The position numbers and the translations under genes were made by a program. Shown here one piece after another: positions 1 through 64,000 of a DNA stretch of 64,000 bases (within the stretch, counting starts at the first letter, position 1; every line of letters starts with the position of its first letter). The notes beneath the pieces are model-generated. The model was not told where the DNA came from. It saw only the letters and a list, made by a program, of their open reading frames with translations, and made no database searches. The DNA is from Eukaryota sp. TZLM1-RC. Its lineage: Eukaryota; Protista; Metamonada: BaSk clade. Where the stretch lies: the NCBI GenBank assembly GCA_040285825.1, contig JAUPSS010000003.1:3038001-3102000 (forward strand), given 5' to 3'.

Positions 1-943
1 GAATGTGATACCGGATACTATGAAATCCTTTTGCTACATATTCACTGGTAAATGACCAAATCTATAGCCATTACGACAGTAGAATGAGACTTTACCGTGG
101 TATTTTTATTATAATTGTCATATAATGTTACATCATTTAAAGTTTTTTAATAACAAAAGAAATAAATGTGTTCTATACCTACCCCATATTCCAAAGCTTC
201 AATTTCGTGTACTTCAAACCTTCCTCTGCAACCACGATACACAACAGCTCCCAAATTCAGGGAGACAATGTATCCTGAGGAAGATTACAACAGGAACCAA
301 ATTATAGAGTCTAACAAACTAACAATTGAAAATGCAAACACCGAATTATCCGTGTTTGCTGCCAATTGAGCATCTTTTATAGATTTTTGGAACTTTGTGG
401 TTGTCAAACTTCGGCAAGTTTTGTTAACAATTGACTATTACAGTCTTGACATGTGGAGCATTCATGAAATGCACGCTTTTATTCATGGGCAAAAGACTGA
501 AAGTTGGTTGTTGAAAAACCTTGTTCAGCAGTATGGCAACCCAAAAGACACTTTAATACTAATGGGTGATTATGGTTAAAAAAGGTTCCAAGAATTTGAA
601 ACATCATGGATCTACTCGAGGTTGGATGGATTCAATTTCTGAAAAGAAATGAATATGCAGTATTGATGATTAATGAAGCTTTCACTTCAGCAAAATGTCC
701 CGTTTGTTTTGAAAAGGTTTCTATGTTTTTGATATTAACAAATCCCAGTTTATATAAGAGGGCAAAGACTCCAGTTACTACTTGTCATGGTTTATTAGCT
801 TGTAATAGTGAGAGTTGTAAATTCAGTAACAAAGACTCACAAGGCTTTTCATTAGAAATAACCCTGCTTGTCTGAATATGGCTGCAATTGCAGAAGCCAG
901 AATGAGTGGTAATGGAAGGCTTCAGTATCTGTGTAGTAGATAG
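1..943 (+). pseudogene. Fanzor1 (eukaryotic TnpB) remnant, C-terminal RuvC half (Fz-1)
   Basis: Stitched frames read PRYTTA..RET..ELS..GQKTESWLLKNL..YGNPKDTLILMGDY / INEAFTSAKCPVC..HGLLACNSESC / RLFIRNNPACLNM..GRLQYLC* (stop 941-943), i.e. Fanzor1 RuvC-II Glu, Zn finger and RuvC-III region. Contains stops and frameshifts; truncated by the window start. Confidence 0.85.
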
Positions 944-1069
944 TTTTTGTACTTATTTTTTTTAACTGAAATATTTATTGTAATTATTCGGCATGAAAAT
1001 TGATCATTTCGTATAAGGAATTTCCCATATTTAAAAATCTATCGCTTCTATTTGTTTAAATCTGTTCCG

Positions 1070-2035
1070 ATGTCTTCTGCAGCCAAACAACAAGTTGAGT
1101 TTTACTTCTCAGATTCCAACTTTATCAAGGACAAGTTTCTCTTATCATGTGCAGCTTCCAACCCCGAGGGATGGATACCCCTTGCCACCATCAATTCTTT
1201 CAACAGAATGAAGGCCCATGGTCTATCAGATGCTGAACTTGCCGACATCTTGGCCGATTCTGACACTGTTCAAGTCTCTGAAGATAAACTAAGTGTCCGA
1301 CGTATCCATCCTCTCCCTGAAAAAGATACCTCCAAAGAACGCTCAATCCGTGTCAAGCCTCTGCCCAGTGGCTCTACCATTGAATCTGTAACTGAAATGT
1401 TCTCCAAGTTTGGCAAGGTTCTCGCCGCTCGTCTTCGCAAGAACTTTATTAGTAACGAAAACGATGTCGCTATAGTGGAGTTTTCAACTGAAGAAGAAGC
1501 AAAGAAATGTCTAGAAAATAGTTCTGAACTTGGATTTGAAGCCCGTTTCGAAGCCTTCCCGGACTACTTGGAAAGAAAGAAGCAGAAATATGCTGACAGG
1601 AAGGCCAACCGATTAGCCGAGAAGCAGAAAGCCAAAGAAGGAAAGAAAGCATTGGTGGAAAAGGACCAAGATGATGGTGATTTGGAATATGTATCTGGAT
1701 GTGTTTTGAAGATGACAAACTTGCCTGAAACTTGCACCAGAGAGATTTTAGCAGATTTAGTTAGTCCCCATGGTAAAGTGGGATACATTGATTATTCAAA
1801 AGGAAAAACAGAAGCTTTGATCAGATTTAGCAATGTTGAAGTTGAAAATGTGGCACAGAAAGTAATGGAAAAGCTCATGGAGGATGCTGTCAAAATTGGT
1901 GAAAATTTGGTTGATTTTTCGGTTTTGGAAGGTGATGAAGAAGCTCTTTTCTATATTCAAGCTCGTGAACGTAAGGCTGAATTTAGAAAAAGTAGGAAGG
2001 GAGGAAAAGGAGATTCTAAGCGTTATAGACGTTAG
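1070..2035 (+). CDS. La autoantigen homolog (La motif, RRM1, RRM2)
   Basis: QQVEFYFSDSN..DKFL..GWIPL..I..FNRM La motif followed by two RRMs and a basic tail. First ATG at 1070. Confidence 0.93.
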   Translation: MSSAAKQQVEFYFSDSNFIKDKFLLSCAASNPEGWIPLATINSFNRMKAHGLSDAELADILADSDTVQVSEDKLSVRRIHPLPEKDTSKERSIRVKPLPSGSTIESVTEMFSKFGKVLAARLRKNFISNENDVAIVEFSTEEEAKKCLENSSELGFEARFEAFPDYLERKKQKYADRKANRLAEKQKAKEGKKALVEKDQDDGDLEYVSGCVLKMTNLPETCTREILADLVSPHGKVGYIDYSKGKTEALIRFSNVEVENVAQKVMEKLMEDAVKIGENLVDFSVLEGDEEALFYIQARERKAEFRKSRKGGKGDSKRYRR

Positions 2036-2109
2036 AACTTTAGTATTAGTCTTTTTTAGTCTTTAATAATTAATCAATCGTCACTAAACTTTTATAATTT
2101 CTTGATTAT

Positions 2110-4920
2110 CACAACATTATTTTGTTTTTCGTTTCTCAACAAAAGCTTCAATGTGATGACTTTTGCACATACCGTATAGTTGGTCTCTAACAGCTTTGTG
2201 AACAACTGAGTGATATGCATTATTGGATTTACAATTAAATAAATGATTCAGATTGACAAGCTGCCCACAACGACAAATCAAATCATTTGGCACACTGCAT
2301 GGCTACAGAAAACATCTCATCCTTAGGGCAGTTGTACATTGATGGTCATTCAACAATAAACCACAGACATTTGGAATGTGGGAAATGAGACAACTTGAGC
2401 TACTTTCCTTAAGATCAGTTGAAGAGTCAGCGAAAACGGGTTTTTTTCTTTAGCCACTCTAAAACTAACATTAAAATCCAAGTTCTCAAAAAAAAATTAA
2501 TAATTTTTTGCAATTTGGCGTATGTAGATCTCAAAAAAAAACCAAACTTCTGGTTGGAATTTCTTGAATATCGGCAGGAAAACATTTGAACCAGATGTGA
2601 GGAGAGAGGCATTCAATTTCATTCTGTAAAGAGACTCAATAATCACGTGTACAATAGACTATTCAATGTTGGTTTTCAGGAAGACGATTCCAAAATTCAA
2701 AAATGAAATTTTTGCCTCCACCAATGAATGTAGCTTTACACAAATATTTGGATTTGTGAACATCTAGGCCTCCCAATAGTGTGCTACAAAAAGTGAGACT
2801 ACGTAAAAAAGAAGAATCAATGTCAAGCATATTGGCGAAAAAAATTGTTCTTAATTCATTAACAGTTCTCCAAAACTCGAGAGATAAAGATGGTGAGGTT
2901 GATAGTAGGATATTAGTAATTTTTCCTGAATAACAAAATCTGAGAAAGTCAAATTTAAGATGTTTTTCAATATCTGAATGTGACAGAACAATGCGTTCCT
3001 CTTCAAAATTTTCCATAAGAGAGGAAAGATGATTTCGGATTTCATCAAAATTGCCTAAATAACAACCTAAAAAACGAAATCCTGATTCAAAACAGTTGAT
3101 AAAAGGATCAATTTGATTATCAATAACAGGTTCAGCAGGCTCTCCACCAACCGATCAACTTTTGGAAATATTGAGGGAAGGATCAATCTCATAATAGCAC
3201 TGTTGAACAATTCTAGCAATTGTTCTCAATGAAACAATTATTGAGATGTCATCCATATAAGCAGTTATATGAACATCTGGAAATTCTTGTTTTAGTTCAC
3301 TCATTTAAGGATGAATATCAAGGCACAAAAAGAAGGGACTTAATGGATAATTTTGTTTGACACCAGATGATGATATTAGATTGAATTCCTCATATACAAG
3401 TGTTGACTGTGTGCCATAAAAATTGTAGAAGAACGACTCAGCTTCCGGGATATGAGCTTGGAGGCAGGGTAAGATCGACGACCTCTTAACAGCATTAAAG
3501 GCGTTTTCAAAATCTAAATGTTTTTGCATTAAATGAAGAAATTTCCAAAATTGATGCAGAAAAATGGGGTCGATGTTTTCCCCAATCATTCAATGGCAAT
3601 ATTCCAGAAAAAATGTTTTAAATTTGAAGTACACTCTTCGAACATTACAGAAACGATTAACTGGACTGTATGAAAATGATCTTTATAATAATATATGCAG
3701 CTCGGCTGTTTTAAATCAAGATCTTCACTCATTGTTATTGGAAAAGGGTGTTTGTGATATTCAGTCATCAGATTCTTCACTTTTTGTAACTATTGTACCA
3801 CGAAGATTTGGATTGTGTGCCACTAATGAAGCTTTTGTAACAAAAATGAGATTAAGTTTGAATATCCCCATTAATTTATCAAAAGAAAAAAGTATTTGTA
3901 TGAATTCACCTCAACTCACTTTGCGCTATGCGCTGAATTGTTCTAAATTGATAACTTATCGTTCTTCATTACATAATGCTGTTAGAGACATTGTTTTCAA
4001 TATGGCACAAACTGCAAGAATACCGTGTATCAAAGAGCCTCTGCTGAAGGAAACACTTTCTCTGAATAATTTTGGTTCTGATGATAGAGGTGATGGATAC
4101 TGTGATTGGATTGATAATTCTGAAACTATTGTTGACTCTGTCTCATGTAATGTTGCAAATAATACTTTGGTTCACAGCAGAAAACTTAATCCTGTGAGTG
4201 CTCTTGATTTTAAAGCAAAAGAGAAACATAGAAAATATGATAAAGTTATTGAAGAGGCTAATGTCGATAGAAATACACAGCTAGTCTTTATTGCTTTCCC
4301 ATTTTCGATAAATGGAAGATTATCAGTTGAAGCAGAAACTTTTTTGAATGACTTCCAAAAAATGGTGCAAGAAAAAACAATGAAAAGATTTGATATATTT
4401 TGATGGCGTTCACGGATTCAATTTGCCATTATTAATAGATTACGACGGTTTTTCAATCAAATAAGAGAAGCTTTAGCTAGACAGCAAGCAGATCAAGATT
4501 TTGTAGAGGAAATCTTGGTTTAATGATAGTCGTCCCATTAGTATTGAGTTAATTTAATTAAGTGTGCAAATTCAATAAATACAAAAAATAATCTAAATTA
4601 AAAATATAATTTGAATTAAAAAAACAAATAAAGAGAGTGCCGCAGAAGATGCTCCATCAACTGTTTCAATTCCAAATTGAAAAGGACTAAAAAAATATTT
4701 AGCTTTTTTACCAATTCTACCCAACACGGCTGAAGCAAGAATACGAAATAAAGATTCCCCTATTGCAATTTGTCTTATTTTCGATTCGTTCTTTTTTAAA
4801 GCAATCAACCGTGAACTTGACGTTTCATTGGGACACTTCATTTTCAAGCTTAATATTTGATTGAAAAATGAGACCAAATCATCAATACATTCAGGACATT
4901 GGTTCATCGTTGAAGTCAGT
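2110..4920 (-). mobile_element. Degenerate CRE-like RLE non-LTR retrotransposon (family C-like), split by the 3520-4589 insertion
   Basis: RLIALKK..IRQIAIGE..QFGI, (NLD|)FENAFN, SSGVKQ, AYMDD, FIGGGKNF, CxC..H..C motifs in several frames. Confidence 0.8.
3520..4589 (+). mobile_element. 5'-truncated RLE non-LTR retrotransposon (family B), nested antisense in the family C element
   Basis: LNCSKL..RSSLHNAVRD..KEP..DDRGD..KEKHRKY RLE domain, A-rich tail, 9-bp TSD AATCTAAAT at 3511-3519 and 4590-4598. Confidence 0.85.
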
Positions 4921-5106
4921 ATTGGAAATCTGAACGCTTGAAATTTAGTTAGGGCGCACTAGTTGGGTTAGTTAGGCAGATATAGATATTTATTTTTGCT
5001 GTGTAGTTTTTTGAATCATTAAATAAAATTAATTTAAAAAAATCTGGGATAATGGTTTTATTTTATCAACCATGATTGGGAAATTCCAAGATTCAGTTAC
5101 TAGCTG

Positions 5107-6363
5107 ATGTCAACGTCGCTACCTATCATCAAACCATCACTAAAGCGAACTCAACATTCTTCACCACATGTACCTTTCTCTGAGTGTCTCTCTTCATCAA
5201 AGTATTTCAATGAAACTTCTACACACACCCCTCCGTCCATAGCCTCCACCACAACCCCCAAATCAGCTCTGACATCTTTTCTCAACAAGTCTCGTATACG
5301 TTCTTTCTGGCGTACTAAAGCCATTCCGCAGCAGAATGTTACTAATGAAGACCGCGAGCTGTTTTTCAAACAACACGTTCATTCAGTCTCCCAAGCCGAA
5401 CAATTTGACCTTTCCTTTACCAAATCCAATGACAGATTACTGCAGCAAATTCTCAACAGGAAAGAAAAAATTCAACAGGAATGGGATGAAATTCAAATAC
5501 AAACCAAGCTATTGTTTGAGCAAGCGTTGAAAGAAGAAAAAGGAAGGATCTGTAGGTCTAAAATCGACGTAACGTCTTTGACTGAGGAAGAATATCACGT
5601 TTACAATCACGCCATGAACTCTGGAAGGCGGCAACTATTGTTTAACGCGGAATTGTCTTGTTATGATTTTCTCACTCTTCATGATGGAAATTGGCTTAAT
5701 GACGAGGTGGTAAATGGTTATTTTAAATTAATTCAATTAAGATCTGAAACAGAAAATGATTTACCAAAAGTTTATTCTTTTAATTCATATTTTTATCCAA
5801 AATTACAAAAGAATTATTCATATAAAAATGTAAAAAGATGGACCAAAAAAGTTGATCTCTTCTCTTTTGACAAAATTTTGATCCCGTGTCACCTTGGCAA
5901 TCACTGGACTCTACTCGTCATTGATCTCTACTCGTCTGAGTTCCAATATTTCGACTCAATGGGTGGTTTTGGAGAAGTTGTCATTAGTAAGGTAAAGAAA
6001 TACCTTCAAGACGAGCACAAAGAACGAAAAGGGAAACCTCTCGACATTAAACAGTTTAAAACTGTTTCTCCTGGTCCAATGTGTCCCTCCCAAACTAACT
6101 GTGACGATTGTGGAGTATTTATGTCCATGTTTGCGGAGTGTAGTAGTAGAAACGAACCATTGCCCTTTAGTAGTTCTGTAACCTCCAAGAGAATGTCGTT
6201 TTTTAGAAAAAGAATGGTAGTTGAGTTGATGGTTGGACGACTGCGGAATTCTTCCAATTATGACGAGGAGCTTAAAAAGACCCTAGTAGGTCTTAATCAA
6301 TCAAGTGAAGATTCTGTCTGTGAAAGTGATTCTGATTTTAGTGATTTGGAAATTTTGGAATAG
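5107..6363 (+). CDS. Ulp1/SENP SUMO-specific cysteine protease (C48)
   Basis: WLNDEVVN, FNSYFY, VKRWT, HLGNHW, YFDSMG and QTNCDDCGVF catalytic triad motifs. Confidence 0.93.
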   Translation: MSTSLPIIKPSLKRTQHSSPHVPFSECLSSSKYFNETSTHTPPSIASTTTPKSALTSFLNKSRIRSFWRTKAIPQQNVTNEDRELFFKQHVHSVSQAEQFDLSFTKSNDRLLQQILNRKEKIQQEWDEIQIQTKLLFEQALKEEKGRICRSKIDVTSLTEEEYHVYNHAMNSGRRQLLFNAELSCYDFLTLHDGNWLNDEVVNGYFKLIQLRSETENDLPKVYSFNSYFYPKLQKNYSYKNVKRWTKKVDLFSFDKILIPCHLGNHWTLLVIDLYSSEFQYFDSMGGFGEVVISKVKKYLQDEHKERKGKPLDIKQFKTVSPGPMCPSQTNCDDCGVFMSMFAECSSRNEPLPFSSSVTSKRMSFFRKRMVVELMVGRLRNSSNYDEELKKTLVGLNQSSEDSVCESDSDFSDLEILE

Positions 6364-6555
6364 CTTTTAATTTGGGATTTGCCTTCTTTTTTGTGCTTTT
6401 TACTATTTCAGGGTTTAATGTTTCAAAAATTGTTCATATACAAATATCAGAATTTAAAAAAATTATTTAAAAGCTATTTCTTTACACTAAAATGTTTATG
6501 AATAATAAATAAATACATAATTACATACCAAAATACCTTAAAACTAGATCAAAAA

Positions 6556-9120
6556 TCACCTACTTTTGGACCCTACACAGACGGGACACCTATCTTTAAT
6601 CGACACACATGAAGAATGAACTACATGTGAACAGAAGAAAACTATAGCAGAAGAACTATTCATGATTCCGGATTGACAAACTACACATTTAGCACCTTCC
6701 TTCACTCCAACTCCAGCCATTGTAGATGTTACCAGGACCTTTGACAAAGAAAGAGAGTCAGAAGAAACAAGATCAGAACACCCTTTTGCCAGCGACACCT
6801 GAGTTTTGTAATCAGCAAATATCTTGGATAATAACAAGGGAAGACCACTTATATGCAAATCGGGAGGTATTCTCGAAATAATTCTTGAAGGGTTAATGTG
6901 AACTCCACAATAGGAAAGTAGATAACTGACAAGTTCCTGATCGACTGGAACGTTATCAATCACACAACTAATAAGGTCATCCCACAAGTCGTCTTCATTT
7001 TGGTCTAGAATGAACTCAATTGCGTACTTGACATCCCTCAATGAGTTGATGATCAATTCAAGTGCCCTCTTGGAAGAGCCCATTCTACCTAGCACAAAGA
7101 CTAATTCACGATGTAAGTTGTAACTTTCGCAGACTTCTAAGGCCTTGTTGAGAGGGTAAAACGAACTTTGTTTCAGGAAAGGAAGTAATTTTGAAGGTAA
7201 ATGTCTTGCATAAAGTTCTAATTGTAGGCCATGGTAGTCTTTTCCAATAGTAATACCACCTTTTGCCTCGAATAACGTGTGTAAATACTCAAAAAGTGCA
7301 CGTTCGCTTGATTCTAACCGGGTAACTATTTGATTGATTGATACTTGATTATTCCTGGTTGCCGTTACCAACAAATCAATCGTGCTCTTTCCATCAATCA
7401 TCCACAAATCAATCACGTGATCCATGACGTGATCATTTTGAACCCCATTTAGATCCTTAATAAGCTCAACAACCATAGGATCCTTGAGTTGAATCAGCAG
7501 AACAGAAGCCTTTGTCACATTACCTTCACGTAAGTAAAGTCTGGCCAATAGTTTCTTCAAGGTATTCAACACTTCCAGATCTGCACATTTTTTAATTCGC
7601 TTTGTCACTACTCCTTTAATTGGAGTAATATTAAATAAATGCGGTGGCCATTTTTCTAATAATTCAATAGCAGACTTACAAAATTCACTATTGCCGCTAT
7701 TAACTGAACACTCCACTAGTGAAGTGAGAACGGACTCGTAAACTTCGCTAAATAGATAAAGAGAATCACTAAATGGAAGCTCGCCTCCAACTACAACCAC
7801 GGCTTCCCCGCCAGCAGCACAAGCTCTTTCGCAAAGTGACTGCCATGACGCGATAGTTTCCTTTGACGTTAGATGGGGGTCGGGAAGTGAGTAAAGAACC
7901 TCACAACCCCCTATCCAATCCCTTCTGGCAGCCTTGCTGACGGCATAGAGGCCAGCTATACGTGAAGGGGATAAAGAACGAAGCATTGCAGAATGTTCAA
8001 TAGAGAGGGACAGTGCAACTTCGAATTCATCATTGTCGACCAACCATCTAATATGATCATCTACATCACGAGGTCTTCCAATGATGATATCCCGTGGAGA
8101 GACAAGAAACAAACATTGTTCGGTGTAATTACAGTCTGAATCTCTAAAGGCTGATACCATTGAGAAGTCCTTGGCAACATAATGTTCAAAACCAACGACT
8201 TCAAGGGCATCATTGGACACTTCATCAGTTGAATCAATTGATGTAATAATAAGTTCTGGAGGTTCACCTGGTTCATAGTGAGTGAAGAGAGCAATGAGGT
8301 TAGGTAATTCGGGATCAACATAAGGGACGATTCCACAAATGAAATTTTCAAATGAGAGTGACGAGTGGAGCTCAACCACTTTCGAGCTCGGATCATGAGG
8401 GTTGTCAAGCGAAATTGTCAAAATTTTGACTGTCCGACCAAAAGAAATCAACAACTTGCCTTCCATCCAGCAAAGAACAGTTGCACAGGCATCAGGAGGA
8501 GGTCCACGTGGACGGTCAATGTGAGTCAAGCGTTGATTAGTGGTGACGTCATAAATTTTGACCCCCATGTCATTTGCCCAGGCAACTAGATCACCATTCC
8601 AGGAAAGTGAGTGAATTGTACCTTGACCAGAGTGTAACACTGTATCTTTTGATCTAAAAAACCCTCTGGTATTAAAAACAACCTGTCCAGCCAATCCCCC
8701 CGTCAGAAAGTTACGATTGGTGCCAGTTCCAAAGTTAGGATCAAGCGTAAGTGATTTAAGGGCTCCTCGGTAAGAGAAGGTGAGTTTTTCCGACGAATGT
8801 ACAGCTCTTATGAGGACTTTACCGTCTTCACCACAGGATGCTATAAAATCTCCAGAGTTAGAGATAACGGTACAGTTAACAGGGCCGTCATGTTGAAGAA
8901 AAGGTGGAGGTAGTTGATCAGGTGTTATGGAAGACTGTCCTGAAGGATCTATAGCATTACCTACTACGTCTGTTATGTAGACAGCTCCATTACGTGTACC
9001 AAGAGCTAAGAATTTGTCATGAGCACCTAGAGCAGTTGCAAAGTCATTTTCGAAGATAAGACTGATAGACTCGCCAAGCCTCTGGTACTTGAGTTTGGGC
9101 TCAACAGGCTCGTCTGACAT
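6556..9120 (-). CDS. VPS41: Vps41 (HOPS subunit): WD40, clathrin repeat, RING-H2
   Basis: EPKLKYQRL N-terminus, WANDMGVKIYD, PRDVDDHIRWL, LLPFLKQSSFYPL, ELVFVLGRMG, C-terminal CxxC..FFCSH..H..C..CPVC. Confidence 0.92.
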   Translation of the reverse strand: MSDEPVEPKLKYQRLGESISLIFENDFATALGAHDKFLALGTRNGAVYITDVVGNAIDPSGQSSITPDQLPPPFLQHDGPVNCTVISNSGDFIASCGEDGKVLIRAVHSSEKLTFSYRGALKSLTLDPNFGTGTNRNFLTGGLAGQVVFNTRGFFRSKDTVLHSGQGTIHSLSWNGDLVAWANDMGVKIYDVTTNQRLTHIDRPRGPPPDACATVLCWMEGKLLISFGRTVKILTISLDNPHDPSSKVVELHSSLSFENFICGIVPYVDPELPNLIALFTHYEPGEPPELIITSIDSTDEVSNDALEVVGFEHYVAKDFSMVSAFRDSDCNYTEQCLFLVSPRDIIIGRPRDVDDHIRWLVDNDEFEVALSLSIEHSAMLRSLSPSRIAGLYAVSKAARRDWIGGCEVLYSLPDPHLTSKETIASWQSLCERACAAGGEAVVVVGGELPFSDSLYLFSEVYESVLTSLVECSVNSGNSEFCKSAIELLEKWPPHLFNITPIKGVVTKRIKKCADLEVLNTLKKLLARLYLREGNVTKASVLLIQLKDPMVVELIKDLNGVQNDHVMDHVIDLWMIDGKSTIDLLVTATRNNQVSINQIVTRLESSERALFEYLHTLFEAKGGITIGKDYHGLQLELYARHLPSKLLPFLKQSSFYPLNKALEVCESYNLHRELVFVLGRMGSSKRALELIINSLRDVKYAIEFILDQNEDDLWDDLISCVIDNVPVDQELVSYLLSYCGVHINPSRIISRIPPDLHISGLPLLLSKIFADYKTQVSLAKGCSDLVSSDSLSLSKVLVTSTMAGVGVKEGAKCVVCQSGIMNSSSAIVFFCSHVVHSSCVSIKDRCPVCVGSKSR

Positions 9121-9186
9121 CAGCTACAGAGTTGATTGGTGAGGAATTGATGACGGATTGAACTTAAGATTCAACATTCTCATTTT

Positions 9187-11034
9187 ATGGAAAATCATCC
9201 ACATTGGTCTATGAAAACTTTGACCTGCTTTCGTCTTCAGGTGTTAAACAAGGTGATCCACTTGGTCCTTTTTTCTTTTGTCTGGCAATTCATCCATTAA
9301 TGTGCGAATTGAAAGAAAAATTCCCAGAAATAGATATTGTAGCATATATGGATGACATTTCTGTAATTGCTCCTATTACAATTCTGAAACAAATAGCAAC
9401 TTTTATTCAACAGCGTTATGAAGATATTGGTCTCTCATTGAATATCTCCAAATGTTTGATTATTGGCCATGAAGCAATTGATTTTTTCATTAATGGTGTC
9501 ATTGTCCCCTTTATCAATTATGATCAGTCTGGTTTTCGTTTTTTGGGTTGTTATCTCGGAAATATTGATGAAGTCAAAGGCCAACTTTCGACTCTGTTGA
9601 CTCATTCTGGAAATGAATTAGAATCAATAGAAAATTTTAAATATTGAAAAACATTTAAAATTCTTTTTCCTAAAAATTTGTTATTCGGGAAAATTTTCTC
9701 ATATTTTGAGATCAACTTCACCATCAATTTCTTTGGAATTTTGTCCAATTTTCAATGAACAAAGAACCATTTTTTTAGCAAAATTATTGGAAATTGATGC
9801 ATTTCAGTTACGAAGCCACATTTTTTGTGGTACAAATTTTGGTGGTTTTGATTTTCATAAATCAAGCTACCTTTGTAAAGCTGCCTTTATTGGAGGTGGT
9901 AAAAATTTTATTTATGAATGAATCGCTTTCCAGAAAAAATTGATCTCATTGAAAATTGTGACAGCTCATATTTTATTTTTTTGCAACAGGAAATTGAAAC
10001 TCTTTCACCCAATATTATGGTCTAAATGTTTCCCCTCTGATATTGTGAAACTCCTCCAAGAAGCTTGCTCTCCTTACCACTGACTTTTGCAAAATTGCAG
10101 AAAAAAATCTTGAAAGTTTTAGAAAAGTTGTATAATACTGTACGTCTTAGCTTGGCTAAAGAAAAAAATCCCGTTTTTGCAAACTTTTTGATTGATCTTA
10201 AAGACAGTTGCTCAAGTTGCCTAATCTCCCAAATTCCCAATATTTATGGCCTTCTACTTAATGATCACCAATGGACCACTGCAATGAGAATGAGATGTTT
10301 TCTATGGCCTTGTTCATTACCAAATGATTTAATTTGTCGCTGCAAGAGTGTTGTTACGCTTTCCCATATTTAAACTGTAAGTATTTTATAACTTATCGCT
10401 CAATTGTTCATGACTCAGTTCGTGATCAATTATATGCCATGTGCAAAAGTTTCAATATAGAGGCATTGATTGAGCCACTAGTACGTAAGCTGTCTTCAGA
10501 TCAAACTGATGATTCCTTTGGTAAAAGAAGGGCAGATTTAGTAGCCTCAGGGATCGATGGTGTTCTCAATGTTGTAGATGTTGTCTCAGATGTTTGCAAA
10601 AATTCTGCTGCTCGTTTAGTGTATTCCGCTGATTCGCCGTTATCTAACGCCGAAAAAAAGAAGATAAAAAATATGAAGAACCTTTGGCACAGTTAGGTAG
10701 AGTGGAACATGTGAAATATCAGTTTGTGCCGTTTGCAATTTCTCTTTTTGGCAATATTGGACCTTCAGGGTTGCACTTTTTTGAAAATTTTAAAAAAGTG
10801 TTACTGAATAGGTCTGGTAAAACAATGAACTCCACTTTCTGGTTAAATAGAATTATTTTTTGCATTTTCAAGTCTATTCCAACAATGAATTCAAATGCAC
10901 TTTTAGCTATTGGTGTAGAATATGAACGTAATGCTGTGAGTAGGTTCAGTAATAGTGACGCTTGTTTGGAGGATATAGAATTCTAGATGGGTTTTTTTAT
11001 CTCAATAAATATTCCAGTTTTAAAAAAAACAAAA
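9187..11034 (+). mobile_element. 5'-truncated CRE-like RLE non-LTR retrotransposon (family C)
   Basis: GVKQGDPLGP, AYMDD, CxC..H.LNC, HDSVRD, EP, RRAD RLE motifs; poly(A) tail; 14-bp TSD AACATTCTCATTTT at 9173-9186 and 11035-11048. Confidence 0.9.
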
Positions 11035-11629
11035 AACATTCTCATTTTGGGATTCCGAAAATAATCTTTATGACAAAAGTCCGAATCAATTGCAATAATT
11101 CAAGAATTAAGTCGTAATTCAAGAATTTTATTGTAAAGAATTCTGTGTTAGAGAGCAATTGCAAGACCGACTACTGGAATTCCAAATTTCGCAATTTCTG
11201 GAATAAAGGAATTGAAATGTATAGATTGAACCATCCCATTTGGGAGAAAGTCTTTGTTAACCACCTCAATTTATCACCTTTTGTCACATTTAGGTTGTAC
11301 AATTGAACGCTAGATCCATTATAGTTGAAAAAATACTTGAGTATTGACCAAATTAGCGTTTTTTTGTCTTGGTTGCAGCTGAAAAGGTTGTTCAGCGAGA
11401 ATTTTTATTAATATTGTCGAAACAACTTTGTGCTAGGCAAATGGTTTAATTTTTCCGAATTAAATCGTGTTTAAATAAACAGTTATAAATTCTAGAGTAA
11501 AAGGAAATATTCTAAAATTTGATCTTCTTTTTTAAATGGAGGTGAAATACATCGCATTTATTTTACGAATATATTGTTATCAATCCTAACTGAATCAACT
11601 GAAGATCGGCGGTATTCTTCTTCTTCTAA

Positions 11630-14330
11630 TGTGTGAACTAAAACAGATTATAAAAAACAATACCCAGAAATTGAACTTACGGCTTGCATGGATAACATTT
11701 CAATAATCGGTGTAATTGATTCATTGAGAAGAATTGCTACAGTTGTTCATCAGCGCTATTACCAACTCGGTCTTTCGTTAAATATTTCCAAGTGTTTATT
11801 GCTCAGTAAAGAGCTTGTTGAACTTGTTTTTGATGATCTTCATCTTCTTTTCACTATTTAAGATGAACCAGGTTTTTGTATTTAGGTTGTTATTTGAGTA
11901 ATTTAGTACTTATTGATCTTGCACACTTAGCAAAATAAACTCAGAACTAGTGGGACGAAATTTATTGAACAAAGATTTCATTGATCAAGATTTTGGAAAT
12001 CTTGATCTGCTTGCTGTCTAGCTAAACCTTCTCTAATTCGATTGAAAAACAGATGTAATCTATTAATAATGGCAAATTGAATTCGAGAGCGCCATAGAAA
12101 AAAATCAAATCTGTTCATTGTTTTTCTTGAACCATTTTTTGGAAATCATTCAAAAAAGTTCCTGCTTCTACTGATAGTCTTCCATTTATCGAAAATGGGA
12201 AAGCAATAAAAACAAGTGGTCTCTTTCTATCAGCATTAGCTTCTTCGATATATTTGTCATATTTTCTATGTTTTTCGGTAGCTTGAAATTCAAAAGCACT
12301 TACAGGATTCAGTTTTCTTCTTTAAACCAAAGTGTCATTTGCAGCATTACTGGAGACAAAGTCAACAATGGCTTCAGAGTTATCAATCCAATCACAGTAG
12401 ACGTCACCTCTATCATCAGAACCAAAATTATTCAATGACAGTGTTTCCTTCAGCAGGGGCTCTTTGATACACGAAATTTTTGCAGTTCGTGCCATATTAA
12501 AAACAGTGTCTCTAACAGCATCACGTAATGAAGAACGATAAGTTATCAATTTAGAACAATTCAGAGCATGGCGCAAAGTGAGTTGAGGTGAATTCGAACA
12601 AATACATTTTTCTTGTGATAATTATTGATTAATGGGGATATTCAAATATAATCTCATTTTTGTTACAAATGCTTCATTAGTGGCCACAATCCAAATCTTC
12701 GTGGTACAATGGTTACAAAAAGCGAAGAATCTGATGACTTGTTTTCACAAACACCCTTTCCAATAACAATGAGTGAGGATCTTGATTTAAAACAGCCAAG
12801 CTGCATATATTATTAAAAAGATCATTTTCATACATTCCAGTCAATCGTTTCTGTAATGTTCGAAGAGTGTACTTCAAATTTAAAACATTCTTTTCTGGAA
12901 TATTGCCATTGAATGATTGGGAAAGCATCGACCCCATTTTTCTGCATCAATTTTTGAAATTTCTTCATTTAATGCAAAAACAGTGGAAGTTTGCGTTGCC
13001 ATCAATAAATCTTCCCAATCTGTAAATCTTTCGGAAAACTCAAAGATTGCATTTCTGCATCCACCAACAAAAGCACACGAGGTAAGAATAGAAGCCTTCG
13101 TCCACCCTAAACCACCATAATGTGGACTAAGGTAAGCATGGTCTGGAATTTGGAACATTTTACATCACAGTAATTGTGACAGAACTTTTTCACGTGATTC
13201 ATTAAACTTCTGAGCCAAAGGTCTAGTGACGAGAGGATTTGTAGATCGAAATATATGATTAAAATTGGAACTAAAACACAGTCTTATAATGGTAAATTTG
13301 ATGTGTTTTTTTATATCTAAATTCATCATTCGGTCAATTTTGTCGGAAATTGAGTTCAACTTTTCAAACAATTTGTTAATAATTTCATCATTATTTCCTA
13401 AAAACGAACCCAAATGACGAATAGCATCAATTGAATTTGGCTTGAATTTCAATACCATCAATTATTGTGGAAACTGGAGAATTCGATAACAAAACACATT
13501 TAAGTAAATTAAGTCGGAGACCAATTTTGGTAAATAATTCTTTAAAACATACAGTTGCTTGTTTCACAATATTTAAATCACTTGTCGTTGTGGGCAGTTT
13601 ATTAAATTGAATCAATTAATTAATTGTAAATTTAATATTACATATCGCTCAGTTGTTCATGATCCTCTTAGAGATCAAGTATATGCCATGTGCAAAAGCC
13701 ACCATATTGAAGCATTTGCAGAACCACTTGTGCGTAAGTGGTCACCTGAAAATGAAGATGATAATGCATTTGAGAAACGTCATGGTGATTAAAATACACC
13801 GGGTTCTGATGGTATCAGCAAATAGGGTGGTGTTGTCATTGTTGTTGTTTGTAAAGAATCAGCAGTGGATTTTGCTGAAAAAATAAAACACCTCTATGTT
13901 TTCCTGAATATAACAATATTAAAAAGTACGAGGAACCTTTATCTCAACTTGGTCGTGTTCAGCATGTAAAATACCAGCTGGTTGCTTTTGGAGTTTCTCT
14001 TTTTGGTCACATTGGAAATTTTGGTGTGGAATTTTTCGAAGGTTATATATGTTTCATAAAAGAAAAATGCAGAACTAGTCTCTTCAAAATATCAATACCT
14101 ATAATGAAATTATTCAGAAGAGCGGGAAAAGAATTGATCCTTAATTTCTGGCACAATAGAATTGTTGTTTGTAAGCAATTCCAGAAATGATAACCAAAGC
14201 ACTGTTACAATTAGAAATAGAGTATGTGAATCGCGCATTGAAGAGGTTTAACGATGTTGATGCGTGTATTGAGGATAATATGTCAATTGTTTTGTTTGAT
14301 TTTGAAAAATATATTAGCAATAATAATACA
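11630..14330 (+). mobile_element. Degenerate family C-like non-LTR fragments (about 11630-11930 and 13580-14330) flanking a nested family B element
   Basis: YPEIELTACMDNISI (RT YxDD region), then CRCG..LINCKF..YRSVVHD..EPLVRK..KRHGD and an FWHNRI tail. Boundaries approximate. Confidence 0.65.
11950..13580 (-). mobile_element. Family B RLE non-LTR retrotransposon fragment
   Basis: IGLRLN..KC, RHLGSFLG, YGGLGW, DDRGDVYCDWIDNSE; homologous to 3520-4589 and 62950-63510. Confidence 0.8.
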
Positions 14331-14469
14331 ATCTACTGAAACTGCCAGAACATTTAATGAAGACAAATAGCAGTCCATTGACAAAGATACCTGGCACCAT
14401 ATGTGGCGAGATCGAAAAAACTGTTGAAAAGACTGTACATTTATTCAGTAAAATACAAATACAAAACTA

Positions 14470-14877
14470 CTACACAGCAAGATCTGATAGGTCGGACGGA
14501 ACAAACGACCCCGGTAGCAACTTTGAAACAGTCCATTCTTCCGTTTCCTGTGACAAATTGGTGAGCAACACAGGCATATCAGGGGAACAGAATTCAGCGA
14601 GAACTTGCCGACAGGCACCACAAGGCTTACACGCGGAAGGAGTATCGGCAACAATGGCTATAGCACTGAACTTTCGAAAGCCTTTCGCTAAGGCGGAAAA
14701 GATAGCAGTCCGTTCCGCACAATTCGTGAGTCCGTACGAGGCATTTTCCACATTGCAACCATGAAAGATAGTTCCATCTTCTGTGAGTAATGCAGCACCA
14801 ACAGCGAACTTAGAATAAGGAGCGTAAGCAAAAGAGCGTGCCTTGATGGCTTCTTGGATAAGCTTATCTGTTGTCAT
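14470..14877 (-). CDS. cdd: Cytidine deaminase (homotetrameric type)
   Basis: AYAPYSKFAVGAAL, GCNVENASYGLTNCAERTA, PCGACRQVLAEF zinc motifs. Confidence 0.95.
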   Translation of the reverse strand: MTTDKLIQEAIKARSFAYAPYSKFAVGAALLTEDGTIFHGCNVENASYGLTNCAERTAIFSALAKGFRKFSAIAIVADTPSACKPCGACRQVLAEFCSPDMPVLLTNLSQETEEWTVSKLLPGSFVPSDLSDLAV

Positions 14878-15294
14878 TCTACGGATATGATGATGGATAT
14901 GATAAGATATGCTGAGATTATACCATTAAGGTCAAAAAATAATTTGTTTGTCCTTGTCAAATCTTCACCTTTGTTATTTTTGTCACATAACGAAATTATA
15001 CACCATCTGTTTAGGGAAATTAAGAATAAACCACATGCGTACATTCTTGGAGCACATTAAGACGACATACACAAATGTTTGTCTGTTTCTGAACCATCCG
15101 TATTACACTGCCCAAATTGCACCAATCATCCACTAAGTCAGCTTGGTGGAAGAGTGGTTGATGTTAAAATCTAAGTATGAACCATACAAATTGTACATTT
15201 ATTTAATGTCCATAACAAGTGAAACAATACTATACACTGCCAATAGACAATAAAGAAGGGAATCAACAACAAAATAAGACATTGACTACCAGAG

Positions 15295-15567
15295 CTAAAA
15301 ATCCACAAATAGATAAGCTGCAAGAAAAGCAACACAAGCAACAACAAGAAGAAATGGTAGTCTTGGAATACTACTATCCTCCCGTAGTTTGCTAATCTTT
15401 TGTTCAAGTTCAGCAGTTGTAAGACCCAACGATGCTTGATGACGACAAACTGTATTGCGGAGAGAATGTACTTTGATTCTTGAAGCACTTAGAGGAGAGT
15501 TTTCGTTGTCTCCTGGAGAAGATTGAAGAAATCCACTGATGAGGCGTCGAGGAGTTGAAGAATGCAT
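15295..15567 (-). CDS. Small tail-anchored membrane protein, unknown function
   Basis: 90-aa ATG ORF with a short coiled segment and a C-terminal hydrophobic helix (FLLVVACVAFLAAYLF). Confidence 0.55.
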   Translation of the reverse strand: MHSSTPRRLISGFLQSSPGDNENSPLSASRIKVHSLRNTVCRHQASLGLTTAELEQKISKLREDSSIPRLPFLLVVACVAFLAAYLFVDF

Positions 15568-16499
15568 AAGAGGTACTACAACTACACTGAAATTAATTTT
15601 CAGTCAAACCTCTCCAATTGAAAAACACTTTCGTACACCTTAAATTAACTGCAATAAATTGAAAAATGTCACGGTGTCAAACGCACTTGGGAGATGCATC
15701 TGCAAGTATTTTCTACAATATTCAGTAAGGTTCAATTTAGAAACAGACAATTTCTTACACTGACGGTTTTGAAACAATAAATCGTTAACTTCATTCTTCC
15801 TTCACATGCCTTACGTCACACTAAACTAACTTCAAAAGGGACAAATCTATGAATACGCCCACAATAACAGACATTTAACTCTTGAAGAACTGTGCGGATG
15901 CACTTGTACCCGCTTCAACTTATCTAGAAGGCCAAAAAAATGATGGTCAAAACGAGTAAGAAGTTGAAGAAGGTGCAGTGATCGAGCCATTAACCATCAA
16001 AGAAATCCAGAAAACCATTTCAACATTAAACAAATGTATTCAAGCTCATGAGATAGAAGATATCAGTAACAAAATTTGGAAAATTCTAGTACTTGAAAGA
16101 AGAAAGATTGTAACAAATGCTCGTTGAACAACACTTACTCAATTTTTCGAAAACAAAAAACGACTTGATGTTGATGATTTAGAACATGATTAATCGTTAA
16201 ATAAATGAATGTCAAACGTTTTCGATTAAATTTTTATGAGTTTATCGAAAACCACTACATTTGAAACTCTCTACAATTGAGAAAACATTGTGGTTCACCA
16301 CTAGATTTCAATTGGAGAGGTTTTAATGTATATAAAAGCTTTATCTCTAGAAGTTCCAGGATGGAATAGACACATTTTAAAACTCAACCAAAAACCTTAA
16401 CTACTGTTTTTACCTATTCAAACCCCATCAATTTAATGACGGGAGGATTTGTCGTTCACTTGAATGGCAACTCGCTCATATTTAAAACTCCGTAATATT

Positions 16500-17700
16500 A
16501 TTCAAAATGCAGTTGACGAGAAAAGGCTTTCAATAGCGAAAATACAATTCTGTTCTTCCCAATCACAAAATTGAATGTGCGACCACCTACTTTGAGAAGT
16601 TTTCCTAAATCATCTAAAAAATTGAGACCTTCAGTTCCAATGGAACCAAAAATTGAGATAGCAATTGGGACAAATTAGATGTTTCTGCCTCCTGCACCAT
16701 TGAGATGTTGTAGAAAGGCTTCGTATTTTGATTTCTTGGAAAGCTCTGCAACTTTGAGTAAATGTTGAATGTCGGAATTGGAATTTCTGTTCCACGGAGA
16801 TACAGTAGTACAATCAATAATTAATAATCAATAATTCCATCATACCATGCACATTGAATATTACCTCGTTTGTGGCTCAAACTGAGATTTAATTCATCAA
16901 ACAGAGGTTCTAAATGAACTGGATGATGAGCACATTTTAGCAAATCATAAATACAATCACGAACTGCATTGTGGATAATTGATCCTTTTTGAGTGAATTT
17001 ACAACAGCAGATGATGTGATCAAAAGAAGCATAATCACTACATTTACATTTCATAATTGATAAGTATTGAGGAGGAGGTAGATTAACTCTAATTCGCATG
17101 ACTGTCAAAAATTGAATATCTGAGAGCAATAGTCCAGAACGGCAAACAACTTGTGTTGGCAAATAAGATGAATTATGAAAAGAATTCGCACAGCACAAAT
17201 AAGGCAAAAATAATTTCAAAGAACAATAAACGGAGTTACTAGCCATACTATTTTCGTTGTTCAGTGATTTTGGTTCTAAATAACTATTAATATTCTTTTG
17301 TAGTTGAGGAACAGTTCTTCAAAAGTTTGGTAAATCTTTAGTTTCAATCGAGGTGAGGTCAACTTTTGCAGAAAATAATGATTTCCAGAAGTCATTGGAA
17401 CTATTTTTAGGAAGGTACGCAAAAATTTCATTGCAACTGAACAAGAGTTATATGCTAAATTAATTTATTGATGAGGAAACATTACAGCAAGCTCATGCAA
17501 GAAGTTCTCGATTTTTACCTAATAACGAAGCATTTTCAAAAATTCCATAATGAAATAGCAAAACAGAAACAATTCAACTTCCTCTATTTAATTGGATCTT
17601 TAGACCAAAATCGTAGGAATTTCTGCTTTCACAGTAGATACTTTTTGTTCTTTTCCACTACTCTGTTCATGATAATTGACAATTACTAATTGTATACCAT
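16500..17700 (-). mobile_element. Degenerate RLE non-LTR retrotransposon (divergent family E)
   Basis: MRIRVNL, CKC..DHIICC, IHNAVRD, EP, KRGN(D) motifs in ORF 16821-17246; frameshifted remainder. Confidence 0.7.
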
Positions 17701-17838
17701 GGGCATTGTATGAACCATTGGATGTTGCAAAGACAGTTTTGAAAACTGTGTATATATTGACAGTTAATTAGCGTATTCAGAAACATGTTTCAATTGACAT
17801 CTCAAATACAATAAAATTTATATACATTGAAAATCGAT

Positions 17839-18642
17839 CTAAACACAAGTGTAACCTCCATCAATTGGCAAAATAACACCTGTACAGTAGCTGGAACCCT
17901 TAGCAGCCAAGAAAAGTGTGGCAGTATCCAACTCACCTGGTTCACCATGTCGGTTCATTGGGCAAACGGTCTTTAACCATGCTTGGAATGATTCGGTAGT
18001 CAAGAGCTCTTCAGTGAGTTCGGAAATAAAAAATCCAGGACACAAAGCATTAACTGTAATACCATGCTTAGCCCACTCAGCAGCCATTGATCTGGTCATG
18101 TTGTTGACAGCTGCCTTGGTGGCGTGATATGCAGTACAGTCCAATCCAGATCCAACGATTCCATACATGGAGGCAATGTTGATGATTCTACCATAGTTTT
18201 GTTCAATCATCAACTTGCCGAATTCACGGGAGACCTTGAAGACGGAAGTCAAGTTCAATTCCACAACAAAGTTCCAATCTTCATCACTGAATTCAGCAGA
18301 GGCACCACCCTTGTTACCACCAGCATTGTTGATCTTTGGTTATTATACAAAACAACATACAAGAACATCACAACGACCCAGTTCAGTTTTGACAGTTTCT
18401 ACTGCAGCTTTAACGGCTTCAGTGTCGGTGACGTCACACTTGACAGGAACACACTTGACACCCAACTTGCGTATTTCCTTGGCAACGGTTTCAAGCTTCT
18501 CGACACGGCGAGCCAAAAGAGCTACATCAGCACCTTGGCGAGCAAGAGCCATACTCATTTGGACACCAATGCCAGAGGAAGCACCAGTTACAACAGCAAC
18601 TTGTCCTTTGAAATCGAAGGGGGACGTTTGGTTATCGAGCAT
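17839..18642 (-). CDS. Short-chain dehydrogenase/reductase (gluconate-5-dehydrogenase/FabG-like), 2 exons, intron 18334-18360
   Basis: TGASSGIG, DVL|INNAG (restored by removing a 27-nt GTATG...CAAAG intron that contains in-frame stops), YHATK catalytic motif, IDGGY C-terminus. Confidence 0.92.
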
Positions 18643-19453
18643 AACGAACTGTAAGTGGGAATAATGACATCCCAAAGTTATTCATATATGACCTTTTGTT
18701 TAGATCAAAAATCGAAGACTGTTCAATGATAGTCTTGAATCCTAGATTACAAGAAGAGTTTATCTAGTGGAGGATGCAAGTTCATAAGAGTAGGTACTGT
18801 TTGTTCACAGATACTTACCTTCCACTGCCAGTCAAAAATACGTCATCACCCCTATGAAGGGAAAGAATTATTTTTTATACTGTTATATAAGGGTACAATA
18901 CCTCCATGAAGCACTGTTCCAATCTACAAACGAAAGCATTAAATCACAAGTCATTTGAAAGGAATTACAATGAGTCATGACACTTCACAAAATAAACATA
19001 GAACTATTTCATTAGAAACAATGAAACAAGTTTTTGCGGGGAATCTAGTTCAAATTTGGAAAAATTATATGTAATGTCTTGTTGCAAGTCAAATCACATT
19101 GTCCAGGCAACGTCACATACATTCTACCCTGATACCGAAGGAAGAAACAACAAATTCTTATTACAAACAGCTTGACTCATTCAAACTTCCCTGATCACAT
19201 TCATAGCAAACGGAGTTGATATAGGGGGAAACAGTGTTACACTTTGCTCACGATAATTTATTGACTCGATTCTTTCACAAAATCCAGTTTCACCAATGAT
19301 TGGAGACGCTTCAAATTATACTCTAATCCGCTTAGCCACCCACAACTGTAGCATTTCAAAAAGGTTTGTTGAAAAATAATCAAAATTGAACAATTTATGG
19401 CACTCATTTGAATCAATGGTCGAATTCTCTACACAATAGACGATAGCTGTAAT

Positions 19454-20428
19454 TTATGAAGCATGTACATCACAAAACTCAAAAAAGAACTCAACTGGGA
19501 TTTCGGGTAGCTCAGAATCAGCTGAAGAAAACCACGATGAGTTTATGATTTGGTGTGCAGATGGCCTGTGTTCTGGATTCCAAGAGAGCAATGATGACAG
19601 AATTTGATACCCTTCATAGTCCAAAAGATCACCAATAAGCTCTACCAATCTGCCCTTCTTAACACTCTTTCCTAGTACTACTCCTTGAGATCCTGGCAGA
19701 TTACTTAATCCTGGCCACTTAACTTCGTCTACACTACCCATAATATCAATCATACACCCAAGATCGCCCAGTTCATATCCTGTTTCGAACAAAGCTTCTC
19801 CAGTAACTAGCTGTGCAAAGACACATCCTAATGAAAACATGTCCACTGCATTAGTGTAATTAGTATCTCCCAGAAGCATCTCGGGTGCTTTATACCCTAA
19901 AGTTGTAACACCAGGAGTCATTGTTCCAACTACTTCACTGACTTTAGCTGAACCAAAATCACCAAGAACTACAGTTAACGGGGGTGATAGGAAAATGTTG
20001 CTGGGCTTTATATCTCTATGTAGTATATCATGTGAATGTAAATAATGAAGACCCTTAGCTAGCTCTTTTATAATAAATTTCGTGATATTTAGTGGAACAT
20101 GTGTATTTAGCATTCTTTTATAATATGTAATGAGGTGAAGTAGATCATATGGATAAAAGTCTGTACATAGATAAACATTGTCAAAAATGGATGAACCAGC
20201 AACAACGGCGTACAATGGAAGTATATTCGGATGATCTAGCTCCAGTAAAACTGAGATTTCGCGAAGATGTGGTGATGAAGATTCAGTATCAAGAGTGACA
20301 TAGCGGAGTTGTTTGAGAGCAACAATCTTCCCAGTTTGGAGATCCTCAGCTCGATAAACAATGCCAAAGGTCCCTTCATCGATGCGATCAAGCAATCTGA
20401 AGCAATCAATTGGAAGGGTTTCAACCAT
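19454..20428 (-). CDS. Cyclin-dependent kinase, CDK10/CDK11-like
   Basis: IDEGTFGIVYRA, VALK, degenerate PITSLRE (SSPHLRE), HRDIKPSN, DFG, MTPGVTTLGYKAPE. Confidence 0.85.
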   Translation of the reverse strand: MVETLPIDCFRLLDRIDEGTFGIVYRAEDLQTGKIVALKQLRYVTLDTESSSPHLREISVLLELDHPNILPLYAVVAGSSIFDNVYLCTDFYPYDLLHLITYYKRMLNTHVPLNITKFIIKELAKGLHYLHSHDILHRDIKPSNIFLSPPLTVVLGDFGSAKVSEVVGTMTPGVTTLGYKAPEMLLGDTNYTNAVDMFSLGCVFAQLVTGEALFETGYELGDLGCMIDIMGSVDEVKWPGLSNLPGSQGVVLGKSVKKGRLVELIGDLLDYEGYQILSSLLSWNPEHRPSAHQIINSSWFSSADSELPEIPVEFFFEFCDVHAS

Positions 20429-20745
20429 GCAAATTCCGGAATGAGAATGCAATGTGAATTTCACTTATCATACATACCCTGTGCATTCTCAATGTCTACT
20501 CACAGGCTGTAAAAGGCATGTAGCGTCATTTGACAAAGACATTCATGATCTTCATCAATGGGCTACCTCACTGAAAATGCACCTACTGCTTTCACAGAAC
20601 AAAGCCTCGCGACTTGATGTATCTAAGTGGATCTATCAAATACTACTAAGGCATTTATAGATCGGTCTCAAAAGTTTTTAAGAACAGTAAAAATAAAATA
20701 ATAGTTTTTCAAAAGTTTTAGTTTCTGTTCATTAAGGTTCCTCAT

Positions 20746-22900
20746 TCATCTCCTCAACAGAGCTTCTGGGCAAATGTATCTTTCCGGCCACAATTCCGCT
20801 TTCTTCTTAATTTGAATATTTTTTGCAGCGGAAATATCTCTGTCATATACTATTTGACACTCAGTACAAATACGCATCTGCCATAAGCCTGCTTGAATAT
20901 TCTTGGCCATACAACAACTGGACAGTTTGCTTGTATTAAATTCACTGGTTTAAAAGTGCTTTACGTCCTTTTGATAACACAACCATTTTCTGAAAGGTCT
21001 TGCTGATCCATATCGATTGACTTTTCGGCAATGAGAAGCAAAATTAGCAGAACCCACAGCAAGATAGAGTTTTTCAGAATATCCAGCCAGCCTTTGAAAT
21101 TCGTTGAGCCTCTCTCAGAACTTTTTTTTACCAAAATTTTAATTTTATTCAAAACCTATAAATCAACATCTAAAAAATCCATCTCTCCCAGAACAAAAAC
21201 ACTAGATGCAACTCTCTTATAGTGAGATCCAAGAGAAAGCAAAGCATCAGAGACCATCTTCAACATCCCCTTAAAAATAGAAAACACAATTCTATTTTAC
21301 CAAAACAATCTGTTGAAATTTCTGCCAGTTCTTCTCTTTACAATCATTTCAAAATCATCCAAAAAACGTAAAGCAGTTGGTGCAAGTGAACCAAAAAGGG
21401 AAAATACAAATGGATACAAATTGTATTTTGCATGCTGTAGACTGGCCAATTTGGACAAAGGTTCATTGTATTTTTAAATTTAAAATTTTCAGCATTTGAA
21501 AGGGGATTATGAATTTCAGAATTAACTAGCCTTTCATTTGAGGCATTACAAGGATCAACAGACATTACATCCAATAAAATGAAACTTCCATCTAATCCAG
21601 GTAATATAACATCACCTCTATTATTCTTATGAAAATCATCTTCAGCATCAAACAGATTTGACAACAGAGGTTCCAAGAAGGATTCAATTCTATGAGATTT
21701 ACACATACAATATAACTGGTTTCTTACAGCATCATGAACCTTGCTTCTAAAAGTAATAAAATGTTTACAATTTAACAAATGAGTAGTTGTAATTTCTCGA
21801 GAACATTTACAAATTAAATTATGAGGTAAATTATCAGGCCAGATAAAGGAACGAAATCTCATATTCAGAGTCCAAGCAGAATCGGATAAGAGAGTACCAT
21901 AAACTTGTGGAATTGTTGTTACTAAGGCAGAAGAAGTACTGTCAAACATATCTTGTAAAAGATTTGCAAAAGCGGGATTCTTTTTCTTGGCCAAGCCAAG
22001 TCTAACATCAAAATCCAAGCTTTCAAAAATCTTTGACAATTTTTGTTGAAGCTTTTTACAGCAAAACTGTAAATTAAAAAGAGATCGGTTTGGAATTTCT
22101 TGAATTGATTGAGGAAAACATTTGGTCCAAATTTGTGGCGGCAATTTTTCAAGTTCACAAGATAACTCATACAAATAGGGACTGCAATTGGGGACTAACA
22201 GATGAGAATCATCAGAAATCTCTCAGAACCGTCTCTCTTTTCGTCTGCGGTTATCAAATTTAATCATTTTTCATTTCTGGCGATTACTTTCCAAGTACAC
22301 TTTCCTCCTGACCAAATTCCAATGGTTCAAATATTGGTTGAAATTTAGAACAGAATATTTGTTGGGAGAGTGTTTATTGGGTGAACGTTTTGTCATGTAT
22401 CTTCTGCCAGTTGGACAAGGGATAATTCCACATTGATTATCATTTAAGAAGTAACCACATAATCTAGATTGTCCTAAATCAATGCCGATAGGGGGCCTTT
22501 CAGGTAAAATTTCGACTGGATGTCTACGTCTTCCACGGGGCATTTTATTAGTGCCCTTCAACTGTACTTTTCTGGTTTTGTTGGCATCAGGGTCACTTTT
22601 TTTTAATCTTGTTTTCTGTTTCGGTGGTCCATCCAGCTCATCTGTGTTCATTGAGTCATTATTTTTATTTTGAAAGGTCAAAAGCATTTCATTACCATAA
22701 GTTTCCAATAAAATCTATTTAAATCTATTTTTCAAACTTTTTCTGTTGATATTAAATTTGTGGTAAGGGCATTGTTTGAATATTCGTTTCAGACATGTAT
22801 TTTTGATGAACTTTGTCTTGGAAACTGATCCTTCAATTAGTGGAAATTTTCTCACAGAGTGGAACAAATGTGAAGGTACCTCATGAAATATAGAACCTTT
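20746..22900 (-). pseudogene. Fanzor remnant (Fz-2), interrupted by a non-LTR insertion at 21122-22218
   Basis: ETYGNE..PIGIDLGQSRL (RuvC-I Asp, ORF 22271-22708). The frame continues across the TSD: ERLNEF..LYLAVGSANF..SEFNTSKLSSCC..CTEC..YDRDISAAKNI..* (RuvC-II Glu, Zn finger, RuvC-III Asp). Several in-frame stops. Confidence 0.85.
21122..22218 (-). mobile_element. 5'-truncated family A RLE non-LTR retrotransposon
   Basis: Near-identical to 40760-41850; poly(A) at 21122-21129; TSD TCTCTCAGAAC at 21111-21121 and 22219-22229. Confidence 0.92.
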
Positions 22901-22989
22901 ATGAGAAGCTAAAAAATTATTCTAAATTTCATCCAGCAATGATTATGAGAAAAAAAGTGAGTAAAACCAGTTTTTCTGCTTTTAGTAGA

Positions 22990-25900
22990 ATTTATTAATA
23001 GTTGGGATATAGGAACGTATGTAGACCAATTTCCGTAATCGTTTCAATCTATTAATAGTTTCCTTAAACATTGAAGAACGTCTCTATGTTTAAATTCTAC
23101 AAGTCCATTACTTTCTGAATAGTGGGGAATTGAGTTACTCATCTCAATCGCTAATCTGTTACACACTATTTTGAAAGTCTCATTGGCGAACTCAGGTCCA
23201 TTATCACTATGAATTAACATAGGTATGCCAGAGATAGCGCAAACATTCCAAATTAAGGCATCTGCGGTTTCTAAGGCATTGAGTTCTTTTAGAGGGACTA
23301 AGATTGTATATCCAGTAAAAGAGTCTACAAATACTAATAGATATTTATTTCCTTCGTTGTCAGAATTTAGGGGTCCAATTGTATCGACGTTTAATCTGGC
23401 AAAAGGACGATCTGCCCATAAAGATCCTGTGGAAGGTGTTTTTGATCTTTTAACTGGAGCCGTTTTTTGACAAGTTGGGCATCTTTTGACATGATTAATG
23501 AGGTCCTTTCTCATATTGGGCCAGTAGAAATCGCTTTTGGATAGTTTGTGTAAACTATCGTTTTTGCTAGGGTGACCAGATTGAACCAAACCATGTATTA
23601 ATAGTAGTGCCTGTTTTCTGAGGCTCTATGGAATCAAAATTTTGTTTTTATTTTTTTTCCAAATTTGAGTATTTTCATCTAGAATTGCATTTTCAAATAA
23701 CGAGTCGTTGTTGTTTTTGGCTATTTGTTGTTCAGATCTTATCTTAGAGAACCAAGAAGAAAAAATAGGTAGGTCTTGGTGTCTACTTAGAGATGAGATT
23801 GATGGGATGTCTTCAAGATCCGAATCGGAATCATCGTCTAGTGGAGGTATCTCGTAATTTGAAAGTAAAGTATCTGGTATATTTATGCTACAAATAGAAG
23901 GAGTTTCCTCGTTTTGATCCAAATCAATATTCCTCGATAACATATCTGCCCAATGGTTGTCTTCACCAGGTTCGTGGACTATGTCAAAGTCGAATTCAGA
24001 TAGTTTCGGCAGACATCTCTTTACAATTCTATTTTTCTCTGTAGCTGTAGCCAGAAATGCAATGTTTTTATGATCTGTGAAAATTGTTAAATGTCTAGTT
24101 AATAAGTAGCTTTCTAAACAACTTTCAGTTAAAATCAAAAGTATTGCATATAATTCTTTTTGTAAAGTGGACCATTTTCTTTGTGTTTCTGTAAGCAATC
24201 TACTATAGAATGACAAAGGTTTTACTTTCTTTTTATTTAGCGGGGTTCCTGCAGGGGAGTAGGGTTCAATTTCTTGCCAAATAACACCTCCTACTGCTAC
24301 ATCTGAAGCGTCAGTACTTATCAATACTCGCTTGCCCGGAGCTGGTAATTCAAGGGGCATGTGGTTTACTATTAAGTCTTTTATTTGATTTAAGTAATCG
24401 TCATGCTTGCTAGTCCATTTAATTATTCTGGGTTTTCCTTTAATTAGCTCGTTAATTGGAGCAATTAATTCAGAAATACCTGGAAGCCAATTTCTAATAT
24501 AATTGATGGATCCTACCAATGAGCGAACTTCTTTTACTGTTTTTGGTCTAGGGATTCTCATCAAGGCTTCGATTTTTTTCTTACTTATAAATCTAGTTTT
24601 ATCCTGGAAGGTACTTCCTAAAATATCGATAGGGTGTTTTGATGTTACGAATTTACATTTACGTAAGCCTATATTTACACGTCTATTTCTGGCGCATTGG
24701 AGGACTCTTTGTTATCTCTTATAAAATTCTTCGAATGTCGTTCCAACTATTATGGTATCGTCAATGTATATGAAAACGCCGTCTATTTGGAAAAATTCCG
24801 TCATAACGTTTTGAAAAACTGCTGGGATGTTCTTTAATCCGAAGCAAGCTCTTTTAAACATGATTGACCTTCCAGGAATTGAGATTGATGTTTTCTCAAT
24901 ATCCTTCTCAGCTACATTCATCTGCCAGAAAGCTTTTGGTAAATCAAGCGTGGCGATGTAATTTGCTCTACTCAAAAATTCTAAAATATCACTAATCCTA
25001 GGTAGATTAGGCTCTACTGAAATTGTATGGGCATTAACTCCATCTTTACCACTAAAGTCTCCAGTTAACCTGGGTTTCTTGCCGTCAGGATATATAACTA
25101 AGACGATAGAAAGAGCTGAATTTATAATTAGATTCAACTGCATAACCCATTTCGATCAGTTCATCGAATATTTTGTTTGCTATTTCCATTTTGCTGGGAT
25201 TTAACCGTCTAGCAGGCTTGTGTACTATAGCATTCTCATCTCTAAAGGGGATTGTTAGAGGATTACAATCGATTCCTTTTCTATTAGCAGTTTCACTAAA
25301 AACATCGCTGAATAATCTCAGTAGACTCGTTAATTTTAATTTATTATTACTATCATCTAAATTTATCTCACATCCAGATCTTGCTAATTGCTCCTCAAAA
25401 TCAGAAGGACTTGGTGATTGGTTATCTAAGTTCCCAATCGAATGTTGAGCGATCCTAGAGTCGAATTCTGATTCTGCATTTAGCAAAGTGCGGTGTTCTT
25501 TGTCTAATTTAATGAAAAGACCATCATCCGTCTGAAGCCTAAGTGCTTTTAACATGTCTGTCCCTATTAATAATTTGTTCGAACCCGGGATTATGGGAAG
25601 AGTATGTTTATAATGAACTTGTTGCGCAATGCTTCCTACGTTGAACGACAGAATACCAGTTGCACTCCCTAGCGATTTTGTGGATACGTTATTAGCTAAT
25701 AAGAACTTAATGGTATCCTTGCTATTGATTGACATATGGCATTGTTCAGCTAAATCTGCAATAATAACCGAACAAAACGCAGCCGAATCAATAATTGCAA
25801 TCATTTTCATATCATTTATTGATATCTCCAGTCTGTTAAATTGAGAACGCTGAAATCTGATGTGGTTTTCGCTAACCGTGAAATTTATATCAAAAATACT

Positions 25901-28900
25901 ATTGATATCAGAGCTTGTATGGTGAAATTTTAGAGGAATTGAGAGTTGTTGTAGGGCTGTTGGATAGTTCTTGACTGGGTTTCCTAAATCTGTTGCTGAT
26001 TGATTGATTGATTGATTTATTGATATCTCCAGTCTTAGAAATGGAGAAAGCTGGGATCTGATGTGGTTTTCACTAACCGTAGAATTAATATCAAAAATAC
26101 TATTGATATCAGCGCTGGTTTGGTGAATTTGTAGAGGAATTAAAGGATTTTGTTGAGCTGTTGGAAAGTTGTTGACCTGGTTTCCTAAATCGGTTGATGA
26201 TTGATTGTGATTGATTGCGTTGATATGTACCCGATTAGGTAAGTTGCCTGTCCTGCTGTTCCGGTTGCTGTTGTTGATCCGTCTGTGAGGAACCGTACTC
26301 GAACGGGTCGGTTTTGACTCAAAAGGGAATGCGTTTGATGATATATCCTCTGAAGTGTTGATGTTATTAATAGGTCTGTACTGACCTCTTCCTTTATGAC
26401 CTCTAAAACGGCCTCCACGGCCTCTAAATTTGAATCTATGTACACGTCTACCACGGCCACCTCGGCCCCTTTCTACACTGCCTCTACTAGCAGGCGCCTC
26501 CTGTTCTCCTAATCTGAATCTTTCTTCTTTGGGAACTCTGCTTCTAGCACAACGAGGGTCTTTGCATTCGAATACAGTGTGGCCAACAGGATTGTTACCT
26601 TCGACGTTGCTGCAGAATGTACAGAATTTTGACCCTTCTCCTTCATGCTTTTCAGAGATGTATTTCTGTTGAGGGGTTCATCTTGACTTTCCTCTTGATC
26701 GTCTTGCTCGTTTTGGTGGAGCCTGGGCTGATGGTGTTACTCCTCTCGAGTAAGTTCTCATCGCCGTGAGTCCCAAAGGAATATCTTCTTCGTTAGCCCT
26801 GTTCCTTAGTACGTCCATTGTGGGCTTGTTTCCTGCTGTGTAACACCAAGCGAGGAATTGTCTTCTCGTTGTCGATATTAAAACGAGTAAAGTTGTTCTG
26901 TTCGGTGAGTCTCACAAGGATTCCCTAGTCCATACTGGGAGGAGTTCGCTCGATATAGCAAAGTTATCCAAACCCATAAGGAAGTACTCGGCTATCAGAG
27001 CGGGAGATATGGTTATCATCCCACTGCTTCCTCTAATTAAATCGGGGATGGTTAGGTCGGTCATGTAGGTGGTCATTCTCAAGACGTCTCCAAAATCTTT
27101 TACATAACGACCAAACTCGTTGTCAGCCTAATGCCTATTGTGGATTTTTCTCCAGTTTATTTTAGGCTTCATTAGAGCTGTACAGGCCTCATGATATGAT
27201 GTGAATTGTGTTCTCTTTAACAGAAATACCATGACGTCGGCGTGGGTATAATCAACACCGAGTAAACCTTGATTTTGCCGTCTGGATAGAAGGCTAGGGT
27301 CAATCATGCTGGATATTCCTGTAGGGCAAGTGCTCATCATCATGCTCCTAAATAAATCATAATGGTGGATTGGGGGTCCGAGCTTATCTGTTATAGCTGG
27401 GTCAATCCTTACCAAAGGCTGTGTTGTATCCCTCGTGATTTCGTCGCGTATATGTTTGGGGAGATCTTTAATCCTATCTTGGGTTATTTCTGCTTGGCCT
27501 TCTCCAAATAGCTGGGTAGCTACATAAAGGCTCTGGTCCAATCTGATTGACCTGGGGCTTCAAAGCTTCTATTAGCTATCTTTCGCCCGCATTTATTCCA
27601 AGTTTGATATTTTAAAAGAAAAGCTATAAAAGACATTTTGTTGATAGGGTCATCAGCGGATAATCGAGGTCTTTTATAGTCGATATCCTTAGACCGTGGA
27701 TCAATCTGTCTATGAAGGCTACTAGCTATGCTCATGTCAATAGCTCTTTTTGAGGATTGTAGGTCCTCAATACGCATAGATCTGTTGGAAGAGGAGTTTC
27801 TTATTGAGGGTTGAGGAGGAGCCGTTTTTCCAACGACTGGCCCGTTCAACTCTATGTCTTCTTCGATTTCACGTTCCATAGGTTGGGAGGAAGTTGGTTC
27901 TTCCTGAGGAGCAACGTCTTGTCTAGTTACAGGTTCTGGGACGTTCACTGTTGGAACGTGTTCGGGTATGCTGTCAATACAGCAGACCTGTATTGGTTGG
28001 CTTTTTTCAGAAATTATAGGGGCTACAACAGGCAGTTTGGGAAGGTGGAGAGATGTGGATGGATCTCCCGTTACCCATTGTCTAAACTCTCGTTGTTTCG
28101 TGAACGAGTTACCATGTTGTTGGATGTAGTTGTTAGGACGGCTCCTATACGTGGATACAGCTGATCGTTCCGTATGATTGTTATTTAAAGCGTCTGCATC
28201 AAACCAGGGTGTTACTGGTTCAAGCTTGTCTTGTTCACTACTATCCTCCTGCACCATAAATTCCCTAAAATATGTGGGAGCACCCTCTGTCAGCTCCGTG
28301 TAATTATGGCTTACCGTATCAAAGTTAGGATCAAACCAGGCAGGCAATTTGGATTGTAGGATGTCTTCCGAGTCGGTCCTACTTCTCTGCTCGATGGAGA
28401 AAAACCTTATTCTCCTGCCGTGTTGATCTAGGAAGGAGGCCTTCCAATCCAATCTATCTTTGATGGGAAGAGACATCGTTTCATTGATTCTCTTGTCCAT
28501 TCCAGAGATTCTGGGGCGGCGCTCTGCGTTACGCCCGAATGTCTCTCTACGCAGTTTATCGAGTGCCTTTATGAGTTCATTCCTTTCATTGAGGGGAATT
28601 TCCAATACCTTTTGGGTATCCCCAATCATTCCGAGGGTCTGGAAACCAACGTTTATGCCTCTTTTTTGAATGTAACTCCATAAAAGGGGAAGCTGCTCGA
28701 ACAGACAGAAATCTGTTGGTTCGAGGTAAGGCTCCGCATCCTCTCTTAATAACTTGTAGAACCCCTCAGAAGAGTCGTCTTCTCCCTCCATTTCATCCAG
28801 TTGAGATTGAATTTCTTCATATTCTCCTAATGGGGAAGACGTGTCTAAGGTGGGATCTCCATCCGCTCCCTTTGAAACAGGTTCTAGAATTGGGAGGGGA

Positions 28901-29376
28901 GAGGGAGCCGGGTCCGTTCTCGTTGCCTCCGAGGACAATTCTGCATACTTGAGGGGAGAGGGAGCCGGGTCCGTTCTCGTTGCCTCTTCCATTGCTTTGA
29001 GGGGAGAGGGAGCCGGGTCCGTTCTCGTTACCTCTTCTGTTGTTGAAGATGGTGGGACCTCGTCCACTCTTTCATATTCTTCTATTTTAAGGGAGGGTGA
29101 GGTGGGATCCGGGTCCGTTGCCTCGTTACCCTCTATATCATGTATATGTGACGCTGGTACCTGCTGCATATTAAGTGGGGGATTAGAGTCAGAGATATCT
29201 TGTTGGAAGATGTCTGACATGCTGTAAAGTGTCTGGGGATGTTCACTAATGCTGAAGTTATGGTATACCTTTTGACTTTAAAATGGCCAATACTTATTGT
29301 TGCCTAAAGTCTATTGTAGTAAAAGAAAGTCTGATTTATTTTCTAATCATATTATATAAGCCTTAGGGCGCCAACA
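22990..29376 (-). mobile_element. Ty3/Gypsy LTR retrotransposon (Gypsy-1), decayed, 3' end and 3' LTR missing
   Basis: Long Ser/Pro/Glu-rich gag, protease (IIDSAA), RT (LDLPKAFWQ, YIDD), RNase H (TDAS..GG, TDHKN), integrase (GH..CPTCQ, VDSF, SDNGPEF). 5' LTR begins TGTTGGCGCC at 29376. Confidence 0.92.
28894..29124 (-). repeat. Coding repeats (ATRTDPAPSPL x3 plus one degenerate copy) in Gypsy-1 gag
   Basis: GAGGGGAGAGGGAGCCGGGTCCGTTCTCGTT repeated three times with variable spacers. Confidence 0.85.
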
Positions 29377-29759
29377 CGTTGTCCTTTGAAGGTGGATGAA
29401 TTTGGAACAGAACCAGTGGTGATAACGGTCATAAACAGATACCATAAATCTTGTTCCACTAAAGCTCTAGATGCCAACGGAAACTCGTTTTGCGTGTTTT
29501 TTATTCATCTTTGATTCATTTTTACCTGATACCTATTGAAACTGAAGTTGCAAAGAAGAAAGTCTCAGTTATTACTGCTCCTTCCTGCTCGTGAAGGACC
29601 CTGCATTTATGGGCTTTCATTAGATGGAGTAAGATGGAATGTTCAAGCTGGTTGTCTCGCTGAATCAGAACCCCAGGTACTTTTGGATGAAGAAATCTTA
29701 AAAAAATGCCCTCCGAAGGTGCCATGATTTTTTTGATCATCATTATGGTTCTTTTTCAA

Positions 29760-30215
29760 ACTCACAGATCTTTGCAAAACCTTTGGGTGACAATTTTCAG
29801 GATTATGTGAGTGAGTAACCACGTACATCTTTAGAGCACTGCTTACATGTCTGTTCCCATAAACGCCACATTTACTGATTTGACAGTGCAGCAGTCCATG
29901 CCAGGGGACTAGTTTAATATCATCTTTTTTATATTCCAATTTGGTTTAAAATCTTGAATTTTATTCTCATAATGTATCATGATGATTCTTCTTGGTTAGT
30001 CAAAAATAATTTTTGAATCTCTTATTTTGTGTTGAGATTTGTTGTACGCATTTCAATTTTTCAATTTTGTTGTTACCTTCTCGATTATTCTCATCAAAAG
30101 CAAGATCATCCCTAATAATTAAAGTGAATACCAGCTTTTCTGAGAAATCTTTTTAGTTCTGCACCTTTAATGGTGGTTACTTCCACGTCATAACCAGCAA
30201 TTGATACAATGATTT
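29760..30215 (-). pseudogene. Fanzor1 C-terminal remnant (Fz-3)
   Basis: IIVSIAGYD..TIKGAELKRFLRKAG, then WHGLLHCQISKC.VYGNRHVSSALKM..HPKVLQR, matching Fanzor1 HGLLxC..WNRD..SAxNM..RPxxLxR. Confidence 0.75.
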
Positions 30216-30765
30216 TCGAGAGATTCTAAAAAGTGGTATTGAAAAGTGGAATTGAGTCATCCCAATGTCATGAAAAAAATTAAAAAAAACTCTTTGAAAA
30301 CCAACTCTTCTGAGAATTGTGTGGAGATTAAACAATTAGTGGTGCTCAATATCAAGCAGTAATTTGGAAAAGCTCATAATGATTTGTTCTTTGTTGAAAT
30401 GATTTTTCAGAAAATTCTGGGAACAAATTTCTCTGTTGATCATTATGATGTTTCAACTTTTCCGAACTTCTTGGTTGAAAGTTCAAGTTGTTGTTATGAT
30501 TATGATGAATTATGACCGGGAGTTCTTCGTTGAGTGTTCTTTTGTGTACCCGATGGTTCTATTTGCACCTCATGTCAACCAACAAAACAGCTAATGTAGA
30601 TATCATGTTGTACAGCTGATCCACGTGTACATTTTTAGTACTCAAACAATTAATAAACATTTTATTCAGTCCAAAAAATCTGATACGAACTCCTCCAAAG
30701 AAAATCTACAGTGATACAATCTATAGAGTGATGTTTAATAGTTGAGATGAAGACTGTCTTTACAT

Positions 30766-30840
30766 TTAAACAAATCCGATGAGACCATTTTATCAATGTA
30801 GGCCGAAACGTTGACTGATCTTCATGTTAGAAGTGTTTAA
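30766..30840 (+). ncRNA. Degenerate type I hammerhead ribozyme candidate
   Basis: CCGATGAG (30776-30783, U4>C), stem II remnant, CGAAAC (30804-30809), stem III, GTT triplet (30826-30828), distal stem I TTAAACA/TGTTTAA. Confidence 0.5.
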
Positions 30841-31139
30841 GGTAGCGAGAAATAGTTAAGTGTGACACGATGTGGTATAAATTGAAAAATGTCAGCAACA
30901 GTAGATACAATCAATATTTAATGGAATGAGAACAGCATCTGATTGAGTCAGAAACACAAAAAAAGGATTAGGTAGGGATTAGGTAGGGAAGGAAAAAAAG
31001 GTTATTAGTATTCAACCTAAAATTCAACCACAGCGTTGGAAAATGATCCTGTAGTCAATTGATAAACATTTTATAAACAAATATATATTATAACAAATAT
31101 CATTCTAGTTATAGCTATCATATCCTTTTTTACATCCCA

Positions 31140-34100
31140 TAGGTTCACGTTGAATTTTATTGATCAACATTTTTCAAAATTAATTTCTGCCGCAGGAGAA
31201 ACGGACACGGAGCTTACGAAATTCAGAGTAGAATTGGTCTAACAAAGGACAAACATACTGAGGTTTAGAAACTGACCTAATGTACGTCATTCCAAGCGCT
31301 GTAATGGATTTAAACTTATTCTGTTGTATTGAAGGATGAAATATAACTGACGAAGGTGCAAGTTGTAGCAGCTTATACAGTAGACACAAGAAGGGAGTGG
31401 GTTTGAGATAGATGGAATATAGTCCAAAGTAGTAGCTTTTTGAATTACAAAAGCTTCGATGACCATAAACCACCATCGACGCAGGTTTGTCCAAAGTAGA
31501 GGTAGTACTGAACTGCCTCAGGAACCCAGAGATTTTCAAAATCTTGTTGCACCTAAATTTTCTGTTTCAAGTGTTAATGAATTTAAAAAATTGATGTGAT
31601 TCGGGGAAAGAAGAAAAATGTTAAAAAGAAACCTTTTATTGTTGATCCTGACCTTAATCAAAAAGTTAGTATGATCGCCCTCTTATTTGTTCAATTGATA
31701 TTGAAACCAAGGAAATTGGTGTTGAAATAACCAAGAAAAAAAGATATTAATAAAACTTTAGACAATTTGCGAGCTCAACAAAAGCAATCACAGTCAGAGC
31801 GACGTCGCCAAATGACTGATGATGAGCAATTGTTAGAACAACAGGTTTTTTTAGAACGGTAGGAAATTTTAATGATTTCTATGATTTTGTTTGAAATTGA
31901 CCATAATTGGGATACTATTTTCCATTCTCCGAGTATAAATTATGTTGCTAATTTAGAGGGAACGAGACGAGTGTTATCATGGACCAATGATAACAAACCA
32001 GTTTTTGATGTCTCATTGAATAAATTTGATCATGAACAACATCTATTGAAGTCATTTGCAGAATTCACTTATGATAAAAAAATGGTTGGTTGCTTAGGCC
32101 ATAATATTTTTAATTTTGATTTACCTGTGTTCGCTGTGCGATTATCACATTTTGGAATCACTTTTCCAATTTTGTCCCAAAGAATTGGTCTAAATGAATT
32201 ATATCTTCATCGACGATGGAGAGAAGTAATTCAGTTTTATGAAAATTTCACTATTTTGGACACTTTTGTGTTTGCCAGAAAATTCATTAAAATTAGATAT
32301 GGAGCTTCATTGAACAATTTAGCATATCATTTACTTGCTGAAACAATACTGAAACTTCACGATGAGTTTGAAAATTTATTACCTATTGATAGCCTCTATT
32401 CAAATAAGGCATTGAGAACATTAGGATCTCATTGTCTTCAGGATGCAATTCTTGTTTTCAAATTATTTATTCTATTCCAAAGGGATAAAATAATCAATCA
32501 GTCATTGTCTACAGTAAAGACCTCTGTTTCATCTACAGCAAGGTATAGAGAATAACAAGAAGAGTTACTTATAGCATCTGAGGTAGTGACTGCTGTGAGA
32601 CAACAAACTTCATTTTGTGTCAAACAGTATCTTTTAGTCAAATTCATGAAGAACGAAGATTTGACAAATTTTTGCTACAAACTATTCTATCACACAATGA
32701 TATGTTTGAAAAAATTATCTTCAAAGGTGCATCGGTTTAAATTAGCATTCGATAAACCAATACCAATGTTAAGAGATGATTTGAACAACTTTATTTTTGG
32801 GTTAGCAACTTATGATAACAACCTTGAATTCCCTGGGTATCACCATTGTGTTACTGAATACACCGACACTTCATCAATTTGCCATATGCCTAGACTAGAT
32901 TATAACCATGTAAGTTGTAAGCTGAAATGTGGCCTGCTTTTGAACTGAATATCAAAAGAAATTATCATTTATATATCAAAAGGTTCATTAATCATATAAT
33001 GGGAAAGAAAGATTTGGAAGATCTAATGAAGGAAGATTGGACAGAAGTTCCTCCAGATATTTTGCAACATTTGAATTATATGCAACGTCAAAGATTTCTC
33101 AGTTATTTTAGATTTCGTTTGAAAATTGTGAAGGATTTTATGACTGGTGGGGAGCGAAATGAATTAATTAATTACTTGCAAAATTTTGGAAATTCTGATC
33201 ACCCATCTAATGTATATTTTTTACAAGAAGTTATTAAATATTTTGATGATTCTACAACCGATGTTGTGTTTGAAACCACAAATTATTTGATGGAAGAAGG
33301 TGTCACATTATTATTGGAGCACTAGTTGTCTATAATTTTCCCAAATATTATCCAAATTAATGAATGCATTGGAACAGAAAATGTGCAAGTCAAAATACTG
33401 CAATACACCCTTGAAAAGTATCCTTTATTTTTTCTGAAACCATCATTTCAAATAATTCAATATTTAGAAGGAATTGAAGCAAAATTGTTTAATGTCATTC
33501 CACTTAATATGGGTAGTAAACCTGGATACTTTCCAATAGACACGCGAACATTGTGGGGTATTGGGAAAACTGCTATGGGTAATTTAGATGGAAAACCTCG
33601 ATTTAAGCAAGTCCAAAATTATATGTGTATGGCTGATATTGGTAGTCTAACTCACAATCAACAAAATTCTTATTGGGACAGATGGCTCAACACTAATAAC
33701 AAATCTTTCACGAAAAATGGTTTCAAATTCAATAATTACGCAGTAACCAATGGTATAAGTATTTGTTTTCAGTTTGTGAGAGAAGATCTCGCAGGATTAA
33801 CCTTTAAACCTGATTCAAATATTGCCAAGGTATCAGTCTCTTATTTTGATCACCTTGATCCTGAAGATTATAGTGATAAAAATGTGGTTTTTGGTGATCT
33901 TGGAAAGAGAGATTTAATTCAATTTGGAGCACAGTCGAAGAATCCATTTCAAATCCACTGAAAAAACATGAATGGATGAGGCTAACATATGGTGAATGGT
34001 CACGTCTCAATAGAAAACACAAACAAGTGTTACAATTTTGTGTTAGACAAAATAATGGTAATAGTGAAGACCAGACAATGACCATTGAGGAATGGAATTC

Positions 34101-34755
34101 GTGGTTACGTGATCATGATTCAATAACTGTTGATTACCACAAATTCAGAGAGTTTATGTTGGCCAAGCGTAAACACTACAATGAGCGAAACAATTCCACA
34201 GTTTACCCTTATGGAGGATACATAATATCCAAAGTTATATCCATAGGCAAAAAACTGAAGAAAGAATTGTGAACAAGTTATTGACAACATTCGGTGGTAA
34301 AGACAAAATGGTATTGTGTATCGGGACTTGGGTCGTAAACCAATCAGTAATCTCAAACATAGTCCCCCAACTCCTTCCAATAGATGGATAAGTTGTTATA
34401 TTAGACGACTAATTAAACTGTTCTAATTGATGAAAGCCATACTTCTTCAAAGTGTCCTTCTTGCTTTGAAAAAGTGTTTGAAACAACTATCAAAACAAAA
34501 AATCCAATTCCTAAAAGTGCTGAAAAAACACCGTTCAAATTTCCTCATGGGCTTTTGGAATGTAGAAGTTCTCAGTGTATTAATGATGCAAAAACACGAT
34601 GTAAAAAGTCAGAAAGTGGAGAAGCAGTCAAGGCAAAGTATTGGAATAGGAACAAGATGGCTTGTTTGAATATGTTGAATGTATTTGATCACTGGTTATC
34701 CGCTGAAGAAGGTGGGCCTGTTTATCTTAGAACTCAGTTTATTTTTACTGACTAG
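31140..34755 (+). pseudogene. Family-B DNA polymerase N-terminal/3'-5' exonuclease domain fused to a full-length Fanzor1 (Fz-4), disrupted
   Basis: ExoI CSIDIET (31688-31708), ExoII GHNIFNFDLP and ExoIII HCLQDA. In the same frame STVKTSV..VTAVRQQTSFCVKQYLL, then ELNIKRNY..RFIN, KLFNVIPL..PGYFPIDT, FNNYAVTNGISI, FGDLGKRDLI (RuvC-I), HRQKTEE, IDESHTSSKCPSC, HGLLECRSSQC, WNRNKMACLNM, GPVYLR. Confidence 0.85.
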
Positions 34756-34830
34756 TAAAATCTAGTCATAGTTGGCATGCGCTATAGCAATACTGTTTCC
34801 AATATCAGTGCTGTAAGATGTGCTGAGAGA
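34749..34830 (+). ncRNA. Candidate omega-RNA scaffold region of Fz-4
   Basis: Three consecutive hairpins starting on the stop codon: TGACTAG-TAAAAT-CTAGTCA, ATAGT-TGGCATGC-GCTAT, CAATACTG-TTTCCAATAT-CAGTGCTG. Fanzor guides are encoded at the 3' end of the ORF. Confidence 0.4.
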
Positions 34831-35012
34831 ACTGCAAAAAATGATTTGTATTATATTATTTACTACTGCAAACATAAAAAACATCTTCACTTGCACATAA
34901 TTATTGTACCCGTAGAAGACACTGAAGTGAGAAATTCAACTTAAGAGTGTTGTAGTGTACACCTTGTAATAAACACAAAATTTATACAAAACAAATGAAC
35001 AAAGCAAAACTA

Positions 35013-35471
35013 TCATAGTCCCTTAAATGCTGTGCACATTAAGCAACACATAACAGTGATGGCAAGAGCGACAAGAATATAAACTGACCAAATGCCCCAG
35101 AAGCAGAAATCACGAAGGAAAGTATCACAAACTTTGGCACCAAATGTTTGTACATTGAAGATGATAAACCATACAAGCACAAAAAGTCCGATGACTCCTC
35201 CGATAGTCTTGACAGTCTTATCACGATCCTTGTCATCAGTAGCACCTCTGATCAAAGGAATGGTAGACGAGAAAACTTGAGAGGGAATCGATGTCAAACC
35301 ATAAATGAAGGCGAACAAAGCCAATGGTCGATCACATTCGGCATCATTGAACAAGTAAATCAGACCAACAACAAGAAAACCAAGGTGTAGAATCATGAAC
35401 AGAATGTTGAATACGATTGCAGCAATGAACTGACGCTTAGCAGCTTTGATCATGGCAGAAAACGGATCCAT
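35013..35471 (-). CDS. Four-TM membrane protein, unknown function
   Basis: ATG ORF of about 152 aa with four hydrophobic helices, CDRPL and CD loop cysteines and a Cys-rich tail. Confidence 0.7.
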   Translation of the reverse strand: MDPFSAMIKAAKRQFIAAIVFNILFMILHLGFLVVGLIYLFNDAECDRPLALFAFIYGLTSIPSQVFSSTIPLIRGATDDKDRDKTVKTIGGVIGLFVLVWFIIFNVQTFGAKVCDTFLRDFCFWGIWSVYILVALAITVMCCLMCTAFKGL

Positions 35472-35719
35472 TATGTGCGTCAAATCAGTTAGAAAAGACA
35501 AATTGATGATCGATAATTTCGTTGGTCAAAATATGCATCCAAATATAAATCTTAATACCAATACTCAACATTCTTTCCCACACTTAATCGAATTCAAGTA
35601 GTTTGTTACCGTTTCTCTGAACTTCTCTGTTTGAAGTTCAAAGTTTCGTCTACCTGCAGTGTAAGAATCATTAATTAGTTTGTCTCTTTTTTCTTTAATT
35701 TTTTTCTTTTTTCATTAAA

Positions 35720-35800
35720 TGATGTTTTTGGGTTTTTTGTTTTCATTTTTTTTTCATTTTTTCATTTTTTCATTTTTTCATTTTTTTCATTTTTTTCCTT
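35720..35800. repeat. Degenerate (TTTTTTCA)n simple repeat
   Basis: About six successive T5-9-CA units. Confidence 0.7.
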
Positions 35801-36545
35801 ATTTTCTTTCACACGCTTATTATTATTTTTGAATTTTTCTCATTTTCTTCCTTCTGCTTCAGTCCTAGATTTTTTTGGACTCGATATGAATAATCTCAGC
35901 AGAATATGGTTGACTGATTTGGTAAGGAATTTCCGTTGGAATAAGAGTTTCTAATACTGATACCAGTTTGGTATCATATTCGTTAGCCTCTATTCCAGCA
36001 ATTACCTTACCTTCTAATGAATTCAGTTCATCTTCACAAAGATAATGAATGGAATAATTCATCCTCTTCCTTTTGTTTGTCTTGGCATTTTTTCAAACCA
36101 TTCCTCTTGTGTTGAACAGCAACTGCAAAGCCATTTGTCACAATACTATTTTTCAAAGAAGTAACCATTAGTATTTTTGGTCATGACACTATGCTGCACG
36201 TAGATTACTTTCTTCCAAGTTTTAAATTTTAAACTAAGATATATTTTAACGTTACTCCGTAGTGAGGCATTGAGTGGCATGTTCTCCAATTTTTTGCTCT
36301 ATTTAACATTCCTTTCTAACACAACAAACAGTGGGTAACAATTTCAACCTTCTTTTAAAACTGCAAGGTAGTTGGAAACAGAAGAGCAAAGATGTTTCAA
36401 GTGTGAAATGGAGAAATTGTGTGAACTCGACCAAATTCACTATTTAGATAGTTTTTAATACAAGTGTAGCGATACGTCTTTGTCTTCAACAAAATCAATT
36501 GGGATAAATGGATTGAAACCAATATGACACTGATGATTTTGATTA

Positions 36546-36812
36546 CCGTGTTTCCTAAAATTTTGGACGCCAAAAAAATTGGGCGATTTGGGCGATCAGA
36601 AATAAATCGCCCAATTAATAGGCGCCCAATTTTTTCGTCATAATTTTGACCCTTGTTTCTAAAAATAGATCAAAGTCTTGTTGGTAGATATATGATATGA
36701 TATGACAAAAAAGTTGGACGATAAGAAAAAAATCGCCCAATTAATTAATTAATTGGCGTCCAACTTTTATGGCATCCAAACTATTAGGTATCCAAAATTT
36801 TAGGAAACACAG
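36546..36812. mobile_element. MITE (Tc1/mariner-pogo-like), about 267 bp
   Basis: 20-bp perfect TIR GTGTTTCCTAAAATTTTGGA (36548-36567 / 36791-36810), TA on the left flank, internal TTGG(G/A)CG / CGCCCAA repeats in both orientations. Confidence 0.8.
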
Positions 36813-36822
36813 AATCAAAATG

Positions 36823-36895
36823 TGGAGATGCAGGGTTTCGATCCCCGTACCTCACGCATGCTAAGCGTGCGCTCTACCAATTGAGCTACACCCCC
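36823..36895 (-). tRNA. tRNA-Ala(AGC)
   Basis: GGGGGTGTAGCTCAATTGGTAGAGCGCACGCTTAGCATGCGTGAGGTACGGGGATCGAAACCCTGCATCTCCA folds as a cloverleaf; anticodon AGC; eukaryotic A54 T-loop (GATCG). Confidence 0.95.
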
Positions 36896-38700
36896 TGTGC
36901 TTGTAATGCATTGGTTGGACATTACGAATGTACAACCAGATTGATTTTTTCACCAAAAATGTTTGTGAAAGAGAAACAAAACCATCGTTCTATTTTTCAC
37001 AAATCGAGTCAAATCAGACAAATCAAAATGGACGTCTTATTGGTTCTTGGGCGATCAAATACATGTTTGTTTGTATCAGTTAGGATAATATTAACGAAGA
37101 CGTTGATGTAAGTAGTATATATGAGGTTATTGAATCCAATTCGTCATCATTAATAGATTTCCCACTTAGTTTCAATCAAATCAAAAAAAGCTACAGCCAA
37201 TAAACGAGCATATCATGACAATGAGGTAATCATGGTTAAATGAATTTCGATCCCATAGCTTTGAGTTTCTTTTATTTGTTGTAATTTTTTGTACAAACAA
37301 ACTCTCTCTTTTTCCCTCACAATGAATAACTTTGAATACGCGAAAAATTGAATTACTGTATGTGGGTCAATAAAAGAAAGATATGTTAAGGCTATCCGAA
37401 TTACGAGAATGCACTGATATAATAATAACGTTGAATATTCCATCACCTTAAAAGGATGTAAAACTGGTTCCCTGTCACGGATTGTCACACTGTCAAAACA
37501 GTCAATGGGTTTTGCCATACCTGAGCCCAACCGTTGTGGAGAGAAGTGTCTATATGGTGTTTTTGTTTTAGCTTCAACAAAGGAGTATTAAATTTGATTA
37601 CTAGAATCATCTTGATTATACATTATTTGTCCATTGAATTAATAGATTGTGGTGACATGTAGTTTTTAAAACTTACCCTCATAGTGTATGTAGAAGAGCT
37701 TTCTGTAAACTAGTACCCAATACTGAGCGCTGACAATTAATAAAAGACAATTGAAGCAGTTGTTGTTGATACCAACAAATACAACAAATATGTAAATAAA
37801 TACGGTCTAAAAGTCAGTAGAGTTCTCTCTTTGAAAGCAAGGTAAAGTTAATGCTATGATGAGCTCTCATTACATTTCTCACTTGAACGTTGCCAAAAAC
37901 AATGATCAGAAGCACGTAGAAGTGAAGTTGTGTGGATTATTACAGAAGTCATTTTGTTTGACTACTAATTCTCACAGTAAATTGTTTTGTTGTTCGTGTT
38001 GTTTCCTCATTCGCTGTAAATCGAAAAGAGATAGGAAATAATTTTAGTGGTGTATGAAGATAGTAATAGCTTCTATTCTCAAACCGAATGAAGATTATTC
38101 AAGGGGCAGTCCTGTGGAATTGACAATTCTTACTATTACAAGCTAATAAAATAAGACATGTAGAAATGAGAGACTTTTTTCCCTTGTAGGACCTGGGATT
38201 GGTTACCCTCAAAAACGGATCAATCTGTTCAATAAAACCGGAAATTTTGCTGAAGCAAACGCTTCATTAACCATCAATACTTAAAATCGATTTTTTCAGA
38301 AATTACCAATCCAATAGTTTGAGCAAATTGACAATGTTATAAATTTTTAGAACACTGTTTACAATAATTGCAACAGAGTTCCAACCTCCACAAAGAAATC
38401 AATACTACATTTGCAGAAGAATAAAAACTATTTTCACCTTGATGAAATTAACATTCACAAAATAGTTCAACTTCGTGTTTTCACAGCAGAATACTTCCTA
38501 GTTCCGCTCAAAAAACGATCCTTTGAATTCATCTGCTAATGTTGACAACAATCGAAGGGGTATTGCCAAAAGCGATGTAATGGTCTAAGACTTTAACAAA
38601 TAATACATAAAATTATGATGTGTCTTATGAACTGAATTTGAAAGACAAGACAAATAATATATTCCGCAAACAAAAAAGAGACTAAAAAACTAAAAATGAA

Positions 38701-39659
38701 CTAAACTTTGCTTTCCAGTTCGGCATACTTTTCCCCCTTCAGCGACCCTGGCTCTAGATATCCGAGACTACGTTTCAGTCTGTCCATTTGAGGTTGCAAA
38801 TCAACTGCAAATGTGGCTTCAGGTTGTAAAGCTTTGCCTCTGAGCCATGCAATAATGTCCTGAAGCAATGACGTTGCTTCATCTTTGCTTATATCGGTGT
38901 CAAAATATAAATAATATGAGATATCAACCAAGACATGGAGAAGATTTTGTAATTGTCCAAGCTCTAAAGCAATGTTGTTCAAAAGGGTACGAATTCTTTC
39001 AGTACAAAACACTTTAGCTTCAACCTTGGCTCGGCTGAGAGTTCTATGGAACTCATCGATCAAGGTAAAGAGATATCCGGCCGCAAGAGGATTTTCCCGG
39101 CTTACTTTGTAAACCATTTCCAGATTATCCATTACATTTTGCTTTACAATTTGCATTTTACGGGTGTAGATGTGCTGGTATTGCCATGCAGAGACAGCGA
39201 CATTGACAATGGCTGCTGCAAGAATACCAGATGAAATAGACTTAAATCTCATAAACAAGGTGTTTAACGGTGATCCGTACACTATCAGAGATACAAATAG
39301 AGCAGAAAATGCGGAAATAGCAAAAAGTTGCTCGTAACCGGTGATCACCATAACCAAGACGGACAATGGAACCGACAAAGGAATGTTGAGCATCGGAGGG
39401 AAAGCGAAAACGAGACCAATAAAACCAAAAACACCACCTTTGATTAGTGAAACCTAATGACCATACCAATAGATGCCGCAAACATAGTTTCAGCACCACG
39501 AACAAGCCCAAGTGACACAGAAGGAGAAGTTGAGAGTACAGAGACGAACGTACTAGTTACGTGGTCCTCATTCCTGATCAACATGTCTATGAGTAGGGCC
39601 AGAGCTGATGCAAGACCAGTCTTGACTGACAAATAAAATGGTGATGACAATGGCCTCAT
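38701..39659 (-). CDS. Aromatic acid exporter/FUSC-like membrane protein, 2 exons, intron 39438-39466
   Basis: SVKTGLASALALLI N-terminal signature and multiple TM helices. Removing a 29-nt GTATG...CTAATCAAAG intron joins ORFs 39444-39659 and 38701-39393 in frame (SIG|GVFG). Confidence 0.75.
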
Positions 39660-39680
39660 GGGAACAAAATAGTGATTACT

Positions 39681-41851
39681 GGAAAGTGATTTAAGCCTGG
39701 AAACGGAATCAAACCTGATGGAATACGCCCAATTGCTGTTGGTGAATCTCTTTCTCGTTTGCTGGCATCAATTGTCTTCGATCGTGTCAAAGACAAAGCC
39801 TCTACATTTTTGAATCCTCATCAATTTGGAATCAAAACAATTGATGGTGCTTCTGTTGCTGCTATTGCCTCTGATACCTTTTTTAATGCAGAGGAAAATA
39901 ATTTTATTTTTAATCTCGACTTTAAAAATGCTTTTAATTCTGTAAAGCGAGAAGCAATTTTTGAAGTTATTAAATCTGATTTTCCTGAGCTATCGAGTTT
40001 TTTCTACCATTTTTATGGGAAAGAATCAGATTTAATTTTTAATTCATTTGCTCTTAAATCATCTTCTGGAGTGAAGCAGGGAGATCCTTTAGGCCCATTA
40101 TTGTTTTGTTTAGCTATTCACAAAACTTTAAATATCATTAAGCAAAAATACCCTTCTGTAAAAATAGTTGCTTATATGGATGATATATCCTTGATTGGTT
40201 CATTTGATTTACTAGAATTGGTTGCTCAAGAAATTGCCGATTCATATGAAAATATTGGGCTTCATCTTAATGCCAGCAAATGCCTTCTGATTGGCTCTTC
40301 TGCTCAAGACCTCGTGATAAACGATTCTATTGTCCCTTTTACTAATTATAGTAGTGATGCTTTTAAGTTCCTTGGTTGTTGGTTAGGAAATGTGCCTCAA
40401 ATTCAGAATGAATTGCAAGTTATTTTGGAAAAAATGAAAATTGAACTTGATTCAATTTCTTCTTTAGATATAGAAAAGCATATTAAATTTTTTATGCTTA
40501 AAATTTGCTACACTGGGAGAATAACCCACATTTTGAGATCTTGTGCTCCTTCCATAGCATTAGATTTTTGTCGTTCTTTTAATTCATTGAGAACAGAATT
40601 TTTGCTGATTTATTGGATGTAGAACCAGGAATGTTGAAAAGCCATTTATTTTCTTCAGCAAATTTGGGGGGTATTGGATTTACTAAATCTTCAATTTTGT
40701 GTCAATCAGCATTCTTGGGTGGTGGCAAAAATTTTATTTATGAATTTTCTCGTAGATTTCCTGATGATTCTCATCTGTTAGTCCCCAATTGTAGTCCCTA
40801 TTTGTATGAGTTATCTTGTGAACTTGAAAAATTACCGCCACAAATTTGGACCAAATGTTTTCCTCAATCAATTCAAGAAATTCCAAACCGATCTCTATTT
40901 AATTTACAGTTTTGCTGTAAAAAGCTTCAACAAAAATTGTCAAAGATTTTTGAAAGCTTGGATTTTGATGTTAGACTTGGCTTGGCCAAGAAAAAGAATC
41001 CCGCTTTTGCAAATCTTTTACAAGATATGTGTGACAGTACTTCTTCTGCCTTAGTAACAACAATTCCACAAGTTTATGGTACTCTCTTATCCGATTCTGC
41101 TTGGACTCTGAATATGAGATTTCGTTCCTTTATCTGGCCTGATAATTTACCTCATAATTTAATTTGTAAATGTTCTCGAGAAATTACAACTACTCATTTG
41201 TTAAATTGTAAACATTTTATTACTTTTAGAAGCAAGGTTCATGATGCTGTAAGAGACCAGTTATATTGTATGTGTAAATCTCATAGAATTGAATCCTTCT
41301 TGGAACCTTTGTTGTCAAATCTGTTTGATGCTGAAAATGATTTTCATAAGAATAATAGAGGTGATGTCATATTACCTGGATTAGATGGAAGCTTCATTTT
41401 ATTGGATGTAATGTCTGTTGATCCTTGTAATGCCTCAAATGAAAGGCTTGTTAATTCTGAAATTCATAATCCCCTTTCAAATGCTGAAAATTTTAAATTC
41501 AAAAATACAATGAACCTTTGTCCAAATTGGCCAGTCTACAGCATGCAAAAATACAATTTGTATCCATTTGTATTTTCCCTTTTGGTTCACTTGCACCAAC
41601 TGCTTTACGTTTTTGGATGATTTTGAAATGATTGTAAAGAGAAGAACTGGCAGAAATTTCAACAGATTGTTTTGGCAAAATAGAATTGTGTTTTCTATTT
41701 TTAAGGGGATGTTGAAGATGGTTTCTGATGCTTTGCTTTCTCTTGGATCTCACTATGAGAGAGTTGCATCTAGTGTTTTTGTTTTGGGAGAGATGGATTT
41801 TTTAGATGTTGATTTATAGGTTTAGAATAAAATTAAATTTTAAAAAAAAAA
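39681..41851 (+). mobile_element. 5'-truncated family A CRE-like RLE non-LTR retrotransposon (recent)
   Basis: IRPIAVGE, QFGI, LDFKNAFN, GVKQGDPLGP, AYMDD, CKC..HLLNC, HDAVRD, RGD RLE; poly(A); 15-bp TSD AAAATAGTGATTACT at 39666-39680 and 41852-41866. Confidence 0.95.
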
Positions 41852-41895
41852 AAAATAGTGATTACTTTCCCATTTTTTTGGACTAAACCAACATC

Positions 41896-41981
41896 AGTGA
41901 GTAAACACATATTTAATTTTAACAAATATTAGTACGTGTTAACACGTGTCAAGGTTGCCTAACACGGCGTGTTTACTCACT
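41896..41981. repeat. 86-bp mini-MITE-like inverted repeat
   Basis: AGTGAGTAAACAC / GTGTTTACTCACT 13-bp IR enclosing the palindrome ACGTGTTAACACGT. Confidence 0.55.
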
Positions 41982-42265
41982 ATGAATCCAACAATTGTTT
42001 TTGTGTCGTGAAATGGTTTATCTTCATTGAAGTAATTCATACCCTTGTATATTCCACCTACACGTTGTTTGCATAATCTATTCTTCGTACAGGACAATTG
42101 CAATAAAAACCACTGATCAATGTGTTTCCATTGTTCTTTCTGTACTTGATTATACAAAACATGGCTACGTGGTAGTAGCCCGGTACTCACCGTAGTCGCT
42201 CAATCATGATGATAAAAATAAATTTCAATGTGACTGAATTTGATAATTTGAATCATTTTTGTCTG

Positions 42266-42420
42266 TGTCTAGGGTTAGGGGACAATGACACCATGACATA
42301 CAGTAAATGTAATAAGATTTATTATATGCAGAAGGATTGTATTCTCTCTACTTGAATGCAATCTAAAGTACTAATTAATAAGCTATAATACTAAAGCCAT
42401 AAAATACTATTCGACCAATA
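42266..42420 (-). mobile_element. Solo LTR related to Gypsy-2 LTR
   Basis: 155 bp; shares the blocks GACATACA, ATTTATTA, ATTGTATTCTCTCT and AAATACTATTC in order with the 154-bp LTR; 4-bp TSD TCTG at 42262-42265 and 42421-42424. Confidence 0.8.
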
Positions 42421-42423
42421 TCT

Positions 42424-42444
42424 GGGTTAGGGTTAGGGTTAGGG
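42424..42444 (+). repeat. Short interstitial telomeric-type repeat (GGGTTA)3GGG
   Basis: Direct reading. Confidence 0.75.
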
Positions 42445-42693
42445 AATCCACATGAAATTTGGGTGATTGCTGGGATGGTATAAAGAACTAGAAAGAACTG
42501 AAGTCCTCAGTTGTTAAAAAATGTGAAATGATCTATTTTTAGTGAGTAAAAACGTGTGAAATTTAAACTAGAAATATGAATCTGAAGTTTGTTTCTGATA
42601 AATTGAAATATAAATTCAACAAAAGTACTTGAACCAGATTTATGAATTAAGAATAAATATCTACATAAAGTTTCGAAATAGTATACAAATTGG

Positions 42694-44226
42694 TTATAGC
42701 TCGCCATCAGAAACCATTAGAGAATCGGAATTACCCACATCATTGACAAAAGCACTATCCAAAGGCGTTGGTGGTTCTGGAGATTCAATAACAAATTCAT
42801 CATTTTTGATCGAATCACGTGGAGTGGTCTCATCAGCAGTCAAGGAAAGGTCCATAATTCCAGAAATATCTTGATTATTTTGATCTATTTGCTCCTCTAT
42901 ATCCATTTTGCTCTCTTCAACCTCATTATTCAATCTGTCTACCGACACACTTTCCGACCTAATGGAAGCAGAATCACTCTTTGCATGTTCAATCTGAATC
43001 TGACACTCAAGTCTTTGATTTTCTTCAACCAGTTCAGAATTAGCACGTTTCAGTTTCCCCACCTCTTCCTCCAACAAAAGCTTCCCGTCATTCAATATTT
43101 GATTCTGAATTTTCAAATTTTCAACTTGATCCTTCATTGATCCCATCTCAAGCTCAAGATCTCTCGATCGTTTCTCAGCCATACCTCTCCTCTCTTTCTC
43201 CTTATCGTAACTGTTTTTACTCTCAGCAACCTTGGCTTCAAGTTCTTTAATTTGACCTTTTAGCTCAGAAGTCCCTTGACTTTGATTTAATTTTGACACT
43301 TCAAGTTCATGATCCTTATCCTTAAGTGCCTCTTTTAACTTTTCCACTTCATTCATGGATTGTTCATGCACTTGGCGTCTTAACAAAGGAGCCTCTTTTA
43401 GTTGTTCTTCAAGGTGAACGATTTTATTTTTGAGTTCTTCATTTTGACTTCTCAAGACTTCAAGATCCGCGCTTTCCCCAGAATTTAATACTTTTATCTT
43501 AACAATTTCAGCCTTTAATTCTTGAATTTCAGATTCTAAAATCTGCTTTTGTTCCTTAAGTTCCTTAATCATTTCTCTTGAAGGATCCTTTTTTTCAATT
43601 CGTCTTCCTGTGCTTGCATCAATACCAAATTCAACCAAAATTGATCGAAGACGTTGAACTTCTCCAACAAAATTAGATAATTGAGCTTCGAGTTCATTTA
43701 CACGGGTAGTTCTCGATTCCTTTTTGAGCGAATCAATCATGACTTCTTTTGACTTCAGTTCTGAGCTCAACCTCGCAGCCTCATCCCTCAGTCTTTCTAC
43801 CAGTGACGTGTCATTACGTAAGCAGTCTAGCCCAAGAGTGGCAGCATCAGCAAGGGTCTTCCTCTTTATGACTTCACCTAATTCTCTCTTGGTTTTGGAT
43901 AAGGTTTGTTCAGCACGTACTGCTCTGGTTTTCAGGGCAGATAGCTGTGAAAAGAGTTCGTTCTTCTCTTGTTTTAGGTAAAGATTTTCTTCATAAAGGG
44001 CTTCAGGATCTTTGAGGAGATTGTTGGGCATTTTTCTACTATCCAGAGAAGGTATAGTGGAGGGAGAATCACTATTCAGAACGACATAGTCTTGATTTAA
44101 GTGAGCATGTGGATTCGAAGGTTTTGAAGGTTGTGCTGACGCCGAAGCAGGACGGGGCCTTGGATATCGCTGTGTGTATGGATTCCTCGCAGATTGTGGC
44201 CTCCGCGATGGAGGACGGGGATGCAT
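42694..44226 (-). CDS. Coiled-coil protein, IQCE-like (ciliary)
   Basis: EALYEENLYLK..LKT...SLVERLR..K..I..LKK..TTRVNELE..EVQRL resembles the conserved IQCE N-terminal coiled coil; long heptad region. Confidence 0.6.
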   Translation of the reverse strand: MHPRPPSRRPQSARNPYTQRYPRPRPASASAQPSKPSNPHAHLNQDYVVLNSDSPSTIPSLDSRKMPNNLLKDPEALYEENLYLKQEKNELFSQLSALKTRAVRAEQTLSKTKRELGEVIKRKTLADAATLGLDCLRNDTSLVERLRDEAARLSSELKSKEVMIDSLKKESRTTRVNELEAQLSNFVGEVQRLRSILVEFGIDASTGRRIEKKDPSREMIKELKEQKQILESEIQELKAEIVKIKVLNSGESADLEVLRSQNEELKNKIVHLEEQLKEAPLLRRQVHEQSMNEVEKLKEALKDKDHELEVSKLNQSQGTSELKGQIKELEAKVAESKNSYDKEKERRGMAEKRSRDLELEMGSMKDQVENLKIQNQILNDGKLLLEEEVGKLKRANSELVEENQRLECQIQIEHAKSDSASIRSESVSVDRLNNEVEESKMDIEEQIDQNNQDISGIMDLSLTADETTPRDSIKNDEFVIESPEPPTPLDSAFVNDVGNSDSLMVSDGEL

Positions 44227-44252
44227 TCAAAAATAAAATATCTTTAAATTAA

Positions 44253-47200
44253 GTTTGCCTTCTGTATTTTCGAGATCTTTGACTAATCTTCATCTTGCTG
44301 TTGTGAAATTACAGAAGTCTGTTTTAATTGGTTTTGAAGACCTGGATTTCTCTAAACGACTAAGTGTGACTAAGTTTAATAATCCCGTCTTTGCTGCCTT
44401 TTTATCAGACATCCAGAATTGCACTAGTTTAATATCTCAGCAACCAAGGCCATTTGGTCTTCACTTAACAAATGAAGCTTGGAAACAAAACATGCGTTTG
44501 AGATTAGGGCTGTATCCAAGTGGTCTTTTGGATAATTCTGTTTGTATTTGAAACGAAAAACCGACTGCCAATTTCCGTCATATTGTAAGTTGTAAGAAAT
44601 TTTTTTTTAATACCTCAGAACTTTTTAAATTGTGATCACTAGCTTAGTTCTGCATTGTTTTTTTTTTAATAATTTTAATTTTATTCTAAACCTATAAATC
44701 AACATCTAAAAAATCCATCTCTCCCAAAACAAAAACACTAGATGCAACTCTTTCATAGTGAGATCCAAGAGAAAGCAAAGCATCGGAAACCATCTTCAAC
44801 ATCCCCTTAAAAATAGAAAACACAATTCTATTTTGCCAAAACAATCTGTTGAAATTTCTGCTAGTTCTTCTCTTTACAATCATTTCAAAATCATCCAAAA
44901 AACGTAAAGCAGTTGGTGCAAGTGAACCAAAAAGGGAAAATACAAATGGATACAAATTGTATTTTGCATGCTGTAGACTGGCCAATTTGGACAAAGGTTC
45001 ATTGTATTTTTTGAATTTAAAATTTTCAGCATTTGAAAGGGGATTATGAATTTCAGAATTAACAAGCCTTTCATTTGAGGCATTACAAGGATCAACAGAC
45101 ATTACATCCAATAAAATGAAGCTTCCATCTAATCCAGGTAATATGACATCACCTCTATTATTCTTATGAAAATCATTTTCAGCATCAAACAGATTTGACA
45201 ACAAAGGTTCCAAGAAGGATTCAATTCTATGAGATTTACACATACAATATAACTGGTCTCTTACAGCATCATGAACCTTGCTTCTAAAAGTAATAAAATG
45301 TTTACAATTTAACAAATGAGTAGTTGTAATTTCTCGAGAACATTTACAAATTAAATTATGAGGTAAATTATCAGGCCAGATAAAGGACCGAAATCTCATA
45401 TTCAGAGTCCAAGCAGAATCGGATAAGAGAGTACCATAAACTTGTGGAATTGTTGTTACTAAGGCAGAAGAAGTACTGTCACACATATCTTGTAAAAGAT
45501 TTGCAAAGCGGGATTCTTTTTTCTTGGCCAAGCCAAGTCTAACATCAAAATCCAAGCTTTCAAAAATCTTTGACAATTTTTGTTGAAGCTTTTTACAGCA
45601 AAACTGTAAATTAAATAGAGATCGGTTTGGAATTTCTTGAATTGATTGAGGAAAACATTTGGTCCAAATTTGTGGCGGTAATTTTCAAGTTCACAAGATA
45701 ACTCATACAAATAGGGACTACAATTGGGGACTAACAGATGAGAATCATCAGGAAATCTACGACAAAATTCATAAATAAAATTTTTGCCACCACCCAAGAA
45801 TGCTGATTGACACAAAATTGAAGATTTAGTAAAACCAATACCACCCAAATTTGCTGGAAGAAAATAAATGGCTTTTCAACATTCCTGGTTCTACATCCAA
45901 TAAATCAGCAAAAAATTCTGTTCTCAATGAATTAAAAGAACGACAAAAATCTAATGCTATGGAAGGAGCACAAGATCTCAAAATGTGGGTTATTCTCCCA
46001 GTGTAGCAAATTTTAAGCATGAAAAATTTAATATGCTTTTCTATATCTAAAGAAGAAATTGAATCAAGTTCAATTTTCATTTTTCCAAAATAACTTGCAA
46101 TTCATTCTGAATTTGAGGCACATTTCCTAACCAACAACCAAGGAACTTAAAAGCATTACTACTATAATTAGTAAAAGGGACAATAGAATCGTTTATCACG
46201 AGGTCTTGAGCAGAAGAGCCAATCAGAAGGCATTTGCTGGCATTAAGATGAAGCCCAATATTTTCATATGAATCGGCAATTTCTTGAGCAACCAATTCTA
46301 GTAAATCAAATGAACCAATCAAGGATATATCATCCATATAAGCAACTATTTTTATAGAAGGGTATTTTTGCTTAATGATATTTAAAGTTTTGTGAATAGC
46401 TAAACAAAACAATAATGGGCCTAAAGGATCTCCCTGCTTCACTCCAGAAGATGATTTAAGACCAAATGAATTAAAAATTAAATCTGATTCTTTCCCATAA
46501 AAATGGTAGAAAAAACTCGATAGCTCAGGAAAATCAGATTTAATAACTTCAAAAATTGCTTCTCGCTTTACAGAATTAAAAGCATTTTTAAAGTCGAGAT
46601 TAAAAATAAAATTATTTTCCTCTGCATTAAAAAAGGTATCAGAGGCAATAGCAGCAACAGAAGCACCATCAATTGTTTTGATTCCAAATTGATGAGGATT
46701 CAAAAATGTAGAAGCTTTGTCTTTGACACGATCGAAGACAATTGATGCTAGCAAACGAGAAAGAGATTCACCAACAGCAATTGGGCGTATTCCATCAGGT
46801 TTGATTCCGTTTCCAGGCTTTTACTAAAGCAATCAGACGTGCTGCGAGTAATTCAAATGGAGGATTAATTTTCAAAACAATCAATTGTTGAAAATAGTGG
46901 GCTAGATCATCAGCAATTTCGGGAGCACTGGAACACGCTATTTTTAACAGATCAAAAGAAATTCCAGATGGGCCTGCTGCTTTCCCCTTTGGCAATTTTT
47001 GAATAGCTTTAAGAACTTCAATTGCAGTAATAGGATTTTCAATCCAAAAAGGACACACTTCAGGCTTGCTGCACTTGAAATTTTCTTGAGGATGCAACTT
47101 TTGAAGTTTTTCAAGGGTATCAGAGTTTGCATCAGCCAAAGAAGAGGAAAACAAAGACTGCTTTGCGGCACCATAACGACCACGTAAGCACAATTTACGG

Positions 47201-48177
47201 CAAATTTTTGATTTTACAATTTTTCTATTTCCAAATTTTTTCTTAAAACAATTTTTGTTTTTTCTAGCAAAATATTTCCAGAAGGATGAAATATTCCACT
47301 TATTATTTTTCAATTCAGAAGTAAAATTTCTCATTTCCATTGAGAAGGGGATTGTGCTGGCGGGACTTATTTCTACTGGGATCCGGATCGGGGGTCTTAC
47401 GGTATCAACGGCTTTACAATTCGTACAAAACAGAAGTTTTCGACCATTTCGTGAATCTGCAACATCTTTTTTGCAAAATGGACAACAAAAATTACTGTTT
47501 TCAGAAGGGGAAGAAGAGGGAACACTAAGAAATAAGTTGTAAGTTGTAAGAAATTTCTTCAATATCGGTCAGTTCTTCATAATGCCGTTCGTGATGTGAC
47601 ATATGAGATGTTTAAGTGTTACAATTTTAGTTGCAAAGTAGAACCGTTATTGAAGCATTATAGCGATAATAATCTGTTTAATTCACGTCGAGGTGATTTA
47701 ATTGCTCCTTTTGTGGATTCCTCTCAAGTTGATTGTTGATTTTACTACAGTTGATCCCTTTGCTTTTATTTATCGTGATGATGTTTTATTTAATTCTAAT
47801 GGTCATTTAAACAAGCCTGAGGATCGTAAAAGAGATAAATATACTGAGATATTAAATGATTTAAATAGGAACCGTTTCTCGAAGTTTTCGTTTGTTCCTT
47901 TTGCCTTCTCGATTTTGGGCAACATTGGACAGTTTGCTTTGAATTGTCTCAATGATTTTGATAATTTATGTCGTTCAAGTGGTAAGAATTTTGCAGGGAA
48001 TTCATGGAAGAATCGTATCATTTTTGCTTTGTACAGAAGTGTTCCCAAGTACTTGAGTTTAATGATGTCCAAGCTGTATAAGGATTCATCAAGAGTTGGC
48101 GTGGAGAATTAAATTTCTTATGTGTTTTACTTTGTTTTGTTTTGTTTCTTCGTAGAATACAATACTTTAATTAGAAA
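44253..48177 (+). mobile_element. 5'-truncated family D RLE non-LTR element (44253-44602 and 47537-48177) with nested family A
   Basis: MRLRLGL..C..HIVSCKKF|FQYRSVLHNAVRD..EP..RRGD; 13-bp TSD ATCTTTAAATTAA at 44240-44252 and 48178-48190. Confidence 0.85.
44603..47536 (-). mobile_element. Longest family A copy (Zn finger, RT, RLE) with a 3' transduction
   Basis: CPFC..CTNC, KAAGPSG, RLIAL, RT and RLE motifs; 20-bp TSD TTGTAAGTTGTAAGAAATTT at 44583-44602 and 47537-47556. Confidence 0.92.
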
Positions 48178-48213
48178 ATCTTTAAATTAAAGACTTTAAT
48201 TATCTGCTGCGGA

Positions 48214-48828
48214 CAAGGTTCGGAATTTTTCCCACATAGTGGCACCGCGTGGTCCACATAGTGGTAAAATCGAACCACATGGTGGTGTATTTTTGAGCCT
48301 ATAAAATGATGTTACTTTCTGACATGTCAAATCATTATGAATAAAACATGTTTATTTCCATTAACAAATACTAAACCCATAACTCAACTATCGAACGAAA
48401 AAAGCAATTGAGATCGATCATATCATTCCTCCTCAATGTCCTCCGAAACATAAAGATTTCTGAAATAACAAGGATCGGTAGGATTTCCTCATCCAGTGAA
48501 TAATCTGCTTCTTGATCCTGCTCGTTGACTGCCGCTGAACTTCCTCCATCTCTTCCATCATTTTTACTATTTCAGCATTCATCCATTTGAATAAAAGTCA
48601 CATATGGCATGTAGGCGTCCTCTCGAATATTCCACTTCATCACAAGCATTAGTAGGGGAAATGTATTCAAATACAGGGTGTTTGCTACCAGGCCATGGTA
48701 TTTGAAACAAAGAAAGGAGAAAAGAATAATGAAATGAAATTGACCACCAAGAAAATCACCATGGTGGCAACAACCACTACGTGGCACCATGTGGTAAATT
48801 TGAACCATGTGGAGGTGTCCAATCACTG
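48214..48828. mobile_element. Non-autonomous hAT-like DNA transposon
   Basis: 8-bp TSD GCTGCGGA (48206-48213, 48829-48836), imperfect CA-starting TIRs (CAAGGTTCGGA / TCCAATCACTG), clustered subterminal CCAC..GTGG / CCATGTGG motifs at both ends. Confidence 0.7.
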
Positions 48829-48881
48829 GCTGCGGACTCTTAATACTTTGACCCAATTTTTTATGCGAACCTATACAAAAC

Positions 48882-49610
48882 CTATACAGATTCAGACAAC
48901 TCATCTACAAATTGTTCTGGGTCATCCACACATTCGTAGCCATATTCGTGAGCTCTTTTCTTTGCGTTCTCGTCCACAATTGGAGCAATAAGATAAACGC
49001 GCACTTCAGATAATCCTTTCTTTTCTTTAACGAACTCGACCTTCCTTGCTAATTTATCTACATCTTCACTCCTTACATGACCTTTGATTTCCACAATAAA
49101 TGACACACCATTCAGTGCAACAATGTCCAATTCCACTGGCACTGGTCGGCCATCTTTGTCAAGCCTTTGTGGGTCCTGGTCTTCAAACCACTGAACTGTG
49201 TAATCTGGAGCTGATATGCTCAGTAAAGTTTTCAGTGCATTTCTCCAGGTTCTTTCGTTTTTCAGACCCCAGCGAGCCCCAAGTGTTCCCAGCTGAATAT
49301 CCATATGAGCCTTGTCCTGGTTTCTTTCCCTTTGTCGTTGTTCATGGTCTTCTTGACGTTCCCTTTGTCGTTGTTCATGGTCTTCTTGACGTTCCCTTTG
49401 TCGTTGTTCATGGTCTTCTTGACGTTCCCTTTGTCGTTGTTCATGGTCTTCTTGACGTTCCCTTTGTCGTTGTTCATGGTCTTCTTTGCGCCATTGTCGC
49501 ATTGTTTCAATGAGCTTATCAATTGCTGTTTCACTAACAGCTTCAGATCTAATCAACTGTTTGAGTCTTTCAACAAATTCTCTGTTCTGGAAGAGGCGGT
49601 CGACATCCAT
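48882..49610 (-). CDS. DUF3782-like coiled-coil PD-(D/E)XK nuclease-fold protein (prokaryote-type)
   Basis: Coiled coil, then LGARWG..E..WR, VELDIV, IVEIK, DVDKLARK..LIAPIVD..AKK. Confidence 0.75.
   Translation of the reverse strand: MDVDRLFQNREFVERLKQLIRSEAVSETAIDKLIETMRQWRKEDHEQRQRERQEDHEQRQRERQEDHEQRQRERQEDHEQRQRERQEDHEQRQRERNQDKAHMDIQLGTLGARWGLKNERTWRNALKTLLSISAPDYTVQWFEDQDPQRLDKDGRPVPVELDIVALNGVSFIVEIKGHVRSEDVDKLARKVEFVKEKKGLSEVRVYLIAPIVDENAKKRAHEYGYECVDDPEQFVDELSESV
49326..49486 (-). repeat. Perfect 33-bp coding tandem repeat, about 4.9 copies (RQEDHEQRQRE)
   Basis: Unit TTCCCTTTGTCGTTGTTCATGGTCTTCTTGACG. Confidence 0.95.
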
Positions 49611-49994
49611 TTCGCATTCTGCTGGTGTAGTAGAGATTCTGGTTAAATGAATAAAGAAATCCTTGTCTGTTCATGTAGATGTCTTTTTATTGTTTACAGC
49701 TCGGGTTAGCAACTCCTCAGTCTTCACTTTGATCAAGGACTTGATGGAGAACAACTTTTTCATTATATATGGAAGCAGAAAGTCAATAGATTGAACTAGA
49801 TAGTGATGATTTGTGTAAGATTTTGGAATGTTGGAATTACTCACCATATCACCTTTGAGGTGATAAAACAACCAATATTGCTGGTTTTCATGGATCGACT
49901 AAATCGGCAAATATGATGTGTCACCCCAAAGACAAGACTGTCCGTAAACGATCGACATGGCTGAGACTTTAAAAGTAATGGGATAAAGAATAAA

Positions 49995-50040
49995 TGTTGG
50001 CGCCCTGAGGCTTATATGTTATGATTAGAAAATAAATCAA
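49995..50040 (+). mobile_element. LTR fragment or solo LTR start of the Gypsy-1 family
   Basis: TGTTGGCGCCCTGAGGCTTATATGTTATGATTAGAAAATAAATCA matches the reverse complement of 29332-29376 with few mismatches; far end not resolved. Confidence 0.65.
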
Positions 50041-50289
50041 CTTTTCCTCATTCGCTTTATGTTAACCCCACTTTTCCATCCTACGGCATCAGAAGTAAAA
50101 AGAATAAATAAGGTTATTAAGGTAACATTGTAATCAATCAGTTACTATTGTAGGTATCTCACTAGACAGAACCTTTATATAATATTTAAGTTTAAATAAT
50201 ATTATCTTTATCCTAACCACATTTACTCAATTCATATACTAACATCCAGCTAGCAAATACGATTTTCAGCAACACTTAACAAAATGAAC

Positions 50290-53200
50290 AGAGAACTGAA
50301 GGGACGAAATTCATTGAACCAAGCTTTCCTTTACAAAAACTTGTTCTGCTTGCTTCCTTGCTATAGCTTGACTTGAAAAATTGAACAATAATGGTATAAT
50401 CCATTAATCAAGGCAAATTGGATTCGAGACCAGCAAAGGCAAATATCAACCTTTTTCATTGTCTTCTCTTCAATTATTTTTCTGACAGTACTTCAAAAAA
50501 GATTCAGCTTCTAACGCTAGTCTTTATTCTCTAATGAAAAGCAATAATTCAATTTTTCCGTTTTTTTGATGGTCTAGGCTGTTGGTTATTGTCAGACATA
50601 CAATGTAGAGTAACAGAAGTGTAATTTATTACGAAGAGGAATTGTATTCTCTCTTCTTAAGCTAACAGGCGGAATACTAATAACTAAACTATTAACTATA
50701 AATACTATTCAAGACTAACACTGCCTTTTCCTCTCTTTCGAGCGACGAGCCCTGGAAGCTCTAGTCACAGGAGGTGAACTAATGGAAATATGACGCTTCT
50801 TGGGAGGAGCGGATTTAGTACGGCGACGTGCTTTTGAAGTCTTGATAAAGTCTTTATACGCGGCAGTATTTTGGACTGTAGACACATGTTCAGTGGTGAT
50901 CTCTTTTCCAGGCCATTGCACTTGGCAAAAGTCACCGTCCTGACTGAGCACCTTTTCAATGATGTGTTCTTCGACATCACCTGCAGCGACCCAGGAGTGG
51001 AACTCATCGTTGGTGGGCAAGCTGGAGTGCCAGGGTGCTAAATGTTTGACGCTAGCTTGGACAATCGTACCTGTGCAGAGGTTCTTGATATTCACAGACG
51101 AATTGGATACGATTTCAGTAATTAGGAAGGGTCCTAAATAGTCTCCATGAAGCTTAGCGGAAGAGCCAGATGCTCTCAATACCAATTGACCAACTTCAAA
51201 AGGGTTTGGAGTTGACGATCTAGTTAGCTTGGAAGCTTTGGAAGCTTGATGGTGTGCTGCCTTTTCCTGTTTCTCTTTCAATCTTCGAAATTTAGATTGA
51301 ATTTCTTGAATAAAAGATGACTCAGACGTCGAGCTTTCAATGATTTCAAGAATTTTGCCAGGGTCTGATCTGGGGGACACATCTGAGCCAAAGATCACTT
51401 GGTATGGGGTGTGGTTGGTTATTGAGCTCTTGGAAGAGTTGATCAATAATTGCACATAAGGCAAGTATTCAGACCACACATCGTAGGCATTGAAGTCTAC
51501 GAGCAATTTCCGTAGGTTTTGCAGGATGTCTCTGTGTCGGCGCTCTACCAAGCCGTTGGACGGAGAAAACCTAGGTATTGACTTTGACACCTCTATGCCC
51601 AAAAATTTGCTTAATTCGTCAAAGACAGCCTTGGAAAATTCGGGTCCATTATCGCTGTGGATTTGAAATGGAATACCAAAGATGGCACAGACTTTCCAAA
51701 TTAATGCATCTGCAGTAAGATTGGCATTTATCTCTTTTAAAGGCACGATGATCGTGAACCTAGAGAAGCTGTCAATAAATACGAGGATGTATTTGTAGCC
51801 TTCTTGATCTTCTGGAAGAGGACCAATGACGTCGGCGTTGACACGAGCAAAAGGTCTGTCAGCCCACAATGAACCGGTTGGGGGAACATGCAGTTTGGGA
51901 ACTGGCTTTGTTTTCTGACAGGAGGGGCATTCTTGGACGTGCTTATTCATGTCGGTGAGCATGTTTGGCCACCAATAGTCGCTGTTCCTGAGCTTGTTCA
52001 GGCTTTCAGCTTTGCTTGGATGACCTCCTTGCAGAAGTCCATGCAACAAGTTAAGGGTGTCCTTAATGAGTGATTTGGGGATCACTATCTTGTTGTCGTG
52101 AGTCATATATAAATCAATATGATCGTTATGAACACAGTTGTTGAAAGAGGGGTCTTTGGAAGCTATGGCAAGCTTCTGTTCGGACCTAATCCTACAGAGC
52201 CATGGCTCGAAAATAGGCAGGTCGTTGGAACATCGTTCTCTGATGACCATGATACGTTCGAAGTTGTTTAAGTCTTCGATGTAGTATCTTTCATTTTCTG
52301 TTCCATCAATTTTATCAATGTAAAATATTGGATGAAAATTAGGAGGCATTTGATGGGACAAATGATTGATCTCTTGATGGTCTATAGGCGGAACTATTCG
52401 AGACAACATATCAGCCCAGAAGTTATCTTCCCCTTTGGTATGTACCAAATCAAAGCAGAATTCAGAGAATATGAGTAACCATCTTGTTACAATTCTGTTC
52501 TTCTCAGGAGCCGTGAACATGTAGGTAGGGTTTTGATGGTCTGTGAATATAACCAGTTTCCTTCCTTTCAAGTAGTTTTCAAAACCACTTTGAGTTAACA
52601 TGAGTAGGATAGCATAGAGTTCCTTTTGGTTTGTCGGCCAGTTCTTTTGCGAGTTGGTTAACAACCGGCTGAAGAAGCTGATAGGCCTACATTTCCTGTT
52701 GATCAGGGGGGTACCGGGGTCGTCGACTTGTTCGACTTGTTCCCAAATCACGCCGCCTACAGCAATGTCGGATGCGTCGCAACTAATTAAAATTTGGTTT
52801 TCCAGCGGAGGTAAGCTGAGCGGCATGTGCTTTGCTATCAGTTGTTTGATCTTTTGAAGGAGTCCGTCGTGCATGTCGGTCCATTGAAGGCGTTGCGCGC
52901 GGGGTTTGGGTTTAACTTTGGAGTTATTTCCATCCTTCTTAGTCAATCTGATGATAGGAGCGATGAGCTCAGATACCTGAGGAAGCCATTCTCTAATGAA
53001 GTTGACTGATCCTACGAGGCTGCGGACGTCTTTGATTGTCTTTGGTCTAGGTAGATTCAGCAAAGATTCAACGCGAGTGGGATCGATAGTCCGCTGTTTG
53101 TTTTGGAAAACACTGCCCAGTATCTTGATTGGGTGTCTGGAAGACACGAAATGGCACTTTGAAGGTCCCAAGGAAACTCTTTTGCATCTGGCTTGATCAA

Positions 53201-56200
53201 GGACGCGACGGAGGCGTTCAATGAATTCATCAAAGGTTGAACCTATGATTATGATGTCATCTATGTAAATGAAGACACCGTCTCCCGAGAAGATGTCAGC
53301 CATGACGTTTTGGAAAACGGCTGGGACATTCTTTAGGCCAAAAGCTGCACGTTTGAACATGATGCTTTTGCCAGGAATGCTCAGGGCTGTTTTCTGCCAA
53401 TCCTTTTCGGCGATCTTGAGTTGCCAAAAGGCTTTGGGGAGGTCAAGGGTGCCTATGTAGTTCGCTTGGGAGAGAAATACCAGCACATCGGAGATCCTTG
53501 GAAGGTTGGGCTCAACAGGAATGGTGTTGGCGTTGACTCCGTCCTTGCCACTATAGTCACCAGTAAGGCGGGGCTAACGGTGATCTGGGTAGACCACTAG
53601 ACAGACAGGGGAGCTGAACTCATGGTTCGATGGGACAGCAAATCCTGAGTCTACGAGTTCGTCGAAAATTTGGTTAGCGACCTCTAGCCTGGCTGGATTC
53701 AGGGTCCTGGGGGGTCTTCTAACTCTGACGTCTTCATTGTAGAAGTTGATTTCCATGGGAGGGCAATCAATACCTTCAGCATGAGGCTTGAGGGTAAATA
53801 CGTCTTCGAACTCCTTCAAAGTTTGAAGTAGGGACTTCTTGAAATGGTCGTTGTCGAGGTTGATGGTACAACCAGATGAGTTGATGTGTTCCAACCAACG
53901 TGTGGAAACGTTGACGACTTCCGAAGCTTGTGATATTCGATGATCGAATTCAGCTTCAGGTAATAGTAATGTGCGACAGGCGTCGTCCATTCTAATATAA
54001 ATGCCCTTGTTGTTCATCAGCCCAAGGTGACTCAACAAGTCAGCACCAATGAGAATGGTCTCATGTCCAGGAACGATGCTGAACTTGTGTTTCACGTGTA
54101 CAATCTGGGTGACACTACCTAGTCTAATGCTAAGGGTTCCAGAAGCAGTACCAAGGGACTGTGAGGTAGTTCCATCAGCAATCTTGTATGAAATGGTTTC
54201 GTTGGAACGTGCCATGTTACAATTACTGATGACGTCTTCCGTGACTACTGAGCATGTTGCACCAGAGTCAATTATGCCTTTAACTTCGACATTGTTGATC
54301 AAGAAGTTTAATTGTAGGCAGTTGTGATTCATGGATTGTACCATGAAAATAGTATCAGAGTCATGTCCATTTGAGTCGGCTTGTTCTGAGAAGAAGTGAG
54401 CCTGACTGTTCAGTGTCTTGGTAGGTTCCAAGTTGGCAAGTGGATTGATAAGAGAATCTTTCCATGCTGAACTTTCTGTGTGTGGTTGTGTTGTTGTTGT
54501 AGGGGGTATGGTTTCTAAAGTACATAAATAGTGACGGGAACGTTTATTGTAAGAAGAGCCTCTGCCTCTGCCGCGAGTACCTCTTCGACTACGGAAACCA
54601 GAACCTCTAGAACTTCTACCTCGAGCTTGTTGTTGAGCTTGTTGCTCTCTCCACTTCTTGCTCCTTTGGCAGTCTTCGCTGGGGCACCTTTCAGTCGGAT
54701 GGCCCTTTTGCTTACAGAAGTTGCATTGGACATCAGCGGCCTGGGAAGACGATTGTGGTAGGCTTCCTCCTCTCTTACTTTGTTTTGGGCGTTTACCTGG
54801 ACCAGAACCTCGTGGTCTGGGGATGTCAGGTGGGGAGGGGACGACCGTGGGAGGTCGGCGAGAGGCCTGCTGGTGAGTTAATTGGTTCTGATAGGTGAAA
54901 TCGACATGGTTCAGTTGTTCCATGAACGATCTGGCGTTACAGAAATTCTCGTGTTCAATTTGTAGAACACTAAAGAATTCGCCAAGGGTGTGCCCGTCGC
55001 ATGAGTAGTGGGAGGGAGAGGACCAGATCCTGAGGAGTCTGTCTCTGATGGGGATAATTCCTACACTTTCTAAGACGTGAGTAGCAACTACCCAGTCTGG
55101 AAGTCTATCAGCTGGAGGAGTGGAGCTTATGGAGAATGTTCTCAATTGTTGAGAGATGCCCCTAAATTCTTGGATGGCGGTGGAGCGAGTCAGAACTCTG
55201 CCTATGTTGACCATGAAGTCAATCCATCTATTGCCATAATCTCTTTCCGACCAGTCCATGTTGGTTGCGAGGAGAGCTCGATTAGCCTCATCCAGTCTGC
55301 TGAATTGGGTTCTTCTTAGAATTTGAGCCCAAATGATGCGTTCATCTCTTGAGGTAGGGACCGTGGGAGAAGAGATAGCTAGGTGAGCACCTTGGTATCG
55401 TAGCGCATTTAACACCTCGGGGGTGACACATTCAGCGAGGCCTCGGGGGTTGATCCTCATGGCTTGGCGGAACAAGTCCCATTCGTGAACTGGTTCTCCA
55501 GTGATGTTACCAAAATACTCATCGATCGGTGGTTGGGAACCTTCTCTAGCTAGTTCTAATTCTTCACGTAGTCTGGCTACTTCGTTAGCAAGAGCTATCT
55601 GGGCTGGATCCTCAACGTTACCTCTCGTTTCTCTTAGGACTCGGTCGGTACGACTCCAGAGAATGAATTTGTTGACAAACTTCAGGAGTTTATCAGCGTC
55701 TCTCAAATCAGAAGCTTCAAGATATGGACGTTTAGGACGGTCCCTACGTCTGTCATCTCGATCTCTTGATCCAATCATTGAAGAGAGGAGAAGGCTACTT
55801 TCGTATGTGCCCGAGAAAGGTGAATGATGTGAGGAAATGGAGGATGTTGAACCTGTCGTGGAAGGTGTAGGTAGGGGTTGAGGGGCTCGACTAACGGGAG
55901 TGATGGGAGCAGGCACCACATCAGATGATGAGATGGGGGTGGGTGATTCACTGCTAACATTGACAACGTCGTCATCGGCTTGATCCATAGCAGATTGGTT
56001 GGGATTAGAGGTTTCCGTGGTGGGAAGTGAATCAGTTTCCATGGGAGGTTGTGGTGATTCAGGAGCTTGAGCGGAGGAAGATGGAGCTTCACTCTGTTGA
56101 GGTTCAGGGGAAGGTACTGTCTCTTCGATCTGGGCTGGAACCTGATAAGAAGAGATCGCTGGTTGAACCAAGCGTGTTTTCTCTATACGACCTTCTACCA

Positions 56201-58200
56201 TTACCCATTTTAACATCCTGGATTCTATGCATCCAGGGAAAACGGTGACGAGCTGGAGGGCTCTCTGAAGATTGACAGATCTTCTGTGGTCGGGACCACA
56301 ATATGACGCTATATGATCAGGACGTCTATCTTATAGAAAGAGTCTTTCGCCATATGTGGTTTCGGTAAACCACCACCCTGTTCTATAATCTCTGTCGATA
56401 AGGATATCAAGAGATGCGTTGTACCCAGGGCTGAACCTAGGGTATGGGCAAGGGTTGTAAACATTTAAGAAGAGGTTGTCTTCATCTCCAGCGAAGCGTC
56501 TGAATACTCCTTCTCGAGTAGTTCTCATGAACCTAACTCCGGGTCTTGGTTCATAAGTTGGTTCAGGGTCATTCCTGGAGGTTTCTGGGGTGATCCTTTC
56601 ATCGGAAAGAAATGGACCAATTCTGGGAGAGATCCATATTCCTAAGTCGTTCTCGACTTTGGGACCGTAGAAAGGAGGACGCTTGTTGCTCATCTCCGTG
56701 GGAGGGATGGCCTCTGGGTCCTCTGGAATGACTCGTGTGTCCCTATATCTAGCGTAAGGGTTGTGCTGGCGGGAAGCACCATGATGAACACTTGAGCTAG
56801 CGTAGGAGCTAGTTTGAGAAGGGGTGTGCTCGGCAAGTGTAGAGGATGTTCCTCTTCCAGCCTGTAACTCTCTTTCCAGTCTGTTCTTGAGTTTCCAGAT
56901 TCGATCTTCATGGAAGTAACGTTCTAAATATTTTTTAGAAACCTCACCAGTTTCTCTATCAATTTCAGGAACGTGTTCCGTGGGAGGAACCGGAGGTTGA
57001 GCTGTGTGAGAAAATTCCCTGGGAGGTTCCTCATAGTCAACCAGATCTGAAAATAATAGTTCATACCTCTTCCTTTGCTCTTCGGAAAGATGCGAAGGAA
57101 GGTTCGAAAGGCTAGGAATGGAATCACTAGCCTGGTGAGGGGAAACAGACAGATTATTAACTCCACTAACTGTTGAAGTTAGAGGAGATCCTGAAGTTGG
57201 AACAGCAGGATTTCGGATAGTTCTCCTAACAGTTGGAACTGGTGGAAGAAGCTGTTGAGAGTGAGAGGGTGAAACCTCAGAACTAGATGAAAGGGATGAA
57301 GATGGTACTTCAATGGCCTTCTTAGAGGGGGAAGAGGGTTGGTTTTCCAATCCTTCTTTTGCAGTGAGAGAAGGTTGAACAGTCTCTCTGCTCTGAGTAG
57401 AAGGTGAAGATGGTACTTCAGAACTTCTTCCAGGGAGGGGAGAAGGTGGGACTTCGGATGCCCCCAATTGCGAAGGGGGAAGAGGAGCAACGGAATCCTC
57501 AACATCTTCATCGTCGTAGGAGACTAATGAAGGACTTCTTCCTTCAGAAGGAATAGAATCCTTAGAAGGGTTGTCTCCTTCCGCAGGAACGGAATCCCGA
57601 GGAGAGGGACTTCCTTCCATTGGAACGGAATCCTCAGGAAGGGAACTATCTTCCCTTGGGGTAGAACCCTCGGGAAGAGTTGCTTCAGGAAGCGCAGAAG
57701 CTTCAACCGAAGAAGGTGGCACGGAAGCAGGGTCTGTGGTTAGTGGTGAGGAGGAGGGACCAGTCTCTTCCTCAAGGATCCTACGCTGAGCCGGGGACGA
57801 CCCAATACGTATTGATGGTCTAGGCTGTTGGTTATTGTCAGACATACAATGTAGAGTAACAGAAGTGTAATTTATTACGAAGAGGAATTGTATTCTCTCT
57901 TCTTAAGCTAACAGGCGGAATACTAATAACTAAACTATTAACTATAAATACTATTCAAGACTAACATTTTCAGCATTAACTTCTCTAAGATCATTATTTT
58001 TACATTCTCCATGTTTTTTCTTCTGATTTGAATAAGTTATATAATTAATAATAATAGGGCATTTTCCCTTCTTTGAACCAAAGTGTCGTTTGCAACATCA
58101 TAGGAAACAAATTCAACAACAGCTTCAGAACTATCAATCCAGTCTCAATCATCAGAACCAGACTTATTCAATGGCAGGGTTGTTTTCCAGCAAGGGTTCC
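50290..58200 (-). mobile_element. Degenerate family B non-LTR fragment (50290-50566 and 57967-58200) split by Gypsy-2
   Basis: EPLL..GSDD..DWIDSSEAV on the right and IAF..LALEAE..SRIQFAL..FVKESLVQ on the left. Confidence 0.6.
50567..57966 (-). mobile_element. Full-length Ty3/Gypsy chromovirus-like LTR retrotransposon (Gypsy-2)
   Basis: Identical 154-bp LTRs (50567-50720, 57813-57966; TG..CA), TTTT 4-bp TSD, PPT at 50721-50738. Coding motifs: CCHC knuckle, DSGA protease, YIDD RT, RNase H, HHCC/DDE integrase, GP(F) motif, chromodomain-like IIEKVL..QVQWPG. Confidence 0.97.
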
Positions 58201-59208
58201 TTCTCGTTTTTGATACTAAGCTTCATTAATGGCGCACGATGAATGAAAAAAAAAGATGACAATGTGTCTATTTTTTCAGGAAAAGTGATCAATTGTATTG
58301 AGAATGATTTAATACATTAGCAACTTTGTCGTTTAGTTTGTTTAAAATAGAACACATTTTTTCTCAGAAGGATTGATGAGCAGATGTATTGTAGCAACGA
58401 AGACCAAGAAACATCAACTGACAATCAAATGTATTTTTCATCCAAAAAAACCTACCATTTGTTGTCACATCATATTTGAAGTTTAAAAAAGTAAGTGTCT
58501 CACTCTTTTTGAGCATTCAACAAGACAGCTATCTAACACATCCTAAGAATATATTTGTCTGACAAAGACAATCTTGTGATTTGGAACCAGCTGATCTCAA
58601 AAGAGTTGACTGTTTGGGTAATAATATAGCTTTAGTTAACCGGAGTATAAAAATTCAATTTTTCCTATCAATTCCATCATAGAACAAAAAACGACATTCG
58701 CTGGAAAATGGCATATGAACATTTAAAATTTGAAATGTTATTGTTTTACAGATTTTCAAACTTTGGAATTAGTAATCTTTTCATCAATGAGATGTAACTT
58801 TTGCAACTATGGCTCATACTGAAACTTCAACAGGAAATGATTCAACCAAGAAATCAAAATTGGACATTAGAGTATGAAAATCGCGCACCCAAGAGATTTG
58901 ATGATGTAGATGTGTGAATTGAGGATATTGAGTTCTAGTTTTTTGTTTAGTTGTTTTGTTTGCGTTTCAAAATAAATAATTTTGAAATAAAAAAAATTTA
59001 GGTCAATTGTGTAGTTCGGGGATTTGATAACTTGGACAACTGCATAAAAGGTGACACAACGCAACAGGTCCAGGTTGAAATGAAGAACACATAGGAGGCA
59101 ATAGTTTAGATCCATGAGGCATTTTCCAACAATTTTCCATCGATAAAGGTTATCAGCAGTAGGAAATACATTCAATGAAGAAATTAATTTCCAGTTTTTT
59201 ATTTATTT

Positions 59209-59832
59209 ATTTATTTATTTTCTACGAAGAATCAAATAGAACAAACTAAAACACATAAGAAACTAAATTCTCCACGCCAACTCTTGATGAATCCTTATAA
59301 AGTTTAGACATCATTAAACTCAAGTACTTGGGAACACTTCTGTACAAAGCGAAAATGATACGATTTTTCCATAAATTCTCTGCAAAATTCTTACCACTTG
59401 AACGACATAAATTACCAAAATCATTGATGAAATTCAAGGCGGATTGTCCAATGTTGCCAAAAATCGAAAAGGCAAAAGGAACAAACGAAAACTTCGAATA
59501 AAGGTTCTTATTTAAATCATTTAATATCTCAGTATATTTATCTCTCTTACGATCTTCAGCCTTGTTCAAATGACCATTAGTACTAAGTAAAACATCATCG
59601 CGATAAACCAAAGCAAAGGGATCAACTGTAGTGAAATCAACAACAACTTGAGAGGAATCCACAAAAGGAGCAATTAAATCACCTCGACGTGAATTAAAAA
59701 GATTATCATCACTATAATGCTTCAACAAAGGTTCTACTTTGCAACTAAAATTGTAACACTTGAACATCTCATATGTCACATCACGAACGGCATTATGAAG
59801 AACTGACCTATATTGGAGAAATTTCTTACAGC
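59209..59832 (-). mobile_element. 5'-truncated family D RLE non-LTR element
   Basis: Homologous to 47537-48160; (TAAA)n tail; 19-bp TSD TCCAGTTTTTTATTTATTT at 59190-59208 and 59833-59851. Confidence 0.9.
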
Positions 59833-59906
59833 TCCAGTTTTTTATTTATTTTTTTTATTTGCTAATACATTTTGGATAGATTTCCAACTCTATATCAACC
59901 TAAATC

Positions 59907-61964
59907 ATGTTCTCCAACTTCTTCTCCAAATTCGTACAGGGCACGTCATTCCCTTACACAATTCGAGAAACCTATTACGAGTCATCACATAGTTGGAAAC
60001 TATGCATTTGTAATCATTCAAGTAGCACACAATCACTGACTGCAATTCAGCTAAACCATGAGTTTTCAAACAAAGAAGATGCTTCTGAAGCACACAAACT
60101 AATGATTAAGTACCGTCATCCATTTCTCTCCCCTGTTATCGATGTATCGTCCACTTCATCTACCTACACTATTGTCACCTCTCTCTTCATCCCATTATCC
60201 TTGTTTTTGAATGATGGTGAAATGCGGAGGTTATCAATACCACATGCAGAGCTTTTCTCACACATCTGCTCAGAATACACGTCATCAGCTGCTATTTTTG
60301 ACCTTCTGATACGTCATCTTTTCGAGTCACTTTCCTTTGCCCATTCCAATGGTCTCGTCATTTTCTCCTCTTGTCAGACCCCAATTGAAGCCGCTTCTCT
60401 CCTTTGTCTTACACTATCGGGTCAATTAGTTATTTCCACCGTTGGACTGACCTCTCCTGAAAGTAACCGTCTCGACAAGATGATTGCCCATGATTATAAA
60501 ATGATTGGTGACGTCATTAGTCTCGTTCAGTCAAGATTTTCCACAAGATTCAACAAGAAATTATTGAGATTAGGAAGTTTAATGAAGCAGAGTAACGGAG
60601 ATGTTTCTATTTTTGGAGATCTATTAGAGTCTTTGGCGGTCAAGGAATTTGATCTTTTTGACCGATTGATGACGTTATCAGTGATTGCGCCACGTGGAAG
60701 GTTTATTTTGTTGAAAGAAATATTAGAAAAATCTTGTGTTTTCCCATCAAATTTGATTGGTTATAGTATTATTTCTTCCTTACTCTCAGCAGTTGATTCT
60801 CCATCTTTGAATGATGACGTGGATGATGATGTGACCATCAAGAATAAAGGAGACCGGAAGTTCATTATGACTGTCATTTTTGATCTTGTGGATAAGATTA
60901 AAGCTAGAAATCAATGTGATTTGATCGTTGATGATGTGATAACACGTCATGTAATTCCCACTGTAGAGTCGATACTTTCTGATCAGAATTTGATTGAACC
61001 AAAAATAATTCCAATATGCCATTCCATATCCAGATTGAGCAATTATTGTAATTTTGAACCAGGTTTGCGTTGTATCTTCAAAAACCTTTGTACTTTGGTT
61101 TTAAATCCAAAACTATCCTTTCCTGTACATTCCAGTGCCTCAAAAGCATTGATATCGCTCTCTGTAGCTCATAATCTAACGTCATCAATCAAATCTGATC
61201 TCAATCGAGTAGTGATTAGATTGATCAATGATAAGAATTTACAATTAAAATCTTTGGGCTTGGTTTTGGCGTCAAAGACTATGGACTTGATTAATTCAAA
61301 GTGTGTGAATCTAATGTGTTCAGTTATTGCTAAAATTAATCTAGAATCTGCCCCCTCTCACGTGTTAACTGCCGTTTGTGTGTTGTGCCAGTCCATGTCT
61401 CAATCAGATTTGATTGATTGCGGATTGATTGTCGCTTCTCTACTTCCAACTGTTTCAAAACTTTCACTGAGTGTTGATTACGCATTGGCAAAGTCTTCTG
61501 TTTCAGCAATGAAGTCCTTGGTTCTGAGACTAGAAGAAGATGTCGAAAAGAGGAAGGAAATGAATCAGGATGAGCAACAGGAAGTGAGTGAATCAGAAGA
61601 GGAAGTTGATGATGTGATTGATGACGTGATTGATGACGTGGTACTTGAAGAAGATCAGAAATCAGAATCAAATTTAATTGACGTCGACCCGGAAGGTTGG
61701 TTTGATGGTGATGATTTCCTATCAGATGATGGTGTACTCGATCAAACAACATCTTTGAAGGTCAAAAGTCCACAAAAGTCTCCTATTCTTGAACCTTCAC
61801 TGCCCAAAGTTGTAGAACCTGAACGACCAAAAATCACTGAGACTTTCTCTGACTTTGATTGGACTGATGACGTGGCCCCTGTCAAACCCAAAGCTGTCAA
61901 CACACTGAGTCTTAAAAGAAAAGGAAGAAGATTAGGCGCGGTCAGGGTGTCTCCTAATTGCTGA
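59907..61964 (+). CDS. SCYL1/Cex1-like pseudokinase with HEAT repeats and acidic tail
   Basis: FPYTI..SWKL..KYRHP N-terminus without catalytic kinase motifs, helical repeats, acidic C-terminus ending RRLGAVR. Confidence 0.7.
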   Translation: MFSNFFSKFVQGTSFPYTIRETYYESSHSWKLCICNHSSSTQSLTAIQLNHEFSNKEDASEAHKLMIKYRHPFLSPVIDVSSTSSTYTIVTSLFIPLSLFLNDGEMRRLSIPHAELFSHICSEYTSSAAIFDLLIRHLFESLSFAHSNGLVIFSSCQTPIEAASLLCLTLSGQLVISTVGLTSPESNRLDKMIAHDYKMIGDVISLVQSRFSTRFNKKLLRLGSLMKQSNGDVSIFGDLLESLAVKEFDLFDRLMTLSVIAPRGRFILLKEILEKSCVFPSNLIGYSIISSLLSAVDSPSLNDDVDDDVTIKNKGDRKFIMTVIFDLVDKIKARNQCDLIVDDVITRHVIPTVESILSDQNLIEPKIIPICHSISRLSNYCNFEPGLRCIFKNLCTLVLNPKLSFPVHSSASKALISLSVAHNLTSSIKSDLNRVVIRLINDKNLQLKSLGLVLASKTMDLINSKCVNLMCSVIAKINLESAPSHVLTAVCVLCQSMSQSDLIDCGLIVASLLPTVSKLSLSVDYALAKSSVSAMKSLVLRLEEDVEKRKEMNQDEQQEVSESEEEVDDVIDDVIDDVVLEEDQKSESNLIDVDPEGWFDGDDFLSDDGVLDQTTSLKVKSPQKSPILEPSLPKVVEPERPKITETFSDFDWTDDVAPVKPKAVNTLSLKRKGRRLGAVRVSPNC

Positions 61965-62639
61965 GTTTATGATCTTCATTAAGTTTCAATGCAATAGTGG
62001 AAGTTTTATAAAATACAATGGACTTAATACGTTTTGTTTTCTCCAAGGACTAGACTATATGTACGTTTAAACAACTATTTCTTTGTCATCTTGTTGAAAG
62101 AAACTTTTAGTATTGGCTTAATATCTGTGATTCTTATATTGTATATTGTATGACCTTTTGAGTTTCCACGAATCAGCGTAAAGATTATGAAATATACCTT
62201 TACTTCAAATGAACTGGTTTGGCTTGAATAGTACATATTTATTGAATAAATTTGTCAACTTTGATCATCACAAAAGAAATAACAACACCAAAAAATTTCA
62301 TTGAAACTTCCCTAAACATTTTTGGCATATTGAAACTAATGTATCAATTAACTAAACTATTAATGGTAATCTATTGATTATGGTAATTTCGATACAGGAT
62401 TTTTATCGTTTGGTATTGTTTTATTCAAACTCTAATGCAGAATCACACTTCCAATATTTCAAAGTCTTACCTCATCTTTATTCATCCTCCATAACCGCAA
62501 ACTTCGTAGATTTTATTGAGGTTAACTTAAGGTTTTTCAGCACGAAGTACTCAAATGTGAATTTTCCTGGATCCAATTACATCTTGAGTCGAATTGAGTT
62601 CGTGCTTGGGTTAGAGTCGTGTGAGAGTCAGATAGCAAC

Positions 62640-64000
62640 TTGAATTTTCAATGCTGTTATAGACCAACTATATGCTATGTGCAAAAGTCATCACATTCAG
62701 AAGTTTAATAAAAGAAGGAGCGGGAAAAGAATTGAACTTCAATTTCTGGCAAAATAGAATTGTTTTCAGTATTCTCAAAGCAATTCCAGAAATATTGACA
62801 AAAGCACTGTTACAATTAGGCATAGAATATGAAAACCGCGCGCTTAAAAGAAGATTTGATGAGCTTGGACGAGTGTATTGAGGAAATTGAGTTCTAGTTT
62901 TTTTATTGTTTTGTTAGAGTTGGAATATTATAGCAGTATGATAATAGGAATTTCGTGTATCAAAGAGCCCCTGCTGAAGGAAACACTTTCTCTGAATAAT
63001 TATGGTTCTGATGATAGAGGTGATGTATACTGTGATTGGATTGATAATTCTGAAGCTATTGTTGACTTTGTCTCATGGAATGTTGCAAATGATACTTTGG
63101 TTCACAGAAGTAAACTTAATCCTGTGACTGCTCTTGATTTTAAAGCAAATGAGAAACATAGAAAATATGATAAAGATATTGAAGAAGCTAATGTCGATAG
63201 AAATACACAGCTGGTTTTTATTGCTTTCCCATTTTCGATAAATAAAAGATTATCAGATGAAGCAGAAACTTTTTTGAATGACTTCCAAAAAATGGTGCAA
63301 GAAAAAACAATGAAAAGATTTGATATTTTTTTGGCGTTCACGGATTCAATTTGCCATTATTAATAGATTATCTCGGTTTTTCAGTCGAATAAGAGAAGCT
63401 TTAGCTAGACAGCAAGCAGATCAAGATTTTGTAGAGGAAATCTTGGTTCAATGATAGTCGTCCCATTAGTTATGAGTTAATTTAATTAAGTGTGCAAATT
63501 CAATAAATAGATCTTTCTAAAAAACAATTCAAAAATACAAAGAATCATTGTATTTGTGTACTTCAAGTATGCAAAAAACAACTGATTCGACATCAATAAT
63601 CGGCGTATTGTACTTAGTATATTTACTTAGTTATTCATCATCTACTATTGTAGAATGAGTTGATGTTATAGAAATTAACCAAAGTTATATCCATCTGATG
63701 CAATTCGTCAGTCAGGTTCTTTTTAGGCAAACATGATGAAATCTCCAAACAATTATTTGAAAAATTGCATATTCTTTCTGACAAAATTGACCAAATGATG
63801 AAATTGGAAGTGCAGAAATCTATTACATTTATCATAATGAAACTCTGTTATAATTCAAATTTCAATCATATATTTCGATCTATGAATCCTCCTACTCTAG
63901 ACCTGTGGCCCAAAAGTTTATTGAAGTGCGTGCTAAAATATTGTTTCAACTGATAGGTTGTAAAATGTAACAAATTCCAGATCATGCATATCTAAGTCCA
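62640..64000 (+). mobile_element. Stack of family C and family B non-LTR fragments
   Basis: DQLYAMCKSH / NFWQNRIVF (family C), KEPLL..DDRGD..DFVEEILV (family B, 62950-63510), FLGKHDEI..FNHIFRS (family B, 63700-64000). Confidence 0.75.

Follow-up and report, generated by a model that had tools for sequence, protein, structure and literature searches.

A proofreading exonuclease of the family-B DNA polymerase type fused to Fanzor1 in three related metamonad genomes

Why would an RNA-guided nuclease carry the proofreading domain of a DNA polymerase? The question is raised by one locus in the window, meaning the whole stretch of 64,000 nucleotides analysed here, from Eukaryota sp. TZLM1-RC, which we take to be S. 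litria. The initial annotation had read the locus as an exonuclease::Fanzor1 fusion that could trim the guided cut, and that reading stands: the fusion is real and no chance insertion. The parts of the gene, as they lie in the window, are as follows.

31477..31687, plus strand: remnant of a basic, low-complexity N-terminal linker, truncated at the 5' end and corresponding to residues 147-216 of the intact relative P0010 (tblastn).
31688..32474, plus strand: DEDDy 3'-5' exonuclease domain of the family-B polymerase type (Pfam PF03104, Pol delta as top PDB match, motifs).
32475..32501, plus strand: junction of fixed length, from the ExoIII helix to the first Fanzor strand (comparison of junctions including P0054 and P0197; public-run contigs).
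32502..34755, plus strand: complete Fanzor1 with WED/REC, RuvC and zinc finger (Fanzor1 profile alignment of intact relatives; PDB matches to PpFz1 and SpuFz1).
34756..34889, plus strand: candidate right end and putative omegaRNA region (placed by analogy to the Fanzor1 loci described in PMC10432273, and by contig departures).

The copy in the window is dead and truncated at its 5' end. Against intact P0010 (KAL0226007.1, 1233 aa), positions 31477-34734 are identical at 1010 of 1073 residues (about 94%, tblastn), with eight frameshifts and three stops, much as the several stops and frameshifts first noted had suggested. The exonuclease is frameshifted near 31736 and interrupted by a stop at 31860; in the Fanzor1 part there are stops at 32553 and 33323 as well as frameshifts near 32923, 33936, 34184, 34324 and 34416. 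A TIR pair was not found flanking this truncated copy. The surroundings consist of La, Ulp1 and Vps41 genes amid many non-LTR and gypsy retroelements, and further Fanzor-family remnants occur elsewhere in the window.

Where does the gene begin? In tblastn comparisons with intact P0010, P0013 and P0008, homology starts at 31477, and contig 9 of public run X2 departs from the window at 31476. The initial annotation had placed a PolB N-terminal-like stretch (FFKINF, ETDL, MDLNL) before this point, at 31140-31476, which is not part of the gene. The stretch is spread over two frames, and the PolB reading is rejected because it lacks homology to the intact copies, because of the contig exit, and because none of the three plus frames matched Pfam and neither of the two frames compared with the PDB gave a significant hit; a weak likeness to Pol epsilon had a domain E of 19, below unrelated matches. 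A decayed minus-strand Fanzor at 29950-31476 was also considered and dropped, since support for it did not extend past 29730-29963. No phage DNA match was found for 30200-31500. On the 3' side, one public-run contig diverges from the window past 34786, and a second does so to the left of 34890. These contigs all come from one study and represent other alleles or copies of the element; none of them spans the whole locus. The candidate omegaRNA region, taken as a single sequence, folds no better than its shuffles (z -0.41), and the 3' region has no Rfam match.

The exonuclease half is readily identified. All three DEDD motifs reported at first are present, with ExoI (CSIDIET) at 31688-31708, ExoII (GHNIFNFD) at 32097-32120 and ExoIII (HCLQDA) at 32430-32447. 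The DNA_pol_B_exo1 profile proposed as a test was matched by the N-terminal half (PF03104, E 3.5e-6, 27 bits against a cut-off of 23), and every PDB match with E<=10 (24/24) is to a family-B polymerase. A profile of the clade's exonuclease reaches yeast Pol delta at E 3.6e-10, RB69 gp43 at 1e-8 and a herpesvirus polymerase at 1.2e-7. The motifs had been thought to run in one uninterrupted frame into the Fanzor. This holds for ExoII, ExoIII and the Fanzor start (STVKTS, 32508-32525), which share a stop-free frame at 31863-32552, but not for ExoI, which lies in another frame, separated by a frameshift and the stop at 31860. The catalytic D-E-D-Y-D is intact in relatives, whereas the window copy is frameshifted and has His in place of the ExoIII Tyr; the His is likely a product of decay, because Tyr is found in 21/21 of the other copies listed. 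Constraint on the active site is evident from the subfamilies: ExoI DxE is retained in 9/9 that cover it, the ExoII Asp in 10/10 and ExoIII YxxxD in 9/10, the exception, P0054, still having the Asp, while identity over the exonuclease core is just 31-58% (7 subfamilies compared).

Like the proofreading domain of a family-B polymerase, the clade's domain has the DEDDy ExoI, ExoII and ExoIII motifs and the corresponding fold; unlike it, it stands without N-terminal or polymerase domains and has a clade-specific, charged two-helix insert after ExoI, present in the window copy as well. As first noted, polymerase motifs A, B and C are missing after the exonuclease, and a six-frame reading of the window contains none; the alignment to Pol delta stops just past the ExoIII helix. 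Judged by sequence, only the exonuclease was captured from a polymerase, ending directly past that helix. Which polymerase was the donor? Sequence slightly favours Pol delta, and structure ties Pol delta, alpha and epsilon (Z 15.0-15.6). The Atlas matches of the exonuclease are PF03104 clusters in which viral, bacterial and eukaryotic proteins are mixed, so that Pol delta is one candidate donor among several. An alignment search over proteins of 1573-4490 aa found no donor polymerase, host Pol delta included, and of 696 candidates in a word-based search using the exonuclease sequence, P0004 alone matched.

The Fanzor half is complete, as had been claimed. The TAA at 32553, the RuvC motifs and the C4 zinc finger were all located in the window, the best PDB matches of this part are PpFz1 (3e-17) and SpuFz1 (2.3e-16), and homology and fold extend over the full length (WED-REC-RuvC-TNB). 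In intact relatives, the Fanzor half sets in at profile position 14-15, the canonical first strand, and continues through to the end. The RuvC triad consists of D at 33896, E at 34432 and N at 34651, and the same D-E-N is found in intact relatives, so that the RuvC-III residue is Asn, not Asp. Among the Fanzor1 matches listed, this Asn occurs in 18/19 clade sequences matched by the pattern versus 7/99 outgroup sequences. A dead RuvC was considered on this ground and dropped, since GtFz1, with the same D-E-N triad, is active according to PMC11423790, where SpuFz1 D606N is also described as more active than the wild type.

Is the fusion, then, peculiar to one decayed locus? The heavy decay of the window copy could point to a one-off accident, with a Fanzor inserted in or fused to a PolB fragment, or to an artefact of assembly or gene models, but this is scarcely credible given how the fusion is distributed. 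When 1.84 billion representatives were searched with a Fanzor profile, 1041 matches came back, of which the best 150 were examined, and 68 proteins were assigned by hand to one clade. The members are gene models made automatically, and many are incomplete; 44 are fragments uninformative on the upstream part. The exonuclease is present in 24/24 of the clade proteins that have the Fanzor start and more than 30 upstream residues, so that it is not the case that other copies lack it. It is present in 0/85 of the outgroup Fanzor1 proteins with a Fanzor start among the matches listed; an upstream part longer than 150 residues is present in just 2/85, and neither of these has a Pfam exonuclease. An exonuclease profile built from 12 clade members matched 9 of the best 150 of the 1041, all nine (9/9) being clade members, and Pfam independently found PF03104 in 6/9 of these and in further cluster members. 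Intact copies, which it had been suggested to look for, were found as single open reading frames in P0010, P0033, P0182 and P0183; public accessions for intact frames include KAL0226007.1, KAL0221781.1 and KAL0210696.1.

The clade comprises ten subfamilies in three related genomes, those of Eukaryota sp. TZLM1-RC, GEM-RC1 and TZLM3-RCL (NCBI records). GEM-RC1 and TZLM3-RCL are strains of Skoliomonas, metamonads of soda lakes whose genomes are 28-55% repetitive (PMC11316075). The element is multicopy, with clusters of 11 and 18 gene models over several contigs, plus more subfamilies. A tree built on the Fanzor part places 17 clade proteins together on a single long branch, apart from 45/97 outgroup proteins (support 1.0 in FastTree, SH-aLRT 100); relations within the clade are poorly resolved. 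Single-protein scans found no relatives in metagenome and viral contigs, and in the viral library giant-virus Fanzor1 models came out on top, none described there with an exonuclease.

The junction itself leaves little room for an accident. It is gap-free in 10/10 subfamilies covering it: the Fanzor sets in 20 residues past the ExoIII Asp in the relatives, and every subfamily has an aromatic residue at D+21 and the Fanzor K/R at D+25. It is also crossed by public-run contigs 4 (X1) and 19 (X3), from two samples of one study. An element boundary at this point, raised at first as a possible objection, is thus excluded, if indirectly, by a gap-free junction that is conserved in ten subfamilies and three species and crossed by contigs; the conserved catalytic residues and the common frame in genomic DNA likewise speak against chance. 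From the clean domain ends, the intact Fanzor start and the conserved gap-free junction, we infer that a clean exonuclease domain became joined to an intact Fanzor1 in a single event that preceded the split of the species, and has been kept since.

An AlphaFold2 model of P0183, made with an alignment of 112 sequences, reached pLDDT 81.5 and pTM 0.73 (an earlier fold with a 10-sequence alignment, pLDDT 36, was not usable). Its residues 132-381 superpose on Pol delta (Z 15.6, rmsd 3.1, 180 aligned), with the exonuclease aligning to Pol delta 313-536 and the charged two-helix insert after ExoI also modelled, and residues 383-1096 match SpuFz1 (Z 27.3, rmsd 3.3, 572 aligned); the linker residues 379-381 have pLDDT <50. 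SpuFz1, PpFz1 and GtFz1 (PDB 8GKH/9CEY, 9CF0 and 9CER) share their entire fold with the model, beginning at the first WED strand and continuing through the C-terminus (Z 22.6-27.3), as well as the rearranged RuvC with zinc finger; GtFz1 has the D-E-N triad too. What sets the clade apart from known Fanzor1 proteins is the addition of an exonuclease of about 250 residues and a long linker in front, which brings the length to 1100-1280 aa as against 600-850 aa, together with a 2A-like peptide and a protease in several subfamilies.

What, then, might the exonuclease do? The biological role of Fanzors is stated to be unknown in PMC10432273, which proposes homing-like propagation by analogy to TnpB: TnpB-type breaks at empty sites drive copying via homologous recombination. 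According to the same source, cleavage of the non-target strand by SpuFz1 and GtFz1 falls 14-17 nt past the TAM. At an empty site, these 14-17 nt would be right-flank DNA, and since flank bases past the TAM cannot pair with a donor that holds the element, they would form a 3' non-homologous tail, whichever end invades. The tail would also be the single strand displaced in the Fanzor's own R-loop. In yeast, the proofreading activity of Pol delta cuts off 3' non-homologous tails and trims back invading ends (PMC9477423), and for this reason the captured proofreading domain, tethered N-terminally, would be expected to remove the tail in cis, after which the trimmed break would be repaired by copying the element from the donor. 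That the intact protein cuts element-free sites by RNA guidance and then trims the end for such repair is the reading we favour, at about even chances. Against trimming in cis, host Pol delta and flap nucleases should already clear such tails, and the 85/85 outgroup Fanzor1 proteins among the matches listed do without an exonuclease.

There is a parallel in phage T4, where homing of the td intron, a selfish endonuclease system (I-TevI), depends on 3'-5' exonucleases that include a PolB proofreading domain: 43Exo, the polymerase proofreading domain, and DexA aid intron homing, as PMC2988022 and PMC12153337 describe. In T4, however, nuclease guidance is by protein, and the phage makes its exonucleases as separate proteins.

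The same anatomy also fits a destructive role, in which the exonuclease would chew both ends of the break and prevent exact rejoining, as engineered TREX2-Cas9 fusions do, leaving deletions or destroyed targets such as empty alleles, rival elements or invading viral DNA. Engineered exonuclease-Cas fusions are reported to raise editing (PMC13370227 and bioRxiv 10.1101/2025.09.16.676532). The window is also dense with other mobile elements. On the other hand, neither a guide array nor a foreign target was found, and family-B proofreading domains act preferentially on 3' ends that are single-stranded or frayed and show little activity on duplex DNA, which counts against a destructive cutter. We consider this role unlikely.

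DEDDy exonucleases include RNases, which would suit a role in guide maturation, the exonuclease trimming the 3' end of the omegaRNA precursor and so setting guide length. The omegaRNA is indeed processed from the element's 3' transcript (PMC10530073 and PMC10432273). The strong sequence and structure matches, however, are all to DNA-polymerase proofreading domains, which act on DNA, and a guide-trimming role seems very improbable.

Intact copies also carry additions in front of the exonuclease, and neither their 2A-like peptide nor their protease figured in the initial annotation. A 2A-like motif lies upstream of the linker in eight proteins of five subfamilies. Four proteins from three subfamilies (P0010, P0013, P0020 and P0185) have the canonical core D(V/I)ExNPGP, and four from two subfamilies a variant with H for E; three subfamilies (P0185, P0044 and P0054) have DLTxDG upstream of the core, a motif that marks an upstream class of 2A peptides in PMC12846837. 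The motif is absent from the outgroup Fanzor1 proteins examined and from the gene models of subfamilies C and E; the truncated window copy lacks the 2A-like peptide, and no NPGP motif was found in the window. The core, and in some DLTxDG, are as in the 2A/StopGo peptides of non-LTR retrotransposons and RNA viruses, but the putative 2A of the clade lies inside a Fanzor ORF, and two subfamilies have the H variant. The word "Fanzor" does not appear in two 2A surveys, PMC12846837 among them. P0054 has a SENP8/Ulp1-like protease after its 2A (E 3.7e-4 to SENP8); P0185 has a C48 protease likeness below cut-off in the same position (E 0.0018), and P0013 just a catalytic-cysteine-like motif ahead of the 2A, noted by eye. 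A DEAH helicase is found in one 2027-aa model, possibly a merged gene model. No transposase domain rose above cut-off in the clade proteins scanned; Spu-1 is likewise multicopy with no transposase seen (PMC10432273).

This gathering of cargo at the N-terminus, with its SENP8/Ulp1-like protease and DEAH helicase (in one gene model), could mean that the exonuclease is itself co-packaged cargo, active in some other step such as end processing with a transposase in trans or the clearing of DNA intermediates, and simply made as one chain with Fanzor. DEDDh nucleases are accessory proteins of P and piggyBac elements, as PMC3627910 describes. But protease, helicase and 2A differ in presence and order among subfamilies, whereas the length of the exonuclease-Fanzor junction is constant; and the elements own a 2A-like device, yet have none between exonuclease and Fanzor. 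The cargo explanation is accordingly quite improbable. To return to the favoured trimming in cis, the 2A-like peptide would release the exonuclease-Fanzor product from an upstream leader. A fuller version, to be held only tentatively and as somewhat doubtful, is that a captured replicative proofreading domain makes the offset break homology-ready, allowing transposase-free homing from a 2A-processed polyprotein with a deneddylase/deSUMOylase-like protease.

Natural fusions of a Fanzor or TnpB to an exonuclease were not described in a full-text literature search, as judged from titles and the starts of abstracts, with subscription papers outside its range. The main texts of PMC3627910, PMC10711439, PMC10432273 and PMC10691335 do not contain the word "exonuclease", and neither "DNA_pol_B" nor "exonuclease" occurs in two supplement files of PMC10530073, whose figure S1B, on Fanzor domains, is an image. 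In TREX2-SpCas9 and T5Exo-Cas12j an RNA-guided nuclease and an exonuclease are likewise joined, but these are man-made and use other exonuclease families, whereas the clade's fusion is natural and long conserved.

The Fanzor1 variant is thus real, old within its lineage and narrow in its known range, and intact copies exist. It is a natural counterpart of the engineered exonuclease-Cas fusions used in genome editing, with intact coding sequences publicly available, and the homing hypothesis is testable on one protein, with versus without exonuclease activity. A captured exonuclease held at a fixed junction across deep divergence points to a step after the cut as one that limits the success of the element.

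Besides the decayed exonuclease-Fanzor1 copy, the 64-kb window harbors four Fanzor remnants, and possibly a fifth at 37450-37507, a stretch that is similar to 29869-29928.

Fanzor remnants in the window
235-937, + strand, C-terminal (3') part only
20740-21105, - strand, C-terminal (3') part only
29730-29963, - strand, C-terminal (3') part only
38111-38322, - strand, C-terminal (3') part only

Such retention of only the 3' part is the pattern expected of ghost-like or 5'-truncated copies. Homology searches assigned nothing to the approximately 1.5 kb (29964-31476) that separates two back-to-back Fanzor remnants.

Other genes and elements share the window.

Other features
22718-29277, - strand, gypsy-type LTR retrotransposon
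48885-49670, - strand, PD-(D/E)XK / DUF3782 nuclease-like gene containing 33-nt tandem repeats
50566-57966, gypsy-type LTR retrotransposon bounded on both sides by a 155-nt direct repeat

The element at 50566-57966 is probably recent, since its end repeats are 100% identical. In the nuclease-like gene, which resembles mainly prokaryotic families, the tandem repeats encode a coiled coil. Inspection by eye suggests a bacterial-looking cytidine deaminase at 14473-14925 and short-chain dehydrogenase at 17842-18681 (both - strand).

A 51-nt repeat occurs twice in the window (29326-29376 and 49995-50044, 92% identity), and its translation matches the final 11 residues of P0011, a truncated Fanzor model. 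This match suggests that the element carrying the repeat also interrupted the P0011 copy.

What else may the exonuclease-Fanzors carry? In P0182 (KAL0221217.1, TZLM3-RCL), a 2027-aa gene model, a DEAH-type helicase is joined to the exonuclease-Fanzor; this may be real cargo or the product of a merged gene model. In the clade proteins P0054, P0185 and P0013, a SENP8/NEDP1- or Ulp1-like protease adjoins the 2A-like (StopGo-type) peptide, following it in two subfamilies and apparently preceding it in one. Kept in every subfamily is a charged insert of 40-55 residues between ExoI and the following strand (approximately 31710-31860 in the window), which forms two helices in the predicted structure and could bind nucleic acid.
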